The notes under the pieces: generated by a model
The model's input: the letters and a program-made list of their open reading frames with translations, nothing else
Database searches by the model: none
What the model was told of the DNA's origin: nothing
Translations under genes and position numbers: made by a program
NCBI GenBank assembly: GCA_963835525.1
Contig: CAWIFM010000007.1
Coordinates: 58,984 to 122,983 of the forward strand
DNA length: 64,000 nt
Source of the DNA: an uncultured Solirubrobacteraceae bacterium
Lineage (GTDB): Bacteria > Actinomycetota > Thermoleophilia > Solirubrobacterales > Solirubrobacteraceae
Reading direction: 5' to 3'
Part shown: one piece after another, positions 1 to 64,000 of the stretch
Layout of the letters: every line of letters begins with the position of its first letter
Numbering within the stretch: the first letter of the stretch is position 1

Positions 1-159
1 CCGGCGCTGGGTCGCGCGGCCGACGCCTGGGGCTACGCGCCGACGTACCTCGTCTGCGCCGGGATCTCGGCGCTCGCGCTGCCGTTCCTCGCGCTGTCGC
101 GGCGCCAGAATGCTCCGGCGGACACGGTCGAGGTGACCGCGGTTAGTCTCCCGGCGTGA
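1..159 (+). CDS. partial CDS (3' end entering from the window edge); hydrophobic C-terminus of a membrane/transporter-like protein
   Basis: Frame 1 is open from base 1 to TGA at 157-159. The translation ...AWGYAPTYLVCAGISALALPFLALSRRQNAP... has a TM-like stretch and GC-rich third positions. It is absent from the ORF track because it has no in-window start. Confidence 0.4.
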   Translation, partial: PALGRAADAWGYAPTYLVCAGISALALPFLALSRRQNAPADTVEVTAVSLPA

Positions 160-2033
160 GGAAGGGACTGCTCGCCGTGCTCGCCGTGCTCGGCCTGCCG
201 GCGAGCGCGCAGGCCGCGGAGCCCGACTTCCACCGCTGCCGCGACGCGGCGGCGGGAGCCCGCTGCGGGCACGTCAGCGTCCCGCTCGACCGGCTCGCGC
301 CCGCGGGCGAGCGGATCCGGGTCGGCTTCGAGCTCTACCGCCGGCGCGACCGCGGCCGGCCTGCGCTCGGGACGATCGTCGCCGTCGAGGGCGGCCCCGG
401 CTACTCGTCCACCGACAGCCGCGACTACTTCCTCGAGCTGGCCCGGCCGCTGATGGACAGGCGCGACCTGCTGCTCGTCGACGCGCGCGGGACCGGGCTC
501 TCCGGTCCGCTCGACTGCCCGGCGCTGCGCAGCACGGTCGCCGGCTACATCCGGCGTGCGGGCCGTTGCGCCGCCCAGCTCGGGCCGCGCGTCGACCGCT
601 ACACCACGCGCGCGTCCGTCGACGACCTCGCCGACGTGCTCGACGCCCTCGCGATCGGCGCCGTCGACCTCTACGGCGACTCCTACGGCTCGTACTTCGG
701 TCAGGCGTTCGCGGTCAACCATCCGGACCGCCTGCGCTCGCTCGTCCTCGACGGCACGTATCCGCTGCCCGGCACCGACCCCGCGCTGGGCGACCTCGCG
801 GAGGCCACCTGGCGGGCGCTGCGGCTCGTCTGCGAGCGACGGCCGAGCTGCGCGGCGCGCGGCGAGGATCCGCGCGCCGTGCTGCAGCGGATCGCCGATC
901 GCGTCCGCGCGCGGCCGGTGCGCGGCATCGGCACCGACGGCGAGGGCGCCCGCATTCGCGTGCGGCTCGACATCGAGGCGCTGGCCACGCTCGTCCAGTC
1001 GGGCTACGGCAACCTGCCGATGTACCGCGACCTCGTGGCCGCGATCCGCGCGTTCGAGGATGGCGACCGCGCGCCGCTGCTGCGGCTCGTGGCCGAGACG
1101 AAGCTCGTTCCCGACGCATCGCCCGTGCGCTCGTTCTCGGACCCGCTCTACCTCGCGGTGGCGTGCCACGACTACCCGCAGATGTGGGACACGGCGGCGC
1201 CGCTCGCGACCCGGCGGCAGCAGCTCGCGGCGGCCCGAGCGGCGCTGCCGCCCGCGCAGTTCGCGCCGTTCACGGGCACCGAGTGGACCTCGCTGCCGTA
1301 CGAGGGCGCGACCGCCTGCCTGCGCTGGCCGGGCCCGACGCGCCCCGAGCCGCCCGTCGACCCGCAGGCGCCCTATCCCGCGGTCCCGACGCTGGTCGTC
1401 AACGGCGACCTGGACAACATCACGACCACCGATCAAGCGCGGGTGGTCGCGTCGAGGTTCCCGAGCTCGACCTACGTCGAGATGCGCAACACGATCCACG
1501 TCTCCGCGCTCGGCGATCGCGACGGCTGCGCCGCGCCGATCGTGCGTCGCTTCATCCGCACCCTGAGCGCCGGCGGCACGCGCTGCGCCGGCGGGATCGC
1601 CGAGGTGCGGACGGTCGACCGCTTCCCACGCCGTTCCGCGGGCGCCACGCCGGCCGACCCGCGACCGGGCGACCGCAGCACCGTGGCAGACCGCCGTGTC
1701 GCCGCCGTCGCGGCGGCCACCGTGGCCGACGCGATCCAGCGTTGGCTCCTCAACTACGCCGGCACGTCCCGCGGCCTGCGCGGCGGGCGCTGGACCTGGA
1801 GCGGCGACCGCCTCACGCGCTTCCGCTTCAGGGGCACGCGCTTCACCCGCGACGTCCCGGTGCACGGCGGCGCGACCTGGCGACTCGGGACCGGCGCGGT
1901 CCGCGCCGACCTCCGGATCCCCGGCCGGGGCCGGCTGCGAGCTCGCTGGAACGTGCGCCGCCCGCTCGCGACGGCGACCCTCACCGGCCGCCTCGGCGAG
2001 CGCCGCCTGCGGGCGACGATGCTCGCGCCCTGA
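156..2033 (+). CDS. secreted alpha/beta-hydrolase, TAP-like (tripeptidyl aminopeptidase family)
   Basis: 625-aa ORF with signal peptide MRKGLLAVLAVLGLPASAQA and a nucleophile elbow GDSYGS (GxSxG). Overall similarity is to actinobacterial TAP-like hydrolases. The antisense ORF 33..1865 is judged spurious. Confidence 0.8.
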   Translation: MRKGLLAVLAVLGLPASAQAAEPDFHRCRDAAAGARCGHVSVPLDRLAPAGERIRVGFELYRRRDRGRPALGTIVAVEGGPGYSSTDSRDYFLELARPLMDRRDLLLVDARGTGLSGPLDCPALRSTVAGYIRRAGRCAAQLGPRVDRYTTRASVDDLADVLDALAIGAVDLYGDSYGSYFGQAFAVNHPDRLRSLVLDGTYPLPGTDPALGDLAEATWRALRLVCERRPSCAARGEDPRAVLQRIADRVRARPVRGIGTDGEGARIRVRLDIEALATLVQSGYGNLPMYRDLVAAIRAFEDGDRAPLLRLVAETKLVPDASPVRSFSDPLYLAVACHDYPQMWDTAAPLATRRQQLAAARAALPPAQFAPFTGTEWTSLPYEGATACLRWPGPTRPEPPVDPQAPYPAVPTLVVNGDLDNITTTDQARVVASRFPSSTYVEMRNTIHVSALGDRDGCAAPIVRRFIRTLSAGGTRCAGGIAEVRTVDRFPRRSAGATPADPRPGDRSTVADRRVAAVAAATVADAIQRWLLNYAGTSRGLRGGRWTWSGDRLTRFRFRGTRFTRDVPVHGGATWRLGTGAVRADLRIPGRGRLRARWNVRRPLATATLTGRLGERRLRATMLAP

Positions 2034-2107
2034 ACGACGACGCGCCTGCGCGGGCGTGTACGGCCACCCGCACCAGCGGCACCGGCGCGCTGGCTACGGT
2101 GGGGCAG

Positions 2108-2323
2108 ATGGCCAGACTTCCCGATCCTCCCATGGTGCCCGAGCCGGTTCGCTCCGACGACGAGTACCGGCGCTTGTTCTGGGTGTCGGCCGCAGCTCTG
2201 ACCTTCGTCGCCGCATGCGCGGCCGCCGGGCTGCTGCCGATCACGTCATTCGTGCTCGCCGTCGCGATCTGTGTCGCGCTGTGTGCCGGCCGCGCCCAGA
2301 CCGTTCGCCGCCGCGAGACCTGA
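2108..2323 (+). CDS. small hypothetical membrane protein
   Basis: ATG at 2108 lies in frame with the C-terminal part of track ORF 566..2323. The product MARLPDPPMV...FWVSAAALTFVAACAAAGLLPITSFVLAVAICVALCAG has two hydrophobic segments. No family recognised. Confidence 0.3.
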   Translation: MARLPDPPMVPEPVRSDDEYRRLFWVSAAALTFVAACAAAGLLPITSFVLAVAICVALCAGRAQTVRRRET

Positions 2324-2464
2324 ACGACAAAGTGCCCGCGCACCCTGCCGGCCCGCGGCTGCGGTCACCAGGTCGAGTCGTGGGTGCCCGGGCGCTGCAC
2401 GGGGGGAATCTCACGCACGGTGGGGAAGGAGAAGGCGTGAGCCGCGGCGGCGGGGCGGCGAGGT

Positions 2465-3361
2465 GTGATGGTGACGGTCACGGCGAAATCCTTAGGAGGC
2501 GCGACGTCCCCGGCGGCTGATGCGCACGGTGTGCGTGGCGGCCGCGTGGATGATGTGGATGTCGGTCGGGCTCATGGGAGGCATACTCCCGCCGCGGTCC
2601 CGGCCGGGATATCGCGCTGCCCAGCGTCTCGCGGTTCGGGTCGCCACTGGACGCGTACGGGAAGCCGCACCGCGCTGATCCTGCTCGTGGCGCTGGCCGG
2701 CTGCGGCGGCTCGTTGCAGCCGGTCGACCCGGGGCCGCGCCAGGCCGAGGCGGGTGCCGAGAAGACGCGCCCCGGGACCGCGCTGGCCGCGCTCCAGCGG
2801 CTTCCCGTCAAGGGCCGTGCGCCGAAGACGGGCTTCGACCGCGAGCAGTTCGGCGGCGACTGGGCGAGCGTCGACGGCTGCGACACGCGCGAGCGGATCC
2901 TCGAGCGCGACCTGCGCCGGATCGCGCGCGAGCCCGGCGGCGACTGCGAGGTGCAGAGCGGCGACCTCGCCGACCCGTACACGGCGAGCGCGATCCGCTT
3001 CGAGCGGGGCGGCGCCTCCGAGGTCGACATCGACCATGTCGTCGCACTCGGCGACGCGTGGCAGACCGGCGCCCAGCAGTGGAGCTTCGAGCGGCGCGTC
3101 CGGTTCGCCAACGACCCGCTCAACCTGCTCGCCGTCGACGCGTCGGCCAACCGCCAGAAGGGCGACAGCGACGCCGCGAGCTGGCTGCCGCCCAACAAGG
3201 CCTTCCGCTGTGCCTACGTCGCCCGCCAGATCGCGGTCAAGCGGCGCTACCGCGGCTGGGTCACGCTCGCCGAGCACGACGCGATGGAGCGCGTCCTCGC
3301 GCCGTGCCCGCGGACGCGGTTGCCCCTCAGGTCTGAGCGATCACCAGCACCATCGTCGTGA
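2465..3361 (+). CDS. DUF1524/HNH-type nuclease domain protein with lipoprotein-like signal (putative extracytoplasmic nuclease)
   Basis: Lipobox-like LILLVALAGCGG. The C-terminal region DIDHVVALGDAW...NLLAVDASANRQKGDSDAASWLPP is typical of the GmrSD-C/DUF1524 HNH fold. The start is uncertain: in-frame GTG/ATG occur at 2465, 2468, 2531, 2546 and 2555. Confidence 0.7.
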   Translation: MMVTVTAKSLGGATSPAADAHGVRGGRVDDVDVGRAHGRHTPAAVPAGISRCPASRGSGRHWTRTGSRTALILLVALAGCGGSLQPVDPGPRQAEAGAEKTRPGTALAALQRLPVKGRAPKTGFDREQFGGDWASVDGCDTRERILERDLRRIAREPGGDCEVQSGDLADPYTASAIRFERGGASEVDIDHVVALGDAWQTGAQQWSFERRVRFANDPLNLLAVDASANRQKGDSDAASWLPPNKAFRCAYVARQIAVKRRYRGWVTLAEHDAMERVLAPCPRTRLPLRSERSPAPSS

Positions 3362-3695
3362 GGGCGAGCAGCACGCCGCCGCCCGTGAACACGGCGACGA
3401 GCCAGAACTGGAGCGGGACCGGCTCGCCGCTGCGCACCGCCTCGTCCAGCTGGCGCATGCGGCGCGCACCCGCGAGCAGCAGGCCGATCGCCAGCACCGC
3501 GTAGCCGGTGCCGAGCACGATGTACGGCCACGGCGCGACGTCGAGCAGCTCGGGCGCGAACCGGCCGACCGCGAGCGCGCCGGCCGTCGCCGTCAGCGCC
3601 GTCCGCCACCACGCCAGCCAGGTGCGCTCCGCGGCCATCGCGGTGCGCTGCGGGGCACCGGGATCGCCTCCGGCCGGGCGCGGGGGTTCGGCCAT
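3327..3695 (-). CDS. DUF202 (YidH-like) membrane protein
   Basis: 122 aa. Carries the motif ERTWLAWWRTALTA followed by two to three TM segments, characteristic of DUF202. Confidence 0.75.
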   Translation of the reverse strand: MAEPPRPAGGDPGAPQRTAMAAERTWLAWWRTALTATAGALAVGRFAPELLDVAPWPYIVLGTGYAVLAIGLLLAGARRMRQLDEAVRSGEPVPLQFWLVAVFTGGGVLLALTTMVLVIAQT

Positions 3696-3725
3696 CGCGG
3701 CGCCGAGCCTACCGCCCGGCCGGGA

Positions 3726-4001
3726 CTAGCGCCGGGGCAGGAGGTCGAGCGTCAGGCGCGCGACGACCGTGTCGAACGCGTCGCGGCGGGCCAGCGCGCG
3801 GCGCGCGTGGCGCAGCTCCCAGAGCGCGAGGTAGTGGAGCTGCTCGGCCATCTCGAGCCGCTCGCGCGCCTCGCGGCTCTCCGGGTCGGCGAGCAGGGCG
3901 GCGCTCGCGCGGGCGAGCGCGGCGGCGTGGGCGTCGACCATCCGCACGGCCGCGTCACGGCGCGCGCGCAGAACCCCGCGCTCGGTACGTCGACGTCTCA
4001 T
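3726..4001 (-). CDS. hypothetical helical protein
   Basis: 91-aa ORF with GC3-rich codons and Arg/Ala-rich helical character. No recognisable domain. Confidence 0.35.
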   Translation of the reverse strand: MRRRRTERGVLRARRDAAVRMVDAHAAALARASAALLADPESREARERLEMAEQLHYLALWELRHARRALARRDAFDTVVARLTLDLLPRR

Positions 4002-4064
4002 CAGGCGCCTCCCACCGGTCAGGATTGCACGAAATCCGGGCCGGTGTGTTGGTCGTACCGAAAT

Positions 4065-4982
4065 TCAGGCGGCGGGCCAGTACTTCCCGAGATCCGAGAG
4101 CTTGGTGACGCCGAGGCGCTGCGCGGTGTCGGTCTTCATCACGAAGACGTTTCGGTTCTCGCCCGGCGCGAGCTGAAGCGGCCGGGCATGGACCTGCCGC
4201 CGCAGCGCCTTGCGCAGACGGCGCAGCAGCCGGCTGTCGTCGGCCGGGCGCTTGCCGAGGAAGCTCATCAGCGACCCCGAGTAGGCCGGGTACATCCCGA
4301 TCTCTCCGCGCCGCACCTGCCGGACCGCCTGCCGGCGCAGCCCGCCGACGCTGCGGACCCTGACCCGGTAGCCGCCCGCCCGCAGCGCCTCCGCGTACAG
4401 GTAGGCGAGCGTCTCGTTCTCGGCGAAGTCCTGGAAGCCGACGACGATCCGCGGTCCGCGCCGGCGCGGGGCGCTGCCGCCGAGGCCGTTGGCGTCGATG
4501 AACTCCCCTCCGACGGCCTCGGGCAGGCGCCCGTCGAGGACGTGCTGGTTGAGCTCGCGCAGGGCGAGGGTCGTCAGCACCGCCGACGCCGCATTGAGTC
4601 GGCGCCGGATGTCGCGCGCCCGCCGCCCGTAGCTCCGCAGCACCGAGGAGCGCACCACCGGCACGATGCGGTCCGAGCCCACCATGTCCTTGTCGTCGTC
4701 GAGCGTGAGGATGTCCGGCCGCGACACCTCGGGGTTGGAGCTGAACGCCACGGCGACCTCGCTGATCCCGTCGTCGAGCGCGCGGATGCCCTCGTCGGCG
4801 ACTTCGAGCGGGACGTGGACGCCCGACACGTCGAGCCCGTAGACGCTCGAGAGACCCGGGCCGCAGCCCGGGTTGGTCAGGCAGTCGGCCGGCGCCGCGA
4901 GGCGCACCATCTCCTGCCCCGACGCCGGCGCGGCGAACGCGACGAAGGCGATCAAGCAGGCTGCCGCGCCCCGGTATCGCAT
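4065..4982 (-). CDS. glycine betaine/osmoprotectant-type ABC substrate-binding protein (orphan SBP)
   Basis: 305 aa with signal peptide MRYRGAAACLIAFVAFAAPASG. OpuAC-like segments are present (VVGFQDFAENETLAYLYAEALRAGGY..., GMYPAYSGSL). No permease or ATPase gene is adjacent. Confidence 0.6.
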   Translation of the reverse strand: MRYRGAAACLIAFVAFAAPASGQEMVRLAAPADCLTNPGCGPGLSSVYGLDVSGVHVPLEVADEGIRALDDGISEVAVAFSSNPEVSRPDILTLDDDKDMVGSDRIVPVVRSSVLRSYGRRARDIRRRLNAASAVLTTLALRELNQHVLDGRLPEAVGGEFIDANGLGGSAPRRRGPRIVVGFQDFAENETLAYLYAEALRAGGYRVRVRSVGGLRRQAVRQVRRGEIGMYPAYSGSLMSFLGKRPADDSRLLRRLRKALRRQVHARPLQLAPGENRNVFVMKTDTAQRLGVTKLSDLGKYWPAA

Positions 4983-5041
4983 ACGTTCGGACGCTAACGG
5001 CGGATGGCGGCGGGGGCCTCACCCCCGCGGGGTGAACTTGC

Positions 5042-6448
5042 TTGCAGGCTGCCGAGTGGATTGGGAACCTCGACCGGTCGGTGTCCTGGCGACGGCGTCT
5101 CTCTTGGTGCTCGACCGCTGCGGTGGTCATGGTGGTCCTCGTTCCGGGCGCGTTCGCACAGGCACCGCACGACGCGCGCCAAGGTGAGCAGTGGGCGGTC
5201 GCCGAGGGGGTCGTGCTGAACCTGCCCGGCGCCTGGGAGCTCTCGCAGGGCGCCGGCGTCACCGTGGCCGTGATCGACTCCGGCGCCAGGCTCGAGCACC
5301 CGGACCTCGCGCCCAACGTGTGGGTCAACTTCGACGAGGTGCCGGGCAACCGGGTCGACGACGACGCCAACGGCTATGTCGACGACGTCCACGGGGTCGA
5401 CCTGACCACCAGCGCCCGCGGGAGCCAGGACCTGTCCGACGGCAACGGGCACGGCACGCACGTGTCCGGGATCATCGCCGGCGCCGCAAACGGCCGCGGC
5501 GTCGTCGGCGTCGCGTTCCGGGCGCGGCTGATGATCGTCAAGGTGCTCGACGCGCGCGGGGCGGGCACCACGGGGGCGGTCGCCGAGGGCATCCGCTACG
5601 CCGCCGCCAACGGCGCGCGGATCATCAACCTGAGCCTGGGCGGGCCGACGCGCGATCCGCGGCTCGTGGAGGCCGTCAAGGCGGCCGAGGCCGCCAACGT
5701 CCTGCTCGTCTGCTCGGCCGGCAACCTGGGGAACAACGTCGACAACGAGCCGAGCTACCCGGTGGCGCTGGCCGCGGGCAACATCGTCGGCGTCGCGGCC
5801 ACCGAGCCGCAGAACGGCCGCAACCTCGGGTCGTTCTCGAACTTCGGCCGCAACACGATCGGGCTCGCCGCGCCCGGCGTGGACGTGCTTTCGAGCGCCA
5901 ACGACGGCGGCTACGAGCTCAAGAGCGGGACCTCGATGGCGGCGCCGCACGCCGCCGGCGTCGCGGCGCTGATGGCCGCGATGCGGCCCGACCTGTCGGC
6001 CTCCGAGCTGCGCGCGCAGCTGCTCCAGAACGCCGGGCGTGCCTCGCTGCCGGTCAGCGGCGGCTACCTGGATGCGCTCAGCTCGGTCGTCAAGGTCGCG
6101 AGCGCGTCCACGTACCGGCTGGGACAGCCGCCGCTCGTGCGGGTGCTCTCCGCGCAGCGCAAGGGCTCGCAGACCGTCGTGCAGGTGGCGGCGCTCGGCG
6201 ACACGCGGCGGGTGGCGCGATACCGCCTGAGCCTCGACCGGCGCCGCGCGGCCGAGGTGCGCAAGGGCAGCTCGCCGTTCACGGTCCGCCTGCGCGGCCG
6301 TGCGGGCCGCAAGCTGCGCGTCGACGCGCTCGATGCGGCCGGCAAGAAGATCGCCTCGGGCACGCGTGCGGTCCGGGGGGTGCGCAAGGGCAAGCGCGGC
6401 GTCCGCCGCGGCTCGGGCGTCGGCACGGGGCAGGTGACGATCTGGTGA
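5042..6448 (+). CDS. secreted S8 family serine peptidase (subtilisin-like)
   Basis: Catalytic triad motifs are present: VAVIDSG (Asp), HGTHVSGIIAG (His), GTSMAAPHAAGVAAL (Ser). There is an N-terminal hydrophobic signal. The start is TTG at 5042 or a nearby GTG. Confidence 0.9.
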   Translation: MQAAEWIGNLDRSVSWRRRLSWCSTAAVVMVVLVPGAFAQAPHDARQGEQWAVAEGVVLNLPGAWELSQGAGVTVAVIDSGARLEHPDLAPNVWVNFDEVPGNRVDDDANGYVDDVHGVDLTTSARGSQDLSDGNGHGTHVSGIIAGAANGRGVVGVAFRARLMIVKVLDARGAGTTGAVAEGIRYAAANGARIINLSLGGPTRDPRLVEAVKAAEAANVLLVCSAGNLGNNVDNEPSYPVALAAGNIVGVAATEPQNGRNLGSFSNFGRNTIGLAAPGVDVLSSANDGGYELKSGTSMAAPHAAGVAALMAAMRPDLSASELRAQLLQNAGRASLPVSGGYLDALSSVVKVASASTYRLGQPPLVRVLSAQRKGSQTVVQVAALGDTRRVARYRLSLDRRRAAEVRKGSSPFTVRLRGRAGRKLRVDALDAAGKKIASGTRAVRGVRKGKRGVRRGSGVGTGQVTIW

Positions 6449-7223
6449 GGGCGCTGGCGCTCGCCGTGCTGCTCGCGGCGCTCGCGCCGTCCACGGCGAT
6501 GGCGGCGAAGCCGCCGATCAGGATGAGCGGCGCGGTCATCGCCACGGCGCTCACCGCCGACCTGGCCTTCTTCTACCGGCGCGAGGTCTCCTCGCCGCCG
6601 CGCTTCGAGCTGGTCGGCGGGCGCTCGGCGACCGGGATCGCCGACGTCTCGCGCGGGATCTCGGACGTCGGGCTCACCGCCCGCCCGCTGATCGCGGGCG
6701 ACCCGCCCGGGCTCGTGTTCACGCCGATCGCGCGGACCGGCATCTGCCTGGTGACGAACGTCGTGAACCCGGTCCCCGGATTCAGCCGGGCGCAGATCCA
6801 GGACCTCGTCGCCGCCCGCATCACCGCGTGGTCGCAGGTGCCGGGCTCGCCGCTCGCCGATCCGATCGCCGCCGCCGTGACGAGCGTGGGCGGCGGCTCT
6901 CGCACGGCGTTCGAGGCCGCCATGGTCGACCCGGCCACGCCGCAGCTGAACTCGACGCGAACCTTCACCTCGGCGCTGCAGGTGCGCGACTACCTCAAGG
7001 TGACCCCGAACGCGTGGGGGTACGTCGACCTCGCGTTCGCCGGCGACCTGAACGTCGTCCCCTTCGACGGGATCCCGTGCAACCGCGCGACGGTCGCCTC
7101 AGAGACCTACCCGGCCCTCACCGAGCTCGGGTTCGTCACGCGCGGCGCCCCGAAGGGCCGCGTCGCCCGTTTCGTGCGCTGGGTGCGCAGCAGCCGCAAG
7201 GCGCGGCGGGTGATCGCGACCCG

Positions 7224-7251
<28 letters not shown>
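6445..7251 (+). CDS. PBP-like (PstS-family fold) secreted substrate-binding domain protein
   Basis: GTG at 6445 overlaps the S8 stop (GTGA). Signal peptide VRALALAVLLAALAPSTAMA. Resembles phosphate-binding-protein-like domain proteins. It lies in the frame of track ORF 5191..7251. Confidence 0.55.
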
Positions 7252-7496
<245 letters not shown>

Positions 7497-7520
7497 GCAC
7501 AGAGCGTACGCTGCCGGGCG

Positions 7521-8006
7521 ATGCTCTCGAACGAGCGTGTGCGGCTCGACCCGATCACGCCGCAGCTGGCGCGGGCCATGCTGCACGGGAAGCCGGACCC
7601 CGACCTCCCCTGGGAGGAGGGCTTCCCGCTGCCGTCCGTGCGCGGCGCGCTCGAGCGGATCGTGACCGCCGAGGGCACCGGGCACGACCTGCAGCCGTTC
7701 TTCGCCTACGTGATCGTGCGCCGGGCGGACGGGCTGGCCGTCGGGGACGCCGGCTTCCACGGGCCGCCCAGCGTGGCAGGCGAGGTGGAGATCGGGTACG
7801 CGCTCGTCCCGGCGGCCCGCGGCACCGGCCTCGCCGCCGACGCGACCCGCCTGCTCGTCGAGTGGGCGCGCTCGCAGCCGGGCGTCCGCACCGTGACCGC
7901 CCGCGTGGAGCCCTCCAACACGCCCTCGCGCCGCCTGCTCGAGCGGCTCGGCTTCGCCCTCGACGGCGAGCGCGGCGGCCTCGACCGGTTCGTGCTGCAG
8001 CCGTGA
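7521..8006 (+). CDS. GNAT family N-acetyltransferase
   Basis: ATG at 7521. Acetyl-CoA binding region VPAARGTGLAADATRLLVEWA and C-terminal NTPSRRLLERLGF, typical of RimJ/RimL-like GNATs. Confidence 0.8.
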   Translation: MLSNERVRLDPITPQLARAMLHGKPDPDLPWEEGFPLPSVRGALERIVTAEGTGHDLQPFFAYVIVRRADGLAVGDAGFHGPPSVAGEVEIGYALVPAARGTGLAADATRLLVEWARSQPGVRTVTARVEPSNTPSRRLLERLGFALDGERGGLDRFVLQP

Positions 8007-8488
8007 GCTACGCCGACGCGAACCTGCTGCAGCGCTCGATCCGGCGGTTCGCCGCGACCCCGCCCGGATCGTGGCTCTTCGCGCGCACACTCCACCACGC
8101 CGACCGCGTCGTGTACCGCGCGAGCGGCGAGAGGACGACGCTGGCGGCCCTGCTGTCGGGCCTGCCCGTGGTGATGCTCACGAGCACGGGCGCGAAGAGC
8201 GGGCGCGAGACCACGGTGCCGCTCGTGGGCTTCGAGGAGGGCGACGCGGTGATCCTGATCGCCTCCAACTACGGCCAGGCCCATCACCCGGCCTGGCTGC
8301 ACAACCTGCGCGCCCATCCGCGGGTGCGGATCGCCGTGCGCGGGAGGTTGCGCGAGGTGGTGGCCGAGGAGGTCGAGAGCCCGGAGCGCGAGCGCTACCT
8401 GGCCATCGCCGCCGTGGCCTATCCCGGCTACCGGCGCTACGAGCAGCGGGCGGCCCCGCGCCGGATCTCGGTCTTCCGCCTGTCATGA
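8003..8488 (+). CDS. nitroreductase-family deazaflavin (F420)-dependent oxidoreductase (DUF385/FDOR-A like)
   Basis: GTG at 8003 overlaps the GNAT stop. Motifs LTSTGAKSGRETTVPL, IASNYGQAHHPAWLHNLRAHP and ...RRISVFRL are typical of the family. Confidence 0.8.
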   Translation: MSYADANLLQRSIRRFAATPPGSWLFARTLHHADRVVYRASGERTTLAALLSGLPVVMLTSTGAKSGRETTVPLVGFEEGDAVILIASNYGQAHHPAWLHNLRAHPRVRIAVRGRLREVVAEEVESPERERYLAIAAVAYPGYRRYEQRAAPRRISVFRLS

Positions 8489-8931
8489 ACCAGTCGCTCA
8501 ACCGGCTCGCCTTCAGCGCGACCGTGCACTGCCTCACGGGCTGTGCCATCGGCGAGGTGCTCGGGATGATCATCGGCACCGCGCTCGGCTGGTCCGACGT
8601 GGCGACGATCGCCCTCGCCGTCGCCCTGGCCTTCTTCTTCGGCTACACGCTCACGAGCTGGCCGCTGCTGCGCTCGGGCATGTCCGTGCGCGAGGTGGCG
8701 CCGATCGCCTTCGCCTCCGACACGATCTCGATCACGATCATGGAGATCGTCGACAACGCGATCATGGTCCTGATCCCGGGCGCCATGGCGGCGTCGCTCG
8801 ACGAGATCGGCTTCTGGGCGGCGCTGGCCGCCGCGCTGCTCATCGCCGGCGCCGCGGCGTACCCCGCCAACCGCTGGCTACTGGCCCGCGGCAAGGGGCA
8901 TGCCGTGGTGCACCAGCATCATCATCACTGA
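8485..8931 (+). CDS. DUF4396 domain membrane protein with C-terminal His-rich tail
   Basis: ATG at 8485 overlaps the upstream stop (ATGA). TVHCLTGCAIGEVLGM motif, four hydrophobic segments, and the protein ends HAVVHQHHHH. Confidence 0.7.
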   Translation: MNQSLNRLAFSATVHCLTGCAIGEVLGMIIGTALGWSDVATIALAVALAFFFGYTLTSWPLLRSGMSVREVAPIAFASDTISITIMEIVDNAIMVLIPGAMAASLDEIGFWAALAAALLIAGAAAYPANRWLLARGKGHAVVHQHHHH

Positions 8932-8932
8932 C

Positions 8933-9868
8933 GTGGGACACCACCACCATCACTCGCATACGCATGAGGCCGACTCGCGCCGGCTGGCGATCGCGCTCGC
9001 GCTGATCGCGAGCTTCATGTGCGTCGAGGTGGTGGTCGGCATCCTGGCCAACTCGCTGGCGCTGCTCTCCGACGCCGCGCACATGCTCACCGACGCCGGC
9101 GCGCTGGCGCTCGCGCTGGTGGCGATCCGGCTGGCGCGCCGCCCCGCAGCGGGCGCCATGACCTTCGGGCTCGGGCGCAGCGAGATCGTGGCCGCCGCGA
9201 TCAACGGCACGACGCTGCTCGTGCTCGGACTGCTGTTCGTCTACGAGAGCATCCGGCGGCTGATCGACCCGCACCCGGTCGAGGGCGCCGCCGTGCTGAT
9301 CGTGGCCCTGGTCGGCGTGGTCGTGAACCTCGTCGCCACGGTGGTGCTGGCGGGCGCCAACCGCGACTCGCTCAACGTCGAGGGCGCCTTCCAGCACATC
9401 CTCACCGACCTCGCGGCCTTCGTGGCGACGGCGATCGCCGGCGCCGTGATCCTGCTCACCGGCTTCGAGCGCGCGGACGGCATCGCCGCCCTGTTCGTCG
9501 CAGCACTGATGTTGAGCGCCTCGTACAAGCTGCTGCGCGAGTCCGGCCGCGTGTTCCTGGAGGCCGCGCCGCGCGGGGTCGACCCGCAGGCGATCGGGCT
9601 TCGGATGGCCGGGCTCACGGGCGTCACCGAGGTCCACGACCTGCACATCTGGGAGGTCACCTCGGGCTTCCCGTCGCTGTCGGCGCACGTGCTCGTCGGC
9701 CACGAGACCGACTGCCACGACGTCCGCCGCTCGCTCGAGCGGATCCTGCACGACGAGTTCGGGATCGACCACACGACCCTGCAGGTCGACCACGAGGGCG
9801 GCGACCTGCTGGAAATAGAAGTCAGCTTGCGAGAATCACCCAGCCGGCGATCGCCACGAAGTGGGTGA
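8933..9868 (+). CDS. cation diffusion facilitator (CzcD/ZitB-like) metal efflux transporter
   Basis: His-rich N-terminus VGHHHHHSHTH and CDF signature LANSLALLSDAAHMLTDAG, with HDLHIWEV in the C-terminal domain. GTG 8933 is preferred over the track start at 8900. Confidence 0.9.
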   Translation: MGHHHHHSHTHEADSRRLAIALALIASFMCVEVVVGILANSLALLSDAAHMLTDAGALALALVAIRLARRPAAGAMTFGLGRSEIVAAAINGTTLLVLGLLFVYESIRRLIDPHPVEGAAVLIVALVGVVVNLVATVVLAGANRDSLNVEGAFQHILTDLAAFVATAIAGAVILLTGFERADGIAALFVAALMLSASYKLLRESGRVFLEAAPRGVDPQAIGLRMAGLTGVTEVHDLHIWEVTSGFPSLSAHVLVGHETDCHDVRRSLERILHDEFGIDHTTLQVDHEGGDLLEIEVSLRESPSRRSPRSG

Positions 9869-10469
9869 CGGCGGCGGCGACGACCAGGGCGTGGAAGATC
9901 TCGTGGAAGCCGAACGTGCTCGGCCACGGATCCGGCCTGCGCAGGGAGTAGATGACCGCGCCGGCGGTGTACAGCAGCCCGCCGGCGCCGAGCAGGACCA
10001 GCGCCGCCAGCTCGAGCTCGGCCGTGAGCTGCGGGAAGGCGATCACGATGACCCAGCCGAGCGCGACGTAGGTCAGCGCGAACAGGACGCGGGGCGCGGT
10101 GACCCACGCGACGCTGAGCGCCACGCCCGCCAGGCAGCCGCCCCACACGCTGCCGAGCACCAGCCACCGCGCGGTCCCGTCGAGCACGAGCAGCCCGACG
10201 GGCGTGTAGCTGGCGGCCATGAACACGTAGATCGCGCTGTGGTCGATCCGGCAGAGCAGCGCCCGGACGCCGGGCGAGCAGTTCAGGCGGTGGTAGAGCG
10301 CGCTGGCAGCAAGCATCAGGCAGAGGCCGCCGCCGTAGACGACCGCGGAGAGGCGGGCCGTGCCGCCGGGCGCGAGCGCCACGAGCGCGGTGGCCGCCGC
10401 GAGCGCGAACCAGAAGGCCCACTGGTGCAGGACGCCTCTCAGGGCCGGTATGAGGTCGGAGCTCTGCAC
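9822..10469 (-). CDS. hemolysin III / PAQR family channel protein
   Basis: 215 aa with seven TM segments and the C-terminal HEIFHALVVAAAVTHF motif typical of the Hly-III family. Its 3' end overlaps the CDF gene convergently by 47 nt. Confidence 0.9.
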   Translation of the reverse strand: MQSSDLIPALRGVLHQWAFWFALAAATALVALAPGGTARLSAVVYGGGLCLMLAASALYHRLNCSPGVRALLCRIDHSAIYVFMAASYTPVGLLVLDGTARWLVLGSVWGGCLAGVALSVAWVTAPRVLFALTYVALGWVIVIAFPQLTAELELAALVLLGAGGLLYTAGAVIYSLRRPDPWPSTFGFHEIFHALVVAAAVTHFVAIAGWVILAS

Positions 10470-10490
10470 GTCACTGATATACCCGCTCGG

Positions 10491-10856
10491 ATGCCCGAGT
10501 TGATCCAGAACCCCTCAAGAGTCCAGGCCGCGGGAACCAAGCCCAAGCTGATCGACGAGTACGTCGGAAGGGTCAATACGGGGGAGGAGCGCGTGAGCGT
10601 AGCCCACATGCGCTCGCCCGAGGGCTGGGTGGAGCCCGGTCAGCGCCCGCGCTTCGACGAGTACACGTTGGTGCTCGAGGGCTGCCTGCGCGTGGAGCAC
10701 GAGGGCGGGGCGCTCGACGTGCGCGCCGGCCAGGCCGTGCTGGCCCGCGGCGGGGAGTGGGTGCGCTACTCGTCGCCGGAGGCCGGCGGCGCCTCCTACG
10801 TCGCGGTTTGCCTGCCGGCGTTCTCGCCGGAGACCGTGCACCGCGATGACGACTAA
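10491..10856 (+). CDS. cupin domain protein
   Basis: ATG at 10491 (MPELIQNPSRV...). Beta-barrel-like core EYTLVLEGCLRVEHEGG...AGQAVLARGGEWVRY. It is the C-terminal part of track ORF 9861..10856. Confidence 0.6.
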   Translation: MPELIQNPSRVQAAGTKPKLIDEYVGRVNTGEERVSVAHMRSPEGWVEPGQRPRFDEYTLVLEGCLRVEHEGGALDVRAGQAVLARGGEWVRYSSPEAGGASYVAVCLPAFSPETVHRDDD

Positions 10857-10886
10857 TACACGGGCCCGGGTACGCCGATTAACAAC

Positions 10887-11546
10887 GTGATGTCGCTTCC
10901 GCCCCCCAGCTCGGCGCAGCGCGAGCACGTGCTCGACCTCGAGGGCCCCCGCCGCCGGCGCGGGCAGCTCCGGCTGAGCGCGATGGGGGCGACGATCTCC
11001 TTCGACGGCGCGCTGCGGACCGACCTGCGGGTCCCGCTCGGCACGCTCCAGTTCGGGCTGGTGGATCGCGGGAGCGCCCGCTCCGGCGGCGTGAGCGGCC
11101 GGTTCCCGATCCTCAAGCGCCTGTCCGCCACCGCGGTGGTGCCGCGCGAGCAGGGCGTCGAGGGCTGGCTGTGGACCAGCCTCGGCGGCTCCGCGCTGAC
11201 CGTGCTGGGCGATCCCGAAGACGCCCCGAACGCCGCCGTGCTGTTCACCAAGCCGCTCGGCGACGACGCCGTGGCCTGCTTCGAGCCCGAGGCCGCGCAG
11301 GAGATCGCCGCGCGCTCGCCGCTCGGCGCGCCCGCCGTCAACGGCCTGCTGTTCCGCGTGACCGACACGAGCAAGGCGGAGACCGTCTTCCGCTCGTTCG
11401 GCCTGCTGCGCCCGCTCACCGACCGCGAGGTGCCGCCGACCCTGCGGCGCTCGCTCCCGACCGACAAGTCGGGCGATCCGGTGCTCGGCGGCGGCGGTGA
11501 CGACGCCCGCGCGTCGACGTCCGTGGCGCCTCCCGGCCTGGGATAA
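10887..11546 (+). CDS. hypothetical protein
   Basis: 219-aa ORF with GC3-rich codon usage. The competing antisense ORFs are Ser/Arg/Pro-rich, typical of artefacts. No family recognised. Confidence 0.45.
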   Translation: MMSLPPPSSAQREHVLDLEGPRRRRGQLRLSAMGATISFDGALRTDLRVPLGTLQFGLVDRGSARSGGVSGRFPILKRLSATAVVPREQGVEGWLWTSLGGSALTVLGDPEDAPNAAVLFTKPLGDDAVACFEPEAAQEIAARSPLGAPAVNGLLFRVTDTSKAETVFRSFGLLRPLTDREVPPTLRRSLPTDKSGDPVLGGGGDDARASTSVAPPGLG

Positions 11547-11576
11547 CCCACGGGGGCCCGCCCAACGGGCCATTCC

Positions 11577-11804
11577 GTGTCGAGCGATGTCCCGTTGGGC
11601 ACCCCTAGTCGCTACCGTGAGGCGCCCGTGAGCGCCGAGCCTGAGCCCCACGACCCCCAGCGCTGCACCGCCTGCCGCGGCACCGGCCAGGTGATCTCCG
11701 GGCTGGGCGGCACGCCGCAGTCCGTCACGTGCCCGTGGTGCGGGGGCAGCGGCCGCTTCCAGACCGGGCACGACGCCCAGGCCGCAAAGCGCCCTAGCGA
11801 ATAA
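11577..11804 (+). CDS. small DnaJ-type zinc-finger protein (two CxxCxGxG motifs)
   Basis: 75 aa containing CTACRGTG and CPWCGGSG, i.e. two CxxCxGxG repeats as in the DnaJ zinc-binding domain. Codons are GC3-rich. Confidence 0.55.
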   Translation: MSSDVPLGTPSRYREAPVSAEPEPHDPQRCTACRGTGQVISGLGGTPQSVTCPWCGGSGRFQTGHDAQAAKRPSE

Positions 11805-12177
11805 CCAGCGTCCCGATCTGCTGGTCGGCCTCGACCAGCTCGATCGGGTACTCGCCGGGCGCGCCGGCCAGCAGCGAGAAGCGCGCGGGCGATTCCGGGT
11901 CGATCGTGTCCATGCGATCGAGCAGCATGATGCTGTCGCGCTCGGGACCTGAGATCGTCAGCTCGACGAGATCGCCCTCGTTCACGGTCACGTCGGCGTC
12001 CGACGTCGTGAGCTCCTTCTCGACCCTGGCCAGCGTGGGCGACCCCGCCGGGGCGGGCGTGGTGGAGGCCTCGCCGCGCTCCCGCTCCGTCGCGGGTTGG
12101 CGCGGAGCGACGCTCGCCGCGAGCGCCGCCATGCCCATCAAGACGGCGACGAGGATCAGGAAGCGCCGGCCCAACAT
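11794..12177 (-). CDS. secreted/membrane-anchored hypothetical protein (small beta-rich domain)
   Basis: 127 aa with N-terminal anchor MLGRRFLILVAVLMGMAALAASVA. Transcribed divergently from pilA. Confidence 0.5.
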   Translation of the reverse strand: MLGRRFLILVAVLMGMAALAASVAPRQPATERERGEASTTPAPAGSPTLARVEKELTTSDADVTVNEGDLVELTISGPERDSIMLLDRMDTIDPESPARFSLLAGAPGEYPIELVEADQQIGTLVIR

Positions 12178-12267
12178 GGACCCGAGGGTAGTCCGGTTGT
12201 CCAGTTAACAGGTAATGAGGGGTTAAGGACCCGGCCGCAGGTGCCGATACGGGTGGTGCCAGAACCA

Positions 12268-12352
12268 AGGTGTCAAAGGCAAATCGTCCGCGAGGGCGAG
12301 GCGCAAAGCCACGGAGCTCCTCGGATGGGAGCAAGCCGGGTTGCCACCGCCA
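12268..12352 (+). promoter_or_regulatory. candidate c-di-GMP-I (GEMM-I) riboswitch aptamer in the pilA leader
   Basis: GGCAAA (12278-83). GNRA hairpin CGUCC-GCGA-GGGCG (12285-98). AGGCGCAAAGCC (12299-310). Second hairpin GCUCC...GGAGC (12316-32). GGGUUGCC (12338-45), whose UUGCC pairs with GGCAA at 12278-82. The order and sequence match the conserved GEMM-I core as I recall it. Not verified with a covariance model. Confidence 0.65.
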
Positions 12353-12425
12353 GTGGTGGGACTGGGACCGAGGCCTGGCAGACGGAACTCAAAGGCCCAA
12401 CATCCCTTCAGGAGGGACCACCCAC

Positions 12426-12860
12426 ATGCTGCACAAGCTTCGCCAGCGCGCCCAGAGCGAGAAGGGCTTCACCCTGATCGAGCTCCTGGTCGTCATTCTG
12501 ATCATCGGCATCCTCGCCGCGATCGCTCTCCCCGCCTTCCTCGGCCAGCGCGCCCGTGCGCAGGACACCGAGGGCAAGACGGCTGTCCGTCAGGCTCAGA
12601 CCGCCATCGAGACCTTCTACACGGACAACCAGACCTACGTCGCCACCGAGGCGCAGCTCGAGGACATCGAGCAGTCGCTGGCCTCCGGCGCCGGCGCTTC
12701 GCTGGCCGTGACCGCCACGAGCCCCACGGCGTACACGCTGACGGTCACCTCCGTGACCGGCAACACGTTCTCGATCGCCAAGGCCGGGACCGGCACCGTG
12801 ACCCGCTCCTGCGTGCGTAACAACACGAAGGGCGGCTGCCCGGCCAGCCTCGCCTGGTAA
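12426..12860 (+). CDS. pilA: type IV pilin (prepilin-type N-terminal cleavage/methylation domain)
   Basis: MLHKLRQRAQSEKG|FTLIELLVVILIIGILAAIALPAF: class III signal peptide with Gly-1, Phe+1 and Glu+5. The SD GGAGGGA lies 8 nt upstream of ATG 12426. Confidence 0.9.
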   Translation: MLHKLRQRAQSEKGFTLIELLVVILIIGILAAIALPAFLGQRARAQDTEGKTAVRQAQTAIETFYTDNQTYVATEAQLEDIEQSLASGAGASLAVTATSPTAYTLTVTSVTGNTFSIAKAGTGTVTRSCVRNNTKGGCPASLAW

Positions 12861-12884
12861 GCAAGCCGTACCCAAGCCGTATCG

Positions 12885-12910
12885 CGAAGCGGGCCTCCGG
12901 GCCCGCTTCG
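12885..12910 (+). terminator. stem-loop terminator after pilA
   Basis: Perfect 11-bp GC-rich stem CGAAGCGGGCC / GGCCCGCUUCG with a 4-nt loop UCCG, followed by UCGUU. It lies 25 nt after the pilA stop. Confidence 0.65.
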
Positions 12911-12956
12911 TCGTTAACCCCTCAAGACGCCCCGGCCGGAGGCCGATATCACCATC

Positions 12957-14009
12957 GTGTTCAAGAAGCGTTCCTCCTCCCAGGCCGCGATCGTCGGCCT
13001 CGACCTCGATCCCGGCCACATCGCCGCCGCCGAGGTAACCGTCAACGGGTCGCTGTCGCTCAAGCGCGGCGCCGTCGCTCCCCTTCGTCCCGGCGTCCTG
13101 CGCGACGGTGAGGTCGCCGACGTCCCCGCTCTGGCGGAGGCGCTGAAGACCTTCTTCGCCGAGAACGGGCTCTCGAACCGGGTCCGGCTCGGCATCGCCA
13201 ACCAGCGGATCGTGGTCCGCACGCTGGACCTGCCGCCGCTGGAGGACGAGAAGTCGCTCGCCGCCGCGGTCAAGGTGCAGGCGCCCGACCACATCCCGAT
13301 GCCGATGGACGAGGCGATCCTCGACTGGCAGTCGCTCGGCACGGTCCTGTCGCCGTCCGGACAGCCGCGCACGCGCGTGGTCGTCGTCGCCGTCCGACGC
13401 GAGATGATCGACAAGCTGGTCGCCGCCTCGCGCGAGGCCGGCCTCAAGCTCGAGGGCATCGACCTGTCGGCGTTCGGCATGGTCCGCGCGCTCGCCGGCG
13501 GCCAGAAGGCCCAGGGCGCCGTGCTCTACATCAGCGTCGGCGGTCTCACCAACGTCGCCGTCGCCAACGCCAGCGGGTGCCTGTTCACGCGCGCCGCGGC
13601 CGGCGGCCTCGACGCGATGGTCCACACGCTCTCCGAGCGCCGCGGCCTCACGCTCGAGCACGCCCGCCAGTGGATGACCCACGTCGGGCTGCTCACGGAC
13701 CTCGAGGACGTCGACGGCGACCCCGACCTCGTGGGCGCCGCCCGCACGGTGCTGGAGGAGGGCGTGCACCAGCTCGCCGACACCGTCCGCAACTCGCTCA
13801 ACTTCTACCGCATGCAGGAGAGCGCCGAGCAGGTGGAGACCGGCGTGCTCACGGGTCCCGCCGTGGCCATCCCCGGCTTCGTCGAGCAGCTCTCCGAGCA
13901 GCTGCGCCTGCCGCTCGAGTCCGCCGTGGTCGCCTCGCAGGACGAGGACGCCGACCTCGGTCGCCTCACCGTGGCGGCCGGCCTCGCGGTCGAGAACGCC
14001 GTCGCCTGA
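12957..14009 (+). CDS. pilM: type IV pilus assembly protein PilM (actin-like ATPase fold)
   Basis: 350 aa. AIVGLDLDPGHIAAAEV N-terminus and overall PilM/FtsA-like pattern. Located in the pil locus. Confidence 0.9.
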   Translation: MFKKRSSSQAAIVGLDLDPGHIAAAEVTVNGSLSLKRGAVAPLRPGVLRDGEVADVPALAEALKTFFAENGLSNRVRLGIANQRIVVRTLDLPPLEDEKSLAAAVKVQAPDHIPMPMDEAILDWQSLGTVLSPSGQPRTRVVVVAVRREMIDKLVAASREAGLKLEGIDLSAFGMVRALAGGQKAQGAVLYISVGGLTNVAVANASGCLFTRAAAGGLDAMVHTLSERRGLTLEHARQWMTHVGLLTDLEDVDGDPDLVGAARTVLEEGVHQLADTVRNSLNFYRMQESAEQVETGVLTGPAVAIPGFVEQLSEQLRLPLESAVVASQDEDADLGRLTVAAGLAVENAVA

Positions 14010-14749
14010 TGCTCGCAGCGGTCGTCGGCGCGGTCTTCGGCTCGTTCCTGAACGTGGTGGCCTACCGGCTGCCCCGGGGCGAGTCGCTGTCGCGCCCGCG
14101 ATCGCGCTGCCCGCAGTGCCAGACCCAGATCAAGGCCTACGACAACGTCCCGGTCCTGTCCTGGCTGGCACTGCGCGGCCGCTGCCGCACCTGCCGCACG
14201 CCTATTTCCGCCCGCTATCCGCTAGTAGAGGCCGTGACCGGTCTCCTGTGCGCGCTGGTCGTCTATGACCAGGGACTCGACGAGGACGCGATCCTCGGCG
14301 TCGTCCTGGTGCTGCTGCTGGTCCCGATCACGCTGATCGACCTCGATCACCGGATCATCCCCAACAAGCTCACGCTGCTGGGGGCCGTGCTCGCCCCGGC
14401 GATCGTGGCCTTCACGGCGCCGGACGCCATCCCCGAGCACCTGATCGCGGGAGCCGCGGCGGGAGGCGCTTTCCTGCTGGTCGTCTTCGCATACCCGCGG
14501 GGGATGGGGATGGGCGACGTCAAGCTCGCCGCCGTCCTTGGCCTCTTCCTCGGCCGCGACGTCGTCCCCGCGCTCTTCCTCGCGTTCCTCGTCGGCACCC
14601 TCGTAGGGGCCGCGATCATCGCTCGCAAGGGCTCCGCGGAAGGCCGCAAGACGGCCGTCCCGTTCGGCCCGTTCCTCGCCTTCGGCGGGGTCGTCGCCCT
14701 CTTCGCGGGCGACGCGATGGTCGACTGGTACCTCACCACCTTCATCTAG
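14009..14749 (+). CDS. pilD: prepilin peptidase (A24 family)
   Basis: ATG at 14009 overlaps the pilM stop by 1 nt. Zn-finger pairs CPQC...CRTC, the catalytic Asp region ITLIDLDHRIIPN and the GMGMGDVKL motif are present. Confidence 0.9.
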   Translation: MLAAVVGAVFGSFLNVVAYRLPRGESLSRPRSRCPQCQTQIKAYDNVPVLSWLALRGRCRTCRTPISARYPLVEAVTGLLCALVVYDQGLDEDAILGVVLVLLLVPITLIDLDHRIIPNKLTLLGAVLAPAIVAFTAPDAIPEHLIAGAAAGGAFLLVVFAYPRGMGMGDVKLAAVLGLFLGRDVVPALFLAFLVGTLVGAAIIARKGSAEGRKTAVPFGPFLAFGGVVALFAGDAMVDWYLTTFI

Positions 14750-14810
14750 GGCGTCGACCCCACGAGCACGCCTCAAGGCGCGCTCATGGGGTGCCGATAA
14801 GCCAAGCGAG

Positions 14811-15674
14811 ATGAAGGCCATCAACCTGCTCCCCCCCGACCTTCGCGGCACGCCCAAGAGCGCTGCCCCGAAGGCCGCCATCGCCCCCGCAGAGCCGGGC
14901 GGCATCGGCGCCTTCGTGGTGCTCGGCGCGCTCGCCGCATGCGTTGTCGCGCTCGCCGCGTACGTGCTCACGACCAACACGGTCAAGGACCGTGCGGCGC
15001 AGCTGGAGGCGGTCACCGCCCAGGCCGATGCCACCCGCTCAGCCGTCAGCCAGCTCAAGCCGTACGCCGACTTCCAGGCGATGGCCGAGACCCGCATCCA
15101 GACCGTCAAGGACCTCGCGTCCTCGCGCTTCGACTGGGAGCAGGCGCTGCGCGACATCTCGCGCGCCGTCCCCGCCGAGGTCACGCTGCGCGAGCTCAAC
15201 GGCACGATCTCCAGCGACACGGGAGGCAGCGGCCTCCGCAGCGCGATCGCCGCTCCGGCGATCGAGCTCAAGGGCTGCAGCTCCGGCCAGACGCAGGTCG
15301 CCACGCTGATGTCGCGCCTGCGCAGCGTCGACGGCGTCTCCCGCGTCAGCCTCAACAAGTCGCTCAAGCCCGACAAGTCGCAGATCTCCGGGGCCGCCTC
15401 GCCGATCGCGGGCGTCGCCCAGGCCGACGGCTGCAAGGGCAAGCGCCCGCCGAACTTCGAGATCGTCATGTTCTTCGAGGGCGCCGAGGTCCCCGCCACG
15501 GTCGAGGACATCACCGTCCAGCCGGGCGCCGGCAGCGGCACCGCGCCGAGCGCCGAGGGCACGACCGCCTCGACCGAGGGGGAGGCCGGTGGCGTCACCA
15601 CGCCGCCGAGCGTGCCCGAGGGTGACGACTCCGCCACGCCCGCCTCGACGCCCGAGGGAGGGGCAGCCCAATGA
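14811..15674 (+). CDS. pilN: PilN-like pilus assembly protein (long, low-complexity C-terminus)
   Basis: MKAINLLPPDL start typical of PilN, one TM segment, then a coiled coil. The C-terminal ~90 aa are Pro/Thr/Gly/Ala-rich. Confidence 0.75.
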   Translation: MKAINLLPPDLRGTPKSAAPKAAIAPAEPGGIGAFVVLGALAACVVALAAYVLTTNTVKDRAAQLEAVTAQADATRSAVSQLKPYADFQAMAETRIQTVKDLASSRFDWEQALRDISRAVPAEVTLRELNGTISSDTGGSGLRSAIAAPAIELKGCSSGQTQVATLMSRLRSVDGVSRVSLNKSLKPDKSQISGAASPIAGVAQADGCKGKRPPNFEIVMFFEGAEVPATVEDITVQPGAGSGTAPSAEGTTASTEGEAGGVTTPPSVPEGDDSATPASTPEGGAAQ

Positions 15675-16426
15675 CCCGCTCGAACAAGATCCTGCTGTCG
15701 GTGGTAGCGCTCGGCGCCGCCATCGCCGCCTTCTACTTCTTCGTCCTCTCGCCCAAGCGTGAGGAGGTCGCCAAGCTCGACACCGGCATCACGGCCCAGA
15801 AGGCCGAGATCGAGCAGGCGCGGCTGACGCTCGCCGGCTACGAGCAGGCCAAGAAGACCTACAAGAAGAACTACGCGACGCTCGCCCGCCTCGGCAAGGC
15901 CGTGCCGGCCGACGACGACGTGCGCTCGCTGCTGGTGCAGCTGGAGTCCACCGCCAATCGCAGCGGCGTCACCTTCGAGAAGATCGAGTTGGCGAACAAC
16001 CTCGGCGGTGAGGCTGCGGCGACGACCGGCGCGGCGACGCCCGCGGCGGGCCAGCTCGCCTCGGCCCCGGGCACCGTCCCGGTCGCCGGCGGCGTCCTGT
16101 CCGCGATGCCGTTCAGCTTCAGCTTCACCGGCTCGTACTTCGACCTGACGGCGTTCTTCGCCCGGCTCGAGCACTACGTGAGCCTCAACAACGCCAAGCT
16201 CGACTCGACCGGTCGCCTGATGCGCCTCGAGAGCATCTCGATCACGCCGTCGGCCCTCGGGTTCCCGGACATGATGGCCGAGATCAACGCCGCGACCTAC
16301 CTCGTCCCGCCCGTCCAGGGCGTCGACGCGGGCGCGCCGTCGAGCGACGCCCAGAACGTCACGGGCGAGCCCGGGACGACCCCGCCCACCACTACCGCGT
16401 CCGCCAATTCCGGAGCCTCCCGATGA
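15671..16426 (+). CDS. pilO: PilO-like pilus assembly protein
   Basis: ATGA overlap with pilN. N-terminal TM (ILLSVVALGAAIAAFYFFVL), coiled coil, then a ferredoxin-like core. Low-complexity tail. Confidence 0.75.
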   Translation: MTRSNKILLSVVALGAAIAAFYFFVLSPKREEVAKLDTGITAQKAEIEQARLTLAGYEQAKKTYKKNYATLARLGKAVPADDDVRSLLVQLESTANRSGVTFEKIELANNLGGEAAATTGAATPAAGQLASAPGTVPVAGGVLSAMPFSFSFTGSYFDLTAFFARLEHYVSLNNAKLDSTGRLMRLESISITPSALGFPDMMAEINAATYLVPPVQGVDAGAPSSDAQNVTGEPGTTPPTTTASANSGASR

Positions 16427-17199
16427 ACGCCGTCACCACCATCTGGCGCCAGCTCGTGCGCAACAAGCTCTGGCCCGTCGCCGTGCTGCTGCTGGCCGCG
16501 CTCGTCGCCGTCCCCGTGCTGCTGGCCCGTGAGCCCGCCGTGCCGGAGACGATCGCTCCGGTGGCCGTGAACACGGAGGCCGACGACAGCATCGCCGAGC
16601 CGATCGTGGCCAAGATCACCCCGGAGGACCGCAACCGCCGCCGCCGCGTGCTCGGCGTCCGCAAGGACCCGTTCCGCCCGGCCCCGGTCAAGGAGCCCAA
16701 GGTCGAGCAGCCGGAGACCCCCGACGCGACCACGATCGGCGACCCGCCCCCCGGTGACACCGGCAGCGGCGGCGGCGGCGAGCCCGCCGAGGCTCCCGTG
16801 TTCTACGAGCCGGGGACGATCATCGTGCGCTTCGGCGACGCGACGAATTCCCAGCTCACGCGCTTCGCGATCCCGAAGCTCGGACCGGTGCCCGACGACG
16901 AGTTCCCGCTGCTCGTGTACATGGGCCTGACCAAGAACGGCAAGAAGGCCAAGTTCCTGGTCGACGCCGCCCTCGAGGTCGACGGCGACGGCACCTGCAA
17001 GCCGCACCCGTCGAACTGCGAGGTCATCGAGCTCGCGGTCGGCGAGACCGAGTTCCTCGACGTCATCAACCCGGAGACCTCCGACGAGGAGGAGACCACC
17101 GAGGAAGAGACGGCCGAGGAGACCGAGCCGGAGGTCCTCGCGACCTTCCAGCTCGACCTCGTCGACATCAAGCGCGCCGGCGACTCAGACGTCAAGTAG
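16423..17199 (+). CDS. PilP-position membrane-anchored protein (KDPF motif, acidic C-terminal tail)
   Basis: ATGA overlap with pilO. N-terminal TM, RKDPFRP motif resembling the (R/K)DPF motif of PilP-family proteins, and tail DEEETTEEETAEETEPE. Function is inferred from position only. Confidence 0.55.
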   Translation: MNAVTTIWRQLVRNKLWPVAVLLLAALVAVPVLLAREPAVPETIAPVAVNTEADDSIAEPIVAKITPEDRNRRRRVLGVRKDPFRPAPVKEPKVEQPETPDATTIGDPPPGDTGSGGGGEPAEAPVFYEPGTIIVRFGDATNSQLTRFAIPKLGPVPDDEFPLLVYMGLTKNGKKAKFLVDAALEVDGDGTCKPHPSNCEVIELAVGETEFLDVINPETSDEEETTEEETAEETEPEVLATFQLDLVDIKRAGDSDVK

Positions 17200-17205
17200 G
17201 GGTAT

Positions 17206-18426
17206 GTGTCACCCGCCGCGGCTCCTGGTGAGCCGCGGCGGATAGCCTTCACCGGCGTGCCGCTGCGCGTCGTCACAGCCGGGGAGTCCCACGGGCCCGG
17301 GCTGACCTGCATCGTCGAGGGCCTGCCCGCGGGCCTCGAGCTCGACCTGTCCGCGATCGACCGCGACATGGCGCGCCGCCAGCTCGGCCACGGCCGCGGT
17401 GGGCGCATGAAGATCGAGCGCGACAGCGCCGAGATCACCTCCGGGGTCCGCCACGGCCGCACGCTCGGCGGCCCGATCGCCGTGCGGGTCGCCAACCGCG
17501 ACTACGCCAACTGGGAGGAGCGGATGAACCCGTGGCCGGTCGAGGCCGAGGTGCCCGAGGTGCACCTCCCGCGCCCCGGTCACGCCGACCTCGCGGGCGT
17601 GCAGAAGTTCGGCTTCACCGACGTGCGCAACGTGCTCGAGCGCGCCAGCGCCCGCGAGACGGCCGCGCGCGTGGCCGGCGGGGCGCTGGCCAAGGGCTTC
17701 CTGGCCGCGCTCGGCGTGCAGGTGTTCTCGAACGTCACGCAGATCGGCTCGGTCCGGGCGACTGAGTCCGGCGGCCTTGCGCCGGCCGACTTCGCCGACG
17801 TCGACGCATCGCCCGTGCGCTGCCTCGACGCCGAGGCATCGAAGGCGATGGTCGAGGAGATCAACGTGCTGCGCAAGGCCAACGAGTCGCTCGGCGGCGT
17901 CTTCGAGGTGCGCGCCTTCGGCGTCGTTCCAGGCCTCGGCTCGCACGTGAGCTGGGAGGAGCGGCTGGACGGCCGGATCGGCATGGCCATGCTCTCGATC
18001 CAGGCCATCAAGGGCTGCGGGATCGGCGACGGGTTCGACCTCGCGGGCCGGCCCGGCTCCGCCGCGCACGACGAGATCTTCTACTCCGACGAGCGCGGCT
18101 ACTACCGCGAGACCAACCGCTCGGGCGGCATCGAGGGCGGCATGACGACCGGCGAGCCGCTGATCGTGCGCTGCGCGATGAAGCCGCTGCCGACGCTCAC
18201 CAAGCCGCTGCGGTCGGTCGACATCGCCACGCGCGAGCCGGCGCAGGCGCTGCGCGAGCGGACCGACTCGTGCACGGTTCCGGCGGCGGGCGTGGTGGGG
18301 GAGGCGATGCTGGCCATCGTGCTGGCCGACGCCTACCGCGCGAAGTTCGGAGGCGACCACATCGACGACGTCCGCGCCGCCGTGGAGGCCTACGAGCGGC
18401 GCATCGGATGGAAGCCTCGAACCTAG
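17206..18426 (+). CDS. aroC: chorismate synthase
   Basis: LRVVTAGESHGPGL..., GRSSARETA-like region (ERASARETAARVA) and GGISNG-like GGIEGGMTTGEP. The start is probably the in-frame GTG at 17257. Confidence 0.95.
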   Translation: MSPAAAPGEPRRIAFTGVPLRVVTAGESHGPGLTCIVEGLPAGLELDLSAIDRDMARRQLGHGRGGRMKIERDSAEITSGVRHGRTLGGPIAVRVANRDYANWEERMNPWPVEAEVPEVHLPRPGHADLAGVQKFGFTDVRNVLERASARETAARVAGGALAKGFLAALGVQVFSNVTQIGSVRATESGGLAPADFADVDASPVRCLDAEASKAMVEEINVLRKANESLGGVFEVRAFGVVPGLGSHVSWEERLDGRIGMAMLSIQAIKGCGIGDGFDLAGRPGSAAHDEIFYSDERGYYRETNRSGGIEGGMTTGEPLIVRCAMKPLPTLTKPLRSVDIATREPAQALRERTDSCTVPAAGVVGEAMLAIVLADAYRAKFGGDHIDDVRAAVEAYERRIGWKPRT

Positions 18427-19928
18427 TCTTCATCGGCTTCATGGGCGCGGGCAAGACGTCGGCGGCGCGTGCCGCCGCGGGCGTGCTCGGCGTGCGGGCC
18501 GTCGACGCCGACCACGAGATCGAGCGGCGGCTCGGGACGACGATCGAGGAGTACTTCTCCACGCACGGCGAGGCGGCCTTCCGCGCGGTCGAGGAGGAGG
18601 TCGTGTGCGGCCTGCTCGAGCGGACCGTCGCGCCGGTGGTCTCGCTCGGCGGCGGCGCCGTGACCTCCGAGCGCGTGCGCGCGCTGCTCGCGCAGCACAC
18701 GGTGGTGCTGCTGGACGTCGACATCGAGACGGCCTGGCGGCGGGCCGGCAACAAGCGCCGCCCGCTGGCCCGCGACCGCGAGGGTTTCGTGGCGCTGCAC
18801 GCCCAGCGCCGGCCGCTCTACGACTCGCTCGCCGACGCCGTGCTGCTCGATTCTTCGCGCGACGAGGTCCGCAAGGCCGTGCACGCCCTGCGCTCGCTCT
18901 CGCGCGCGCCCGCGGGCACCAAGCTCGTGTGGGCGGCGGCCGCCTCGGGCAGCTACCCCGTCTACCTCGGCGAGGGCCTGGTCGGCAGCGCCTTCTGGCC
19001 CGTCCCCGGCCGCCGCTTCGTCATCACCGACTCCGCGGTATCCGCCCACTATCGGATCGCCGGGGCTGACGCCGAGTTGCGGATACCGGAGGGCGAGGAG
19101 CACAAGACGCTCGCCACCGTCGAGCGGCTGCTGAGCGCGCTGGCGGCCGCGGGCATGGACCACGACGACCACGTCGTGGCTCTCGGCGGCGGCGTGGTCG
19201 GTGACGTCGCCGGGTTCTGCGCCGCCGTCTACCAGCGCGGGGTCAAGGTCGTGCAGGTGCCCACCACGCTCGTGGCACAGGTCGACTCGGCCTACGGCGG
19301 CAAGACCGGGGTCGACCTGCCGGAGGGCAAGAACTACGCCGGCGCCTACCACCAGCCGGCCGCGGTGATGGTCGATCCGTCGACCATGGCCACGCTGCCG
19401 CAGGCCGAGCTGGCGGCCGGCTGGGCCGAGGTGATCAAGACGGCGCTGATCGCGGGCGGCCCGCTGTGGGAGCGAGTCCGCGAGGGGGCCCCGCTCGACC
19501 GCGACCTCGTGCTCGCCTGCGCGCGCACCAAGCTCGCCGTGGTGGCCGGCGACGAGCGCGACGCCGGCCGCCGCCAGGTCCTCAACCTCGGCCACACGGT
19601 CGGGCACGCGATCGAGACCGTCACCGGCTACCGGCGCTACCGCCACGGCGAGGCGGTCGGGCTCGGCCTGCTGGCCGCCCTCGAGCTCTCGGGCCAGGCC
19701 GCGCTGCGCGCGGAGGTCGCGGCGCTGCTCGACGCGCGCGGGCTGCCGACGTCGCTCGACCGCGCCGTCGAGCCCGGCGCCGTGGTCGCGGCCACGCGGC
19801 GCGACAAGAAGCGCCGCGGCGGGCGCGTGGGGTTCGTGCTCGTCGAGTCGCCGGGCGACGTGCGCCCCGGCCGGCCGGTCGAGGAAGGCGAGCTGCGCCG
19901 CGCCGTGGCAGAGTTGCGCGCGCCATGA
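18408..19928 (+). CDS. aroK-aroB: bifunctional shikimate kinase / 3-dehydroquinate synthase (single fused ORF)
   Basis: N-terminal P-loop FIGFMGAGKTS plus an SK core of ~170 aa, continuous in frame with DHQS motifs (GGGVVGDVAGFCAA, VQVPTTLVAQVDSAYGGKTGVD, LNLGHTVGHAIE). ATG at 18408 overlaps the aroC 3' end. Confidence 0.9.
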   Translation: MEASNLVFIGFMGAGKTSAARAAAGVLGVRAVDADHEIERRLGTTIEEYFSTHGEAAFRAVEEEVVCGLLERTVAPVVSLGGGAVTSERVRALLAQHTVVLLDVDIETAWRRAGNKRRPLARDREGFVALHAQRRPLYDSLADAVLLDSSRDEVRKAVHALRSLSRAPAGTKLVWAAAASGSYPVYLGEGLVGSAFWPVPGRRFVITDSAVSAHYRIAGADAELRIPEGEEHKTLATVERLLSALAAAGMDHDDHVVALGGGVVGDVAGFCAAVYQRGVKVVQVPTTLVAQVDSAYGGKTGVDLPEGKNYAGAYHQPAAVMVDPSTMATLPQAELAAGWAEVIKTALIAGGPLWERVREGAPLDRDLVLACARTKLAVVAGDERDAGRRQVLNLGHTVGHAIETVTGYRRYRHGEAVGLGLLAALELSGQAALRAEVAALLDARGLPTSLDRAVEPGAVVAATRRDKKRRGGRVGFVLVESPGDVRPGRPVEEGELRRAVAELRAP

Positions 19929-20359
19929 GGAACCGGGTGGCCGTGCTCCACGGCGTCAACCTCGCCGCGCTCGACCGCCGGCCGGCCGAGCACTACGGCG
20001 GGCTCACGTTCAGCCGGCTCGAGCGCCGCATCGAGGCCTTCGCGCGCGAGCTGGGCCTGGAGGCGCGCTTCTTCCACTCCAACCACGAGGGGGAGTACGT
20101 GGAGGAGATCCACAAGGCGTCCGACTACGCCGACGGCCTGCTCCTGAATCCGGGAGCGTGGACCCACTACGCATGGTCGCTGCGCGACGCCGTCGAGGTC
20201 TCCGGGCTGCCGGCCGTCGAGGTCCATCTTTCGGATGTCATGAGCCGCGAGGAGTTCCGCCGCGTGTCCGTGCTCGAGGGCGTCTGCGTCGCCAAGGTCA
20301 GCGGCAAGGGCGTCGACGGCTACCGCGAAGCGCTGGCCGCGTTGAAGGACGCCCTGTGA
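19925..20359 (+). CDS. aroQ: type II 3-dehydroquinate dehydratase
   Basis: VLHGVNL...FFHSNHEGEYVEEIH...LLNPGAWTHY...EVHLSDV, the canonical AroQ motifs. ATGA overlap with the upstream gene. Confidence 0.95.
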   Translation: MRNRVAVLHGVNLAALDRRPAEHYGGLTFSRLERRIEAFARELGLEARFFHSNHEGEYVEEIHKASDYADGLLLNPGAWTHYAWSLRDAVEVSGLPAVEVHLSDVMSREEFRRVSVLEGVCVAKVSGKGVDGYREALAALKDAL

Positions 20360-21411
20360 GCCGCGCCGACCGCGTCGCCGAGGCGCTCGAGGTCGACGCG
20401 CTGCTGATCACGGACCTCGTCAACCTGCGCTACGTCACCGGGTTCACGGGCTCGAGCGGCATGGCGGTCGTCGGGCGCGACCTCCGTCGCTTCATCACCG
20501 ACTTCCGCTACGTGGAGCAGGCCGCCGGCGAGGTCGAGGGCTTCGACCGCGAGCAGGCGCCCCAGGTCTTCGACGGCGCGCTGGCGGAGGGCTGGCCGGA
20601 CGGGTCCCTGCGGCTCGGGTTCGACGATCAGAACGTGTCCGTGCGCCGCCACGCGCGCCTGCGCGAGCTGCTGCCCGAGCGGGTGGAGCTCGTGCCGTCC
20701 GGCGGCGTCGTGGAGGCGCTTCGGGCGGTCAAGGACGCCGAGGAGATCTCGCGCATCGCCGCCGCCGCCCGGCTCGCCGACGAGGTGTACGGGATGCTGC
20801 GCGAGCAGGGGCTGGTGGGGCGGACGGAGCGTGACGTGGCGTTCGCGCTGGAGACCGAGATGCGCCGGCGCGGCGCCGAGCCGAGCTTCGAGTCGATCGT
20901 CGCCTCGGCCGAGCGCGGCGCGCTGCCGCACGCCGTGCCGGCGGACGTGCCGATCCCGCGCGGGACGCTGGTCACGCTCGACATCGGGGCGCGGCTCGGC
21001 GGCTACTGCTCGGACTGCACGCGCACGTGGGCGACCGGCGAGCTTCCGGACGACCTGGCGGAGGCGTACGAGCTCGTCCAGCGCGCCCAGGCAAAGGCGC
21101 TGGCCGCCGTGCGGCCGGGTCCCGAGGGGCGCGAGGTCGACGCCGTGGCGCGCGACATCATCGAGGCGGCCGGGCACGGCGAGCACTTCGGCCACGGGCT
21201 CGGGCACGGGGTCGGCCTCGAGGTCCACGAGGGCCCGCGGCTGTCGCGCACCGGCGAGGCGCCGCTCGTCGCCGGCAACGTCGTGACGGTCGAGCCCGGC
21301 GTCTACCTGCCGAGCCGCGGCGGCGTCCGGATCGAGGATCTCGTGGTGGTCACCGAGGACGGCCATACCGTCCTCTCCCTGACCACGAAGGACCTCATAA
21401 CCGTCGACTAG
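20356..21411 (+). CDS. M24 family Xaa-Pro aminopeptidase/dipeptidase
   Basis: Creatinase-like N-domain plus M24 metal ligands (DIGARLGGYCSDCTRT, HGLGHGVGLEVHE, TVEPGVY, IEDLV). GTGA overlap with aroQ. Confidence 0.9.
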   Translation: MSRADRVAEALEVDALLITDLVNLRYVTGFTGSSGMAVVGRDLRRFITDFRYVEQAAGEVEGFDREQAPQVFDGALAEGWPDGSLRLGFDDQNVSVRRHARLRELLPERVELVPSGGVVEALRAVKDAEEISRIAAAARLADEVYGMLREQGLVGRTERDVAFALETEMRRRGAEPSFESIVASAERGALPHAVPADVPIPRGTLVTLDIGARLGGYCSDCTRTWATGELPDDLAEAYELVQRAQAKALAAVRPGPEGREVDAVARDIIEAAGHGEHFGHGLGHGVGLEVHEGPRLSRTGEAPLVAGNVVTVEPGVYLPSRGGVRIEDLVVVTEDGHTVLSLTTKDLITVD

Positions 21412-21461
21412 GGCCCCGAACCCACTCAAGCCCTCGGCGCGGTAAGCCGATACCGGGGGCG

Positions 21462-23009
21462 ATGGAACTCCGAGCCCGCATTCGCCCAACGCTGCGCCAC
21501 GCCGGCCTTATGGCCGCGGCCGCCGCACTGCTGGTGCCCGTCACGGGCACGGCCACCGCCACCGCAAAAAGCGCCCCCGTCGTCAAGAGCGTCGCGCCGA
21601 AGAAGGTCTTCGTCGGCGAGACGATGAAGATCCGCGGACGCCACTTCCGCCGCGGCGTCAACAAGAACATGGTCGCCTTCAAGCGCAAGGGCGCGAAGGC
21701 CGTCCTGGTGCCGGCGGGGCGCGGAACCACCAAGCTTCTGATGGTCGAGCTGCCCAAGCGGCTCGAGAAGATCCTGCTCGTCCAGAACGGCACGCCGGTG
21801 GCGACGCCGCTGCAGGTCCGCGTGATGTCCTCGCGGTTCGGCAAGCGCTACACCAGCCGTTCCAAGTCGCCGCTCGTCGGCCCTGAGAAGCCGCCGGCGC
21901 CGCCGAAGCCCAAGGCCGCCAACCCGAACGGCGACTGTGACGGCGACGGCCAGATCAACCGCGTCGACACCGACGACGACAACGACCTGCTGACCGACGA
22001 CGTCGAGAAGGGCTACGACCTCGACGGCTGCAAGGCCGACACCGACGGCGACAAGGTCGAGGACGGCTACGAGTACCAGTCCGCTCGCGACCTCAACGAC
22101 GACGAGCACCAGACGCCCAATGACTACATCCCGTATCCGGAGAAGCGTCCGTACCCGAACGCGCTCGACAAGACGGACTCCGGTACCGACCACGACGGCG
22201 ACGACCTGACGCTGCTCGAGGAGTACCGGCTCTGGAAGGTCACGCTCGCGAACGGCGCGCCGCGCACGCTCGCCGGGCTCGGCTACTCCGCCGGTGAGCA
22301 GTACTCGGTCAACGTGCGCCAGGGTGGCAACGGCAACCGCGTCCCGACGCTCATGGCTGCCGGCTACGACAAGCAGATCGCCTTCCTGGGCTGGGCCGCC
22401 TCGACGGGCTACGCCACGATCGGCCTGTCGCCGGTCCCGGGCTTCTTCGACGACCCGGACACCGACGACATCGCCGAGTACTGGGAGCCGCGCGAGTTCC
22501 GCGACGTCCGCGACATGAACCGCGACAACGTCCTCCAGTCCTACGAGGAGACGTACTACGACTTCGACCAGACCGGCCGCCTCAGCGACAGCGAGCGCGA
22601 CGAGGACGCCGACGGCCTCAGCAACTGGGCCGAGACGCGCGGCTGCATGAACCCGAAGTACTGGGAGGGCGTCTACGACAAGGAGACGCCGTACTACCTC
22701 AGCTATAGCGGCACGCAGCTCGACGACGCCGACACCGACGGTGACGGCATCCGCGACGGCGCCGACGACCAGGACCACGACGACGTGCCGAACCTGATGG
22801 AGTGCTCGCGCGTGCTCGCCTCCGGCGTGGCCGCCGACCCCGTCGACGAGGAGCAGGGCGACCCGCACCGCGTGTGGAAGGGCTTCGTGAACCCCTTCAA
22901 CCCGTGCCTGCCGCACGTCAAGTCGCGTACCTGCAAGGTCATCGTCCCCGTGGACAACGCGTGGGCGCCGTTCAACGCCGAGGACGAGTACTACCTCATC
23001 CGGTTCTAG
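21462..23009 (+). CDS. secreted IPT/TIG-domain protein with thrombospondin type-3-like Ca-binding repeats
   Basis: Signal peptide, then an IPT-like segment (VKSVAPKKVFVGETMKIRGRHF). Multiple DxDxDGxxDxxD-type repeats follow (DCDGDGQINRVDTDDDND, DTDGDKVEDG, DEDADGLSNW, DTDGDGIRDGADDQDHDD). Confidence 0.8.
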   Translation: MELRARIRPTLRHAGLMAAAAALLVPVTGTATATAKSAPVVKSVAPKKVFVGETMKIRGRHFRRGVNKNMVAFKRKGAKAVLVPAGRGTTKLLMVELPKRLEKILLVQNGTPVATPLQVRVMSSRFGKRYTSRSKSPLVGPEKPPAPPKPKAANPNGDCDGDGQINRVDTDDDNDLLTDDVEKGYDLDGCKADTDGDKVEDGYEYQSARDLNDDEHQTPNDYIPYPEKRPYPNALDKTDSGTDHDGDDLTLLEEYRLWKVTLANGAPRTLAGLGYSAGEQYSVNVRQGGNGNRVPTLMAAGYDKQIAFLGWAASTGYATIGLSPVPGFFDDPDTDDIAEYWEPREFRDVRDMNRDNVLQSYEETYYDFDQTGRLSDSERDEDADGLSNWAETRGCMNPKYWEGVYDKETPYYLSYSGTQLDDADTDGDGIRDGADDQDHDDVPNLMECSRVLASGVAADPVDEEQGDPHRVWKGFVNPFNPCLPHVKSRTCKVIVPVDNAWAPFNAEDEYYLIRF

Positions 23010-23036
23010 CGCTCCTCGAGAGCACTCCTGTCTCAC

Positions 23037-23066
23037 ACCGAGGCCCGCCACATGGCGGGCCTCGGT
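23037..23066 (+). terminator. stem-loop terminator after the TSP3-repeat gene
   Basis: Perfect 13-bp stem ACCGAGGCCCGCC / GGCGGGCCUCGGU with loop ACAU, followed by CGUUUCG. Confidence 0.7.
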
Positions 23067-23117
23067 CGTTTCGTGAAAGAGTCCGGTCGCACACACCCGC
23101 AACCGGGAGGAGAGCGA

Positions 23118-23333
23118 ATGGCCGACAGCGTCTACCGCGTCACCGAGGTGATCGGGGTCAGCAGCGAGTCGTGGGAGGCCGCGGCGCGCAACGCGGTCGA
23201 GACGGCCGCGAAGACGGTGCGCGACCTGCGCGTCGCCGAGGTCGTCCGCGAAGACATCACGATCGAGAACGGCGCGATCAGCGCGTTCCGCGTCCGTCTC
23301 GCGATCTCGTTCAAGTACGACTCGGGCGACTGA
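23118..23333 (+). CDS. dodecin family flavin-binding protein
   Basis: 71 aa beginning MADSVYRVTEVIGVSSESWEAAARNAVETAAKTVRDLRVAEV, the classic dodecin N-terminus. The SD GGGAGGAG lies upstream of ATG 23118. The track start at 23052 is judged too long. Confidence 0.8.
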   Translation: MADSVYRVTEVIGVSSESWEAAARNAVETAAKTVRDLRVAEVVREDITIENGAISAFRVRLAISFKYDSGD

Positions 23334-23380
23334 TCGGCTGATCAACGCCGCTGTCGCCAGGCACTACGCTGGCGACAGCG

Positions 23381-23809
23381 GTGTCGCACGAGCCCGATCT
23401 CCGAGCATCGGACGCCGATCGCGAGGCGGCGGTCGAGCGTCTGCGCGCCGCCGCGGTGGACGGCCGGCTCGACGGCGACGAGCTCGAGGAGCGGCTGGGG
23501 CAGGCCTACGGGGCGCGCTGGCGCTCCGAGCTGGCGCTGCTGACCGACGACGTGACGCCGCCGCTGGTGTTCGTCCGGCCGAAGCCGCGGATCAATGCAC
23601 TGGCGATCTGCTCGCTGATCGCCGCCATCGTCTGGTTCGGTTGGCTCGGCTCGGTCGCCGCGGTGGTCATGGGCCACACGGCGCTGATCCAGATCAAGCG
23701 TTCGAACGGCACGGAGACGGGTCGCGCGGCGGCGTTGATCGGCACCGCGCTCGGCTACTTCGGGCTCACCGCGCTGCTGATGATCGTCCTGTTCGCGGTC
23801 GCGATCTAG
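23381..23809 (+). CDS. DUF1707 (SHOCT-like) + DUF4190 membrane protein
   Basis: ASDADREAAVERLRAAAVDGRLDGDELEERL is the DUF1707 signature. The C-terminal two TM segments with GHTALIQIKRSNGTETGR resemble DUF4190. Confidence 0.8.
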   Translation: MSHEPDLRASDADREAAVERLRAAAVDGRLDGDELEERLGQAYGARWRSELALLTDDVTPPLVFVRPKPRINALAICSLIAAIVWFGWLGSVAAVVMGHTALIQIKRSNGTETGRAAALIGTALGYFGLTALLMIVLFAVAI

Positions 23810-23893
23810 CGCGTCGAAGTTAGGGGTGCGGGGCCCCAAGTTGGGGGTGCGTACCCGATGCGCGCGCGGCCGTGGCCCCCGTAGCTTCGGTCC

Positions 23894-24887
23894 ATGACCA
23901 TCTACGCCGTCCCCGAGATCGAGACCCGCCGCGACGCTCTGGTGGAACGGCTCTTCAACGCCACGCTCGGAGCCTTCGACCTCTACGCCGTGTATCTGGG
24001 TGACCGGCTCGGCCTGTACCGGGCGCTGGCGTCCGGCGGCCCGATGACGCCGGTCGAGCTGGCCGCGGCGGCCGGGATCGCCGAGCGCTACGCCCGCGAG
24101 TGGCTCGAGCAGCAGGCCGTGGCCGGCATCCTCGACGTCTCGGATGACCGGTTCTCGCTTCCGCCGGGCCACGACGAGGCGCTGATCGACGAGGCGAGCC
24201 TGGCGTTTGCCGCTCCCTTCGCGCGGTTCGCCGCGGCGGTGGCGCGGCCGCTGCCCGAGCTGGTCGAGGCGTTCCGGACGGGCGCCGGCATCCCGTACGC
24301 CGACTACGGCGAGGACCTGTGCGGGGCGCAGGCGAGCTTCACGCGGCCGCTGTTCGAGCAGCTGCTCGGCAGCGAGTGGCTCCCGTCGGTCCTGGACGTC
24401 GACGCGCGGCTGCTCATGTCGCCGCCTGCCCGGGCTCGATCTGGATCCCGCCTCGATCTCGATGGCCCGGGAGAACCTGGCCGGTAGCGGGGTGGAGGAT
24501 CGCGTCTCGTTCGTGCTCGGCGACGCGGCCTCGCCGCGGCTGGCGGGCCGCTACGACCTGGTCACCGTGTTCGAGGCGCTGCACGACATGTCGGACCCGG
24601 TGTCGGTGCTGCGCGCCGCGCGCGGGCTGCTCGCCGGCGGCGGCTGCGTGATCGTGGCCGACGAGCGCGTGGCGGACTCGTTCTCGGCGCCGGGCGACGA
24701 CGTCGAGCGGCTCTACTACGGATTCAGCGTGCTGCACTGCCTGCCGGTGGGGATGCCGGGGGCGGGGACGGGCGCGGTCATGCGGGTCGACACGGTGCGG
24801 TCGTACGCGCTGGACGCCGGGTTCGCGGGCGTCGAGGTGCTGCCGATCGACAACGACTTCTGGCGCTTCTACCGGCTGACGGCGTAG
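23894..24887 (+). pseudogene. disrupted class I SAM-dependent methyltransferase with N-terminal winged-helix domain (frameshift plus loss of SAM motif I)
   Basis: The N-terminal 170 aa lie in the frame of ORF 23894..24487. The C-terminal methyltransferase core (DLDPASISMARENLAGSGVEDRVSFVLGDA...VIVADE) lies in the frame of ORF 24207..24887. The total span of 994 nt is not a multiple of 3. No E/DxGxGxG motif occurs in any frame around 24400-24430. Confidence 0.6.
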
Positions 24888-24918
24888 GGGACGCGGAGGG
24901 CGGGTCTCCGCGGAGCCA

Positions 24919-25764
24919 TTGCACGGCCGGGTCGCTCATGGTCTGATCATCCTCGTGGATGCGTTCGGCGCGTTCGAGCGGGAAGGCTGGAGCGAGGGGC
25001 GGGCCGCGCCGTACCACCACGGGCTCGGCGCGATCACCGCGCGGCCGGCGGAGGCGCTGCTCGATCTTGCCCGGGTGGCGGAGGGCACTTCGGTCCTCGA
25101 CGTGGCGACCGGTCCGGGCTACGTCGCGGGGCGCGCGGCCGCCCGCGGCGCTTCCGTCGTGGCGGTCGACTTCTCCGACGAGATGCTCGCGCTCGCCGCC
25201 ACGCTGCACCCGCGCGTCACCTTCCAGCAGGCCGACGCGGAGGCGTTGCCGTTCGGCGACGGATCCTTCGACGCGGTCGTCGCGGCCTTCCTCATGCCGC
25301 ACGTGTCCGACCTCCCGGCCGTATGCGCGGAGCTCGCCCGCGTCGTCCGCCCGGGAGGCCGGCTCGCGCTCACCACCTGGGACCCCGAGCCCGAGAGCTT
25401 CACGCGCTTCCTGTTCGAGTCGATCGCCGACTCGGGAGCGGTCGCGCCACCGTCACTGCCACCCGGCCCGCCGTTCTTCCAGTACGCACGGTCCGACGAG
25501 TTCACGTCGCTGCTGGAGGGAGCCGGCCTCTCGGAGGCGTCGGTCGTCGCTCTGTCGTTCACCCACCCGATCACCGACCTCGACGCCTTCTGGGCCGACC
25601 TCGTCGGCGGAACGGTCCGCGCGTCCGCGTTGTTCCGCGCACAGCCGTTGGAGTTGCAGGGACGGATACGTCGCATGTACGGAGAACGGCTCGAGCGGTG
25701 GCGCGTCGCCGGCGGTTGGGACGTGGCCTGCGCGGTCACGCTGGGAGCCGCGACACGAACCTGA
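24919..25764 (+). CDS. class I SAM-dependent methyltransferase (Methyltransf_11-like)
   Basis: Motif I VLDVATGPGYV, motif II VVAVDFSDEML, then FDAVVAAF and VRPGGRLALTTW. An alternative start is GTG at 24955. Confidence 0.85.
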   Translation: MHGRVAHGLIILVDAFGAFEREGWSEGRAAPYHHGLGAITARPAEALLDLARVAEGTSVLDVATGPGYVAGRAAARGASVVAVDFSDEMLALAATLHPRVTFQQADAEALPFGDGSFDAVVAAFLMPHVSDLPAVCAELARVVRPGGRLALTTWDPEPESFTRFLFESIADSGAVAPPSLPPGPPFFQYARSDEFTSLLEGAGLSEASVVALSFTHPITDLDAFWADLVGGTVRASALFRAQPLELQGRIRRMYGERLERWRVAGGWDVACAVTLGAATRT

Positions 25765-25821
25765 CGCAAACGCGTCTGGTTCCGCTACACGATCCGCGCC
25801 ACGATCGGCCCTATGCCCGCC

Positions 25822-25864
25822 GATTGGTCACTTTGTTCCCGCCACGGGAACAAAGCGACCAATC
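25822..25864. repeat. 43-bp near-perfect inverted repeat (20-bp arms, 3-nt spacer)
   Basis: GATTGGTCACTTTGTTCCCG-CCA-CGGGAACAAAGCGACCAATC, with one arm mismatch (A/G). It lies immediately upstream of the likely GTG start (25867) of the DUF559 gene. Confidence 0.85.
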
Positions 25865-25866
25865 GA

Positions 25867-26727
25867 GTGGCTCAGCTCGCGGCAGCTCAGTGGGGCGTGC
25901 TCTCGTTCGACGAGCTGGGCTCGTGCGGCCTCACCCGCAAGGAGGTGATGACTCGCGTCCGCAACGGGCATCTCCACCCCCTTTACCGCGGGGTTTACGC
26001 CGTGGGCCACACCAACCTCACGCGGGAGGGCGCATTCCTGGCCGCCGTCAAGGCCTGCGGCCCCACAGCGCACCTCAGCCACTACTCGGCCGCCGCGCTT
26101 TACGGCCTCGTCCGCTGGGACTATCGCTACCCAGAGGTCACGGTCACAGGCAAGAGACGCCACGCAGGCATCCGAACGCACCGCACGACGATCCCCGACG
26201 CCACCCACCACCAGGGCATCCCCATCACCACCCCCGCCCGCACCCTCATCGACCTCGCCGGCCAGCTCGACTACGGACCGCTACGCAGAGCCGTTCGCGA
26301 AGCCCAACGCCACCTGGTCACGATCCCGCAGATCCTGACCACGCTCGACCGGCTCGGCCCCCGCCCCGGCATCGCCAACCTCACCAAGATCCTCGCCACC
26401 GGCCACGCCCCCACCCGAAGCGAACTCGAAGACGCCGTCCTCGATCTCCTCCTTAATGCGGGGTTCCAACAACCCGACATCAACCAACCGATACGAATCC
26501 AAGGCCGCCGCATCGTCCCCGACTTCAGATGGCCACACGAACACCTGGTCATCGAAGCCGACGGCGCGCACTGGCACGACAACCGCCTCACCCGCGAAGA
26601 CGACGCCGAAAAGCAGGCCATCCTCGAAGCCCACGGCGAACGCGTCATCCGCATCAGCTGGCCCCAAGCCATCATCCAACGCCCCCAGACCCTCAACCGA
26701 ATCAAAGCCGCCGGCGCACCCACCTAA
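25867..26727 (+). CDS. DUF559 (Vsr-like endonuclease fold) domain protein with AbiEi-like N-terminal region
   Basis: N-terminus VAQLAAAQWGVLSFDELGSCGL...LHPLYRGVYAV. C-terminal PDFRWPHEHLVIEADGAHWHDNRLTREDDAEKQAILEAHGERVIRISW is the DUF559 signature. The track ORF starts at 25813, inside the palindrome. The coding strand is C-rich and G-poor, unlike its neighbours. Confidence 0.8.
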   Translation: MAQLAAAQWGVLSFDELGSCGLTRKEVMTRVRNGHLHPLYRGVYAVGHTNLTREGAFLAAVKACGPTAHLSHYSAAALYGLVRWDYRYPEVTVTGKRRHAGIRTHRTTIPDATHHQGIPITTPARTLIDLAGQLDYGPLRRAVREAQRHLVTIPQILTTLDRLGPRPGIANLTKILATGHAPTRSELEDAVLDLLLNAGFQQPDINQPIRIQGRRIVPDFRWPHEHLVIEADGAHWHDNRLTREDDAEKQAILEAHGERVIRISWPQAIIQRPQTLNRIKAAGAPT

Positions 26728-26740
26728 ACTCTTCGCCGCG

Positions 26741-27301
26741 ATGATCTCGACGAACCAGTTCAAGAACGGCAACCACATCGAGGTCGAGGGCACCATCTTC
26801 AAGATCCTCGAGTTCCAGCACGTCAAGCCCGGCAAGGGCGGGGCGTTCGTGCGGACCAAGCTGCGGCGCACCGCAGACGGCGCGGTGATCGACCGCACGT
26901 TCCGGGCCGGGGAGAAGTTCCGCCCGGTCAGGACCGAGGCGCGCAAGATGCAGTTCCTGTACGCCGACGGCACCGACGCCCACTTCATGGACGAGTCCAG
27001 CTACGAGCAGCTCGCCATCCCCGAGGCCGGCGTCCAGGACACGCTGAAGTGGGTCAAGCCCAGCGAGACCGTCGACCTGCTGTTCATCGACAACGAGCCG
27101 TCAGACCTGCAGCTGAGCGCCTCCGTCGAGCTCGAGGTCACCCACACCGAGCCCGGCGTGAAGGGCGACACCGCCTCCGGCGGCGGCAACAAGCCCGCCA
27201 CGCTGGAGACCGGAGCGATCGTGAACGTCCCGCTGTTCGTGAACATCGGCGACAAGGTCAAGGTCGACACCCGCTCCGGCTCGTACATGTCGCGTGCGTA
27301 G
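26741..27301 (+). CDS. efp: elongation factor P
   Basis: MISTNQFKNGNHIEVEGTIFKILEFQHVKPGKGGAFVRTKLR, the canonical EF-P N-terminus including the KPGKG loop. Confidence 0.95.
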   Translation: MISTNQFKNGNHIEVEGTIFKILEFQHVKPGKGGAFVRTKLRRTADGAVIDRTFRAGEKFRPVRTEARKMQFLYADGTDAHFMDESSYEQLAIPEAGVQDTLKWVKPSETVDLLFIDNEPSDLQLSASVELEVTHTEPGVKGDTASGGGNKPATLETGAIVNVPLFVNIGDKVKVDTRSGSYMSRA

Positions 27302-27710
27302 GTCCGAGCAACGCCGAGCGGCGGTCTTCGCCCTCTACCAGTACGACGTCACGGGCCGCCCCCTCGACGAGGTGTTCGAGTCCACGGCCGGCCCGTTCAC
27401 CAGAGCCCTCGCGCACGCCACCGCGGACAACACCGAAGAGCTCGACGACCACATCGCCCGCAACGCCAAGGGCTGGACGCTCGACCGCATCGCGCCCCTG
27501 GAGAAGGCCATCCTCCGGACTGCGCTGCTCGAGATGCTGCATCCGGAGCTCATCGAGGCCGACCACCCGATCCCGCCCGAGGGCGCCATCGACGAGGCAG
27601 TCGAGACCACCAAGGCGTTCTGCGGCGCGGACGCTCCGGGCTTCGTCAACGGCATCCTCGGTGCGGTCCTGCGCGAGGTACGGCAGAATGGCGGCGCGCA
27701 TGCCGCCTGA
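27294..27710 (+). CDS. nusB: transcription antitermination factor NusB
   Basis: RRAAVFALYQYDV..., WTLDRIAPLEKAILRTALLEM and AIDEAVETTKAF...GFVNGILGAV. Overlaps the efp stop. Confidence 0.9.
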   Translation: MRRSEQRRAAVFALYQYDVTGRPLDEVFESTAGPFTRALAHATADNTEELDDHIARNAKGWTLDRIAPLEKAILRTALLEMLHPELIEADHPIPPEGAIDEAVETTKAFCGADAPGFVNGILGAVLREVRQNGGAHAA

Positions 27711-27906
27711 AGCCCTCGACCGGATCGTGGAACGCCTGGAGCGCACGGCGGCCGAGCTGCGCGCCGGCGACCTCGCGCCCGATCGGGCGGCCGCCCTGGT
27801 CGACGAGTGCGCCAGGCTGGCCGTCGAGGCCGGCGCCGAGCTCGACCGCGAGGTCCGCTCCACGGAGGGCGGCGGGCCGGCGGGGCAGCTCGCGCTCGAG
27901 TCTTGA
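27688..27906 (+). CDS. xseB: exodeoxyribonuclease VII small subunit
   Basis: 72 aa with LDRIVERLERTAAELRAGDLAPDRAAALVDECARL, the XseB helical hairpin pattern. It sits directly upstream of ispA-dxs, as in E. coli. An alternative ATG is at 27700. Confidence 0.7.
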   Translation: MAARMPPEALDRIVERLERTAAELRAGDLAPDRAAALVDECARLAVEAGAELDREVRSTEGGGPAGQLALES

Positions 27907-28775
27907 GCTACCCCGACCACCTTCGCCAACAGGTCGAGGACTATCTCGAGGCCCTGCACTTCGCCGAGGAGCCGGGCACGGAGGGCCTTGACGAGGCCAT
28001 GCGGTACTCACTGCTGGCCGGCGGCAAGCGCATCCGGCCTGTGCTGGCGCTCGCGACCGCGTCGGCGCTCGGCAAGGACCCGTCGCACGTCCTGCCACTG
28101 GCCGCCGCGCTCGAGCTGATCCACACCTACAGCCTGATCCACGACGACCTGCCGGCCATGGACGACGACGACCTGCGTCGCGGCCGCCCGACCTGCCACG
28201 TCAAGTACGGCGAGGACATCGCCATCCTGGCCGGTGACGGCCTTTACGCCGAGGCCTTCCGCCACCTGCTCCAGCACCAGGAGGCCGAGCCCGCCAACCT
28301 GCTGGCCGCCGCCGCCGAGCTGGCGACGGCCACAGGCGTCAACGGAATGGTCGGCGGGCAGTACATCGACGTCCGCGGGCTGGTCCCGCACGGCGACGTC
28401 AGTCTGCGGCGCCTGCACGAGCTCAAGACCGGCCGGCTGATCGCCGCTTCGGTCGAGTGCGTGCTGCTCCTCACCAGCGACGAGGCGTCAGCCACTAGAC
28501 TGGCTGGCTTCCGTGCCTTTGCGGCGGAGTTGGGGGTCCTGTTCCAGATCGTCGACGACATCCTCGACGTGACCGGCACCGAGGACGCCCTGGGGAAGCC
28601 GCAGGGCAGTGACGAGCGCCATGGGAAGCTGACCTACGTGAGCCAGTACGGTGTCGACGGCGCGCGCCGGATGGCCGCCGATTCCCACCGCAACGCCCGC
28701 GAGGACCTCGAAAAGGCGGGCGGCGCGGCGGAGCTCGAGCAGATCACGGACTTCATCTACACGCGCACGTCATGA
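27903..28775 (+). CDS. ispA: polyprenyl (farnesyl/geranylgeranyl) diphosphate synthase
   Basis: First DDxxD in LIHDDLPAMDDDDLRRG. Second Asp-rich motif FQIVDDILD. GKRIRP motif present. The TTG start overlaps the xseB stop (TTGA). Confidence 0.9.
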   Translation: MSYPDHLRQQVEDYLEALHFAEEPGTEGLDEAMRYSLLAGGKRIRPVLALATASALGKDPSHVLPLAAALELIHTYSLIHDDLPAMDDDDLRRGRPTCHVKYGEDIAILAGDGLYAEAFRHLLQHQEAEPANLLAAAAELATATGVNGMVGGQYIDVRGLVPHGDVSLRRLHELKTGRLIAASVECVLLLTSDEASATRLAGFRAFAAELGVLFQIVDDILDVTGTEDALGKPQGSDERHGKLTYVSQYGVDGARRMAADSHRNAREDLEKAGGAAELEQITDFIYTRTS

Positions 28776-30697
28776 CCGACAACCTCCTCGACCGCATCGA
28801 CAAGCCTCAGGACCTCCACGGTCTGTCCGAGGACGAGCTGCAGCAGGTCGCGCAGGAGGTGCGCGATCTGCTGATCGACACGGTCGGCGAGATCGGCGGG
28901 CACTTCGGCGCCAACCTCGGCGCCTGCGAGATCGCCGTGGCGGTGCACTCCCTGCTCGACTCGCCGCGCGACAAGGTCGTGTGGGACGTCGGCCATCAGG
29001 CCTACCCGCACAAGGTCCTCACCGGCCGCCGCGACCAGCTCCAGACGATCCGCAAGTACGAGGGCCTGGCCCCGTTCTGCTCGATCGCGGAGTCCGAGCA
29101 CGACATCATGGGCGCCGGCCACGCCAGCACCGCCATCGGCTACGCGGTCGGCCTCAAGGAGGCCATGCGCCACGGGCAAGGCCCCGACGGCAAGGTCGTC
29201 GCCGTGGTCGGCGACGGCGCCATGACCGGCGGCGTCGCCTTCGAGGCGGTCCACCAGGCCGGTGGCCTCGGCACCCCGATCGTCGTGATCCTCAATGACA
29301 ACGGGATGTCGATCGCCCCCAACGTGGGCGCTCTCAGCAGGTACTTCAACCGCGTCCGGCTCGACCCCGGCCTGTGGAAGGCCCGCGAGGGCGTGGAGGA
29401 GAAGCTCACGCGGCTGCCGGGCGGCATCGGCCCCCGCTTCGAGCGCCTCGGCCCGCAGCTCAAGGAGTCGGTCAAGGCCCTGTGGCAGCCCGGCCTGTGG
29501 TGGGAGGAGCTCGACTGGGCCTACATGGGCGTCATCGACGGCCACGACGTGCGCGCCGTCCGCAAGGCGATGAGCGCCGCCTTCGAGGCCGAGCGCCCGG
29601 TCGTCATCCACGTCGCCACGGTCAAGGGCAAGGGCTTCGCGCCCGCCGAGGATGGCGGCCTGGAGGGCATGGAGAAGTGGCACGCCGCCAAGCCGAAGTC
29701 GATCGAGCACGGCCGGCCGGCGCCGTCCAAGCCCAAGAAGAGCGTTGCGCCTCCGCAGTACACCCAGGTCTTCGGCGAGGCGATCGTGCGCGAGTGCGAG
29801 CGCGACGAGCGCGTGGTCGGCATCACGGCGGCCATGAACTCCGGCACCGGCCTCTCGATCCTCCAGAAGGCGATGCCCGACCGCTACTTCGACGTCGGCA
29901 TCGCCGAGCAGCAGGCCGTGCTGTTCGCGGCCGGCCTCGCGCTCCAGGGCATGCGGCCGGTGGCCGCCATCTACAGCACCTTCCTGCAGCGCGCCTTCGA
30001 CCAGATCGTCCACGACGTCTGCCTGCAGAACCTCAACGTGACGTTCTGCATGGACCGCGCCGGCCTGGTCGGCGACGACGGCCCCACGCACCACGGCGCC
30101 TTCGACATCTCCTACCTGCGCCCGCTGCCCAACATCACGCTGATGGCGCCGCGCGACGAGGCGATGCTCGTCCACATGCTCCACACCGCGCTGCGGATCG
30201 ACGGCCCCGCCGCGATCCGCTATCCGCGCGGCGAGGCGGAGGGCGTCGAGATCCCGGCCGAGCCGACGGTGCTCGAGGTCGGCACGGGGGAGATCCTGCG
30301 CGAGGGCGAGCGGGTGGCGATCGTGGGCTACGGCACCGGCGTCGGCAAGGCGCTCGGCGCCGCCGACCTGCTCGCCGGGCACGGGCTCGACGTCACCGTC
30401 GCCGACGCCCGCTTCGCCAAGCCGCTCGACGCCGGCCTGCTGGCCCAGCTCGCCGCCGAGCACGATCTGCTCGTCACCATCGAGGAGGGCGTGCTGATGG
30501 GCGGCTTCGGCAGCGCGGTCTGGGAATCGCTGTCAGATGGCGGGGCGGCGCCGCGCATGCTGCGCGTCGGCCTGCCCGACCGCTACGTCACCCACGGCGC
30601 GCCGAAGCTCCTGCACGAGGAGGTCGGCTACACGCCTGAGCGCATCGCCGAGCGGATCGAGGCTGCCGTCCTCGACCCGCGCGGCTCACTCGTCTGA
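28772..30697 (+). CDS. dxs: 1-deoxy-D-xylulose-5-phosphate synthase
   Basis: 641 aa. GGHFGANLG, DVGHQAYPHK, the TPP motif GDGAMTGG...NDN, and the C-terminal transketolase-like domains are present. Confidence 0.95.
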   Translation: MTDNLLDRIDKPQDLHGLSEDELQQVAQEVRDLLIDTVGEIGGHFGANLGACEIAVAVHSLLDSPRDKVVWDVGHQAYPHKVLTGRRDQLQTIRKYEGLAPFCSIAESEHDIMGAGHASTAIGYAVGLKEAMRHGQGPDGKVVAVVGDGAMTGGVAFEAVHQAGGLGTPIVVILNDNGMSIAPNVGALSRYFNRVRLDPGLWKAREGVEEKLTRLPGGIGPRFERLGPQLKESVKALWQPGLWWEELDWAYMGVIDGHDVRAVRKAMSAAFEAERPVVIHVATVKGKGFAPAEDGGLEGMEKWHAAKPKSIEHGRPAPSKPKKSVAPPQYTQVFGEAIVRECERDERVVGITAAMNSGTGLSILQKAMPDRYFDVGIAEQQAVLFAAGLALQGMRPVAAIYSTFLQRAFDQIVHDVCLQNLNVTFCMDRAGLVGDDGPTHHGAFDISYLRPLPNITLMAPRDEAMLVHMLHTALRIDGPAAIRYPRGEAEGVEIPAEPTVLEVGTGEILREGERVAIVGYGTGVGKALGAADLLAGHGLDVTVADARFAKPLDAGLLAQLAAEHDLLVTIEEGVLMGGFGSAVWESLSDGGAAPRMLRVGLPDRYVTHGAPKLLHEEVGYTPERIAERIEAAVLDPRGSLV

Positions 30698-31134
30698 GCC
30701 TGGGTCCAGGCTGCACGCCGCCCGGTAGTGCTCGATGACGCCGGCCCAGCCGCGGCGGTTGCGATCCCGCCGCTCCTCGGCCACGGCGCCGAGCCGCTCC
30801 CAGCCGCGGTGCTCGATCGTCGACCGCGGTGCCCTCGCCGGCGGCGCGTGAAGGTCACCTCGACCTCGGTGGCGTCGCTGCGGTCGAAGCGCAGGTGCCA
30901 GAGATAGACGAGCCGGTGCGGCGGCTCCCAGGCGAGCACCTCGCCCCAGTCGTGCTCGGTGCCGTCCGGCGTGCGCTCGTAGATGCGGCCGCCCGGCTCG
31001 AAGATCACCTTCAGGCCCGGCTCGCCCGAGACCGAGTGCCCGTGCGGCCACCAGCGCGAGGTCTGCTCCGCCCACAGCGAGAACGCCCGCTCCGGCGGAC
31101 AGGCGACGGTGAACTCGAGCCGGAGCGGCTCCAT
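30686..31134 (-). pseudogene. frameshifted SRPBCC (AHSA1/START-like) domain protein
   Basis: N-terminal 95 aa (MEPLRLEFTVACPPERAFSLWAEQTSRWWP...EVEVTFT) lie in the frame of ORF 30628..31179. The conserved C-terminus (IEHRGWERLGAVAEERRDRNRRGWAGVIEHY) lies in the frame of ORF 30686..31219. The switch is near 30840-30856, and the span of 449 nt is not a multiple of 3. Confidence 0.6.
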
Positions 31135-31529
31135 CAGTTGTCGGCCAGCATCCGGAAGCGGCCGGCGGCCTCGCCCCACACCTGCTCCAGGTAGGCGCGC
31201 ACCGCCTCGATCCCTTCATCGTGCAGGCGGTACAGGCGACGCGTGCCCTCGGCGCGGTCGATCACCAGCCCGGCCTCTTTCAGCAGCCGCAGGTGTCGCG
31301 AGACCGCGGGGCGGCTGATGGGCAGCGCGTCGGCCAGCTCGCGCACCGAGCGGTCGCCGTCCCGGAGGAGCTCGACGATCGCGCGGCGGTGGGGGTCGCC
31401 GAGCGCGTCGAATGGGTCGCCGTGCAGTCCCTGGAGCGAGATCGCGCGGACGGTAGCAGGATGGTTACCGTGGCACGGGGCGCGTCCAGCGCGTGGATGC
31501 GTTGAGCGCCAGCTCGGCCGCGGCGCCAA
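31134..31529 (-). CDS. ArsR/SmtB family transcriptional regulator
   Basis: FDALGDPHRRAIVELLRDGDRSVRELADALPISRPAVSRHLRLLKEAGLV is the canonical ArsR wHTH. Its stop overlaps the SRPBCC start (ATGA). The N-terminal extent is uncertain, because ATG 31529 overlaps the upstream ORF by 65 nt. Confidence 0.8.
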   Translation of the reverse strand: MAPRPSWRSTHPRAGRAPCHGNHPATVRAISLQGLHGDPFDALGDPHRRAIVELLRDGDRSVRELADALPISRPAVSRHLRLLKEAGLVIDRAEGTRRLYRLHDEGIEAVRAYLEQVWGEAAGRFRMLADN

Positions 31530-31800
31530 GGGCGAGCAGGGTGGCCGCCATCGGGTCGCCCGCGGCCGTCAGCGCCACGGAGGCGGCGAGCAGGCCCACG
31601 CCGAGCGCCATGTCGGCGGCCATGTGGGCGGAGATCGGCAGGTCGTCCGAGAGCGCGAGCCCGGCCATCAGGGCGCCGGCGCCGATGCCGGCGGTGAGCG
31701 GCACGAGGCCCAGCCCGAGCACCAGCGGGGCGCCGATGAGCGTCAGGCCGCAGAGCAGCTCCAGCAGGCTGTGCTCGGTGAGTGAGAGGCGTCGGAACAT
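31465..31800 (-). CDS. small hypothetical membrane protein
   Basis: 111 aa (MFRRLSLTEHSLLELLCGLTLIGAPLVLGLGL...) with three to four hydrophobic segments. Divergent from tlyA. It is the C-terminal part of track ORF 31465..32463. Confidence 0.45.
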   Translation of the reverse strand: MFRRLSLTEHSLLELLCGLTLIGAPLVLGLGLVPLTAGIGAGALMAGLALSDDLPISAHMAADMALGVGLLAASVALTAAGDPMAATLLALGAAAELALNASTRWTRPVPR

Positions 31801-31869
31801 GTCAGGGACATGGTCTCGCGAGACGCTCTCGTCCACTGTGAAGTGGATCACCGTTACCTTGTTGCGCCC

Positions 31870-32652
31870 ATGCCCCGGGTCCGGCTCGACAGCCTGCTGG
31901 CGGAGCGCGGCCTGTACGCGTCCCGCTCGCGTGCGGCCGCGGCCGTGCTGGCCGGCCATGTGCACGTGGGACCGGGCCGCGCGCGGGCGGCCAAGCCCGG
32001 CCAGCTCGTGGACGCCCAGGTCGAGCTGGCCGTCGACGCGCCGCCGCCCTACGTCTCGCGCGGCGGCGTGAAGCTCGCCAACGCGCTCGACGCGCTGCAG
32101 CTCGACGTGTCGGGGCGCCGCGCGCTCGACGTAGGGGCCTCCACCGGCGGCTTCACCGACTGCCTCCTCCAGCGCGGCGCCGAGCACGTCGTCGCCCTCG
32201 ACGTCGCCTACGGCGAGCTCGACTGGCGGCTGCGCGGCGACGAGCGCGTCACCGTGATCGAGCGGACCAACGCGCGCGAGCTGTCGCCCGACGTGCTGCC
32301 CTACGCTCCCGACCTGGTCGTCGTCGACGTCTCCTTCATCTCGCTGTCCAAGGTCCTGCCCGCCGTGCTCGACTGCGCCGCCGAGCGCTTCGACTGCCTG
32401 GCCATGGTCAAGCCGCAGTTCGAGGTCGGCCGCGGGCGCGTGGGCAAGGGCGGCGTCGTGCACGATCCGGAGCTGCGGCGCGAGGCGATCGCCGCGGTCG
32501 CCGCCGGCGCCCGGGCGGGCGGCGCCTCGGTGCTCGGCTTCGCCGCCTCCGGGCTGCCCGGGCCGGCCGGCAATCGCGAGACGTTCGTGTGGCTCGGCGA
32601 GGGCAGCCGCGCGGAGGCGGCGGGGGACGCGCTGGCGGAGGCCGAGGTATGA
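31870..32652 (+). CDS. tlyA: TlyA family rRNA (cytidine-2'-O)-methyltransferase
   Basis: S4-like N-terminus RVRLDSLLAERGL..SRSRA, then YVSRGGVKL and the SAM motif ALDVGASTGGFTDCLL. ATG at 31870 is preferred over the track start at 31810. Confidence 0.9.
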   Translation: MPRVRLDSLLAERGLYASRSRAAAAVLAGHVHVGPGRARAAKPGQLVDAQVELAVDAPPPYVSRGGVKLANALDALQLDVSGRRALDVGASTGGFTDCLLQRGAEHVVALDVAYGELDWRLRGDERVTVIERTNARELSPDVLPYAPDLVVVDVSFISLSKVLPAVLDCAAERFDCLAMVKPQFEVGRGRVGKGGVVHDPELRREAIAAVAAGARAGGASVLGFAASGLPGPAGNRETFVWLGEGSRAEAAGDALAEAEV

Positions 32653-33497
32653 AGGCGGCGAGCGTGGTCACCCACCGGCGCGTGGCGGAGACCGCGGCGG
32701 CCATGCGCGAGCTGATCGCCGCGGCCCGGCGCGCCGGCGTCCTGCTGCGGTTCCCGGCCGACGAGACGCAGAAGCACGATCTGACCGCGGGCGGCGGGAT
32801 CGAGCTGGACTCGGACGAGCTCGACGACGTCGACATCTGCATCGCCCTGGGCGGCGACGGCACGATCCTCACCGCGCTGCGCCACTACGCCGGCACGGGG
32901 ATCCCGGTCTTCGCGGTCAACTTCGGCGAGGTCGGCTTCCTCGCCACCGTCGACCCCGACGGCCTCGGCGCGCACTTCGACCGCGCCTTCGCGGGCGAGT
33001 TCGAGACGCTCGAGCTGCCCACGATCTCGGTCGGCCGGCCGGACGGCAGCTGGACCGCCATGAACGACATCTCGATCCACCGCAAGCCTGGCCACAGGGT
33101 CGCCGACCTCGCCTACGGGCTGGCGGGGGAGGAGATCGGCCGCGTGCGCTGCGACGGGCTGGTCGTGGCCACCCCGCAGGGCTCGACGGGCTACAACCTG
33201 GCCAACGGCGGGCCCGTGATGGCATGGGGCGTGGAGGGCTACGTCGTCTCCTTCGTCGCGCCGCACTCGCTGACCGCGCGGGCGCTGGTCGTCGCCCCGG
33301 GCGACCTGCTGACCATCAACAACGCGTCGCGCGAGGAGCCGGTCGAGGTGCACGTGGACGGCCGGCCGACCTCCGAGCTGCCACCGGGCGAGGACCTGCA
33401 CATCGAGTTCGGCGGCCTGCACGGCACGCTCGCCCAGCTGCCGGGCGCGAGCTTCTACCACCGCCTGCGCGAGCGCTTCGGACGACTCGCCCGATAG
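32649..33497 (+). CDS. nadK: NAD+ kinase
   Basis: GGDGT motif (IALGGDGTIL), NFGEVGFL and ATPQGSTGYNLANGGP. ATGA overlap with tlyA. Confidence 0.9.
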   Translation: MKAASVVTHRRVAETAAAMRELIAAARRAGVLLRFPADETQKHDLTAGGGIELDSDELDDVDICIALGGDGTILTALRHYAGTGIPVFAVNFGEVGFLATVDPDGLGAHFDRAFAGEFETLELPTISVGRPDGSWTAMNDISIHRKPGHRVADLAYGLAGEEIGRVRCDGLVVATPQGSTGYNLANGGPVMAWGVEGYVVSFVAPHSLTARALVVAPGDLLTINNASREEPVEVHVDGRPTSELPPGEDLHIEFGGLHGTLAQLPGASFYHRLRERFGRLAR

Positions 33498-33557
33498 ACC
33501 GCAACAAATCTGCGGAAAACGGCGGCTCCGTCGGGCGGCGCTGATACACCCTGGGCC

Positions 33558-35222
33558 GTGCTCCACGAACTGCGCGTCGAGAACCTGCTGCTGATCGAGC
33601 GGGCCGAGCTGGGCCTCGGGCCCGGCCTGAACGTCCTGACCGGCGAGACCGGCGCGGGCAAGACCGTGCTCGCCCACGCGCTCGACCTGCTGCTGGGCGG
33701 CAAGCCACGGCCCGGGATCGTGCGGCCGGGCGCCTCGGAGGCGTACGTGGAGGGGGTGTTCGCGCTGCCCGCGGTGCTGCGCGAGGAGCTCGCGGAGCGG
33801 CTGCCCGAGGAGGCCGACGAGCTGGTGCTCGCGCGGCGGGTGAGCGCCGAGGGCCGCACGCGCGCCTATGTGGGTGGCCGGAGCGCCACGGCGGCCGACC
33901 TGGTCGAGATCGGCGGTGCGCTGCTCTCGTTCTACGGCCAGCACGAGCACCGCCGGCTCACGCTCGCCTCCGCGCAGCTGGAGATCCTCGACGGCTTCAG
34001 TGGCTCCGAGCAGGCTGCCCGCCGCGAGGCGTTCGCCGCCGCCTACGCGCGCGAACGGGCGTTGCGCGAGGAGCTCGAGGAGCTGCGCGCGCGGGCCGGG
34101 GCGCGCGACCGCGAGCTCGACCTGCTCGAGTGGGAGCTGGAGGAGATCGACCGCGCGGAGCCGAGCGAGGCCGAGGAGCAGGAGCTCACGACCGAGCGCG
34201 AGCGGCTGCGCCACCTGGGCGCGCTGATCGGCGCGGCCGGTGCCGCCGTGACCGCGTTCGCCGGCGACGAGGACGCGTCCGCCGGCGCCGCGCCGGCTCT
34301 TGCCGCCGCGTCGTCGGCGCTCGAGGCGATCCGCGGCGTCGACCCCGAGCTCGACGCGCTGGCCGACCGCGCGCAGGCGTTGGCCGTCGAGGCGGACGAC
34401 CTGGCCGGCGAGCTGCGCCGCTACGGCGAGGGCATAGAAGCAGCGCCTGGCCGGCTCGACGAGGTCGAGGAGCGCCTGGCGCTGCTCGACCGCCTGAAGC
34501 GCAAGCACGGCGGCACGATCGCCGCCGTCCTCACCCACGCCGAGGAGTGCCGCCGCCGGCGCGACGAGCTGGCCGGCGCCGAGGAGGCGCTCGCGGCCGG
34601 CGAGGCGCAGGTCGAGGCCGCGCGGGCCGAGCTCGCGAAGCTGGCCGAAGGGCTGCGGAAAGCGCGGCGCGCGGCCGCGGGCCCACTGGCGAAGGCGGTG
34701 GTCGAGCGACTGGACGGGCTCGCCATGGAGGGCGCGAGCTTCGAGGCGAGCGTCACCGAGCGCGACGGCTACGGCCCGGCCGGCGGCGACGAGGTCGAGT
34801 TCCTGATCGCCCCCAACCCGGGCGTGCCCGCCGGCCCGTTGCGCGAGACCGCGTCCGGCGGCGAGCTGTCGCGCGTGATGCTCGCGCTCATGGGCGTCGC
34901 CGCTCAGGCCGGGCCGGGCACGCTGGTCTTCGACGAGGTCGACGCCGGCATCGGCGGCCAGACCGCCCGCGCCGTGGGCGAGCAGTTGCGCGAGCTGGCC
35001 GGCGGCCGCCAGGTCATCTGCATCACCCACCTGCCGCAGATCGCCTCGCTCGCCGACCGCCATTTCACGATCGTCAAGGACACGTCCTCCGACACCGCCA
35101 CCACCACCGTCACCCTCCTCCAGCGCGGCGACGTGGTGGGCGAGCTCGTGCGCATGCTCGGCGCCGAGGACGGCGACGCCGCCGCCCGCCGCCACGCCCG
35201 CGAGCTCCTCAAAGCGGCATGA
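33558..35222 (+). CDS. recN: DNA repair protein RecN
   Basis: MLHELRVENLLLIERAEL...LTGETGAGKT (Walker A), a long coiled coil, the signature SGGELSRVMLAL, and Walker B LVFDEVDAGIGG. Confidence 0.95.
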   Translation: MLHELRVENLLLIERAELGLGPGLNVLTGETGAGKTVLAHALDLLLGGKPRPGIVRPGASEAYVEGVFALPAVLREELAERLPEEADELVLARRVSAEGRTRAYVGGRSATAADLVEIGGALLSFYGQHEHRRLTLASAQLEILDGFSGSEQAARREAFAAAYARERALREELEELRARAGARDRELDLLEWELEEIDRAEPSEAEEQELTTERERLRHLGALIGAAGAAVTAFAGDEDASAGAAPALAAASSALEAIRGVDPELDALADRAQALAVEADDLAGELRRYGEGIEAAPGRLDEVEERLALLDRLKRKHGGTIAAVLTHAEECRRRRDELAGAEEALAAGEAQVEAARAELAKLAEGLRKARRAAAGPLAKAVVERLDGLAMEGASFEASVTERDGYGPAGGDEVEFLIAPNPGVPAGPLRETASGGELSRVMLALMGVAAQAGPGTLVFDEVDAGIGGQTARAVGEQLRELAGGRQVICITHLPQIASLADRHFTIVKDTSSDTATTTVTLLQRGDVVGELVRMLGAEDGDAAARRHARELLKAA

Positions 35223-35243
35223 TCCCGCCGCCCCGCGTTCTAG

Positions 35244-38037
<2,794 letters not shown>

Positions 38038-38041
<4 letters not shown>

Positions 38042-38586
38042 GCTCCCGGTTCGAGCGCACCGGCGGCGAGTCGATCTTCGAGGGCAAGTTCTTCACGGTC
38101 GCGCGCGGCCGCTTCCGCCACGAGGACGGCGAAGAGGTCGAGCGCGAGCTCGTCACCCACCCCGGCGCAGTGGGCATCGTCGTGCTCGACGGCGACGACC
38201 TGTGGCTCGTGCGCCAGCCGCGCGAGGCGATCGGCGCCCCCGACTTCCTCGAGCTGCCGGCCGGCAAGCTCGACGAGGAGGGCGAGTCGCCGCTCGACGC
38301 CGCCAAGCGCGAGCTGGCCGAGGAGATCGGCAAGCAGGCCGATCACTGGGAGCCGCTCGGCTCCTTCTACACGTCACCGGGCTTCGCCGACGAGGAGGTC
38401 CACCTCTTCCTGGCCACCGGCATCTCCGACGTCGACGAGCGGCCCGAGGTTGACCACGACGAGCGCATCGACGTCGAGGTCCGCCCGGTCGCGGACCTCG
38501 ACGGCATCCTCGCCGAGACCAAGGACTCGAAGACCCTGATCGGGCTCTACGCGCTCAAGGACCGACTCACTCGCAGAACGGGATGA
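38038..38586 (+). CDS. NUDIX hydrolase (ADP-ribose pyrophosphatase-like)
   Basis: Nudix box GKLDEEGESPLDAAKRELAEEIG. GTGA overlap with the M20 gene. It occupies the pyrG-nudix-xerD synteny position. Confidence 0.85.
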
Positions 38587-39091
38587 AGGGGACGCCGATG
38601 GCGTCGATCCGCTTGGTGGCGACCGGCACGGAGAAGGTGATCCGCCCGCCCGCGCTCCTGGGCACGCGCGCGAGCCAGACGCCGAAGACCTCTTCGGTGT
38701 TCTTGTTCACCTTGACCTCGTCGTAGGCGGCCCTGATGTCGCTGATGCGGTCGCCGACCTTGACGCCGCGGGCACGGGCGCCGCGCGTGATGAGGATGTT
38801 GCTGATCTTGCGCGGCGTGGTCAGCGTGAAGTCGACGAACCCGCGCAGCGGCGAGCGCAGCCGCGCGCTGCGCGTCTCGGGGCCGCCGAACTCGCAACCC
38901 GGCCGCAGCTGCCCGATCAGGCCCTTGTCGCGAGCTTCCTGGAAGGTCATGCCGAGCTTGACCTGCCCGACGCCCTCGCCGGTGATCTTCTTCGCCGCGA
39001 TCCGCGCGGTCGGCCCGCTGTCGGCCGAGGCGCCGATGGCCACCGCGCCGGTGAGGACGAGCGCAGCGGTGAATGCCAGTGTGCGTCGCAT
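38567..39091 (-). CDS. secreted hypothetical protein
   Basis: 174 aa with signal peptide MRRTLAFTAALVLTGAVAIGASA. Codon usage is good. No family recognised. Confidence 0.55.
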   Translation of the reverse strand: MRRTLAFTAALVLTGAVAIGASADSGPTARIAAKKITGEGVGQVKLGMTFQEARDKGLIGQLRPGCEFGGPETRSARLRSPLRGFVDFTLTTPRKISNILITRGARARGVKVGDRISDIRAAYDEVKVNKNTEEVFGVWLARVPRSAGGRITFSVPVATKRIDAIGVPFIPFCE

Positions 39092-39100
39092 GCGCCGACC

Positions 39101-39685
39101 CTAACCTCCCACCAGCGCCAGCGCGAACCCGTCGTAGCCCTTCGCGCCGACGGTCTGGATCGCCGTCGCGCGCACGTCGGGCTCGGCGGCCAGCGCGTCG
39201 AAGAAGGCCCGCACGCCCTGCACCGAAGGGTCGTCGCTGTCGTCGGCGACGGCGCCGTCGCGGATCACGTTGTCGGCCACGATCAGCGTGCCGGGCCGGG
39301 AGAGCCGCAGCGCTTCTCGCAGGTACTCGGCGTTGCTCCGCTTGTCGGCGTCGATGAAGATCAGGTCGAACGGGCCGTCGAGCGTGGGAAGCGTCTCCAG
39401 CGCAGGGCCGATGATCACCTCGGCGCGATCGCCGAGCGCCGCGCGGGCACGGGCGGCCCGATCGGGGTCGATCTCGAGCGAGACCACGCGGGCGCCGGAT
39501 CGCGCGAGCCAGAGCGTGCTGTAGCCCTCGAGCGTGCCGATCTCGAGGATGGTGCGCGCGCCGATCGCCCGCGCCAGCAGCTCGAGCAGCGCGCCCTGCG
39601 GAGGGGAGACCGCGGCGTCGTGAGCGGGGCCGGGATCGTCCCGGATCAGCCTGTCGGCGATGTAGCGGTCGACCTCGCTCCACAT
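39101..39685 (-). CDS. class I SAM-dependent O-methyltransferase (Methyltransf_3 / caffeoyl-CoA OMT-like)
   Basis: ILEIGTLEGYSTLWLA (motif I), FDLIFIDADKRSNAEYL and GTLIVADNV. ATG at 39685 (MWSEVDRYI) is preferred over the track start at 39760. Confidence 0.85.
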   Translation of the reverse strand: MWSEVDRYIADRLIRDDPGPAHDAAVSPPQGALLELLARAIGARTILEIGTLEGYSTLWLARSGARVVSLEIDPDRAARARAALGDRAEVIIGPALETLPTLDGPFDLIFIDADKRSNAEYLREALRLSRPGTLIVADNVIRDGAVADDSDDPSVQGVRAFFDALAAEPDVRATAIQTVGAKGYDGFALALVGG

Positions 39686-39744
39686 GGGCGGAGCATTGCA
39701 GCGCGCAGGAGCGCACGGCCGCCACGGCGAAGTCCTCATGTCCG

Positions 39745-40680
39745 ATGGCCGTCGCCGCACCCACCCAGCCGTTCGAGCACCTGCTGCTCGACTTCCTCGC
39801 CTACCTGGAGTTCGAGCGCGGGCTGTCGCGCAACACGCTCGAGGCCTACCGGTCCGACCTGCTCCAGCTCGGCGGCCACCTGCGCAAGACGGGCAAGGAC
39901 GCGCTGGAGGCGACCCACACCGACCTCGCCGACTTCATCGCCGACCTGGCCGCCGGCGACGCGGACCGCCCGCCGGTCTCGCCGGCCACGATCCAGCGCA
40001 AGGTCGCCTGCCTGCGCTCCTTCTACCGCCACCTGCGCCGGCAGGACCTGATCGTCGACGACCCGACGGTGCATCTGCGCGCCCCCAAGCAGGGTCGCAA
40101 GCTGCCGCAGGTCCTCTCGCGCGACGAGGTGGCCAAGCTGCTCGAGGCGCCGCGCGGGACCGAGCCGGCCGCGCTGCGCGACCGCGCCCTGCTGGAGCTG
40201 ATGTACGCCTGCGGGCTGCGGGCGTCGGAGGCGATCGGGCTCGAGACCGGCGACCTCGACCTCGAGAGCGGGATCCTGCGCGCTCGCGGCAAGGGCTCCA
40301 AGGAGCGGCTCGTGCCGATCGGCTCCGCCGCCTCGCGCGCGCTGGAGATCTATCTCGGCCGCGGCCGGCCGAAGCTGGTCGGCGACCGGATGGAAGGCCG
40401 GCTGTTCGTCAACCACCGCGGCGGCGGGCTGACCCGTCAGGGCCTCTACAAGATCGTCCAGCGCCACGCGCGCACGGCCGGGCTCGACGGCAAGATGAGC
40501 CCGCACACGCTGCGCCACACCTTCGCCACCCACCTGCTGGCCGGCGGCTGCGACCTGCGCTCGCTGCAGGAGATGCTCGGCCACGCCGACATCGCCACCA
40601 CCCAGGTCTACACGCACATGTCCGCGGAGCGCCTCAAGGACGTCTACCACGACGCCCACCCCCGCGCACGGCAGCACTAA
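39745..40680 (+). CDS. xerD: site-specific tyrosine recombinase XerD
   Basis: FLAYLEFERGLSRNTLEAYRSDL, ELMYACGLRASE, HTLRHTFATHLL and LGHADIATTQVYTH (the R-H-R-Y catalytic set). Confidence 0.9.
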   Translation: MAVAAPTQPFEHLLLDFLAYLEFERGLSRNTLEAYRSDLLQLGGHLRKTGKDALEATHTDLADFIADLAAGDADRPPVSPATIQRKVACLRSFYRHLRRQDLIVDDPTVHLRAPKQGRKLPQVLSRDEVAKLLEAPRGTEPAALRDRALLELMYACGLRASEAIGLETGDLDLESGILRARGKGSKERLVPIGSAASRALEIYLGRGRPKLVGDRMEGRLFVNHRGGGLTRQGLYKIVQRHARTAGLDGKMSPHTLRHTFATHLLAGGCDLRSLQEMLGHADIATTQVYTHMSAERLKDVYHDAHPRARQH

Positions 40681-40690
40681 GCTGCCCGGC

Positions 40691-41842
40691 GTGCGCCGGG
40701 CCTTCGTCATCGTCATCGACGCCTGCGGGGTGGGCGAGCTGCCCGACAGCGCCGACTACGGCGACGCGGGGACCAACACGCTCGGCCACGTCGCCGAGGC
40801 GACGGGTGGTCTCGACCTGCCGGTCATGACCGCCCTCGGGCTCGGGAACATCATGCCGCTGGCCGGTGCGCCGCCCGTCGGCGATCCCGTCGTCCACGGC
40901 CGCCTGCACCCGCTCGGCCCCGGCAAGGACACCATCACCGGCCACTGGGAGCTGATGGGCGTGGTCACGCCGGTGGCGCTGCGCACCTACCCCGAGGGCT
41001 TCCCCGACGACGTGCTCGACGCCCTGCGCGAGGCGACCGGCCGCGGGATCCTCTGCAACCGCCCGTACTCCGGCACCGAGGTGATCGAGGACTTCGGCTC
41101 CGAGCACGTGCGGACCGGCGACCTGATCGTCTACACGTCGGCCGACTCGGTGCTGCAGATCGCCGCCCACGAGGAAGTGGTCCCGCTCCCCGAGCTCTAC
41201 GCGGCCTGCGACGCGGCGCGCGAGATCATGACCGGCGAGCACGCGGTCGGCCGCGTGATCGCGCGGCCCTTCCGCGGCGAGCCCGGTCACTTCGCGCGCA
41301 CCGAGGGCCGGCGCGACGTCGCGCTGAACCCGCCCGCGCGCTCCTACCTGGACGAGCTGCAGGCGGCCGGCGTGCCGGTGCACACGGTGGGCAAGATCGG
41401 CCAGGTCTTCAACGGCGTCGGCGTCGACGAGCAGCACAAGGGCTCGACCAACGCAGCCGCCATGGCGGCCACCGGCGAGCTGATCGACTCGCTCGACGGC
41501 GGCTTCGTGTTCGCCAACCTGGTGGAGACCGACCAGGTCTTCGGACACCGCAACGACGTCGAGGGCTTCCACGGCGCGCTGAAGGAGATCGACGCGGCGG
41601 TGGGGGAGTGGCTGAAGCGGCTCGACCCCGAGAACGACCTGCTGGTCATCACGGCCGACCACGGCGTCGACCCCACGCACCCGGGCACCGACCACACGCG
41701 CGAGCACGTGCCCCTGCTCGCCCGCTTCGCCGGCCACGGAGGCCGCCGGCACGACGGGCCGTTCGGCGACGTCGGCGCCTCCGTGCTGCGCTGGCTCGCC
41801 GGCCGCGACGCGCCCGAGCTGCCGGGCACGCCGTTCACGTGA
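40691..41842 (+). CDS. deoB: phosphopentomutase
   Basis: VIVIDACGVGELPD..YGD.GTNTLGH, SADSVLQIAAHE, ADHGVDPT and GTDHTREHVPLL. Confidence 0.9.
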   Translation: MRRAFVIVIDACGVGELPDSADYGDAGTNTLGHVAEATGGLDLPVMTALGLGNIMPLAGAPPVGDPVVHGRLHPLGPGKDTITGHWELMGVVTPVALRTYPEGFPDDVLDALREATGRGILCNRPYSGTEVIEDFGSEHVRTGDLIVYTSADSVLQIAAHEEVVPLPELYAACDAAREIMTGEHAVGRVIARPFRGEPGHFARTEGRRDVALNPPARSYLDELQAAGVPVHTVGKIGQVFNGVGVDEQHKGSTNAAAMAATGELIDSLDGGFVFANLVETDQVFGHRNDVEGFHGALKEIDAAVGEWLKRLDPENDLLVITADHGVDPTHPGTDHTREHVPLLARFAGHGGRRHDGPFGDVGASVLRWLAGRDAPELPGTPFT

Positions 41843-42993
41843 AAGGGGCGCCGGCGCTCGCAGCGCTCGCGCTCCTGGCCGGCTGCGGCGGCGACTCCGC
41901 GCCGCGCCCCACGGCGACGCCGGGCACGCCGGCCGAGCGGCCCGAGCCGAGCCAGGAGGAGCAGGTCCGCAAGCTCCTCGACGACCGCGCCGCCGCGCTC
42001 GAGGCCGGCGACGCCCGCGCGTACGCCGCGACCGGCGCGCAGCGGCGCCGCGACCGCGCCGACGTACAGCGGGCCCGCCGACTGCGCCTCCGCAAGGTCG
42101 TGTTCTCCGCGGACCGGGTCGACGTGTCGGGCGACCGCGCGACGGCGCTCGTGTCAGCGACCTACGCGATCGCGGGCGTGCGCGGGACCTTCGAGGTCGA
42201 GCGGCGCCTGCGGGCGAAGCGCACCGCCGACGGGTGGCGCGTGACCGGCGCCTCCGGCCGCCGGGGGCTCCCGCCGTGGGAGGTCGACGACTTCCGCGAG
42301 CGGCGCACCGAGCACTTCGTCGTCCTCGCCCCGCCCGAGGTGCCGGTCGACGAGCTCGTCGTCGCGCTCGAGGACGGCTACGCGACCATGAGCGAGCTGC
42401 TCACCAGCGGGCGCCTCCGGCGGCGCTACCTCGTGGTGGTCGCCGCCGGGACGGAGCAGGCGCGCGCCCTGACCGCGCAGATCCGCGGTGTCGAGACCCT
42501 CGCCGCCCTCGCGGACGCGAGCGTGATCCAGATCGGGAATGCCGCTCGGACGGACAAGGTGGTCTCGCTGCGGCTGGTGGTGGTCTGGCCGCCGTTCGCG
42601 TCGCTCGACGCCGAGGGCCGCCGGCGCGTCGTCACGCACGAGCTCACGCACGCCGCGCTGACCGGCTCGACCTCGGGACGGATGCCGGCCTGGCTGAGCG
42701 AGGGCGTGGCGCTCTACGTGTCGGGCGACCGCCGGCCCGCGCCTCCCGGCGCCGACCTCGCCGCGCTGTCGCAGCCGGACGCCATCGCGCGGCTGACCGG
42801 CGAGGAGCAGGCCAACGCCTACAACACGAGCTCGGCCGCCGCCTTCGCGATCGCCGACCGCTTCGGCACCGACAAGCTGCTCGACCTCTACGAGGCGTTC
42901 AACGACCCGCGGCTGCGCGGGCAGCCCGGCCCGCGGCTCGTGAACCGGGCGCTGAAGCGAGAGCTGGGCATCACGCTGGCCGACCTATCCTGA
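41839..42993 (+). CDS. lipoprotein with HExxH metallopeptidase-like motif
   Basis: GTGA overlap with deoB. Lipobox LALLAGCGG. THELTHAAL...WLSEGVALY resembles the peptidase MA/DUF-type fold. Confidence 0.6.
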   Translation: MKGAPALAALALLAGCGGDSAPRPTATPGTPAERPEPSQEEQVRKLLDDRAAALEAGDARAYAATGAQRRRDRADVQRARRLRLRKVVFSADRVDVSGDRATALVSATYAIAGVRGTFEVERRLRAKRTADGWRVTGASGRRGLPPWEVDDFRERRTEHFVVLAPPEVPVDELVVALEDGYATMSELLTSGRLRRRYLVVVAAGTEQARALTAQIRGVETLAALADASVIQIGNAARTDKVVSLRLVVVWPPFASLDAEGRRRVVTHELTHAALTGSTSGRMPAWLSEGVALYVSGDRRPAPPGADLAALSQPDAIARLTGEEQANAYNTSSAAAFAIADRFGTDKLLDLYEAFNDPRLRGQPGPRLVNRALKRELGITLADLS

Positions 42994-42999
42994 GCCGCC

Positions 43000-43842
43000 G
43001 TGCCCGAGCTGCCTGAGGTCGAGACGATCCGCCATCACCTGGCGCCGTACGTGGAAGGGCGGACGCTGGAGCGTCTGGAGGTGCTCGACGGCCGCTGGTG
43101 CCTGCCGCTCGCCGGCGAGGAGCTGGCCGCCGCGACCGAGGGCCGCAGGGTCGAACGGCTCGGCCGAAGGGGCAAGTACCTGGTCTGGGAGCTCGAGGAC
43201 GACGCCTACCTGCTCATGCACCTGCGCATGACCGGCACGCTGCTGCTCGACCCGCCGGGCGCGCCGCCCTACGTCCGCGTGTGGCTGCGCCTGGGCGACC
43301 ACGACGTCGCGTTCAGCGATCCGCGCAGGTTCGGCACCGGCGAGCTGGCGCTCGGCCCCGAGGCGCTCGACGAGTTCTTCGCCGCCCGGCTCGGGGTCGA
43401 GCCGCTCGACGGCGAGTTCACCGCAGCGCACCTGCACGCCCTGGCGCGCACCTCGCGCGCGCCGATCAAGGCGTTCCTGCTCGATCAGAAGCGGGTGGCG
43501 GGCGTCGGCAACATCTACGCCGACGAGGCGTTGTTCCGGGCGCGGATCCACCCGCTGCGGCTCGCCAACCGGCTCACGCGCCCGCAGGCGGAGGCGCTGC
43601 GCGACGCGGTGGTGGAGTCGCTGAGCGCCGGCATCGCCGCCAAGGGCGCCACGATCGACGACTTCCGCGATCCCTACGGCGTCAGCGGCACGTTCCAGGA
43701 CCAGTTCCTCGTCCACACGCGCGAGGGCGAGCCGTGCCCGCGCTGCGGGCGGCCCATCCGCAAACTGCGTGCCGCCGGCCGCGGCACGTACGTCTGCGAG
43801 GGCTGCCAGCCTAGGCCGCGGCCGATTCAGCGAGCTCGCTGA
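43000..43842 (+). CDS. mutM: formamidopyrimidine-DNA glycosylase
   Basis: MPELPEVE N-terminus, the H2TH region GVGNIYADEALF, and the C-terminal zinc finger CPRCGRPI...YVCEGCQ. Confidence 0.9.
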   Translation: MPELPEVETIRHHLAPYVEGRTLERLEVLDGRWCLPLAGEELAAATEGRRVERLGRRGKYLVWELEDDAYLLMHLRMTGTLLLDPPGAPPYVRVWLRLGDHDVAFSDPRRFGTGELALGPEALDEFFAARLGVEPLDGEFTAAHLHALARTSRAPIKAFLLDQKRVAGVGNIYADEALFRARIHPLRLANRLTRPQAEALRDAVVESLSAGIAAKGATIDDFRDPYGVSGTFQDQFLVHTREGEPCPRCGRPIRKLRAAGRGTYVCEGCQPRPRPIQRAR

Positions 43843-44074
43843 GGCCGCCGGAGCGGTCGAGCTGGACCAGCTCCTGGTAGCCGCCGATCGGCGTGTCGTC
43901 GATGACGACCTGGGGGAACGTCATCATCCCCGTCAGCTGCACCAGATCGGTTCGACCGACCGGATCCTTGGCGAGGCTGACCTCGGAGAACGGGACGTTG
44001 CGCTTCTGGAGAAGCGATTTGGCCACGCGGCAGAAACCGCACGGCTCCGTCGTGTAGACCGTGACCCTGGACAC
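43811..44074 (-). CDS. glutaredoxin
   Basis: 87 aa beginning VSRVTVYTTEPCGFCRVAKSLL (CxxC active site), then TFPQVVIDDTPIGGYQEL. The GTG start is at 44074. It is the C-terminal part of track ORF 43811..44827. Confidence 0.8.
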   Translation of the reverse strand: MSRVTVYTTEPCGFCRVAKSLLQKRNVPFSEVSLAKDPVGRTDLVQLTGMMTFPQVVIDDTPIGGYQELVQLDRSGGLSELAESAAA

Positions 44075-44092
44075 TACTTCACAAAATATAGC

Positions 44093-44815
44093 GTGGCTGG
44101 TTCCGTAAAGACCGAGGGGATCGTCCTCCGCAGCCTCCGCTACGGAGAGGCGGACCGCATCCTGCACCTGTATACCCCGGATCGCGGCAGAGTGGGCGCG
44201 ATCGCCAAGGGCGTGCGCCGCGCGCGCTCGCGCTTCGGGGGCCGGCTCGAGCCCTTCTTCCGGCTCCAGCTGGTGCTCTACCAGGGCCGGGGAGAGCTTC
44301 TGACCGTCACCAGCGCCGAGACGGTGGCCGCCCACCCGCGCCTGCGCGACGACGCCCGCGCGCTCGACGGCGCCGGCCGCGCCTGCGAGGCCGTTGCACG
44401 CGTGTTCGACGACGGCGATCCGCACTCCGGCGTCTACCACCTGCTCGCCAACCAGCTCGCGCTGCTCGACCGCGAGCCCGTCCGCGCCACGCGTGCCAAC
44501 GCGCTCGCCTTCCGCCTCAAGCTGCTGCTGGCCGCCGGCTTCGCGCCGCAGCTCGCCGGGTGCACGTCGTGCGGTGAGGGCGAGCACCTGGTCGGCTTCT
44601 CGGGCGCCGCGGGCGGCGTCGTGTGCGCGGCCTGCGAGGCGAGCTCCTTCCCGCTCGACCAGGAGGCGCACGACTTCCTCGTGGCCGCTCTCGGGCAGCC
44701 GCTGGCCGAGACTCCAGAGGCCTCGCCGCGCGCCCTGCAGCAGGCCGAGCGGGCCATCCTGGAGACGCTGGAGCATCATGCGCACCTGCGGCTCCGTCCC
44801 GTGGGCCGCGGGTAG
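44093..44815 (+). CDS. recO: DNA repair protein RecO
   Basis: TEGIVLRSLRYGEADRILHLYT..GRVGAIAKGVRR (OB fold) and a Cys4 zinc motif CTSCG...CAACE. The GTG at 44093 is the only plausible start. Confidence 0.9.
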   Translation: MAGSVKTEGIVLRSLRYGEADRILHLYTPDRGRVGAIAKGVRRARSRFGGRLEPFFRLQLVLYQGRGELLTVTSAETVAAHPRLRDDARALDGAGRACEAVARVFDDGDPHSGVYHLLANQLALLDREPVRATRANALAFRLKLLLAAGFAPQLAGCTSCGEGEHLVGFSGAAGGVVCAACEASSFPLDQEAHDFLVAALGQPLAETPEASPRALQQAERAILETLEHHAHLRLRPVGRG

Positions 44816-44825
44816 GATCGCGGCC

Positions 44826-47435
44826 ATGGATCAGTGGGTCTACGACTTCGCCGAGGGCTCGAAGGACATGCGCGAGCTGCTCGGCGGCAAGGGCGCCAAC
44901 GTCGCGGAGATGACGCGCGTGCTGGGCGCCGACAAGGTCCCCGCCGGGTTCACGATCACCACCGAGGCGTGCGTCGCCTACATGAAGGCCGGGCAGACGG
45001 AGCCCAAGGGGATGGCCGAGCAGGTCGAGAAGGCGCTCGAGCGGCTCCAGGAGCACGCCGGCAAGCGGCTCGGCGACGACGAGGACCCGCTGCTGGTCTC
45101 GGTCCGCTCCGGCGCCCGCGAGTCGATGCCCGGGATGCTCGACACCGTCCTCAACCTCGGCCTCAACGACACCTCGGTCGAGGGCCTCGCGCAGGCCACC
45201 GACAACGAGCGCTTCGCCTGGGATTCCTACCGGCGCTTCGTGCAGATGTTCGGGAACGTCTCGCACGGCATCCCCGGCGAGAAGTTCGAGGACGCGATCA
45301 AGGAGATCAAGAAGGACCGCGGGGTCGAGGAGGACACCGAGCTCGACGCCGATGCGCTGAAGGAGCTGACTGCGAAGTTCAAGGAGCTCTACGAGTTCCC
45401 GCAGGACCCGAAGGAGCAGCTCGAGCAGGCGATCCGCGCCGTGTTCGACTCCTGGACCGGGGACCGCGCCGTCTCCTACCGGCGCCTGAACCGCATTCCC
45501 GACGAGTGGGGGACGGCGGTCAACGTCCAGCAGATGGTGTTCGGCAACAAGGGCGACACCTCGGGCTCCGGCGTCGCCTTCAGCCGCGACGAGGTCACCG
45601 GCGCGAAGGAGCCGAGCGGCGATTTCTTGCCCAACGCGCAGGGCGAGGACGTGGTCTCGGGCGTCCGGAACACGAAGGACATCGCCGAGATGAAGGAGTG
45701 GCTGCCCGAGGCGCACAAGCAGCTGATGGAGATCCTGCGCACGCTCGAGAAGCACTACAAGGACATGCAGGACACCGAGTTCACGGTCGAGGAGGGGCAG
45801 CTGTTCATGCTCCAGACCCGCAACGCCAAGCGCCCCGCCCAGGCGGCCGTGCGCTTCGCGTGCGACGCCGTGGACGAGCGGCTGCTCAAGAAGGAGGAGG
45901 CGCTCGCGACGATCGACCCCTCCTCGCTCGACGCGCTGCTGCACCCGACCTTCGACCCCAAGGCCGAGTTCGAGGTGCTCGCCACCGGCGTGAACGCGTC
46001 GCCGGGGGCGGCGAAGGGCGAGGTGGTGTTCACGGCGGCCGATGCGGTGGCGGCCGAGCAGGAGGGCCGCGACGTGATCCTCGTGCGCCCCTTCACCGAG
46101 GCCGACGACGTGGCCGGCTTCCACGCCGCCAAGGGGATCCTGACCTCCGAGGGCGGCAAGGCTTCCCATGCCGCGCTCGTGGCGCGGGGGATGGGGCGGC
46201 CGGCGGTGGTCGGCGCGAAGGCGCTCGCGATCAACCTCAAGCAGAGGTGCATCACCGTCGACGGGACGAAGATCTCCGAGGGCGACCGGATCGCCATCGA
46301 CGGCACCAAGGGCTGCGTGACGCTCGAGGACGTGCCGCTCGTGGACCCCGAGGTCAACGAGTACTTCGAGCGCGTGCTCAAGTGGGCCGACGAGTTCCGC
46401 CGGCTCGGCGTGCGGGCCAACGCCGACACGCCGGAGGACGCGAAGAAGGCGCGCGAGCTGGGGGCCGAGGGCATCGGCCTCTGCCGGACCGAGCACATGT
46501 TCATGGCCGAGGACCGCCAGCCCAAGATGCGGGCGATGATCATGGCCGACGACGAGGACGGCCGCCGCGAGGCGCTGGCCGAGCTGCTGCCCTACCAGCA
46601 GGAGGACTTCGAGGGCCTGTTCGAGGCGATGAAGGGCCTGCCGGTGACGATCCGGCTGCTCGACCCGCCGCTGCACGAGTTCCTCAAGAACCTGCCCGAC
46701 CTGCGCGCGCAGGTCGAGCGCGCCCGGATCGAGTGCACCGACGACCTCGAGCAGCTCGAGAAGACGCTGGCGCGGGTCGAGGAGATCCACGAGGAGAACC
46801 CGATGCTGGGCACGCGCGGCTGCCGGCTGGGGATCCTCTATCCCGAGATCTACGAGATGCAGGTCCAGGCGATCATGCGAGCGATCGCGGCCATGGACAC
46901 CAAGCCGCTCCCGGAGATCATGATCCCGCTGGTCGACTACGAGCACGAGCTGGAGATCCTGCGCGCGCTCGTGGTGGGGATCGGCGACGAGCACGACCTC
47001 GAGGTCGGCAAGGACTACATCGTCGGCACGATGATCGAGCTGCCGCGCGCGTGCTTCGTGGCGAACAAGATCGCCGAGCACGCCGACTTCTTCTCGTTCG
47101 GGACCAACGACCTCACGCAGACCGCGCTGGGGTTCTCGCGCGACGACGTCGAGTCCAAGTTCGTGCCCGTCTACATGGAGCGCAAGATCATCGACCGCTC
47201 GCCGTTCGAGACGATCGACAAGCCGGGCGTGGGGTGGCTGGTCCGGCTCGCGGCGTGGGTGGGCCGCGAGGCGCATCCGGGCCTCAAGCTCGGGATCTGC
47301 GGCGAGCACGGCGGCGACCCGGAGTCGATCGACTTCTTCCACATGGCCGGGCTCGACTACGTCTCCTGCTCGCCGTACCGCGTCCCGATCGCCCGCGTGG
47401 CCGCCGCACAGGCGCAAATTGCACATTCTTCGTGA
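44826..47435 (+). CDS. ppdK: pyruvate, phosphate dikinase
   Basis: 869 aa. MDQWVYDFAEG..LLGGKGANVAEM, the phosphohistidine region GGKASHAALVARGMG, and the PEP-utilising C-terminal domain GICGEHGGDP. Confidence 0.95.
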   Translation: MDQWVYDFAEGSKDMRELLGGKGANVAEMTRVLGADKVPAGFTITTEACVAYMKAGQTEPKGMAEQVEKALERLQEHAGKRLGDDEDPLLVSVRSGARESMPGMLDTVLNLGLNDTSVEGLAQATDNERFAWDSYRRFVQMFGNVSHGIPGEKFEDAIKEIKKDRGVEEDTELDADALKELTAKFKELYEFPQDPKEQLEQAIRAVFDSWTGDRAVSYRRLNRIPDEWGTAVNVQQMVFGNKGDTSGSGVAFSRDEVTGAKEPSGDFLPNAQGEDVVSGVRNTKDIAEMKEWLPEAHKQLMEILRTLEKHYKDMQDTEFTVEEGQLFMLQTRNAKRPAQAAVRFACDAVDERLLKKEEALATIDPSSLDALLHPTFDPKAEFEVLATGVNASPGAAKGEVVFTAADAVAAEQEGRDVILVRPFTEADDVAGFHAAKGILTSEGGKASHAALVARGMGRPAVVGAKALAINLKQRCITVDGTKISEGDRIAIDGTKGCVTLEDVPLVDPEVNEYFERVLKWADEFRRLGVRANADTPEDAKKARELGAEGIGLCRTEHMFMAEDRQPKMRAMIMADDEDGRREALAELLPYQQEDFEGLFEAMKGLPVTIRLLDPPLHEFLKNLPDLRAQVERARIECTDDLEQLEKTLARVEEIHEENPMLGTRGCRLGILYPEIYEMQVQAIMRAIAAMDTKPLPEIMIPLVDYEHELEILRALVVGIGDEHDLEVGKDYIVGTMIELPRACFVANKIAEHADFFSFGTNDLTQTALGFSRDDVESKFVPVYMERKIIDRSPFETIDKPGVGWLVRLAAWVGREAHPGLKLGICGEHGGDPESIDFFHMAGLDYVSCSPYRVPIARVAAAQAQIAHSS

Positions 47436-47438
47436 CGG

Positions 47439-48461
47439 TTGACGGCGCGGTCCGTCGCGACGGTCACAATTGAGGGCGTGCTCGTCGCCGACGACTACGC
47501 CGCTCGTATCCAGGCCTGGGAGGAGGCCGTGCTGTCGCCGCTGGCCGCGCGCTCGTACCCGGCCGAGCGGGTGCACGAGGAGCCCGAGTGCGGGCTGCGC
47601 ACCCCGTTCCAGCGCGACCGCGACCGGATCGTGCACTCGAAGGCCTTCCGGCGGCTCAAGCACAAGACGCAGGTGTTCGTGGCGCCGGAGGGCGATCACT
47701 ACCGCACGCGGCTCACGCACACGCTGGAGGCGACGCAGATCTCGCGCACGGTGGCCCGCGCGCTGCGCCTGAACGAGGACCTGACGGAGGCGATCGGGCT
47801 GGGGCACGACGTCGGCCACCCGCCGTTCGGGCACATCGGCGAGGCGGTGCTCGATGCGTGCGGCCGCGAGCGGTTCGGCCGCGGCTTCCGCCACAACGAG
47901 CACTCGCTGCGGGTGGTGGAGGAGCTCAACCTCACCGCGGCGGTCCGGGACGGGATCCTGCGCCACTCGAGCGGCGCGGGCGAGCCTTCGACGCTGGAGG
48001 GCAAGATCGTCCGCCTGGTGGACCGGATCGCGTACATCAACCACGACATCGACGACGCGGTGCGCGCGGGTGTGCTGGCGCCTTCCGCGCTGCCGGCGGA
48101 CGAGATCGCGGTGTTGGGCGACACCGGCTCGGCGCGGATAGACAGGCTGGTGCACGACCTCGTCGAGCACTCCGAGCGGGCCGGCGACATCGTGCAGGGC
48201 GACGACGTCGGGACCGCCATGCTGCGCCTGCGGTCGTTCATGTTCGAGCACGTCTACCTCGGCCCGATCGCGCGCGCCGAGCACGCCAAGATCGAGCGCG
48301 TGCTGCGCGGCCTCTTCGACTGGTACTGCGAGCACCCCGACGAGCTGCCCCCCGGCCCGGACCTGGCGGACCGCGTGATCGACTGGCTCGCGGGGATGAC
48401 CGACCGCTACGCGATCCGCGCCTGGGCGGAGCGCTTCGTGCCGCAGGGCCTCGCGATTTAG
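47439..48461 (+). CDS. dgt: dGTP triphosphohydrolase-like HD-domain protein
   Basis: RTPFQRDRDRIVHSKAFRRLKHKTQVF, RLTHTLE and GLGHDVGHPPFGH. The start is TTG 47439 or the in-frame GTG at 47478. Confidence 0.9.
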   Translation: MTARSVATVTIEGVLVADDYAARIQAWEEAVLSPLAARSYPAERVHEEPECGLRTPFQRDRDRIVHSKAFRRLKHKTQVFVAPEGDHYRTRLTHTLEATQISRTVARALRLNEDLTEAIGLGHDVGHPPFGHIGEAVLDACGRERFGRGFRHNEHSLRVVEELNLTAAVRDGILRHSSGAGEPSTLEGKIVRLVDRIAYINHDIDDAVRAGVLAPSALPADEIAVLGDTGSARIDRLVHDLVEHSERAGDIVQGDDVGTAMLRLRSFMFEHVYLGPIARAEHAKIERVLRGLFDWYCEHPDELPPGPDLADRVIDWLAGMTDRYAIRAWAERFVPQGLAI

Positions 48462-48465
48462 ATGA

Positions 48466-48489
48466 CCGGATACCGATATCGGTCTCCGG
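48466..48489. promoter_or_regulatory. 24-bp imperfect palindrome between dgt and dnaG
   Basis: CCGGATACCGATATCGGTCTCCGG has a perfect 12-bp core ACCGATATCGGT and one mismatch in the outer arms. It lies 5 nt after the dgt stop and 8 nt before the dnaG ATG. Confidence 0.5.
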
Positions 48490-48496
48490 CCATCTG

Positions 48497-50284
48497 ATGC
48501 CCCGATATACCCAGGACTCGCGCGAGCGGGTCCGCGACGCGGTCGACTTCGAGGAGCTGGTGGGCGCGCGGACGGAGCTGCGGCGGTCGGGGGCGCGGCG
48601 GTTGTCGGGCCTGTGCCCGTTCCACGAGGAGCGGACGCCGTCGTTCGGCATCGATCCCGTCGAGAAGCTCTACCACTGCTTCGGCTGCGGGACGGGCGGC
48701 GACGTCTTCTCGTTCGTGATGGAGACCGAGGGCTTGGACTTCGCCGGCGCTCTGGAGTCGCTGGCCGACCGCTACGGCGTCCAGCTCGAGCGCGAGGCCG
48801 AGGATCCGGCCGACGCGGCGCGGCGCGCCGCACGGGACCGGCTGATGGCGCTGCTGGAGCGCACGGCCGCCTACTACGTGCGGCTGCTGTGGGAGTCGCC
48901 GGAGGCGGGCCTCGCTCGCACGTACCTCGCGGAGCGAGGATTGGAGGAGGCGGCGCTGCGCGAGTACCGGGTCGGGTACTCGCCGGGCTCGTACGACCGG
49001 GTGGTCAGCGCCTCGGCGGCGGCGGGCTACACGCGCGAGGAGCTGCTCTCGTGCGGTCTCGCGCAGGAGCGGCGCGACGGCCGCGGGCTGATCGACCGCT
49101 TCCGCGGCCGGATCATGTTCCCGCTGTGCGACGAGCGCGGGCGGGTGCTCGGCTTCGGCGCGCGGGCGCTGCGGCCCGACGACAAGCCGAAGTACCTGAA
49201 CTCCTCCGACAACCTCGTCTTCCACAAGAACGAGGTGCTCTACGGGCTCGACCTCGCCCGCGCCCCCGCGGCGCGGGCCGGGCGGGTGGTGCTGGTCGAG
49301 GGCTACACCGATGCCGTCGCGCTGCGCCAGGCCGGCGTGGCCGAGGTGGTCGGCTCGATGGGCACGGCGCTGACCGAGCGCCAGGTGTCGGCTCTCGCGA
49401 GGGTGGCCCCGACCGCCCTGTTCTGCCAGGACCCCGACGCCGCCGGCCAGGAGGCGGTCTCGCGCAGCGTCACGGCGCTGCGCGATCTGAATCGCGTGCG
49501 AACGGGACGCGGCGTCGAGTTCCGCATCGTGCGGCTGCCGCCGGGCTCCGATCCCGCCGACGTCGTCCAGCGCGACGGGGCCGACGCCATGCGCGAGCTG
49601 CTCGAGCACGCGGTCCCGATCGCGCGCTTCGAGGTCGAGCGCGCGCTGGAGCGCGGCGACACCCGCAGCGCGGAGGGCCGCGACCACGTGCTCGAGCAGG
49701 CCGCGGCCGCGATCCGGCCACTGCCCCCGAGCGTCCTGCGCGAGGAGCTCGTCCAGCTCGTCGCCGGCCGGCTGGGGCTGACCGAGAGCCTCGTGGCGAG
49801 CGCGCTGGCCGCCGCCGCACCCTTGCGCGTCACGCGCCCCGCGCGCGAGGATCGCCCCGCCGGGCCGAACGGCGCGCGCGCAGCGCTCGACCGCCGCGAG
49901 CAGAGCGAGCGAGCCTTCCTCGCCTACTGCCTCGCGCTGCCCGAGGAGGGCGAGGCGCGACTTGCGGCGGCCGACCTCGACGAGCTGTTCTCCGCGCCCG
50001 CCACCCGCCGCGCCGCGGAGTACCTGCGCGGCCGCCTGCGCTCCCCTGCGGGCGAGCTCCCGGCCGGCGACGAGCCGCTGGCGCGGCTGGTCGCCGAGCT
50101 CGTCATCCGCGCCGGAGAGCTCGAGGCCACGCCCGCCAAGCTCGAGCTCGAGGCGCTCCAGCTCGACCTCCACAACCTCGACCGCCGCATCTCCACCGCC
50201 CGCACCGACGGCCACGAGCGCATCCACGACCTCGCCGCCGAGCGCCAGCAGGTCCTCGACGCGATCCGCCACCGCCTGAGCTAG
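48497..50284 (+). CDS. dnaG: DNA primase
   Basis: Zinc-binding CPFHEERTPSF...YHCFGCGTGGD, the RNA polymerase core, and the TOPRIM segment VLVEGYTDAVAL. ATG at 48497. Confidence 0.95.
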   Translation: MPRYTQDSRERVRDAVDFEELVGARTELRRSGARRLSGLCPFHEERTPSFGIDPVEKLYHCFGCGTGGDVFSFVMETEGLDFAGALESLADRYGVQLEREAEDPADAARRAARDRLMALLERTAAYYVRLLWESPEAGLARTYLAERGLEEAALREYRVGYSPGSYDRVVSASAAAGYTREELLSCGLAQERRDGRGLIDRFRGRIMFPLCDERGRVLGFGARALRPDDKPKYLNSSDNLVFHKNEVLYGLDLARAPAARAGRVVLVEGYTDAVALRQAGVAEVVGSMGTALTERQVSALARVAPTALFCQDPDAAGQEAVSRSVTALRDLNRVRTGRGVEFRIVRLPPGSDPADVVQRDGADAMRELLEHAVPIARFEVERALERGDTRSAEGRDHVLEQAAAAIRPLPPSVLREELVQLVAGRLGLTESLVASALAAAAPLRVTRPAREDRPAGPNGARAALDRREQSERAFLAYCLALPEEGEARLAAADLDELFSAPATRRAAEYLRGRLRSPAGELPAGDEPLARLVAELVIRAGELEATPAKLELEALQLDLHNLDRRISTARTDGHERIHDLAAERQQVLDAIRHRLS

Positions 50285-50525
50285 CTGTAGTTCCTGAGCA
50301 GGTTGTTCCTCCGGCTGCCCAAGCCCGACGGGCGAACGTCAACTGCGGCTGGGGAGGGGAGCTGGGAGGCCGGCGAGGGCGGTTTCCTCGAAGCGTCCTG
50401 CCCTGCGGTCGTCTGACGACCCTTAGCCAGGACGCTACGCCAAGACCGCCGCGCGGCCGGCTCCCCAGCCTCCCCACCCAGCCGCAGTTCGCCGATTGAA
50501 CAACGTGCTCGGTACTTACAGCTAG
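50281..50525. mobile_element. MITE-like 237-nt inverted-repeat element flanked by CTAG/CTAG
   Basis: Terminal inverted repeats CTGTAGTTCCTGAGCAGGTTGTTC (50285-308) and GAACAACGTGCTCGGTACTTACAG (50498-521) match at 19 of 24 positions. The interior is also largely self-complementary (e.g. AACTGCGGCTGGGG / CCCCACCCAGCCGCAGTT) and centres on GGTCGTC-T-GACGACC at 50407-21. It is flanked by direct CTAG (50281-84 and 50522-25). There is no coding potential. Copy number is unknown. Confidence 0.45.
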
Positions 50526-50724
50526 CGGACGCCCGGCAAGCCGGTGTGCGGGTCCTTCGGGCCTACGACCTCGACGATCACGTCGCCGTAGATCGTCCAG
50601 CCCGGAGGGTGCGGAGCCGGCGGGCGCGAGGTGGAGCGGTTCATGAGCGGTACGACCCACAACCCGCCGCAGAGGTTGGGAATTTGCAGCGACTCCGTCC
50701 GGCACACGAACTAGTGTTCGGGTC

Positions 50725-51455
50725 ATGGAGTCACCCTGGCTGGCATCGCAACTGGAGGCGGGCCGCTCGATCGAGTCGATCGCCCGCGATACCGGCAAGA
50801 GCGTCTCGACGGTCGCGTACTGGGTCAACAAGCACGGCCTGTCGTCCCAGCACGCATCGAAGCACGCGGCGCGCGGCGGGATCGACCGTGTCGAGCTCGA
50901 GGCGATGGTCGGACTCGGGATGCCGATCCGCGCGATGGCCGACCAACTCGGCGTCGGCTACACCACCGTGCGGCACTGGCTGAAGCACCACGGTCTCACC
51001 ACGCCACGCGCGCGTCGACTCGCCGAGACGGCGGAGGCGCGGGCGACCGGCGCCGACACGGCGAGCGGCTCCTGTCCGCGGCACGGACTCGTGACGTTCG
51101 TCCGTCGCGGCCCCGACGGGTTTCGCTGTCAGCGCTGCCGGACCGAAGCCGTGGACCGGCGGCGGCGCAAGATCAAGCGCATCCTGGTCGCCGAGGCGGG
51201 CGGCGCTTGCGTCGAGTGCGGCTACTCACGGACGCTGGCTGCGCTGCACTTCCACCACCTCGATCCGGCGCAGAAGTCCTTCGGTCTCGGCGAGCGCGGC
51301 GTGACGCTCTCCTTGGAGGCCGCCCGAGCCGAGGCCGCCAAGTGCGTGCTGCTCTGCGCCACGTGTCACGCCGAGGTCGAACTGGGCGTCAAGCGGCTAC
51401 CCTGTCGGCCGATGACCCGTGGAGATGCCGCGGTGGTCCGCCGGTCATCGTGCCT

Positions 51456-51465
<10 letters not shown>
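50725..51465 (+). CDS. HNH endonuclease-domain protein with two tandem HTH-like repeats
   Basis: Repeats SIESIARDTGKSVSTVAYWVNKHGLSS and PIRAMADQLGVGYTTVRHWLKHHGLTT. Cys clusters CPRHG...CQRC and CVECG. HNH core LHFHHLDP...LLCATCHAEVE. The last 10 nt overlap tRNA-Asn. Confidence 0.75.
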
Positions 51466-51528
<63 letters not shown>

Positions 51529-51534
51529 CTTGAG

Positions 51535-51558
51535 GAACGCCCGCCTGCGCGGGCGTTC
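51535..51558 (+). terminator. stem-loop terminator after tRNA-Asn
   Basis: Perfect 10-bp stem GAACGCCCGC / GCGGGCGUUC with loop CUGC, followed by GCCGUUUGCC (a weak U tract). Confidence 0.6.
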
Positions 51559-51602
51559 GCCGTTTGCCGGCCAAATCGGTCCGGCGTAGCCTCGCGGGTG
51601 AC

Positions 51603-51899
51603 ATGTGGACACTCGCCGCGCTCGCGTTCGCGTGTGTCGCCATCTACGTCTGCTCGCAGGTGGGCGTTCTGGCGTGGGTGCTCGATCTCTCGGCGAAGGA
51701 TCAGGGAGCGTTGTTCGGCTTGGCCCTTGTACTCCTCTCGATCGTCTTGCTCACGCTTCGCGCTCGCACCGCTGCGCTTGCGCGAGGCACGCGCCGGCGC
51801 GTCCATCGCTTCAGGTACCGCAACCTGCCCCAGGGGCAAGGGCGACGCGGCCGTGAGCGAGAAGTACGCCGAAGGGTCAGGCGGGCAAGGCGCCGCTGA
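51603..51899 (+). CDS. small hypothetical membrane protein (Arg-rich tail)
   Basis: MWTLAALAFACVAIYVCSQVGVLAWVL...LFGLALVLLSIVLLTL gives two TM segments. Third-position GC is lower than in the rest of the window, so it is weakly supported. Confidence 0.3.
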   Translation: MWTLAALAFACVAIYVCSQVGVLAWVLDLSAKDQGALFGLALVLLSIVLLTLRARTAALARGTRRRVHRFRYRNLPQGQGRRGREREVRRRVRRARRR

Positions 51900-51917
51900 G
51901 ACCGGCCTTCGCCGGCG

Positions 51918-52466
51918 TCACAAGGCTCGGAAGAGCTGGACGACGTGCGCGTCGATGGAGTCGGCGCCGATGGCGCGGGCCACGGACACCCGGTGGTGGC
52001 CGTCTCGCAGGTAGTGGAGGTCGTCGACTCGGTAGACGGAGACCGGAGGCAGCGGCGTTCCGCGCTGGGCTGTGACGTACAGCTGCCTCCAGCGCTCGCG
52101 GCTCCACTGGGGAGGGCGGAGCTCGCGGTCGAACGCCGCTGCCTTGTGGGGGTCGGTGGTGCCGGCGATCGAGGCGACCGCGATCGCCTGGACGCCGAGC
52201 CGGCTGCGCGGGGCGACCGCGGCCCAGCCCATGTCGTCGGCCAGATACGCGAGCGGCACGGTGCGACGGCGGCGGAGGCCGCCGCGGCGCTCGCGCATGA
52301 GCTTCGCGAACGCCTGGTCGGCGCTGACCGAGTTCGTCCCGGCGCGGTCGAGCAGGTGGTCGACGGCGAGCAGTCCCGCGGTGAAGGCGAGGAGGAAGCC
52401 GGGAATGCCGCCGGCCAGCACGGCGCCGCCCGCGAGGCCGATAGGGAGGAGGGAGCGTGCCGTCAT
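51918..52466 (-). CDS. membrane-anchored ParB/Srx-fold (ParB-like nuclease) domain protein
   Basis: N-terminal hydrophobic segments (LLPIGLAGGAVLAGGIPGFLLAFTAGLLAV). The C-terminal VYRVDDLHYLRDGHHRVSVARAIGADSIDAHV contains the DGHHR motif characteristic of ParB N-terminal/sulfiredoxin-like domains. Confidence 0.6.
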   Translation of the reverse strand: MTARSLLPIGLAGGAVLAGGIPGFLLAFTAGLLAVDHLLDRAGTNSVSADQAFAKLMRERRGGLRRRRTVPLAYLADDMGWAAVAPRSRLGVQAIAVASIAGTTDPHKAAAFDRELRPPQWSRERWRQLYVTAQRGTPLPPVSVYRVDDLHYLRDGHHRVSVARAIGADSIDAHVVQLFRAL

Positions 52467-52502
52467 ACCCCTTCCTCGCCGCGGAGCCGCAAGATGTGAC
52501 GC

Positions 52503-53486
52503 ATGAAAGAGCAGCTTCGGGCCTTCACCTATGACCGCCAGCAGCTCGGGCAGGCCGCGCCCGATGCCGCCCGCGCGCTCAGCGACGTCATCGCCGTCTA
52601 CAGCTCACACCCGTCCGCGCCGCTCTCGCTGCACGCCCGAGCAAAGAAGATCACCGCGGCCCAGTTCCGCAAGCTCGACGTCCTGCGCCTGCCCGCCATG
52701 CGCATGTCGATCCACCTGCTGCCCGCCAAGACGGCGCACCTCGCGTTCCGCGCGACGCCCGCCCCGCCGGCCGACCGCAAGAAGCGGATGAAGCACTTCA
52801 AGTTCACCGACAAGCGCTACGAGGAGCTGCGAGCCCAGATCCTGGAGGCGGCCACCGAGCCGCTCACCCTCCCCGAGCTGCGCGCGAAGGTCGGAGCCGA
52901 GCCAAACGAATTCAAGGGCATCTCCGCGCAGATGACCCGCGACGGCGAGCTCCTGCGCATCGGCGCCAAGGGCCTGCGCTCGAACGAGCTCGCCTACGTT
53001 GCCAACGAGCTCGACCAAGCCGACGCTGACGAGGCCCTGGCCTGGCTCGCCGGCGAGTACCTGCGCGCCTTCGGGCCGATCCGCGTCAAGGACTTCACGT
53101 GGTGGGCGGGAGTGACCGCGACCCGCGCCAAGCAGGCGCTCGCGGAGCACGACACCGAGGAGCTCGACGGCGGCCTGCTGATCCGCGCCGAGGACCGCAA
53201 GCCTTTCGGCAAGGCGAAGAAGCCGAGCGGCGTCGACCTGCTCCCCAAGTGGGACTGCTACACGATGGGCTACGCGCCCGACGGGCGCGACCGCTTCGCC
53301 GAGCCGGACGTGGTCAAGCAGTGCTACGACTTCCGCGGCGACGGGCGTCCGGTGATCCTCGTCGACGGCCAGGCGGCGGGAACGTGGGAGAGGGGCGAGG
53401 TCGAGCTGTTCGACAAGGCGACGCCCAAGCTGCGCAAGGCGATCGACGAGCGCCTTGACGCCGTCAGGGCGTTCCTGGACTCGTAG
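52503..53486 (+). CDS. winged-helix DNA-binding domain protein, AlkZ-like (HTH_42/DUF1006) putative DNA glycosylase
   Basis: 327 aa. Pattern LRAFTYDRQQLG...VYSSHPSAPLSLHAR...LRLPAMRMSIHLL... and C-terminal ...GRPVILVDGQAAGTWE, typical of the 'winged helix DNA-binding domain-containing' (AlkZ) family. Confidence 0.75.
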   Translation: MKEQLRAFTYDRQQLGQAAPDAARALSDVIAVYSSHPSAPLSLHARAKKITAAQFRKLDVLRLPAMRMSIHLLPAKTAHLAFRATPAPPADRKKRMKHFKFTDKRYEELRAQILEAATEPLTLPELRAKVGAEPNEFKGISAQMTRDGELLRIGAKGLRSNELAYVANELDQADADEALAWLAGEYLRAFGPIRVKDFTWWAGVTATRAKQALAEHDTEELDGGLLIRAEDRKPFGKAKKPSGVDLLPKWDCYTMGYAPDGRDRFAEPDVVKQCYDFRGDGRPVILVDGQAAGTWERGEVELFDKATPKLRKAIDERLDAVRAFLDS

Positions 53487-54636
53487 CTGCCCAGCGCTCG
53501 ATCTCCACGCACGCCCGCGTCCGCGCGTCGTGGGAGGCGATCCAGCGCGCGACCGCCTCGACCGGCCCGCGTGAGAGCCCGAGCGCCCGCCGCACCGCCA
53601 GCCGCACGCCACGCGGTGTGCAGAACCGCATCGGCAGCCGCACGCCGACGCCCGCCCAGTCGGCCCGCGCCGCGTTCTCGGCCATGTCCCCGCCGGCCGG
53701 CGAGACCACCACCCGGCAGCCGCACGACAGCGCCCGCATCAAGGTCCCGTGGCCGCCGTGGGTGATCACCACGTCGCAGGCCGGCATCGTCCCCGAGTAC
53801 GACAGCCACGGCACCACGACGGCGTTCCCGGGCGCCGGGAGCGAAGCCTCGCGGCCGTTCCAGGTGGCGATCACGCGCACGGGCTCGCCCGCCAGGCCCT
53901 CCAGGGCCGCCCTCAGCAGCCGGTGCGAGGGATCCTGGGCCGTCGACGGCGCCACCAGCACCACCGGGCCGGAACCGCCAGGCGGCGCCACCGGCGACGA
54001 CGGCGGCTCCCACAGCAGCGGCCCCACCACGCGGACCCACGACGGCCAGTCGCGCGGGTACTCGAGCTGCGGCGCCGTGGCCACCAGCGCCAGCGACCGC
54101 GAGATGCCGGTGTGGACGTACGGCAGCGGTCCGAGGCCCAGCCGCGCCCGGCACTCGTTGTACTCCCGCCGCCCGCGCTCGAGCCCGCGCGCGATGAGCG
54201 GGTCGAACGCGCGCCAGAGCGGCGTCCGCGGCAGCCGCGCCCCGATCGAGTACGGCGCGAAGCCCGGCGGCAGGTGCGGGTACAGGTGCGGCACCAGGGT
54301 CGCCACGGGCACGCCCTCGAGCTCCGCGGCCAGCGCCGGCGCCGGGGTCAGGATGTCCGACACCGCCACGTCGGGCGCGAACGATCGCACCACCGGCCGC
54401 GTCTCCGCCGCCGCTCGCACCGCGGCCGCGTACGGCTGCAGCGGCCGCTCCGACGTGGGGAAGACCTGGTACTCGGGCGCCGCCGCGAACTCCATCCCGG
54501 CCGCCTCGGCCGGCTCCTGCCACCGCCGCCACGTCTGCAGCGCCACGGAATGGCCCCGCGCCACCAGCGCCTCGCCCAACGCGAGCATCGGGAACGCGTG
54601 ACCCGGATCGCCGAAGGCGCCGAGGAGGACCTTCAA
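53464..54636 (-). CDS. GT1-family glycosyltransferase (MGT/UDP-glycosyltransferase-like)
   Basis: LKVLLGAFGDPGHAFPMLALGEAL (N-terminal acceptor domain) and VITHGGHGTLMRALSCGCRVVVSP (C-terminal UDP-sugar motif). The TTG start at 54636 overlaps the upstream stop (TTGA). Confidence 0.85.
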   Translation of the reverse strand: MKVLLGAFGDPGHAFPMLALGEALVARGHSVALQTWRRWQEPAEAAGMEFAAAPEYQVFPTSERPLQPYAAAVRAAAETRPVVRSFAPDVAVSDILTPAPALAAELEGVPVATLVPHLYPHLPPGFAPYSIGARLPRTPLWRAFDPLIARGLERGRREYNECRARLGLGPLPYVHTGISRSLALVATAPQLEYPRDWPSWVRVVGPLLWEPPSSPVAPPGGSGPVVLVAPSTAQDPSHRLLRAALEGLAGEPVRVIATWNGREASLPAPGNAVVVPWLSYSGTMPACDVVITHGGHGTLMRALSCGCRVVVSPAGGDMAENAARADWAGVGVRLPMRFCTPRGVRLAVRRALGLSRGPVEAVARWIASHDARTRACVEIERWAATSPGTP

Positions 54637-55673
54637 GCGGCGAGCTCGGCGACGAGCTGGAGCTGGCGCAGACGGTCCTCGAACGTCCACGCCATCGGCG
54701 AGACCATCAGCGTCCCGACCCCCGCGTCGCGGAACACCCCCAGGCGCTCGCGCACCACGTCCGGCGGCCCGCACAGCGACACGGTGTCGATCAGCTCCTC
54801 GGGCAGCGCCGCCGCCGCCTCGTCGCGCTTGCCCTCCAGGTAGAGGTCCTGCACCTCGCGCGCCGCGTCCTCGAACCCGTAGCGCTGCACCAGCGCGTTG
54901 TAGAAGTTCTTGTCGCGCGACCCCATGCCGCCCACGTACAGCGCCACGTAGGGCCGCATCGCGTCACGCGCTGCGGCCACGTCGTCGGTCACGAACACGT
55001 TCACGGTGGGCGCGATCTCGAAGTCGTCGAACCCCTTGCCGTTGCCCGCGCGCGCGAAGCCCTCCTCCAACAGCGGCCGGAACTCGGCCACGTGCTCGGG
55101 GGAGAAGAGCGTCGGGATCCAGCCGTCGGCGATCTCCGCCGCCAGCGTGGTGTTCTTCGGCCCGATGGCGGCCAGGAACACCGGGATCCGCTCCTGCACC
55201 GGCGCGATCGTCAGCTTCAGCGCCTTCCCCGGTCCGTCCGGCAGCGGCAGCTCCAAGGTCTCACCCTTGTACGACACGCGCTCGCGAGACAGCGCCATCC
55301 GCACCACCTCGACGTACTCGCGCGTGCGCTGGAGCTGCTTGCCGAAGCGCTGCCCGTGCCAGCCCTCGGCCACCTGCGGCCCGGACGAGCCAATGCCGAG
55401 GATCATCCGCCCGCCGGAGAGCTGATCCAGCGTGGCGGCGGTCATCGCCGTCATCGCCGCGGAGCGCCCGGGCATCTGGAAGATCGCCGAACCCAGCCGG
55501 ATGCGAGAGGTCGCCTGGGCGAGCCAGCCGAGGATGGTCGCCGCGTCGGAGCCGTAGGCCTCTGCGGTCCACACCGAGTCGTAGCCGAGCCGCTCGGCCT
55601 CCTGCACCAGAGCGAGCTGGTCGTCGGCCGACAGGCCGAGACCCCAGTAACCGACGTGCACGCCGAGCTTCAC
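54633..55673 (-). CDS. LLM class F420-dependent oxidoreductase
   Basis: VKLGVHVGYWGLG...GYDSVWTAEAYGSDA...GRMILGIGSSGPQV, the luciferase-like monooxygenase fold. GTG start at 55673. Confidence 0.85.
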   Translation of the reverse strand: MKLGVHVGYWGLGLSADDQLALVQEAERLGYDSVWTAEAYGSDAATILGWLAQATSRIRLGSAIFQMPGRSAAMTAMTAATLDQLSGGRMILGIGSSGPQVAEGWHGQRFGKQLQRTREYVEVVRMALSRERVSYKGETLELPLPDGPGKALKLTIAPVQERIPVFLAAIGPKNTTLAAEIADGWIPTLFSPEHVAEFRPLLEEGFARAGNGKGFDDFEIAPTVNVFVTDDVAAARDAMRPYVALYVGGMGSRDKNFYNALVQRYGFEDAAREVQDLYLEGKRDEAAAALPEELIDTVSLCGPPDVVRERLGVFRDAGVGTLMVSPMAWTFEDRLRQLQLVAELAA

Positions 55674-55687
55674 GGCGGGCGAAGCTA

Positions 55688-56062
55688 TCAGGAGGTGGCG
55701 CCGATGCGATCCACCAGGCGCAGCAGATGCAGAGGCGAGAAGGGCTTCGTGAGGAAGAGATCGGCGCCCGCCGCCAGCGCGCCGCGCTCGGCCTGCGGCC
55801 CCGACGCGCCGGTGAGCATCACTATCGTCGCGCCCGCCGTGGCGGGGTCCGAGCGCAGCCGCCGGCACGCCTCGATCCCGTTCAGCTGCGGCATGTCGAC
55901 GTCGAGGAAGACGATCTCCGGCCGCGCCTCGACCGCCACGGCCACCGCCTCGGCGCCGTCGGCCGCCTCCTGCAGCCGGTAGCCGGACACGTCCTCGAGC
56001 GTCGTGGCGATCAGCTTGCGGATCCCGGGATCGTCGTCGACGATCAGGATCGTCCGGGTCAC
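55688..56062 (-). CDS. single-domain response regulator (CheY-like receiver)
   Basis: ILIVDDDPGIRKL..., phosphoacceptor context IVFLDVDMPQLNG, then MLTG and FLTKPF. The GTG start at 56062 overlaps the HD-GYP stop (GTGA). Confidence 0.85.
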   Translation of the reverse strand: MTRTILIVDDDPGIRKLIATTLEDVSGYRLQEAADGAEAVAVAVEARPEIVFLDVDMPQLNGIEACRRLRSDPATAGATIVMLTGASGPQAERGALAAGADLFLTKPFSPLHLLRLVDRIGATS

Positions 56063-56811
56063 GCGACCCCGTCCCGCAGGGCCGCGAACCGCGAGTCCGG
56101 GATCGTTTCGAGGGCCTTGACCACCGCGGGGTCGAACTGCGAGCCGGAGCACGCGCGAATCTCCTCACGCGCGCGAGAGAAGCGCGTGCCGCGGCGGTAC
56201 GGCCGGTCGGTGGTGAGGGCGTCGAGCGCGTCGGCCACGGCGAAGACGCGCGCCGCGAGCGGGATCTCCTCGCCGGCCAGCCGGTCGGGGTAGCCGGCCC
56301 CGTCCCAGCGCTCGTGGTGGTGGCGCACCACCAGCTTGCCCTCGCCGAGGAAGTCGACGTCGCGCAGGATGTCCGAGCCGATGATCGGGTGCTGGGCGAT
56401 CAGGGCGAACTCGGACTCGTCGAGCTTGGCCGGCTTGAAGAGGATCGCGTCGGGCACCGCGACCTTGCCGACGTCGTGCAGCAGGAAGCCGAACTCGATG
56501 CCGGGCGCGAGGTCCGTGTCCAGACCCGAGGCCCGGGCGAGCGCGATCCCGTAGGCGGTCACGCGCTCGGCGTGCTTGCCGGTGTAGGCGTCGCGCGCCT
56601 CGACCGCGTTCGAGAGCGCCTGGACCGTGGCCCGATAGGAGTTGCGCAGCTCGAGCGAGCGGTTGCGCTCCTGCTTGAAGACCTCGCGCAGGTCCGCGGC
56701 GTAGCGCTCCAGCTGGCGCTGGCGGGCGGCCGCCTGTCGCTCCGTGCGCTCAAGCTGCTCACGGAGGTCTCCGGTGTCTATAGCTGTCACCTCGATAGCC
56801 CGTCCTACCAA
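56059..56811 (-). CDS. HD-GYP domain protein (putative c-di-GMP phosphodiesterase) with N-terminal coiled coil
   Basis: HAERV...LLHDVGKVAVP...HHERWDGAGYPDRL...ADALDALTTDRPYR, the full HD-GYP signature. No receiver domain is present. The start is TTG 56811 or GTG 56790. Confidence 0.85.
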   Translation of the reverse strand: MVGRAIEVTAIDTGDLREQLERTERQAAARQRQLERYAADLREVFKQERNRSLELRNSYRATVQALSNAVEARDAYTGKHAERVTAYGIALARASGLDTDLAPGIEFGFLLHDVGKVAVPDAILFKPAKLDESEFALIAQHPIIGSDILRDVDFLGEGKLVVRHHHERWDGAGYPDRLAGEEIPLAARVFAVADALDALTTDRPYRRGTRFSRAREEIRACSGSQFDPAVVKALETIPDSRFAALRDGVA

Positions 56812-56874
56812 CGCGTTGTCAAGCGTACTGCCAGATAGAACGCTGGTGTGAGCGTTTGATTGCGGTGTTGCGCG

Positions 56875-57597
56875 TCAGATCGCCTCGCCGGGCCGCTGGA
56901 AGACGATCTCGGGGACCAGGCAGGCGGGGGAGAGCTCGAGCAGGAAGCGCACCGAGGCGGCGATGTCGGCGGTCTTGATCATGTCCTCCTGCTTGACGTG
57001 CTCGCGGACGAACTCGGTCATCGGCGTGTCCACGAAGCCCGGGCACAGGGCCACCGACTTGATGCCGTCGCCGTTGAGCTCCTTGTTCATGGCCTGCGTC
57101 CAGCCGACCACGGCGGCCTTGGTGGCGGAGTAGACCGACAGCCAGGCCTGGCCCGACTTGCCTGATATCGAGGAGAGGTTCACGACCAGCGCGTTGCGGT
57201 GCTCGGCGCCGGCGGCGCGCAGCAGGTCGGCGCACTCGCGGTAGAAGAGGACGATCGCGCGCAGGTTGAGATCGAGCTGCATGTCGACCCGCTTGGTCTG
57301 GATGTCGGCGACCGCCGCCCCGATGCCCACGCCGGCGCTGTTGACCAGCACGTCGAGCCGCCCGAAGCGCTCGCGATGCGCTGCGACCACGCGCTGGACG
57401 TCCTCCTCGGACGTCAGGTTGGCGGCGACCTCCTCGACCTCGTAGCCCTTGGCGCGCAGCTGCTCCACGGCGCCCGCGAGCTTCTCGGGACGGCGGGCGG
57501 CGACGGTGAGGGAGTGGCCCGTCTCGCCCAGTACCTCGGCGATCGCGAGCCCGATCCCGCTCGAGGCTCCGGTGACGAGGGCAGCCCGGTCTGGCAT
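56875..57597 (-). CDS. SDR family oxidoreductase
   Basis: ALVTGASSGIGLAIA (TGxxxGxG), NSAG, and the active site YSATKAAV. Confidence 0.9.
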   Translation of the reverse strand: MPDRAALVTGASSGIGLAIAEVLGETGHSLTVAARRPEKLAGAVEQLRAKGYEVEEVAANLTSEEDVQRVVAAHRERFGRLDVLVNSAGVGIGAAVADIQTKRVDMQLDLNLRAIVLFYRECADLLRAAGAEHRNALVVNLSSISGKSGQAWLSVYSATKAAVVGWTQAMNKELNGDGIKSVALCPGFVDTPMTEFVREHVKQEDMIKTADIAASVRFLLELSPACLVPEIVFQRPGEAI

Positions 57598-57641
57598 CGA
57601 TCTGACGTCCTTTCGGTGGGGGACCCGCTATCCAATCAGGG

Positions 57642-58778
57642 ATGCGTACGCCCTTCGCCGTCATGGCGGTGCTGCTCGTCGCGCTCCTGGCCATCGGATT
57701 CCTCACCGAGGACGACGACGGCGAGCCGGCCGCCGCGCCCGCCGCCGCGCCGGTCGACGTCATCGCCAAGCGGGTCGAGACGCTGCGCCGGCTGCGCTTC
57801 GACGAGCTGCCGGAGCCGGTCGAGGTGACCGCCGAGCAGGCGCGCAGCGAAGGGCTGGAGAGCCTCGACCGCGACTATCCGGCGGAGCGCCTGCGCGACG
57901 ACGAGACGGTGTACGAGCTGCTCGGGCTGATCGAGCCCGGCGCCGACCTGCGCGAGCTGACCGGCAACCTGTTCGGCGAGGGGGTGGCCGGCTACTACGA
58001 CCCGCGCGACGGACGGCTGCGCGTCGTGGAGGGCTCGGGCACCGGCACGCGCGTGCTGGAGGAGATGATCCTCGCCCACGAGCTCACCCACGCGCTGGAG
58101 GATCAGCGCTTCGGGCTGGAGTCCGAGCCGGCCACCGACGACCGCACGCTCGCGCGCTCGGCGCTCTACGAGGGGAGCGCCACCGCGCTCATGTACGCCT
58201 ACGTGGGCGAGCACTTCAGCGCCGAGGAGACGCTCGGCGGCCTGCTCTCCTCGGCCTTCGAGGACACCGGCGACCTGCCGCCCTTCATCCAGGCCCAGGT
58301 GCTGTTCGCCTACGTCGGCGGCGAGGCGTTCGTGCGCGAGCTGCTCCAGCGCGGCGGCTGGGGGCTGGTCGATACCGCCTTCGAGGTGCGCAAGCCCTCG
58401 TCGACCGAGCAGATCCTGCACCCCGACGCCTACCTCGAGGCCGACGAGCCCAAGCCGGTCCGGATCCGCGCCGCGCTCCCGGGCTGGAAGCGCGCGCACG
58501 CCGGCACCTGGGGCGAGCTGCAGACGCGCGAGCTGCTGGGCGGATCGAGCCGCGAGGCGGCCGGGTGGGGCGGCGATCGCTACGAGCTGTGGCGGCGCGG
58601 CGACGACGCCGCCCTGATCATGCGCTGGCGCTGGGACACGCCGCGCGACGAGGCCGAGTTCGAGTCCCGGCTGCGGGACGTGGTGGGCGACCGCGGCGTC
58701 GTGGTGCGCCGCGACGGCACGGTGACGCTGGCGGTCGCCCCCGACCGCGACCTGGCCGAGCGGCTGGCGGGCTCTTGA
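57642..58778 (+). CDS. membrane-anchored HExxH protein (putative zinc metalloprotease-like)
   Basis: N-terminal TM FAVMAVLLVALLAIGFL. AHELTHALEDQ motif and a downstream EGSATALM. No precise family recognised. Confidence 0.55.
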   Translation: MRTPFAVMAVLLVALLAIGFLTEDDDGEPAAAPAAAPVDVIAKRVETLRRLRFDELPEPVEVTAEQARSEGLESLDRDYPAERLRDDETVYELLGLIEPGADLRELTGNLFGEGVAGYYDPRDGRLRVVEGSGTGTRVLEEMILAHELTHALEDQRFGLESEPATDDRTLARSALYEGSATALMYAYVGEHFSAEETLGGLLSSAFEDTGDLPPFIQAQVLFAYVGGEAFVRELLQRGGWGLVDTAFEVRKPSSTEQILHPDAYLEADEPKPVRIRAALPGWKRAHAGTWGELQTRELLGGSSREAAGWGGDRYELWRRGDDAALIMRWRWDTPRDEAEFESRLRDVVGDRGVVVRRDGTVTLAVAPDRDLAERLAGS

Positions 58779-59956
58779 GGGGCCTGGACCGCCGCTCGCT
58801 CGGCATGCTGGGCGCCGGGCACCTCAGCGTCGACCTGTGCCAGGGCGCCGTGCCCGCCCTGCTCCCGTTCCTGGCCGCCGAGCGCGGCTACTCCTACGCC
58901 GCGCTCGGAGCGCTGGTGCTCTTCTCGACGATCGGCTCCTCGATCGTCCAGCCGCTGTTCGGGCTGCTGTCGGACCGCTTCGCCCGCCCGTGGCTGATGC
59001 CGGTCGGCCTGGCGCTGGCCGGGACCGGGATCGCGCTCGCCGGGCCGGCGCCGAGCTACGCGCTGACCGCCGTCGCGGTGGTGGTCAGCGGACTCGGGGT
59101 GGCGGCCTTCCATCCCGAGGGCGCGAAGTTCGCCGGGCTGGCCTCGCGCGGGCGCGAGGGGCGCGGGATGAGCCTGTTCTCGGTCGGCGGCAACGCCGGG
59201 TTCGCGCTCGGCCCGCTGCTCACGACGCCGCTCGTGCTGATCTTCGGGCTGTCCGGCACGCTGGCGCTGGCCGTGATCCCGCTGTGCGCCGCCGTGCTGA
59301 TCTCGCGCGAGCTCGGCCGGCTGCGCGAGCTCGAGGGCGGCTCGGACGCCGACGCGCTCGGTGGCGAGGACGACTGGAGCGCCTTCAGCCGGCTCGGCGG
59401 AGTGATCGCCCTGCGCTCGGGTGTCTACTTCGGCCTGCAGGCGTTCATCCCGGCCTACTTCGTCGCCGAGCTGAGCACCAGCGAGGCGGCCGGCAACGGC
59501 GCCCTCACGCTCATGCTGGCCATGGGTGCCGTGGGGACGCTGGTCGGAGGCGGGCTCGTCGACCGCTGGGGGGCGCGGACCGTCCTCGTCGGGACCCAGA
59601 TCCTGCTGCTGCCACTGCTCTTCGTCCTGCCGCTGACCGGCGCCGCGGCCGCCACCGCGCTGCTCGGGCTCATCGGCTTCGTGACGATCGCCAGCTTCTC
59701 GATCACGATCGTGCTCGGCCAGGCCTACCTGCCCAATCGGACCGGGCTCGCCTCCGGCATCACGCTCGGCCTGGCGATCGGTCTCGGCGGCCTGGCGGCC
59801 ACCGCGCTCGGAGTGGTGGCCGACGCCGAGGGCCTGCCCGCCGTCCTGTGGGTGATCGCCATCCTGCCCGTGCCGTCGCTCCTGCTCGGCCTCAGCCTTC
59901 CGACCGAGCGCCGTAGAGGTCTGGTCGCGGAGCCTGCGGGTAACAAGGGAGCTTGA
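58775..59956 (+). CDS. MFS transporter
   Basis: About 12 TM segments and the MFS loop motif GLLSDRFARP. The start is TTG 58775 (TTGA overlap with the upstream gene) or ATG 58805. It is the C-terminal part of track ORF 57449..59956. Confidence 0.85.
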   Translation: MRGLDRRSLGMLGAGHLSVDLCQGAVPALLPFLAAERGYSYAALGALVLFSTIGSSIVQPLFGLLSDRFARPWLMPVGLALAGTGIALAGPAPSYALTAVAVVVSGLGVAAFHPEGAKFAGLASRGREGRGMSLFSVGGNAGFALGPLLTTPLVLIFGLSGTLALAVIPLCAAVLISRELGRLRELEGGSDADALGGEDDWSAFSRLGGVIALRSGVYFGLQAFIPAYFVAELSTSEAAGNGALTLMLAMGAVGTLVGGGLVDRWGARTVLVGTQILLLPLLFVLPLTGAAAATALLGLIGFVTIASFSITIVLGQAYLPNRTGLASGITLGLAIGLGGLAATALGVVADAEGLPAVLWVIAILPVPSLLLGLSLPTERRRGLVAEPAGNKGA

Positions 59957-60246
59957 TGATCGACCAGCGCCGGACGCCCCGGATCGAGATCGAGATGCCG
60001 TGCACGCTGCATCGCCGCAGCGGGTCGCCGATCGAGGGCCGCACGGTCGACCTCGGGCCGGGCGGGATGCGCGTGTGCACCAAGCGCCCGCTGGCGGCCG
60101 ACGAGACCCTGCGCTTCGAGCTGCAGGGCATCGACGGCCGCGCACGGGTGCTGCGCCAGCAGAGCCGCGACACCTACGCGGTCCGCTTCGAGATGCTCGC
60201 CGAGCAGGCGCTCGCGGAGCTGCGGCGGCTCACCGTGCCTGCTTGA
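59956..60246 (+). CDS. single-domain PilZ protein (putative c-di-GMP receptor)
   Basis: QRRTPRIEI (RxxxR) followed by DLGPGGM (a DxSxxG-like motif), the two halves of the PilZ c-di-GMP binding signature. ATG 59956 overlaps the MFS stop (TGATG). Confidence 0.7.
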   Translation: MIDQRRTPRIEIEMPCTLHRRSGSPIEGRTVDLGPGGMRVCTKRPLAADETLRFELQGIDGRARVLRQQSRDTYAVRFEMLAEQALAELRRLTVPA

Positions 60247-60640
60247 GGCCAAGGTACTGGAGCGCGGCGAGGCCGGCCACCAGCACCGCCTGCACGGCGA
60301 TCAGGACCTGGCCCACGGGTGTGGGTGTGAACCAGTCGAGGGCGAGCGCGATCAGGCTGTCGACCGCCCACAGGACGTTGGCGGCGATCACCGCCACGAC
60401 CGCGACGCGCGGCATCGCGGGCCGGGTGGCGAGTCGCAGCACGAGCGCGGCGTAGGCGATCAGGAACGCGCCGACGGCCATCAGCATCTCGGTCGGCAGG
60501 CCGAGCCAGCCGTCGAGCAGCGGGGCACCGGCTAGGTAGAGGACGCCGTTGGCGCCCGTGGCGACGCCGTCGAGCGTGAGCGCGAACCGCAGCAGGCCGC
60601 CGGTCGCGTGGCGTGGAGTGGCGATTGCGTGAGATTCCAT
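60230..60640 (-). CDS. hypothetical membrane protein
   Basis: ATG at 60640 (MESHAIATP...). Four hydrophobic segments. Convergent with the PilZ gene, with a 17-nt overlap. Confidence 0.5.
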   Translation of the reverse strand: MESHAIATPRHATGGLLRFALTLDGVATGANGVLYLAGAPLLDGWLGLPTEMLMAVGAFLIAYAALVLRLATRPAMPRVAVVAVIAANVLWAVDSLIALALDWFTPTPVGQVLIAVQAVLVAGLAALQYLGLKQAR

Positions 60641-60672
60641 GGCCGGTACCGTGGCACCGGCGGGGAAGCGTC

Positions 60673-61453
60673 TCAATTACCCAGCAGGTAAGCGGCCGTG
60701 CTCTCGTCCGCCGGGAAGAACGCTTCGATGGACAGCTCGGCGAGCGTGATGTCGACCGCCGTGCCGAAGGTGGCGATCGTGCTGAAGAACGCGAGCTCCC
60801 GCCCGCCGGCGTCGTAGCGCAGCGGCACCGCGATCTCGCCGCCGGGGCCGTGCACCTCCGCGGTCTCGCCCGGGTACGCGCTGACCTCGTCGAGGAGCGC
60901 CGCGAGCCGGTCGTCGGCGGTGAGCGCCACCTGCCGGGCCAGCCGGTCGACGCAGGTGCGCGCGCCACTCGCCGTAGTTGAGGATCCGCGACGCCATCCC
61001 GTCCGGGTGCAGGCTCACGCGCAGCACGTTGACCGGCGGCGCCATCAGGTGCTCCGGCACGGTCTCGGTGAACAGCGCGATGCTGCGATTGGCGGCCGCC
61101 AGGTTCCACCAGCGGTCGACGACCACGGCGGGATACGGCTCGTGGCCGGCGAGCACGCGCTCGAGCGCCTCGCGCACCGGCGCCATCTCCGGCGCGTCGA
61201 TCGCCCGCTCCTCGAACGCGGGCGCGAAGCCCGCGGCGAGCAGCAGGTGGTTGCGGTCGCGCAGCGGCACCTCGAGCTGCTCGGACAGGTGCAGCACCAT
61301 CTCCCGGCTCGGCTTCGACCGGCCGGTCTCCAGGAAGCTCAGATGCCGGGCCGACACGCCGGCCTCGAGCGCGAGGTCGAGCTGGCTCAGCCGGCGCCGC
61401 CGGCGCCAGTCGCGCAGCAGCGTGCCGAGCGGGACGGTGGCTGCCGTGCTCAT
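60673..61453 (-). pseudogene. frameshifted XRE-family HTH regulator with MmyB-like C-terminal domain
   Basis: N-terminus LRDWRRRRRLSQLDLALEAGVSARHLSFLETGRSKPS...NYGEWRAHL lies in the frame of ORF 60677..61453. The conserved continuation VDRLARQVALTADDRLAALLDEVSAYPG... lies in the frame of ORF 60673..60930. The switch is at ~60940-60950, and the span of 781 nt is not a multiple of 3. Confidence 0.65.
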
Positions 61454-61541
61454 GCGGGCCCACGCTAGCGAGTGCGCGGCCGCTCGGCACCTACCTCACG
61501 GGTAATCGACAAGCCGCACGGCGGTTGGTTCGCTGAGAGGC

Positions 61542-61901
61542 ATGACCGACATCACCACCATCGTCGATGGCTACATCGCCGCCTGGAACGAGACCGACGC
61601 CGACCGTCGCCGCGCCCTCGTCGCCGACGCGTTCACCGACGACGCCAGCTACGTCGACCCGCTCATGACGGGCGACGGCACCGACGGGATCGCCGCCATG
61701 ATCGGCGGCGCCCAGCAGCAGTTCCCGGGCCACCGCTTCGAGCTCTCCGCGGGACCCGACGCCCACCACGACCGCGTGCGCTTCGCGTGGACGCTCGTCG
61801 GCGCCGAGAACGGCACGGCGGTCGCCGCCGGCGTCGACTTCGCGACCCTGGCCGGCGACGGCCGCCTGCGCGCTGTGACCGGCTTCCTCGAGCCGGTCTG
61901 A
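61542..61901 (+). CDS. NTF2-like (SnoaL-like) domain protein
   Basis: IVDGYIAAWNETDADRRRALVADAFTDDASYVDP...F.W.L, typical of the SnoaL_2/NTF2 superfamily. Divergent from the MmyB-like regulator, which is a common pairing. Confidence 0.8.
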   Translation: MTDITTIVDGYIAAWNETDADRRRALVADAFTDDASYVDPLMTGDGTDGIAAMIGGAQQQFPGHRFELSAGPDAHHDRVRFAWTLVGAENGTAVAAGVDFATLAGDGRLRAVTGFLEPV

Positions 61902-61973
61902 GAAGCTTGACCAAAGCGCCCCGGAGGACTAGCTTCGGGGCGCGGAGGTTCCGGCGACCGGACGGGGGTTGTC

Positions 61974-64000
61974 ATGGCGGGCATGCGGGGAATCGCGACC
62001 ATCGCGATGGTCGGGGCGCTGTGCGCCGCACCGGCGGCGTCGGCGGCGGGGCTCGACGACAAGGCGGCCGCGCAGATCGCGGCGCTGCAGCGGCTCAAGG
62101 GCTCGCTGTCGAAGGCCGAGCGCAAGCTCGACAGCCGGCTGGCCGTCGCGCTCGAGCGGCGCGCGGGGCATGCGATCGCCCCGCAGGCGAGCACGGGCGT
62201 GCGCGTATCGAAGTCGGGCTCGACGATGGTCGATGTGCGTGCGCCGGTCACCGGCGACCTGCTCGACCGCCTGAAGGCGATCGGCGCGATCGTCGAGCAC
62301 GCCTCGCGACGCGTGGACTCGGTGCGAGCCGCGATCCCGCTCTCCGCGCTGCGTGAGGTCGCGCGCTTCAAGGACGTCGTGTCGGTCGACGTCGCGGCGG
62401 AGGCGATCACCCACCAGCGCGTCGTCTCCGAGGGCGACGAGGCGCACGCAGCGGACCTCGCGCGCACGCGCCGGCGGGTGGCCGGCACGGGCGTGAAGCT
62501 GTGCGCGCTGTCCGACGGCGTGGACTCGCTCGCCGCCTCGCAGGCTGCCGGCGAGCTGCCCGCCGTCGACGTGCTGCCCGGCGAGGCCGGCGACGGCGAC
62601 GAGGGCACCGCGATGCTGGAGATCCTGCACGACGTCGCGCCCAAGGCCGAGCTCGGCTTCGCCACCGCCTTCACCAGCGACGCGTCGTTCGCCGACAACA
62701 TCCGCGCGCTGCGCTTCGAGGCCGGCTGCGACGTGATCGTCGACGACGTCCTCTACTTCAACGAGCACCCGTTCCAGGACGGGCCGATCGCCCGCGCGGT
62801 CAACGCCGTCACCGCCGACGGCGCGCTCTTCTTCAGCTCGGCCGGCAACGAGGGCAACACGCTCGACGGCACGGCGGCCAACTACGAGGGCGACTTCGCC
62901 GACTCCGGCCGCGGCGTCGGGAAGTTCGCGGGCGCGGCGCACGACTTCGACCCCGGCGCCGGCGTCCAGGTGTTCGAGCCGGTCTCGCCGCAGTCGAGCG
63001 CCAACGTGCCCGTGACGCTGTTCTGGGCCGACCCGCTGGGTGGGGCGGCGAACGACTACGACCTCTACCTGTTCGACGCGAGCTCGAACGTCGTGTCCTT
63101 CTCGCAGGACGTGCAGGACGGGAACGACGACCCGTACGAGATCCTCGGCACGCCGCCGTTCGGCGCCTCTGGCCTGCGGCTCGCGGTCGTCAAGTTCCGC
63201 GGCGCCGACCGGTACTTCCAGCTCAGCGCGCTCGGCAGCCGCTTCAAGGACTCGCCGGACGGGCTGATCGCGCGCAACACGCCCGGCGTGCTGCGCGGTC
63301 ACGCGGCGGCGGCTGACGCGTTCGCCACCGCCGCCGCGCCCGCCGCGGCTCCGCTGCCGTTCGACCTCGAGCCGAACGACCCGCCGAACCCGGCCGGCCC
63401 GTTCCCGGCGGCGTTCACGGCGTCCCAGCTGCCCGAGCGGTTCACCTCGGACGGTCCGCGGCGCGTGTTCTTCCATCCCGACGGCACGCCGATCACGCCG
63501 GGCGACTTCAGCTCGACAGGCGGCGCGGTTCGCATGAAGCCGGACATCACGGCCGCCGACGGGGTCAACACGTCGGTCGACGACTTCGCGCCGTTCTTCG
63601 GCACCTCGGCCGCGGCGCCGCACGCGGCGGCGATCGCCGGGCTCGTCCTCTCCGGCAACCCGGGCCTCACGACGGCCGACGTGCGCCAGGCGTTCGCGGC
63701 CACGGCGCTCGATCTGACGCCGGCCGGCGTCGACGCGCGCACCGGCGCCGGGATCGTGCGCGCCGATCGCGTGCTCGCCTACACCGGGGCTACGCCGCAG
63801 CCGCTGGTGCGGGCGGGCGCTCCCGCCGTGACACCGCTCGACGGCGACGGCGACGAGTTCCTCGAGCCCGGCGAGACGGCGAACCTCGCCCTGCCGGTCA
63901 CCAACGTGGGCGACGGCACGGCCACCGGCATCAACGTGACGGTCGACACCGGTGACGCACTGGTCACGATCACCCCGCGCGCGCGGTCGTACGGGAACCT
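61974..64000 (+). CDS. secreted S8 family peptidase, partial (runs off the window end)
   Basis: ATG at 61974 with signal peptide MAGMRGIATIAMVGALCAAPAASAA. The frame stays open to base 64000. It contains SAGNEGN and the Ser motif FGTSAAAPHAAAIAGL, plus a C-terminal domain beginning LDGDGDEFLEPGETANLALPVTNVGDG (CARDB-like). Absent from the ORF track because it has no stop in-window. Confidence 0.8.
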   Translation, partial: MAGMRGIATIAMVGALCAAPAASAAGLDDKAAAQIAALQRLKGSLSKAERKLDSRLAVALERRAGHAIAPQASTGVRVSKSGSTMVDVRAPVTGDLLDRLKAIGAIVEHASRRVDSVRAAIPLSALREVARFKDVVSVDVAAEAITHQRVVSEGDEAHAADLARTRRRVAGTGVKLCALSDGVDSLAASQAAGELPAVDVLPGEAGDGDEGTAMLEILHDVAPKAELGFATAFTSDASFADNIRALRFEAGCDVIVDDVLYFNEHPFQDGPIARAVNAVTADGALFFSSAGNEGNTLDGTAANYEGDFADSGRGVGKFAGAAHDFDPGAGVQVFEPVSPQSSANVPVTLFWADPLGGAANDYDLYLFDASSNVVSFSQDVQDGNDDPYEILGTPPFGASGLRLAVVKFRGADRYFQLSALGSRFKDSPDGLIARNTPGVLRGHAAAADAFATAAAPAAAPLPFDLEPNDPPNPAGPFPAAFTASQLPERFTSDGPRRVFFHPDGTPITPGDFSSTGGAVRMKPDITAADGVNTSVDDFAPFFGTSAAAPHAAAIAGLVLSGNPGLTTADVRQAFAATALDLTPAGVDARTGAGIVRADRVLAYTGATPQPLVRAGAPAVTPLDGDGDEFLEPGETANLALPVTNVGDGTATGINVTVDTGDALVTITPRARSYGN

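Follow-up and report, generated by a model that had tools for sequence, protein, structure and literature searches.

GEMM riboswitches have been linked with pilus genes since the family was discovered in 2007 (PMC1950547). In the class-I aptamer, for which V. cholerae Vc2 is the type example (RF01051), G20 contacts the first guanine of the ligand by reading its Hoogsteen edge, C92 is the Watson-Crick partner of the second guanine, and an A at position 20 is the mark of the cGAMP-sensing GEMM-Ib type (PMC6140456). The major pilin gene pilA1 of C. difficile is controlled by a class-II c-di-GMP switch, Cdi-2-4 (PMC6366702), and in Geobacter GEMM-I and GEMM-Ib aptamers accompany the pilus genes pilM, pilO and pilQ (PMC1950547). 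At the level of protein-based sensing, c-di-GMP arms the anti-sigma factor RsiG to sequester WhiG in Rubrobacter radiotolerans, which has three WhiG-type promoters in its type IV pilus cluster, and Thermoleophilia also have single-motif RsiG and WhiG (PMC8325347). A riboswitch is mentioned neither in PMC8325347 nor in a 2026 survey of the WhiG regulon. A literature search yielded no primary report of a riboswitch in Solirubrobacter or Solirubrobacterales, or of one combined with WhiG. For uncultured high-GC soil Actinomycetota, to our knowledge, almost nothing is known about either RNA-based sensing of c-di-GMP or type IV pili.

The 64-kb stretch of Solirubrobacteraceae DNA analysed here (the window) encodes a type IV pilin, PilA, and the 5' UTR of its gene, about 170 nt long, very probably holds a genuine class-I c-di-GMP (GEMM-I) riboswitch, with control most likely exerted on translation (Table 1). 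The window aptamer resembles Vc2 in its architecture, in the junction bases including G20, A47 and C92, in its GNRA tetraloop and in its position within a 5' UTR, but differs in having a GYRA loop, no 11-nt receptor, a P1 of only 4 bp, a Thermoleophilia host, a GC content of 65% and an expression platform unrelated to that of Vc2. Like Cdi-2-4 it is a c-di-GMP riboswitch directly before a major type IV pilin gene in a Gram-positive organism, and the terminator that limits read-through from pilA1 into the assembly genes has a likely counterpart in the window (a terminator or attenuator); Cdi-2-4, however, has a class-II aptamer and an intrinsic terminator and works as a transcriptional ON switch, whereas the window aptamer belongs to class I and its leader has no terminator, translational control being likely. 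The Geobacter copies belong to the same aptamer family and are likewise found with pilus genes, but many of them have A20, sense cGAMP, are often in tandem and are transcriptional, whilst here G20 is invariant, there is a single aptamer per gene and the target is the pilin itself. The likeness to the (RsiG)2-(c-di-GMP)2-WhiG system of R. radiotolerans lies in a promoter motif with three copies among the clustered type IV pilus genes of a basal actinobacterium, and in c-di-GMP as the signal; in that system proteins act at transcription initiation (PMC8325347), whereas here a riboswitch follows the predicted pilA promoter.

Table 1. Genes, predicted promoters and RNA elements of the pilA locus and other features of the window (positions are those of the window).
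Feature	Position	Strand	Details
Divergent ORF upstream of pilA	11794-12177	-	
Predicted WhiG/sigma-28-type promoter, pilA	12223-12250	+	-35 TTAA 12223-26; 16-nt spacer; -10 GCCGATAC 12243-50
Aptamer, c-di-GMP-I (GEMM-I)	12268-12348	+	RF01051
P1	12269-72/12345-48	+	GGUG/CACC; RF03167 structure line; 4/4 pairs kept in homologues
Vc2 G20 equivalent	12278	+	G; Rfam alignment; invariant G in 21 homologues
GGCAAA	12278-83	+	Read from the sequence
2-bp helix	G12279-C12280/G12303-C12304	+	Family consensus; GC of GGCAAA
First hairpin	12284-12299	+	UCGUCC/GGGCGA, 6 bp (12284-89/12294-99); tetraloop GCGA 12290-93
AGGCGCAAAGCC	12299-310	+	Read from the sequence
Vc2 A47 equivalent	12305	+	First A of CGC-AAA; RF01051/RF03167 consensus lines; invariant A in homologues
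P2 hairpin	12307-12342	+	AGCC-A-CGG-A-GCUCC(U)/(G)GGAGC-AAG-CCG-GGUU; Rfam alignment; covariation counted
Interrupted hairpin	12312-38	+	Read from the sequence
GGGUUGCC	12338-45	+	Read from the sequence
Vc2 C92 equivalent	12344	+	C, then P1 3' strand CACC 12345-48; Rfam alignment; invariant
Alternative hairpin, P1 competitor	12344-12359	+	CCACC-GCCAGU-GGUGG; -8.3 kcal/mol
Platform block	12364-12398	+	GGGACC-GAGG, variable hairpin with UGGC, CAGGCCC; 35 aligned leaders
SD-sequestering hairpin	12403-12417	+	Anti-SD UCCCUU 12403-08, loop CAG, GAGGGA 12412-17; -6.6 kcal/mol
SD	12410-16	+	AGGAGGG; ATG 12426
pilA, type IV pilin	12426-12860	+	144 aa; prepilin leader MLHKLRQRAQSEKG/FTLIELLVV; PF07963, PF16732, TIGR02532
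Strong GC hairpin 3' of pilA	12880-12916	+	Followed by UCGUU; -27 kcal/mol
Second WhiG-type promoter (predicted)	12922-12949	+	TCAA-N16-GCCGATAT; -10 ends 7 nt before pilM GTG 12957
pilM	12957-14009	+	GTG start
Prepilin peptidase	about 14000-14749		Downstream of pilA
Third WhiG-type promoter (predicted)	14773-14800	+	TCAA-N16-GCCGATAA; 10 nt before pilN ATG 14811
pilN	14811-15674	+	ATG start
pilO	15671-16426		Downstream of pilA
Fourth WhiG-type site	21426-51	+	8 nt before ATG of a 515-aa secreted protein
HD-GYP protein	56059-56811	-	PF13487; motif HHERWDGAGYP
PilZ protein	59953-60246	+	Single-domain, 97 aa

Comparison of the whole window with Rfam 15 at gathering thresholds gave two matches, a tRNA and RF01051. 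The latter reaches 61.1 bits at 12268-12348 on the + strand (E 1.7e-9 for the 64-kb window, well past what chance would give), its gathering score being 35, and is aligned to the pilA leader over its full length (model positions 1-87). The initial annotation had proposed a c-di-GMP-I riboswitch in this leader and named a + strand RF01051 hit above the gathering threshold at ~12270-12350 as its test, and the match bears this proposal out, as do the contact bases, the covarying helices, the GNRA loop and the position in the 5' UTR before a pilin gene. With the E-value limit relaxed to 10, the region 12100-12500 gave no match to c-di-GMP-II (RF01786) or to any family outside the c-di-GMP-I clan. 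The aptamer is found by a standard Rfam scan, and automated Rfam-based annotation would flag it.

Each motif that had been listed for the aptamer is present (Table 1), and comparison with the family adjusted how they pair. The first hairpin, read initially as 5 bp (CGUCC-GCGA-GGGCG, 12285-98), gains a sixth pair, U12284-A12299; three of its six pairs show compensatory changes, and its tetraloop is GYRA in all homologues (GCGA, GUGA or GCAA). The three-way junction had been thought to be closed by GGCAA with UUGCC, but the P1 of the family consensus is GGUG/CACC, in which three of the four pairs have compensatory changes in the alignment of metagenomic homologues; the GGCAA/UUGCC pairing was rejected as the junction helix, appearing only as an alternative in the minimum free energy fold of the isolated aptamer (-34.3 versus -32.8 kcal/mol for the consensus fold). 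The internal loop of P2 consists of A12315 and of A12333, A12334 and G12335. Gaps in the Rfam alignment at the receptor positions show that P2 is without the 11-nt tetraloop receptor, which is usually absent when the tetraloop is GYRA, a known subtype (PMC1950547).

Homologues were collected from genomes and metagenomes. A search of a genome collection with PilM returned 55 loci (best match 97% identical), all from Solirubrobacteraceae or Solirubrobacterales MAGs except for one Gaiellaceae-labelled and one Thermoleophilaceae-labelled contig, which places the organism in the class Thermoleophilia of the phylum Actinomycetota. At 18 related loci a c-di-GMP-I clan model (RF01051 or, at better E-value, RF03167) scored above gathering in the equivalent position before a pilin gene, the pilin start lying 75-110 nt 3' of each aptamer (77 nt from the aptamer 3' end to the pilA ATG in the window, on the same strand), and in two of these loci, L006 and L009, the unit of promoter, aptamer and pilin occurs twice in tandem. 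A structure-blind alignment of the 21 genomic aptamers had 98.3% of cells paired and five pairs with compensatory changes, against 31-48% of cells paired in slid controls, and the equivalents of G20, A47 and C92 were invariant. Metagenomes were scanned for CGCAAARCC followed, after 140-170 nt, by GFTLxE codons; this pattern hit 120 loci, and a covariance model built from the 21 genomic aptamers and applied to the first 100 of these found 74 aptamers, all in high-GC sequence and all before pilin genes, which belong to several leader-peptide families. These 74 homologues had 96.8% of cells paired and compensatory changes in 17 of 24 pairs, in an alignment fitted to the covariance model, which favours structure; slid controls for both alignments gave 30-48%. 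The aptamer stands before the pilin gene on the same strand in all 95 homologues (95/95). It is absent at related loci without a major pilin before pilM, from minor-pilin genes in the related loci and from the second pilin copy of L016. Every relative having this pilin gene retains the aptamer, with compensatory changes, and on this comparative evidence the element is judged to be genuine, maintained by selection and linked to the major pilin.

The model for the c-di-GMP-I-GGC variant (RF03167) gave a better E-value than RF01051 in a small-region scan and its gathering score was passed in four relatives, which would fit an altered-specificity variant (c-di-GMP-I-GGC or -UAU) or, more broadly, an aptamer for another ligand such as the 3',3'-cGAMP of GEMM-Ib. 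The good scores of RF03167 come mainly from its modelling P1 as well, and here its 56.5 bits fall below its own gathering score of 59. The consensus lines of RF03167 and RF01051, from whose comparison the A47 position was deduced, differ in the leading A of CGC-AAA; the GGC variant is defined by a G at the A47 position, and the presence of A12305 indicates the canonical c-di-GMP-I type. Position 20 is likewise a G (G12278), not the A of GEMM-Ib, and both bases are invariant among homologues, which makes a ligand other than c-di-GMP very improbable (PMC6140456). With G20, A47 and C92 all canonical the expected ligand is therefore c-di-GMP, not cGAMP. The further idea of a chance resemblance, or of a decayed relic with no regulatory role, carries a negligible probability and is contradicted already by the comparative data; against it stand the E-value of the RF01051 match, the compensatory changes and conservation over 95 sequences and the strict linkage to the major pilin gene. 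By sequence the aptamer is an ordinary member of the GEMM-I family and is predicted to bind its ligand.

The assignment of the downstream gene is supported by a PF07963 N_methyl domain (4.3e-9) together with PF16732 and TIGR02532, and thousands of homologues carry the name PilA from their sources. Further pilus genes follow it (Table 1), and no pilB, pilT or pilC was found in the 64-kb window. The HD-GYP (PF13487) and PilZ proteins that had been cited as a sign of c-di-GMP signalling are both encoded in the window. The leader length of 248 nt given at the outset stands as the intergenic distance to the divergent ORF; the predicted 5' UTR is shorter, about 170 nt. The GC hairpin at 12880-12916 also follows the pilin copies in L006, L009 and L016 and is likely to be a terminator or attenuator between pilA and pilM; the consensus terminator scan requires five T and so did not pick it up.

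Upstream of the aptamer, 18 nt before P1, lies a predicted promoter of WhiG/sigma-28 type, from which transcription would start near 12257, giving the 5' UTR of about 170 nt. Against the consensus T(A/C)AA-N16-GCCGATAA (PMC8325347, PMC12871210) the pilA site, TTAA-N16-GCCGATAC, has one mismatch per element, whilst the other three sites in the window have an exact TCAA. A search of the window for T[ACT]AA-N16-GCCGAT found four sites, all on the + strand, where 0.08 would be expected, and none of 100 shuffles reached four. The pilM promoter, ending 7 nt from the GTG, suggests a leaderless transcript, and about 30 related loci have its motif in the corresponding position; the secreted protein behind the fourth site has no known domain. 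Alignment of the 110 nt upstream of all aptamers revealed a conserved TTAAG ... GCCGATA motif, whose distance to P1 is 16-20 nt in 19 of the 21 homologous leaders. The related loci carry the motif at the same three pil positions, and over about 500 kb their other strand has it just once. A scan of 11700-13100 predicted no sigma-70 promoter. The pilA leader is most likely transcribed from a WhiG/sigma-28-type promoter, as judged from these motifs. Neither whiG nor rsiG lies in the 64-kb window, and their presence is assumed from other Thermoleophilia (PMC8325347). The search rules of the 2026 WhiG regulon survey, an exact -35 no more than 200 bp from the start codon, would pass over the pilA site, because its TTAA -35 stands 203 nt from the ATG.

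Between aptamer and start codon the leader offers a candidate platform for translational control. RNAalifold on 35 distinct leaders of this clade kept only two elements, a GGG.CC/GGCCC helix and the hairpin sequestering the SD; the latter is invariant, so that covariation tests neither for nor against it. No intrinsic terminator was predicted in 11700-13100, and this together with the SD hairpin points to translational control, of a kind that tends to be used in Actinomycetota (PMC12452182); masking of the SD is on these models the most likely mode. Ligand binding would lock P1 and the junction, and this would change the pairing options of the downstream segments and set access to the ribosome-binding site: the conserved anti-SD UCCCUU could close the SD GGAGGG, and the upstream SD-like GGGA and GAGG (12364-73) could compete for the anti-SD. 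The block 12364-12398, a putative part of the platform, could pair as GGG.CC with GGCCC or as GGGA with UCCC 12403-06. The whole GGGACC-GAGG ... UGGC ... CAGGCCC-AACGAUCCCUUCAGGAGGG stretch is near-invariant, a degree of conservation that the SD-masking model leaves unexplained. The role of the CCACC/GGUGG hairpin that competes with P1 is uncertain: most close relatives have it, with CCACCGC/GCGGAGG replacing it in L018, but six related leaders lack the GGUGG arm.

Two other pairings were set aside. The initial annotation had envisaged a relay of mutually exclusive pairings among CCACC (12344-48), GGUGG (12355-59) and CCACC (12418-22), all of which are present. The duplex of GGUGG with CCACC 12418-22 is no better than in shuffles (p=0.28), GGUGG is absent from six related leaders that retain CACC before the AUG, and the riboswitch-less second pilin copy in L016 retains AGGAGGGACCACCCACAAUG, the same SD-to-AUG sequence, so the relay is unsupported. 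Pairing of the aptamer tail UUGCCA with the conserved platform UGGCA(A) was discarded because inspection by eye showed no compensation in L006b and L009b.

How the switch acts, and in which direction, was considered against the rival readings of the same leader. An effect on transcription or mRNA fate, through Rho-dependent termination or RNase access and not through translation initiation, would account for the almost invariant ~60-nt block 12364-12409 in the 35 leaders, which goes beyond the needs of SD masking; C-rich unstructured stretches could be Rho loading sites, and many GEMM-I switches are transcriptional (PMC1950547). The leader, however, has no terminator-like hairpin with a U tract and its SD sits in a conserved hairpin 9 nt from the AUG, and with translational platforms favoured in Actinomycetota (PMC12452182) such a mode appears improbable. 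Within the preferred translational reading, constrained folding of the whole leader, done for 21 leaders, brought spurious long-range pairs and no consistent change at the SD. A local model compared a fold of the sequence downstream of P1 alone with a fold including the P1 3' strand. With that strand free the SD-to-AUG region was at least as open in 20 of 21 close leaders; for the window leader the effect was small (0.31 versus 0.34), and among 69 diverse pilin leaders it was gone (mean difference 0.008, 22 up and 11 down). A modest and tentative lean, little better than even, is towards an OFF switch, in which c-di-GMP would lower pilin translation; it draws on the 20 of 21 close leaders and on coherence with RsiG-WhiG logic (PMC8325347). 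The converse, that binding opens the ribosome-binding site and the switch is ON, seems somewhat unlikely. It has a precedent in C. difficile, where the riboswitch lets c-di-GMP promote type IV pili (PMC6366702), and in L053 and L054 a long P1 3' strand (CACCGGGG) overlaps GGGGUUC, which is otherwise paired with pilin codons 4-5, so that binding would free the start region; folding of the 69 diverse leaders, moreover, shows no consistent direction. Yet the 20 leaders noted above, which belong to the clade of the window itself, have a slightly more open SD-to-AUG region when P1 is absent, and an ON switch would oppose the RsiG-WhiG logic of relatives (PMC8325347). Coupled to a WhiG promoter silenced by c-di-GMP, an ON switch would make a band-pass or pulse generator.

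With a predicted WhiG-type promoter directly before the aptamer, pilA may receive c-di-GMP input twice. We propose, tentatively and at somewhat less than even probability, that the major pilin of Solirubrobacterales is under double c-di-GMP control, by an RsiG-WhiG promoter and by a riboswitch in the transcript made from it. Through RsiG, c-di-GMP would withdraw sigma-WhiG from the promoter at 12223-50, and it would also bind the riboswitch in the transcript from that promoter; if the switch is OFF, the major pilin would be shut down by c-di-GMP at two levels. Only pilA appears to have both layers; the pilM and pilN operons have the predicted promoter but no leader.

The riboswitch as such is ordinary, its family, ligand and pilus link being long established. 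The initial annotation had regarded a c-di-GMP riboswitch before a pilin gene in a high-GC actinobacterium-like genome as noteworthy, and this was borne out in part: the pilus link has been known since 2007, and in high-GC soil metagenomes the pairing proved common, with 74 aptamers among 100 loci. The pairing of GEMM-I with the major pilin is thus widespread in uncultured high-GC soil Actinomycetota, ranging over Solirubrobacterales, one Gaiellaceae-labelled contig and several other metagenomic pilin families. The interest of the locus comes mainly from the prospect of two-layer c-di-GMP control, the stack of promoter and aptamer offering a concrete case of protein- and RNA-based c-di-GMP sensing on one gene. 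If such control exists and the switch is OFF, it would be a coherent two-level shut-off in which existing mRNA is silenced too; if the switch is ON, pilin synthesis would be confined to a limited range or a pulse of c-di-GMP. Stacked control of this kind would extend the RsiG-WhiG model of pilus control from Rubrobacter to its sister class.

Four matches to the WhiG/sigma-28-type promoter motif T[TC]AA-N16-GCCGATA[ACT] were found in the window, against 0.08 expected, and the pil cluster is the site of three of these. The start codon lies 7-10 nt past the end of each of the three riboswitch-free motifs, which precede pilM, pilN and an ORF beginning at 21462, and this short gap suggests that the corresponding mRNAs are leaderless. 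The GC-rich hairpin between pilA and pilM is likely to act as a terminator dividing the two genes; a T-run-based terminator scan gave no call at this position. The same hairpin-UCGUU element is also present downstream of the pilin copies in three related genome loci, L006, L009 and L016. In these relatives two pilin genes occur in tandem (L006 2574-3505, L009 2578-3508 and L016 2669-3492, each in its own coordinates); both copies in L006 and L009 have their own promoter motif and their own aptamer, and in L016 the second copy lacks an aptamer but shares the promoter motif and the Shine-Dalgarno (SD) region.

Between the aptamer and the pilA start codon, the platform block GGGACC-GAGG ... UGGC ... 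CAGGCCC-AACGAUCCCUUC (12364-12409, + strand) is near-invariant among 35 distinct leaders, across which the aptamer stems and the pilin itself are variable; its conservation exceeds what a simple SD-masking hairpin would need. Among the high-GC metagenome contigs (loci L056-L155), a GEMM-I aptamer lies upstream of pilins of at least five leader-peptide families (MLHKLR.., MLLKLRQRM.., MFLQNLRAK.., MKRFTKQ.. and MLARIRKA..). The platform of the MLARIRKA group differs from that of the pilA leader studied here, being a strong hairpin downstream of the aptamer that includes the P1 3' strand, as in L118 (GGCACCC-GUGA-GGGUGCC).

Promoter motifs, hairpin and other genes annotated in the window
Feature	Position	Strand	Remark
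WhiG/sigma-28-type motif	12223-12250	+	pil cluster, upstream of riboswitch
13-bp GC-rich hairpin, then UCGUU	12880-12916	+	directly 3' of pilA; -27 kcal/mol
WhiG/sigma-28-type motif	12922-12949	+	pil cluster, before pilM
WhiG/sigma-28-type motif	14773-14800	+	pil cluster, before pilN
258-aa ORF	16423-17199	+	directly 3' of pilO
aroC	17206-18426		downstream of 258-aa ORF
WhiG/sigma-28-type motif	21426-21453	+	before gene at 21462
515-aa protein (ORF)	21462-23009	+	signal-like segment at N-terminus
GmrSD C-terminal-domain protein	2465-3361	+
AbiEi-like + REase_MTES_1575/DUF559 protein	25813-26727	+
Tyrosine recombinase	39745-40680	+	Phage_integrase family
HD-GYP phosphodiesterase	56059-56811	-	stand-alone; HHERWDGAGYP
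PilZ protein	59953-60246	+	single-domain, 97 aa

The HD-GYP and PilZ genes lie 3 kb from each other and about 45 kb from the riboswitch. The 258-aa ORF, which gave no match in Pfam or NCBIfam, occupies the place of PilP or PilQ-like genes in diderm bacteria, and aroC is followed by a gene whose product combines a shikimate kinase (aroK-type) domain with a 3-dehydroquinate synthase (aroB-type) domain in one fusion protein. The GmrSD, AbiEi-like and recombinase proteins, dispersed in the window, are possible defence or mobile-element remnants.

Searches of Pfam and NCBIfam likewise returned no match for the 515-aa protein. Since the motif ahead of its gene is an exact TCAA-N16-GCCGATAC, the protein is a candidate co-member of a regulon with the pilus genes.

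Follow-up and report, generated by a model that had tools for sequence, protein, structure and literature searches.

The locus described here raises two questions: whether a monoderm actinobacterium carries the assembly module of a type IVa pilus, and what the membrane protein encoded in the place of PilP, directly after pilO, may be. The host is a monoderm, high-GC soil member of the Solirubrobacteraceae (Thermoleophilia, Actinomycetota). Its closest genomes are Solirubrobacteraceae MAGs, in agreement with the monoderm, high-GC lineage proposed in the first-pass annotation. The window, i.e., the whole stretch of DNA that was analyzed, is 64 kb long. What the locus encodes is probably the filament subunit together with the membrane-bound assembly sub-complex of a type IVa pilus, or of a pilus-like filament, with the uncharacterized protein, referred to below as X, as a fourth subunit of the PilN-PilO ring and with control linked to c-di-GMP.

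Organization of the locus

The genes follow the order pilA, pilM, pilD, pilN, pilO, X, aroC, and all six pil/X open reading frames (ORFs) are intact. The genes and the hairpin after pilA are as follows:

12426..12860, + strand: pilA, type IVa major prepilin, 144 aa (N_methyl E 4e-9; TIGR02532 E 4.8e-9)
12884..12911, + strand: GC hairpin of 12 bp, 3' of pilA, possible terminator (RNA fold; no U-tract)
12957..14009, + strand: pilM, actin-like cytoplasmic assembly protein, 350 aa (PilM_2 PF11104 E 1.3e-25)
14009..14749, + strand: pilD, prepilin peptidase, 246 aa (A24_N_bact PF06750 E 1.5e-37; Peptidase_A24 PF01478 E 6e-17)
14811..15674, + strand: pilN, 287 aa, one transmembrane (TM) segment, core domain, low-complexity tail of ~55 aa (PF05137, position)
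15671..16426, + strand: pilO, 251 aa, one TM segment, coiled coil, core domain, low-complexity tail (PF04350)
16423..17199, + strand: X, uncharacterized bitopic protein of 258 aa at the PilP position, its gene overlapping pilO by 4 nt (family, alignments, AF2)
17206..21411, + strand: aroC, aroK-aroB fusion, aroQ and pepP, housekeeping genes directly 3' of X (Pfam and synteny)

Inspection of the genes and junctions bore out the coordinates given in the first-pass annotation, its overlaps of 1-4 nt and its 61-nt gap between pilD and pilN. The pilM gene starts with GTG and overlaps pilD by 1 nt (TGATG), and pilN overlaps pilO by 4 nt. The same arrangement (pilA...pilM/D...pilN-pilO-X-aroC-aroKB-aroQ-pepP) is kept in 44-45 related loci from Solirubrobacterales and other Thermoleophilia, and its counterpart in E. 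coli is hofMNOPQ-aroK-aroB. The pil-aro synteny is ancient, and the genes from aroC to pepP are possibly transcribed together with the pil genes upstream. An insertion of pilD into one pilMNO operon had been proposed. The position of pilD stands, but it reflects a family-level rearrangement, and the predicted promoters divide pilM-pilD from pilN-pilO-X as two units. Among the related loci compared, pilD lies between pilM and pilN in Solirubrobacteraceae only; the order in sister families (Conexibacter and Thermoleophilaceae) is pilD-pilM-pilN.

The pilin and the assembly proteins

The gene identities support the assignment of the locus to type IVa-like (PilM/N/O-type) pilus modules: a class III pilin and an A24 peptidase occur together with PilM, PilN, and PilO. 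In the Pfam check, PilM, PilD, and PilO matched their own families (PilO with E 3.9e-8 and 34 bits versus a cutoff of 22), and PilM reached 128 bits with TIGR01175, for which the cutoff is 133. PilN is borderline for PF05137, at 22.6 bits versus a cutoff of 22.8; its INLLP motif, topology, and gene position agree with the assignment. Its N-terminus, MKAINLLP, contains the PilM-binding motif INLLP, and E. coli HofN starts with MNPPINFLPW. The Pro/Thr/Gly-rich C-terminal tails attributed to PilN and PilO are both present.

PilA carries a 14-aa leader (MLHKLRQRAQSEKG/FTLIELLV) with the cut site G/FTLIE of a class III signal peptide, as well as a Cys pair at its C-terminus. Its prepilin motif is the only one in the window, and the minor-pilin genes found between pilA and pilM in many relatives are missing at this locus. 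It is rather improbable that, instead of a motility or adhesion pilus, the module builds a pseudopilus, either a short one for competence/DNA uptake like that of E. coli Hof or one for secretion. Such a function is suggested by ComP_DUS as the second-best Pfam match of PilA (E 1e-7), by additional matches of the GspG and ComGC models to its N-terminus, by the annotation of the syntenic E. coli hofMNOPQ genes for DNA utilization, and by the fact that no PilT was found nearby. However, the model matches of PilA are mostly confined to the common N-terminal helix, and the gene is hypervariable among close relatives (64% identity versus 97% in flanking genes) and duplicated in some of them, a pattern that would be typical of exposed major pilins. 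Moreover, the combination of PilM/N/O with sigma-28 and c-di-GMP control fits the pili of Rubrobacter and Actinoplanes. The module presumably produces an actual filament.

The region following pilA had been annotated as a strong terminator, which is not borne out. The GC hairpin is followed immediately by GUCGUUAACC, which contains no U-run; the hairpin went uncalled in the terminator scan, and the folding of the 105-nt region after pilA is only modestly better than that of shuffled sequences (z = -1.9).

Motor, platform and secretin genes

Within the 64-kb window, Pfam scans of large ORFs revealed no PilB, PilC, PilT, or secretin, and a six-frame search revealed no GspE-type Walker A motif. 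Searches with E. coli HofB, HofC, and HofQ (tblastn) gave no match in the window or in the related loci. PilB, PilC, and PilT are thus missing from the window, as had been noted earlier. In the 45 related loci (~20 kb each), PilB, PilC, PilT, and PilQ are absent within 10 kb of the locus. Consequently, the evidence from the locus covers only part of the machine. The lack of PilQ is as expected of a monoderm, and the earlier observation that no secretin gene comes next after the last gene is correct, since aroC starts at 17206, right after X.

The absence of motor and platform genes from the window and from the 20-kb neighborhoods could be taken to indicate a decaying, motorless remnant that makes nothing, with the missing minor-pilin genes pointing in the same direction. 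Whole-gene dN/dS values are also high for pilN, pilO, and X (0.5-0.96), in genes with long disordered regions and with GC3 near 95%, which makes dS unreliable for all three. Nevertheless, decay is very unlikely, and so is the notion of X as an unrelated membrane protein whose gene happens to lie between pilO and aroC. The six ORFs are intact, and their order is kept even between families whose identity falls to about 28-30%; MAG assembly errors would most simply account for the few fragmented matches in tblastn. In addition, the promoters and the riboswitch described below are kept at fixed spacing, the 4-nt pilO/X overlap is retained, and X combines invariant residues with a fold predicted at high confidence. 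The reading followed here is an intact type IVa module whose remaining parts would be encoded elsewhere.

Protein X and its relation to PilP

The family of X comprises 1330 clusters at 50% identity, whose members are annotated as hypothetical only. In the related loci compared, the gene always lies between pilO and aroC, and a remote homologue of 483 aa occupies the same slot. The protein consists of an N-in TM helix (residues 17-34), a linker with the RKDPF motif, a Gly/Pro spacer, and an all-beta extracytoplasmic domain (residues ~125-258). The AF2 model has a mean pLDDT of 84, rising above 94 in the all-beta C-terminal domain, with a local peak of 86 at residues 81-90 within an otherwise poorly ordered linker. 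In an alignment of 124 sequences, only F84 and one other residue are invariant, P83 is conserved in at least 90%, and C192, C199, and a GDG turn are near-invariant; the Cys pair of the beta domain is probably disulfide-bonded. The extremely acidic tail ascribed to the last gene is an internal loop: the run in question (DEEETTEEETAEETEPE, residues about 221-237) varies in length among homologues, and 21 conserved residues making up the last beta-strand come after it.

X was first described as a PilP-position protein with an RKDPFRP motif reminiscent of PilP, and the likeness of the motif is real. It spans residues 80-86, in the wider context VRKDPFRPAP, and its counterparts are GKRDPFRSP in M. 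xanthus PilP, GMRDPFKPP in E. coli HofP, and LRSPFQPP in P. aeruginosa PilP. X therefore carries the (R/K)(D/S)PF element of PilP, at motif level only, the match amounting to 5-7 residues and having been noticed after the fact. In P. aeruginosa PilP, the N-terminal region 18-76 binds PilNO (PMC5805733). The position is equally well supported: the X gene lies directly 3' of pilO and 5' of the aro genes, and the E. coli order hofMNOPQ-aroK-aroB implies that this slot is the PilP/PilQ slot. The slot and the motif thus stand, whereas identity with PilP does not. PF04351 gave zero matches for X and 123 homologues, X profiles searched against PDB sequences (hmmsearch) retrieved no PilP, and hhalign of the X family against 3, 20, and 27 PilP sequences returned probabilities of 0.2-0.4%. 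Foldseek with the whole X model against the PDB gave a best E of 0.16 and no PilP in the best 50 matches listed, with 2ivw, 2lc4, 2y4x, 4av2, and 3jc8 not among them. Since Pfam, HMM, hhalign, and Foldseek give no link, X is not a demonstrable PilP.

It is possible, albeit doubtful, that X is a true but highly diverged PilP orthologue retained after secretin loss. A pilMNOPQ-aro ancestor would have lost pilQ, the lipid anchor would have become a TM helix, and the C-terminal domain would have been remodeled, with the PilNO-binding motif retained. Apart from the slot, which is the same relative to pilO/aro as that of E. coli hofP/hofQ, this is suggested by the collinear layout: both proteins are anchored N-terminally in the membrane, followed by a disordered linker with (R/K)(D/S)PF(K/R/Q)xP and an outward all-beta C-terminal domain. 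RDPF[KR]xP is common to HofP, M. xanthus PilP, and X, and the best local hhalign alignments, although insignificant, fall on the motif and on the first beta-hairpin in the PilP domain. However, X shows no significant likeness to PilP/HofP in sequence, profile, or fold, nor any detectable likeness to another solved structure, and none of the PilP structures was recovered by Foldseek despite the high confidence of the modeled domain. That domain (~130 aa) is larger than the PilP beta domain by about 50 residues and has an extra conserved Cys pair and the variable acidic loop. Furthermore, PilP has a lipobox, whereas X has a TM signal-anchor: no Cys occurs before residue 192, and the TM segment of ~18 residues follows R9, R13, and K15. 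There is also no secretin partner gene near X.

In a further reading, which is less likely than not, X would be a remodeled monoderm PilP: after secretin loss in Thermoleophilia, the RDPF module would have been placed on a new TM anchor and joined to a new extracytoplasmic beta domain, by which the pilus is guided or anchored as it crosses the thick cell wall. If this is true, PilP would serve chiefly to stabilize PilN-PilO rather than to make the link to the secretin, and a fourth ring component facing the cell wall could exist in monoderm type IVa machines.

Predicted promoters and riboswitch

The predicted control elements of the locus, none of which appears in the first-pass annotation, are the following, with promoter mismatches counted against TAAA-N15-GCCGATAA (criterion: at most two, 5' of a start codon):

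12224..12250, + strand: sigma-28/WhiG-type promoter of pilA, TAAG-N15-GCCGATAC, 2 mismatches
12268..12348, + strand: c-di-GMP-I riboswitch aptamer in the pilA 5' leader (RF01051, 61.1 bits versus gathering 35, E 1.7e-9)
12403..12417, + strand: anti-SD/SD hairpin UCCCUU-CAG-GAGGGA, candidate translational expression platform, just before the pilA ATG (MFE fold)
12923..12949, + strand: sigma-28/WhiG-type promoter of pilM-pilD, CAAG-N15-GCCGATAT, 3 mismatches
14774..14800, + strand: sigma-28/WhiG-type promoter of pilN-pilO-X within the 61-nt gap, CAAG-N15-GCCGATAA, 2 mismatches
21427..21453, + strand: fourth sigma-28/WhiG-type promoter, CAAG-N15-GCCGATAC, 3 mismatches, 8 nt before the ATG of a 515-aa protein

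The two promoters with three mismatches (pilM and 21427) differ by CAAG together with T or C at the last position. YAAG-N15-GCCGATA, common to all four promoters, occurs four times in the window versus 0 in 100 shuffles. Among 44 relatives, 35 motif matches lie about 170-190 nt 5' of pilA copies (overlapping TAAA/AAAG matches being counted twice). A further 23 lie 5' of pilM, with identical spacing in 19/23, and 33 lie 5' of pilN, mostly 8-11 nt before the start codon; the promoter 3' of pepP is kept in most relatives. The -10 element of the pilM promoter ends 7 nt before the GTG, which implies a leaderless mRNA. The sigma factor acting on the pil promoters would be of the sigma-28/WhiG type. 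Neither a WhiG nor an RsiG gene was seen in the 64-kb window, and both proteins have been reported in three other Thermoleophilia (PMC8325347). Directly 3' of the fourth promoter lies the gene for a secreted Asp-rich repeat protein of 515 aa (21462-23009), which has no match in Pfam or the PDB.

The pilA leader is 175 nt long. Its aptamer is a full-length match to RF01051, well above the gathering score, and scores 56.5 bits with RF03167, the GGC variant (threshold 59). It has GGC, not GAC, 5' of CGCAAAG, and either version occurs in relatives. The aptamer was present 5' of pilA in 7/7 relatives tested. Across 17 aligned sequences, compensatory changes at 7/21 pairs support both hairpins, and GGCAAA, CGCAAAG, and AGCCGGG are kept in all or nearly all copies, in agreement with the Rfam consensus. 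The aptamer, here of the GGC subtype, is predicted from its sequence to bind c-di-GMP and may control pilA. The anti-SD/SD hairpin, whose sequence ATCCCTTCAGGAGGGAC recurs in the pilA leaders of most relatives, would serve as the expression platform, apparently acting on translation rather than as a terminator; any sign given to the control over pilA is presumptive. With sigma-28/WhiG-type promoters and a c-di-GMP-I riboswitch on pilA, pilus output would be tied to c-di-GMP at two levels.

Proposed mechanism

In the proposed scheme, PilD would cut the 14-residue leader of PilA, PilM would bind the cytoplasmic INLLP N-terminus of PilN, and the bitopic proteins PilN and PilO would form a heterodimer ring outside the membrane. 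X, anchored by its N-terminal TM helix and apparently coupled to pilO translationally through the 4-nt overlap, would be the fourth subunit of this ring. Its presumed interaction with PilN/PilO may involve the RKDPF linker motif, the same motif being present in the PilNO-binding N-terminal region of PilP/HofP. The lineage-specific beta domain would then face the cell wall, in the position from which a PilP domain would make contact with a secretin. The extension/retraction ATPases and the platform protein would have to be encoded elsewhere in the genome. Expression would proceed from three units, each with a sigma-28/WhiG-type promoter: pilA; pilM-pilD; and pilN-pilO-X, perhaps continuing into aroC.

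Comparison with known systems

The type IVa pili of monoderm Firmicutes (Streptococcus sanguinis, Clostridium perfringens, C. difficile) are similar in having PilA, PilD, PilM, PilN, and PilO without a secretin, and in having PilN and PilO longer than in diderms. The pilin gene of C. difficile is also under c-di-GMP riboswitch control, by a class II riboswitch, whereas that of pilA here belongs to class I. The pil genes of these Firmicutes cluster with pilB, pilC, and pilT, which is not the case here, and PilN of the present locus has the diderm-type N-terminal INLLP motif. Moreover, X occupies the PilP slot, whereas those Firmicutes systems have been described as lacking any PilP-position protein (PMC6916266).

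The view that type IVa-like machineries are poorly described in Actinobacteria needs to be revised, as they have already been predicted (Denise 2019, PMC6668835) and partly studied, in Rubrobacter (PMC8325347) and in Actinoplanes and four more families (PMC12871210). Thermoleophilia pil loci lie outside the analyses of the latter two studies. In R. radiotolerans and R. xylanophilus, the pil cluster is under an (RsiG)2-(c-di-GMP)2-WhiG switch and has three promoters with the same consensus (PMC8325347); similar predictions exist for other Actinomycetota (PMC12871210). Rubrobacter resembles the present host as an early-branching actinobacterial class with c-di-GMP-linked control, in which several TAAA-N15-GCCGATAA-type promoters divide the pil cluster into about three units. 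The present locus differs in its -35 element, which is mostly CAAG or TAAG, in two units that look leaderless, in ATPase genes located outside the cluster, and in the extra riboswitch on pilA. Should X be a remodeled PilP, a pilin gene subject both to a sigma factor under c-di-GMP control and to a c-di-GMP riboswitch would make this a distinct actinobacterial flavor of the machine.

Gene content of the pil locus

The pilus locus consists of six co-oriented genes: pilA, pilM, pilD, pilN, pilO and the gene for an uncharacterised membrane protein, called X below. The following features are relevant:

12426-12860 (+): pilA, 144-aa prepilin (N_methyl E 4e-9; TIGR02532 E 4.8e-9)
12957-14009 (+): pilM, GTG start (PilM_2 E 1.3e-25; TIGR01175 128 bits)
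14009-14749 (+): pilD (A24_N_bact E 1.5e-37; Peptidase_A24 E 6e-17)
14811-15674 (+): pilN, 287 aa (Pfam PilN 22.6 bits)
15671-16426 (+): pilO, 251 aa, 4-nt overlap with pilN (PilO E 3.9e-8)
16423-17199 (+): X, 258-aa ORF, 4-nt overlap with pilO
17206, start (+): aroC, then an aroK-aroB fusion, aroQ and pepP

The PilA leader reads MLHKLRQRAQSEKG, followed by FTLIELLV; Glu stands at +5 and a Cys pair at the C-terminus. Genes pilM and pilD overlap by 1 nt (TGATG), and a gap of 61 nt separates pilD from pilN. The first-pass annotation had all coordinates, lengths and overlaps, the 61-nt gap and the RKDPFRP motif of X right, and the family models it had named for PilM, PilO and the prepilin peptidase match. 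The PilN model ends just under its gathering score of 22.8 bits, although the protein carries the N-terminus MKAINLLP (MNPPINFLPW in E. coli HofN). This motif is of the type that binds PilM in diderm systems, as in the Thermus PilM-PilN structure. As had also been noted, no secretin gene follows X, since aroC begins at 17206. The "strong terminator" reported after pilA is a 12-bp GC hairpin (12884-12911) without a U-run, for which the consensus scan makes no call; the folding z-score of the region is just -1.9. Scans for sigma-70 promoters and intrinsic terminators gave nothing relevant.

Host lineage and conservation of gene order

GC content is 69-76%. Cultured members of the Solirubrobacteraceae stain Gram-positive; in the NCBI taxonomy the family belongs to Thermoleophilia, Actinomycetota (kingdom Bacillati). 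A scan limited to one genome per species yielded 44 loci, with a bias toward Solirubrobacterales because its patterns came from close X homologues; only the alignment A1 yielded such patterns, the diverse alignments A2 and A3 having no conserved stretch. All 44 loci belong to Thermoleophilia or to MAGs labelled just Actinomycetota or Actinomycetes, and they include Solirubrobacteraceae, Solirubrobacter phytolaccae KCTC 29190, Ca. Solirubrobacter pratensis, Conexibacter and Thermoleophilaceae. The best relatives are Solirubrobacteraceae (X 90% identical; PilM, PilD and AroC 97-98%).

Comparison of the window proteins with these loci by tblastn reveals a constant backbone: pilA, 0 or ~3.7 kb, and then pilM-pilD-pilN-pilO-X-aroC-aroKB-aroQ-pepP. 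The position of pilD inside pilMNO, emphasised in the first-pass annotation, is real in the window; however, the order pilM-pilD-pilN is found in Solirubrobacteraceae and Solirubrobacter only, while Conexibacter, Thermoleophilaceae and several other MAGs (L021, L033, L034, L036, L038, L040-L044 and L046 of the comparison loci) have pilD-pilM-pilN-pilO-X. Consequently, the embedded pilD is a local swap in one family and not a design principle.

E. coli K-12 (3514000-3526000; L045), compared with window 12957-19928, has hofM-hofN-hofO-hofP-hofQ-aroK-aroB. This shared pilMNO(P)(Q)-aroK-aroB synteny between E. coli and an actinobacterium suggests a very old linkage of pilus-assembly and shikimate-pathway genes. 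Shikimate kinase and 3-dehydroquinate synthase are encoded by a single ORF at 18456-19928 (+), a fusion that is kept in related loci. Most related loci also retain three genes next to pilA on its 5' side: one, divergent from pilA, for a small secreted or membrane protein (11794-12177, -), one for a 75-aa CxxC zinc-ribbon protein (11577-11804, +) and one for a 219-aa protein (10887-11546, +). The first and third have no Pfam match, and the zinc-ribbon protein has weak matches only, under curated cutoffs.

Family and predicted structure of X

At E <= 0.001, X has 937 relatives in 90%-identity clusters and 1330 in 50%-identity clusters, which are unnamed or "hypothetical" throughout; the few with a name derive from Solirubrobacteraceae MAGs. 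A hydrophobic segment of ~18 residues (17-34), preceded by R9, R13 and K15, predicts an N-in, C-out signal anchor, and the sequence contains no lipobox. The sole strongly conserved part of the linker is RRRRVLGxRKDPFxP, in which F84 is one of two invariant residues of the protein and P83 and G78 are at least 90% conserved (124 sequences, down to ~28% identity). After the linker come a Gly/Pro/Ser-rich spacer and a domain of ~130 residues with near-invariant G168, A176, F178, G188-D189-G190, C192, P194, C199, G207, F211 and L244.

AlphaFold2 reached a pLDDT of 60 with 24 close sequences, and it took the 124-sequence alignment to obtain a usable model (mean pLDDT 84; >94 at ~125-220 and 240-258). 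The domain is modelled as all-beta with nine strands. Its two Cys are likely to form a disulfide, because they are placed in adjacent strands of an extracytoplasmic domain. Confidence drops at the acidic loop and has a local peak of 86 at residues 81-90, within an otherwise poorly ordered linker. The acidic run DEEETTEEETAEETEPE had been taken for a tail; in fact 21 conserved residues (VLATFQLDLVDIKRAGDSDVK) come after it and supply the final strand of the modelled domain. Among homologues the acidic segment varies in length, and in some it is almost gone.

Relation of X to PilP

By every quantitative test applied, X is not demonstrable as a PilP. The PilP family model (PF04351), named as a check in the first-pass annotation, and NCBIfam match neither X nor any of 123 homologues, and X profiles run against all PDB sequences retrieved no PilP. 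Comparison by hhalign with PilP alignments of 3, 20 and 27 sequences (Pseudomonas, Neisseria, Myxococcota), in local, greedy and global modes and with a C-terminal-only sub-alignment, gave probabilities of 0.2-0.4%. Foldseek of the full-length model against the PDB gave a best E of 0.16 and TM < 0.3, with no PilP among the best 50 listed matches. PilP homology was set aside as an assignment, since none of these searches went past a 10-column motif alignment. The best local hhalign alignments, which are insignificant, cover the RKDPF-type motif and the first beta-hairpin of the PilP domain.

What remains is a resemblance in layout, position and one short motif. Because E. coli has hofMNOPQ-aroK-aroB, X sits in the PilP/PilQ slot of a synteny shared with Proteobacteria. 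The X motif LGVRKDPFRPAP is the equivalent of NPVGKRDPFRSP in M. xanthus PilP and LRSPFQPP in P. aeruginosa PilP; the N-terminus of E. coli HofP is MRVKRWLLAGIALCLLTGMRDPFKPP. In P. aeruginosa, this motif lies inside the unstructured N-terminal region 18-76 of PilP, which binds the PilN-PilO heterodimer, while the C-terminal beta domain binds PilQ (PMC5805733). The overlapping start codon, the invariable adjacency and the PilNO-binding-type motif make it very likely that X works with PilN-PilO.

Slot, layout and motif would suit a remodelled PilP kept without a secretin, but with profile and fold searches empty beyond the motif such descent appears less likely than not; X may instead have converged on the PilP motif. 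Its C-terminal domain is novel and lacks a secretin partner; a function directed at the cell wall or at the emerging filament is the obvious guess, though no more than that.

Predicted promoters of the sigma-28/WhiG type

The first-pass annotation described the locus without a regulatory layer, missing four promoter motifs and a riboswitch in the pilA leader. The heptamer GCCGATA has only five copies in 64 kb, four of them preceded at exactly 15 nt by YAAG, a combination that occurs 0 times in 100 shuffles. It resembles the flagellar sigma-28/WhiG consensus TAAA-N15-GCCGATAA, with 2 mismatches at the pilA and pilN sites and 3 at the other two:

12224-12250 (+): promoter motif of pilA, 175 nt upstream of pilA
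12923-12949 (+): promoter motif of pilM, -10 element ending 7 nt before the GTG
14774-14800 (+): promoter motif of pilN, within the pilD-pilN gap, ending 10 nt before the ATG
21427-21453 (+): fourth promoter motif, downstream of pepP, ending 8 nt before the ATG of a 515-aa protein

Related loci, 44 in all, have the motif almost exclusively at these four places, at near-constant distances, with 35 matches upstream of pilA copies, 23 of pilM and 33 of pilN (overlapping ones partly double-counted). The motif inside the pilD-pilN gap would explain that gap. With these predicted promoters the locus would fall into three units: pilA, pilM-pilD and pilN-pilO-X. Transcription of the last may run on into aroC, 6 nt away. 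Short, fixed promoter-to-start spacings suggest that the pilM-pilD and pilN-pilO-X mRNAs are leaderless or nearly so. The fourth motif is kept at the same spot in most relatives. The gene behind it, at 21462-23009 (+), encodes a secreted protein of 515 aa that has a signal peptide and DxDxDG-type, Asp-rich repeats and matches nothing in Pfam or the PDB; its membership of the same regulon, as an adhesin for instance, is possible.

A predicted c-di-GMP-I riboswitch in the pilA leader

Between the pilA promoter motif and the start codon lies a full-length c-di-GMP-I aptamer (12268-12348, +; Rfam score 61.1 bits, E 1.7e-9; gathering score 35). GGC stands in for GAC ahead of the CGCAAAG strand, which brings a score of 56.5 bits, against 59, with the variant model RF03167 as well. 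Each of the seven relatives tested, one Thermoleophilaceae included, has an aptamer of the GGC or GAC version upstream of pilA, and an alignment of 17 aptamer copies has compensatory changes in 7 of 21 pairs. The conserved leader 3' of the aptamer ends in a hairpin, UCCCUU-CAG-GAGGGA, which would occlude the Shine-Dalgarno sequence. Since no terminator was seen in the leader, the expression platform is likely translational. Elsewhere in the window, the product of 56059-56874 (-) has an HD_5 domain (HD-GYP-like) and could be a c-di-GMP phosphodiesterase, which may be relevant to c-di-GMP control of the pil locus.

Pilins and completeness of the machine

Compared with the closest genome (L001:5997-6443), pilA is 64% identical, while the flanking pilM, pilD and aroC reach 97-98%; some relatives (L006, L018, L029) have 2-3 tandem pilA copies. 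Both features point to pilin diversification. Many relatives also carry a ~3.7-kb insert between pilA and pilM (for example L005:2749-6340 and L040:2514-6147) with three large genes whose products have prepilin-like N-termini (G|FTLIEV and similar) and are candidate minor pilins. No such insert is present between 12861 and 12956 or in the closest relatives, and there is no second prepilin motif anywhere in the window.

As the first-pass annotation stated, PilB, PilC and PilT are not in the window. Pfam scans of its large ORFs found no motor, platform or secretin, only housekeeping and unrelated genes. A six-frame search of the window and all loci found no GspE/PilB/PilT Walker A motif, and tblastn with E. 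coli HofB, HofC and HofQ gave no match at E < 0.01 in the window and 45 loci. With these searches empty, the ATPase and platform genes would lie >10 kb from the pilMNO module throughout the lineage. Intact ORFs across deep divergence, conserved regulatory elements and the conserved pilO/X overlap argue for a complete pilus machine. Values of dN/dS computed against L001, L003 and L005 are unreliable at a GC3 of ~95%; relaxed selection was rejected as a reading of them, because such GC3 depresses dS and pilN, pilO and X have long disordered segments.

The remaining genes include a XerD-like tyrosine recombinase (39415-40680, +), a region at 50647-51528 (+) where a tRNA gene (51456-51528) adjoins a protein with several HTH matches (transposase-type and other families), and a possible defence gene (2441-3361, +) whose product has the restriction endonuclease C-terminal domain GmrSD_C.

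Comparison with known systems

The basic picture is unaltered; type IVa pili in Actinomycetota are known already. The first-pass annotation called them poorly described, but type IVa (PilMNO-type) systems have been detected bioinformatically in monoderm Actinobacteria (PMC6668835; PMC6916266) and, according to work cited in PMC8325347 and PMC12871210, studied in Actinoplanes and Rubrobacter. The supplements of PMC6668835 (Denise 2019) make no mention of Conexibacter, Solirubrobacter, Rubrobacter or Thermoleophil*, and the searchable literature holds no description of pili of Solirubrobacterales.

A published regulatory parallel is the Rubrobacter pil cluster, which likewise has three internal promoters of this type; they were validated there by start-site mapping and assigned to a c-di-GMP-controlled RsiG-WhiG switch, whereas here they are predicted from the motif. 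The Rubrobacter study also found that Thermoleophilum, Patulibacter and Conexibacter have homologues of WhiG and of single-motif RsiG (PMC8325347). For five more actinobacterial families, Thermoleophilia not among them, a preprint of 2026 predicts that type IV pili are under the control of WhiG (PMC12871210). As far as the searchable literature shows, sigma-28/WhiG-type pil promoters in Thermoleophilia are undescribed, as is a pilin gene with both such a promoter and a c-di-GMP-I riboswitch. With two stacked c-di-GMP inputs, sigma switch and riboswitch, pilA would represent a testable regulatory design.

Nor does this literature describe the X family, a conserved occupant of the PilP slot throughout Thermoleophilia in a scan whose patterns came from close X homologues. 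Reviews describe PilP as absent from monoderm type IV pili, which is called logical without a secretin (PMC6916266), and ask what stands in for the outer components at the cell wall of monoderms. Large, conserved and unannotated, the X family occupies the PilP slot and combines the linker motif of PilP with a new domain that faces outward. This makes it a concrete candidate for the missing component, and it offers a way to tell apart two roles of PilP, stabilising PilNO and linking to the secretin.

Follow-up and report, generated by a model that had tools for sequence, protein, structure and literature searches.

Immediately downstream of dnaG, the 64-kb stretch of DNA that we analysed (the window) carries a 235-bp non-autonomous MITE (50286-50520) whose ends are those of an insertion sequence (IS) of the IS481 family. 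We are confident of this assignment, and also that the element was inserted at a GCTAGC in which the stop codons of dnaG and of a small convergent ORF were shared. The element belongs to a group that we call subfamily A. Read on the plus strand, it is a near-perfect palindrome running from TGTAG to TTACA, with its IRL end adjoining dnaG and its IRR end at the far side. The target-site duplication GCTAGC, of the form NCTAGN, is identical on the left (50280-50285) and on the right (50521-50526), and the same hexamer is found once at the empty sites of two relatives (L121 and L122). The initial annotation had proposed a 237-nt element flanked by CTAG. These flanking CTAG are indeed present (50281-50284 and 50522-50525), with the dnaG TAG in the left one and the TAG of the minus-strand ORF in the right one, but the true length is 235 bp and the repeat is GCTAGC. 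The proposal of a non-autonomous MITE-type element agrees with the lack of a transposase, the IS-type ends, the duplication, and the dispersed homologous copies described below. We found a single copy of the element and no transposase in the 64 kb of the window, and the ORFs across the element have no match in Pfam or NCBIfam.

The ends tie the element to its putative parent. The IRL-type terminal inverted repeat (TGTAGTTCCTGAGCAGGTTGTTC, 50286-50308, plus strand) opens a region in which 28-29 of the first 30 bases agree with full-length IS481-family copies at their left ends, and the similarity to these copies extends to position ~50315. The IRR-type repeat (TGTAAGTACCGAGCACGTTGTTC in the minus-strand reading, 50498-50520) matches their transposase-distal ends. 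The plus strand also retains, at 50487-50525, a relic of the transposase consisting of its last 12 codons (VRRLNNVLGTYS) and of a TAG stop located in the right duplication. In tblastn searches, residues 325-336 of the transposase of one full-length copy (L079) align to 50487-50522 at 75% identity, and the relic codons read into the TAG at 50523-50525. These codons are the only transposase coding capacity that tblastn with the partner transposase detects in the 235 bp. About 30 bp at each end correspond to the ends of transposase-encoding elements of ~1.05 kb, and the 175-bp interior is unrelated to the IS.

The self-complementarity described in the initial annotation is confirmed. The core 23-nt terminal repeats (50286-50308 and 50498-50520) match at 18 of 23 positions, and the slightly longer arms 50280-50315 and 50491-50526 are 78% complementary. 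Inside them, the palindromic interior (50341-50489), which is unlike that of the full-length IS and is conserved among subfamily A copies, has nested arms that are 82% (50341-50374/50456-50489) and 72% (50378-50413/50415-50450) complementary. The segment folds as one long interrupted hairpin. With RNA parameters its energy is -158.9 kcal/mol for the plus strand (z = -11.3) and -161.5 kcal/mol for the minus strand (z = -10.1), and none of 200 shuffled sequences folded as well; with DNA parameters it is -81.4 kcal/mol (z = -8.0).

The two neighbouring genes end at the insertion. The dnaG gene (48497-50284, plus strand) encodes a DNA primase of 595 aa with the Pfam domains Zn_ribbon_DnaG, DNAG_N, Toprim (Toprim_2/4), and DnaB_bind, and proteins 95% identical to it carry the name DNA primase. 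Its TAG stop (50282-50284) lies within the left CTAG and the left duplication. The small convergent ORF (50522-50644, minus strand) has 40 aa from an ATG, or 61 aa from a GTG at 50707, and its TAG stop is inside the right duplication. It has a GC3 of 0.90, its core SRPPAPHPPGWTIYGDVIVEV is kept in relatives, and gene calls exist for its orthologues in L114, L117, L118-L120, and L122. In these loci except L117, the gene calls of dnaG and of the small minus-strand ORF share 4 bases at the insertion position. The overlapping calls, together with the single GCTAGC of L121 and L122, bear out the suggestion of the initial annotation that the element entered a palindromic CTAG where two convergent stops overlapped.

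The comparison of orthologous dnaG loci shows that the element is a variable addition to this site. Conservation at this position in all relatives, which the initial annotation had named as contrary to its own interpretation, is not what we observe: eight contigs with the orthologous dnaG locus lack the element and have clean junctions. They amount to six distinct sequences, L118-L120 being near-identical. The predicted empty site exists in L121 and L122, which read CTGAGCTAGCGG with a single GCTAGC. Two relatives, L123 (whose locus is 96.2% identical) and L117, have an element at the same site. Between L123 and the window the element is 91.5% identical and the flanks 95.6-100%; this faster divergence of the element is expected of non-coding DNA under little constraint. 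The dnaG-site copies of the window and L123 are 79% alike to that of L117, and each is ~87% like the copy in L063. The dnaG identities among these loci are star-like (88-93%), and the copies at this site may go back to one shared insertion or to two.

We scanned a genome collection for the terminal-repeat pattern by exact match, which gave 113 loci, ~96 of them in Solirubrobacterales and related MAGs. Because the pattern forced 'GC' beside one end, the share of GCTAGC targets among these loci is inflated. Fourteen matches in Streptomyces were discarded as chance hits: all map to a single conserved coding region, lack a CTA ahead of the match, and are not accompanied by a transposase. Three further matches (L003, L029, L087) were also attributed to chance. 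The termini TGTAGTTCCTGAGCA.GTTGTTC / TGTAAGT.CCGAGCA.GTTGTTC also bound insertion sequences of ~1.05 kb in many Solirubrobacterales genomes. The collection loci include 48 paired ends, mostly spaced by 1029-1075 bp, and a transposase was found at 51 loci. The 336-aa ORF of L079 matches the NCBIfam model of the IS481 family transposase (NF033577; 299 bits for a cutoff of 224), as well as Pfam rve, rve_3, LZ_Tnp_IS481, and HTH_28. This ORF ends at 4172-4174, within the hexamer 4171-4176; more generally, the full-length copies end in ...ITRLNNLLGTYS*, with the stop supplied by the flanking CTAG. Their transposases have at most ~50% protein identity to annotated plasmid IS481-family transposases. 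The full-length partners are an unnamed IS481 lineage from uncultured Solirubrobacterales.

These copies also fix the length of the duplication. The 6-bp flanks are identical in 27 of the 48 pairs, including CCTAGC (four times), TCTAGC (twice), GCTAGG (twice), and GCTAGT (once). The outer bases of the hexamer thus match across the flanks of a copy yet vary among copies, which implies a 6-bp NCTAGN duplication in place of the 4-bp CTAG duplication initially put forward. Since GCTAGC is palindromic, the window copy alone would also fit a 4-bp duplication plus one extra base of the repeat, and the 6-bp assignment rests on the other copies.

Short copies of subfamily A (200-277 bp) were found at 14 loci, including unrelated loci of other genomes where they have duplications of their own; the initial annotation had named many copies with duplications as support for a MITE. 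One MAG (CAWDCT01) has five copies on five contigs, four of which are 91-96% alike, and another (CAWETE01) has three. A second MITE subfamily shares the ends and has a different interior. A scan of metagenomes with an internal motif of subfamily A matched only four contigs, and blastn of the element against a plasmid collection gave no match. No full-length partner IS was detected among the loci retrieved from the three MITE-bearing MAGs with the exact-end pattern, which would miss diverged ends.

As an alternative, the initial annotation had considered that the segment is native to this locus and forms a large structured RNA or a terminator. The fold is very stable (z ~ -11), and pairing is kept across the homologous copies, with 97.7% of cells paired and five pairs changed on both sides. 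Yet the eight empty dnaG contigs with clean junctions and the homologous copies at unrelated loci elsewhere, each with its own 6-bp duplication, refute a native origin, to which we give almost no credence. Two other observations weigh against it: the element outpaces its flanks at the occupied site of L123, and across copies the two strands give equally good folds, with no asymmetry between G-U and A-C. We did consider a strand-specific selection on RNA when the one-sided changes in RNAalifold turned out to be all G-U and none A-C, but when both strands of 12 copies were folded, neither the energy nor the G-U count differed consistently between them, and we attribute the excess of G-U to the folding of the plus strand only. 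The proposed search for a known ncRNA in Rfam returned nothing over the element, either for the region at E <= 1 or for the whole window at gathering thresholds. No intrinsic terminator, defined as a G+C-rich stem followed by a T-run, was found on either strand between 50000 and 51000, and a scan for promoter consensus sequences found nothing. The hairpin belongs to the MITE DNA and is common to all copies; it is not an RNA specific to this locus.

Elements of the IS5 group favour YTAR, and IS630 targets CTAG and duplicates TA. The CTAG on both sides would therefore be compatible with an IS5-family MITE (4-bp CTAG duplication), as initially favoured, or with an IS630-family one (2-bp TA duplication). 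Nevertheless, autonomous elements that share these ends encode a transposase of the IS481 family (rve-type DDE). The partner that scores 299 bits with the IS481 model reaches only 49 bits with the IS630 model, whose cutoff is 100, and at the thresholds used it had no reported match to a model of the IS5 type. Bases 1 and 6 of the hexamer, which agree between flanks and differ among copies, require a duplication of 6 bp, and we regard both families as exceedingly improbable parents. It could still be argued that the segment is what a one-off internal deletion, followed by decay at this site, left of a full-length IS481-family copy, given that its ends match the full-length IS and that the window has one copy. 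This is very unlikely, because the interior of 175 bp does not come from the IS and is 72-94% homologous to that of 13 other short copies, several of which have perfect duplications of their own. These copies are at the dnaG site (L123 and L117), at different loci of two further MAGs, and on three metagenome contigs; they do not form one orthologous locus and their flanks differ. A shared interior at several loci with separate duplications implies that the short form itself transposed.

The element has thus lost the transposase gene of an IS481-type IS and retains ~30 bp at each end, which on the right include the last 12 transposase codons. A full-length partner may then have supplied a DDE (rve-type) transposase in trans, a mobilisation that we infer from the shared ends and the duplications. 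The transposase would have bound both ends and integrated the element into GCTAGC, and staggered cutting followed by repair would have duplicated this hexamer. Before the insertion, the TAG of dnaG and that of the small ORF, on opposite strands, overlapped in one CTAG. With the hexamer duplicated, both genes keep an intact stop and neither protein is altered; the insertion was probably near-neutral. The target preference of IS481 explains the choice of the site. CTAG is scarce in this genome of 72.5% G+C, and most of the remaining ones are stop codons (C+TAG). The window has 18 CTAG for 159 expected, a roughly ninefold under-representation, and ~10 of the 18 are stop codons. Among family members, 38 of 91 CTAG flanks provide the stop of a coding-like ORF, and six insertion sites, including that of the window, are between convergent ORFs.

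A MITE by origin may have been co-opted since. Its hairpin would then terminate the transcripts of dnaG and the small ORF in both directions, affect their stability, or insulate the two convergent genes from each other. The element lies exactly between two convergent stop codons, two lineages that have diverged (L123 and L117) have kept it, and some compensatory changes preserve the stem. However, most relatives do without it, it has no U-tract, it changes faster than its flanks, its pairing has no strand bias, and the compensatory changes are few and common to related copies. We therefore consider co-option unlikely. A wider conjecture is that IS481-derived MITEs are an undescribed class that systematically targets C-TAG stops in high-G+C Thermoleophilia, among them stops common to two convergent genes. 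The long hairpins, whose pairing compensatory changes would maintain, may then be retained as bidirectional terminators or insulators that uncouple the 3' ends of both genes, and the dnaG copy would be domesticated and not neutral. It is a speculative idea that we judge improbable.

The preferred reading, an IS481-derived MITE, fits what is known of this family, which duplicates NCTAGN and has the stop of its transposase within that repeat; the TAG of the repeat can also terminate a neighbouring gene of the host, for example parB in Rhodococcus equi (PMC6794481, PMC2516522, PMC3053399). IS481 of Bordetella pertussis, ISLxc2/ISLxx4 of Leifsonia xyli, and ISRe46/TnRErm46 of R. equi all have, like the element, a 6-bp NCTAGN direct repeat. 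Their ends begin with TGT..., as do those of the element (the terminal repeat of ISLxc2 is TGTGTTTCTCAGGGACGTTGGT), and in both IS481 and the family described here the transposase stop comes from the TAG of the flanking repeat. In contrast to these elements of ~1.05 kb, the window element has 235 bp, no transposase beyond the last 12 codons, and an unrelated palindromic interior. The Correia elements of Neisseria and RUP of Streptococcus pneumoniae are bacterial MITEs that derive from other IS families. MiniMdi3 of Methylobacterium is another example with a parent outside IS481 (PMC2680597). All three resemble the element in being short, non-coding, and dispersed, with terminal repeats shared with an autonomous IS, a target-site duplication, and a strong hairpin potential, and they are often at gene ends. 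The element differs from them in its IS481 parent with a 6-bp NCTAGN duplication. A full-text search of openly accessible papers returned no account of MITEs derived from IS481.

Our analysis provides an annotation for a puzzling 235-bp hairpin and delineates two subfamilies of MITEs, together with an unnamed IS of the IS481 family, in uncultured soil Solirubrobacterales. It also gives a clean example from nature of a transposon that is guided to stop codons by NCTAGN targeting combined with strong CTAG avoidance; the duplication there restores the stop, and both neighbours stay intact. As this effect on host-gene stops was already known for the R. equi IS481-family element, our case confirms it for another lineage and for an element that is non-autonomous, and is not a new principle; the conceptual value is small and the element is an ordinary mobile element. 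Many of the family matches are at contig ends, which suggests that these repeats probably break short-read assemblies.

The segment that follows dnaG consists of nested inverted repeats with one CTAG on each side (window positions 50281 and 50522). The inverted-repeat search identified terminal arms (50280-50315 and 50491-50526) that are 78% complementary, enclosing an outer (50341-50374 and 50456-50489) and a central (50378-50413 and 50415-50450) pair of inner arms with 82% and 72% complementarity, respectively. One long interrupted hairpin is predicted from either strand, with RNA-parameter energies of -158.9 and -161.5 kcal/mol (z = -11.3 and -10.1) that no shuffled sequence equalled; with DNA parameters, z is -8.0. 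The left CTAG contains the TAG stop of dnaG (48497-50284), in which all primase domains were found, and the right one contains the TAG stop of a small minus-strand ORF (50522-50644 from an ATG, to 50707 from a GTG). The initial annotation had described the two CTAGs, the repeats, the hairpin, and both stops accurately. There is only one copy of the element in the window, whose G+C content is 72.5%.

To identify the owner of these ends, we searched a collection of species-representative genomes for the pattern that they share, GCTGTANNTNCNGAGCANGTTGTTC (25 nt), and obtained 113 loci. We discarded 14 Streptomyces loci and 3 others as chance matches because they lie inside a conserved gene and lack both a flanking CTA and a transposase. 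The Streptomyces matches (L001, L002, L006, L009, L016, and nine more) fall in one conserved coding region of 14 species that has no relation to the IS, a reminder to check the context of pattern matches. The remaining loci, approximately 96, are from Solirubrobacteraceae, Conexibacter, Baekduia, Patulibacter, Thermoleophilaceae, and unclassified actinobacterial MAGs. Many of the matches are at contig ends, as expected because the sequence is a repeat. With relaxed criteria, 48 pairs of ends were found in these loci, most of them 1029-1075 bp apart, with a single long ORF in between (L079:4172-5182, 336 aa). This ORF matches the NCBIfam model of IS481 family transposases (NF033577) with 299 bits for a cutoff of 224, as well as Pfam rve, rve_3, LZ_Tnp_IS481, and HTH_28. 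Its match to the IS630 model is under the cutoff (49 bits versus 100), and the thresholds used gave no match to an IS5-type model. The parent is thus of the IS481 type, and not of the IS5 family as initially proposed. Protein identity of the full-length partners to annotated IS481-family transposases on plasmids is at most about 50%, and these partners form an unnamed lineage. Three versions of the IS are 2.5-2.6 kb long (L042 3990-6517, L094 1638-4277, and L024 5041-7672); the flanking hexamer duplication is perfect in the first two and imperfect in L024 (TCTAGA/GCTAGA), and L042 is an IS481-family copy into which an IS110-family element has inserted (NF033542, 233 bits).

The L079 transposase ends in ITRLNNLLGTYS; its last codons are part of the terminal repeat, and its stop is in the flanking CTAG. 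The window element retains the remains of this tail (VRRLNNVLGTYS, followed by TAG; 50487-50525), and its ends are still distinguishable as left-type (TGTAGTTCCTGA) and right-type (TGTAAGTACCGA). Its similarity to the full-length IS is restricted to around 30 bp per end, the interior being unrelated. No partner IS was found among the fetched loci of the MAGs bearing MITEs.

Identical 6 bp were present on both sides in 27 of the 48 end pairs. The outer bases of the hexamer vary among copies and agree within a copy (four CCTAGC, two TCTAGC, two GCTAGG, and one GCTAGT), even if GCTAGC predominates in part because the scan pattern forced GC beside one end. Hence, the duplication is NCTAGN rather than the 4-bp CTAG suggested before. 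Since GCTAGC occurs at 50280-50285 and at 50521-50526, the element proper spans 50286-50520 (TGTAG...TTACA): an inverted-repeat element does follow dnaG, but its length is 235 bp once the 6-bp repeats are set aside, not 237. IS481 has the same 6-bp NCTAGN repeat with the transposase stop inside it, and in Rhodococcus equi the TAG of the repeat is the stop of adjacent parB genes (PMC3053399, PMC6794481, PMC2516522). The window element is alike in its repeat and in the stop of its transposase relic, with dnaG in the place of parB. The tetramer CTAG is rare in the window (18 in 64 kb, where base composition predicts 159 and a Markov estimate 49), and about 10 of the 18 are stop codons of coding-like ORFs, as are 38 of 91 CTAG flanks across the family. 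The location of the element at the dnaG stop is thus explained by target preference, and six insertion sites, including this one, are between convergent ORFs. With the hexamer duplicated, dnaG and the small ORF each have a stop and retain their protein sequences.

A profile search of all fetched sequence revealed copies of this short element (subfamily A, 200-277 bp) at 14 loci. The dnaG site accounts for three of them (in the window, L123, and L117), the MAG CAWDCT01 for five, each on its own contig, the MAG CAWETE01 for three, and metagenome contigs for the remaining three. A recent spread is suggested by the 91-96% similarity among four of the five CAWDCT01 copies. Several copies have their own perfect duplications (e.g., GCTAGC at L062). 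A second subfamily of around 268 bp (L088, L089, L106, L107, and L112) has the same ends and a different interior, likewise palindromic. Given their common ends, own interiors, and dispersed copies, both subfamilies are MITEs of one IS lineage. An in-place deletion remnant of the IS would also have such ends, but is excluded by the short copies at many loci, several with their own duplications. The non-autonomous element initially postulated is thus confirmed; it works like bacterial MITEs in general, and all the IS481-family features that could be tested were found. We infer that it is mobilised in trans by the IS transposase. Searches of openly accessible full texts gave no paper on IS481-derived MITEs. 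In L101 (1831-3267), a ~1.2-kb insertion interrupts a subfamily A MITE at an internal CCTAGG, a hexamer that is repeated on either side of the insertion. The insertion encodes another IS481-like transposase, which shares 31% identity with the L079 protein and scores 194 bits on NF033577, under the cutoff of 224.

Relatives of DnaG at 81-95% identity are abundant and are Solirubrobacteraceae wherever named. We compared ten orthologous contigs, nine retrieved by way of DnaG and one, L123, that came from the metagenome scan. Two of them (L121 and L122) have a single GCTAGC at the junction (...CGCCTGAGCTAG|CGGTCGC...), the empty site anticipated by the initial annotation. The junction is GCTAGG in L114 and GTTAGC in L115 and L118-L120, whereas a deletion removed the small ORF in L116. 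At the junction, the called dnaG and small minus-strand gene share exactly four bases in L114, L118-L120, and L122, in agreement with the proposal that convergent genes shared overlapping stops before the insertion. When the element and one hexamer are taken out of the window sequence, the relatives' junction reappears (...CTGAGCTAGCGGACGCCCGGC...). L123 matches window 50179-51528 at 96.2% identity, and its element lies at the same site between two copies of GCTAGC. Identity between L123 and the window is 91.5% within the element and 95.6-100% in the flanks, in keeping with weakly constrained non-coding DNA. L117 is also occupied, and its left flank is GCTAAA, so that dnaG stops there with TAA. 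Its copy is 79% like that of the window, each being ~87% like the CAWDCT01 copies, and dnaG identities are star-like (88-93%). Judging from these identities, the L117 and window copies may result from one old shared insertion or from independent hits. In L116 (5314-6551), a second, partial dnaG is found ~1 kb downstream of the intact gene; it comprises parts of DNAG_N and DnaB_bind and has 88.7% identity to the window dnaG.

The alternative raised in the initial annotation was a structured RNA or terminator native to this locus. All copies do retain the pairing (97.7% of cells), and the five pairs with changes on both sides outnumber those of shuffles and slid controls. However, both strands fold equally well (12 copies), most dnaG relatives lack the element, the suggested comparison with known ncRNAs gave no Rfam match, and a consensus scan found neither a terminator nor a sigma-70 promoter at the element. 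We thus regard the hairpin as a feature of the MITE family at the DNA level. It may have been co-opted in the convergent transcripts of dnaG and the small ORF, but nothing here supports such a role.

The small ORF has a conserved core, SRPPAPHPPGWTIYGDVIVEV, in the window (50522-50644, minus strand), L123, L114, L118, L121, and L122, and matches nothing in Pfam or NCBIfam. The L114 and L118 calls are 55-63 aa long and have a hydrophobic signal-like N-terminus, a segment lost in frame in the window and L123 (40 aa). Beyond it, a gene conserved next to dnaG in relatives (50725-51465, plus strand) encodes a protein of 246 aa, which has two helix-turn-helix motifs at its N-terminus and a Cys/His-rich C-terminus, HNH-like by eye; its reading frame overlaps tRNA-Asn (51456-51529) by 10 nt. 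A 1438-aa open frame antisense to the dgt-like gene and dnaG (44517-48833, minus strand) is most likely a shadow ORF, of a kind common at this G+C content. The 100-nt tRNA-Ala(agc) called by ARAGORN at 58311-58410 (plus strand, anticodon at position 38) has no match to the Rfam tRNA model at the gathering threshold and is probably either falsely called or disrupted. Finally, a c-di-GMP-I riboswitch aptamer is found at 12268-12348 on the plus strand (Rfam RF01051, 61 bits for a gathering score of 35).
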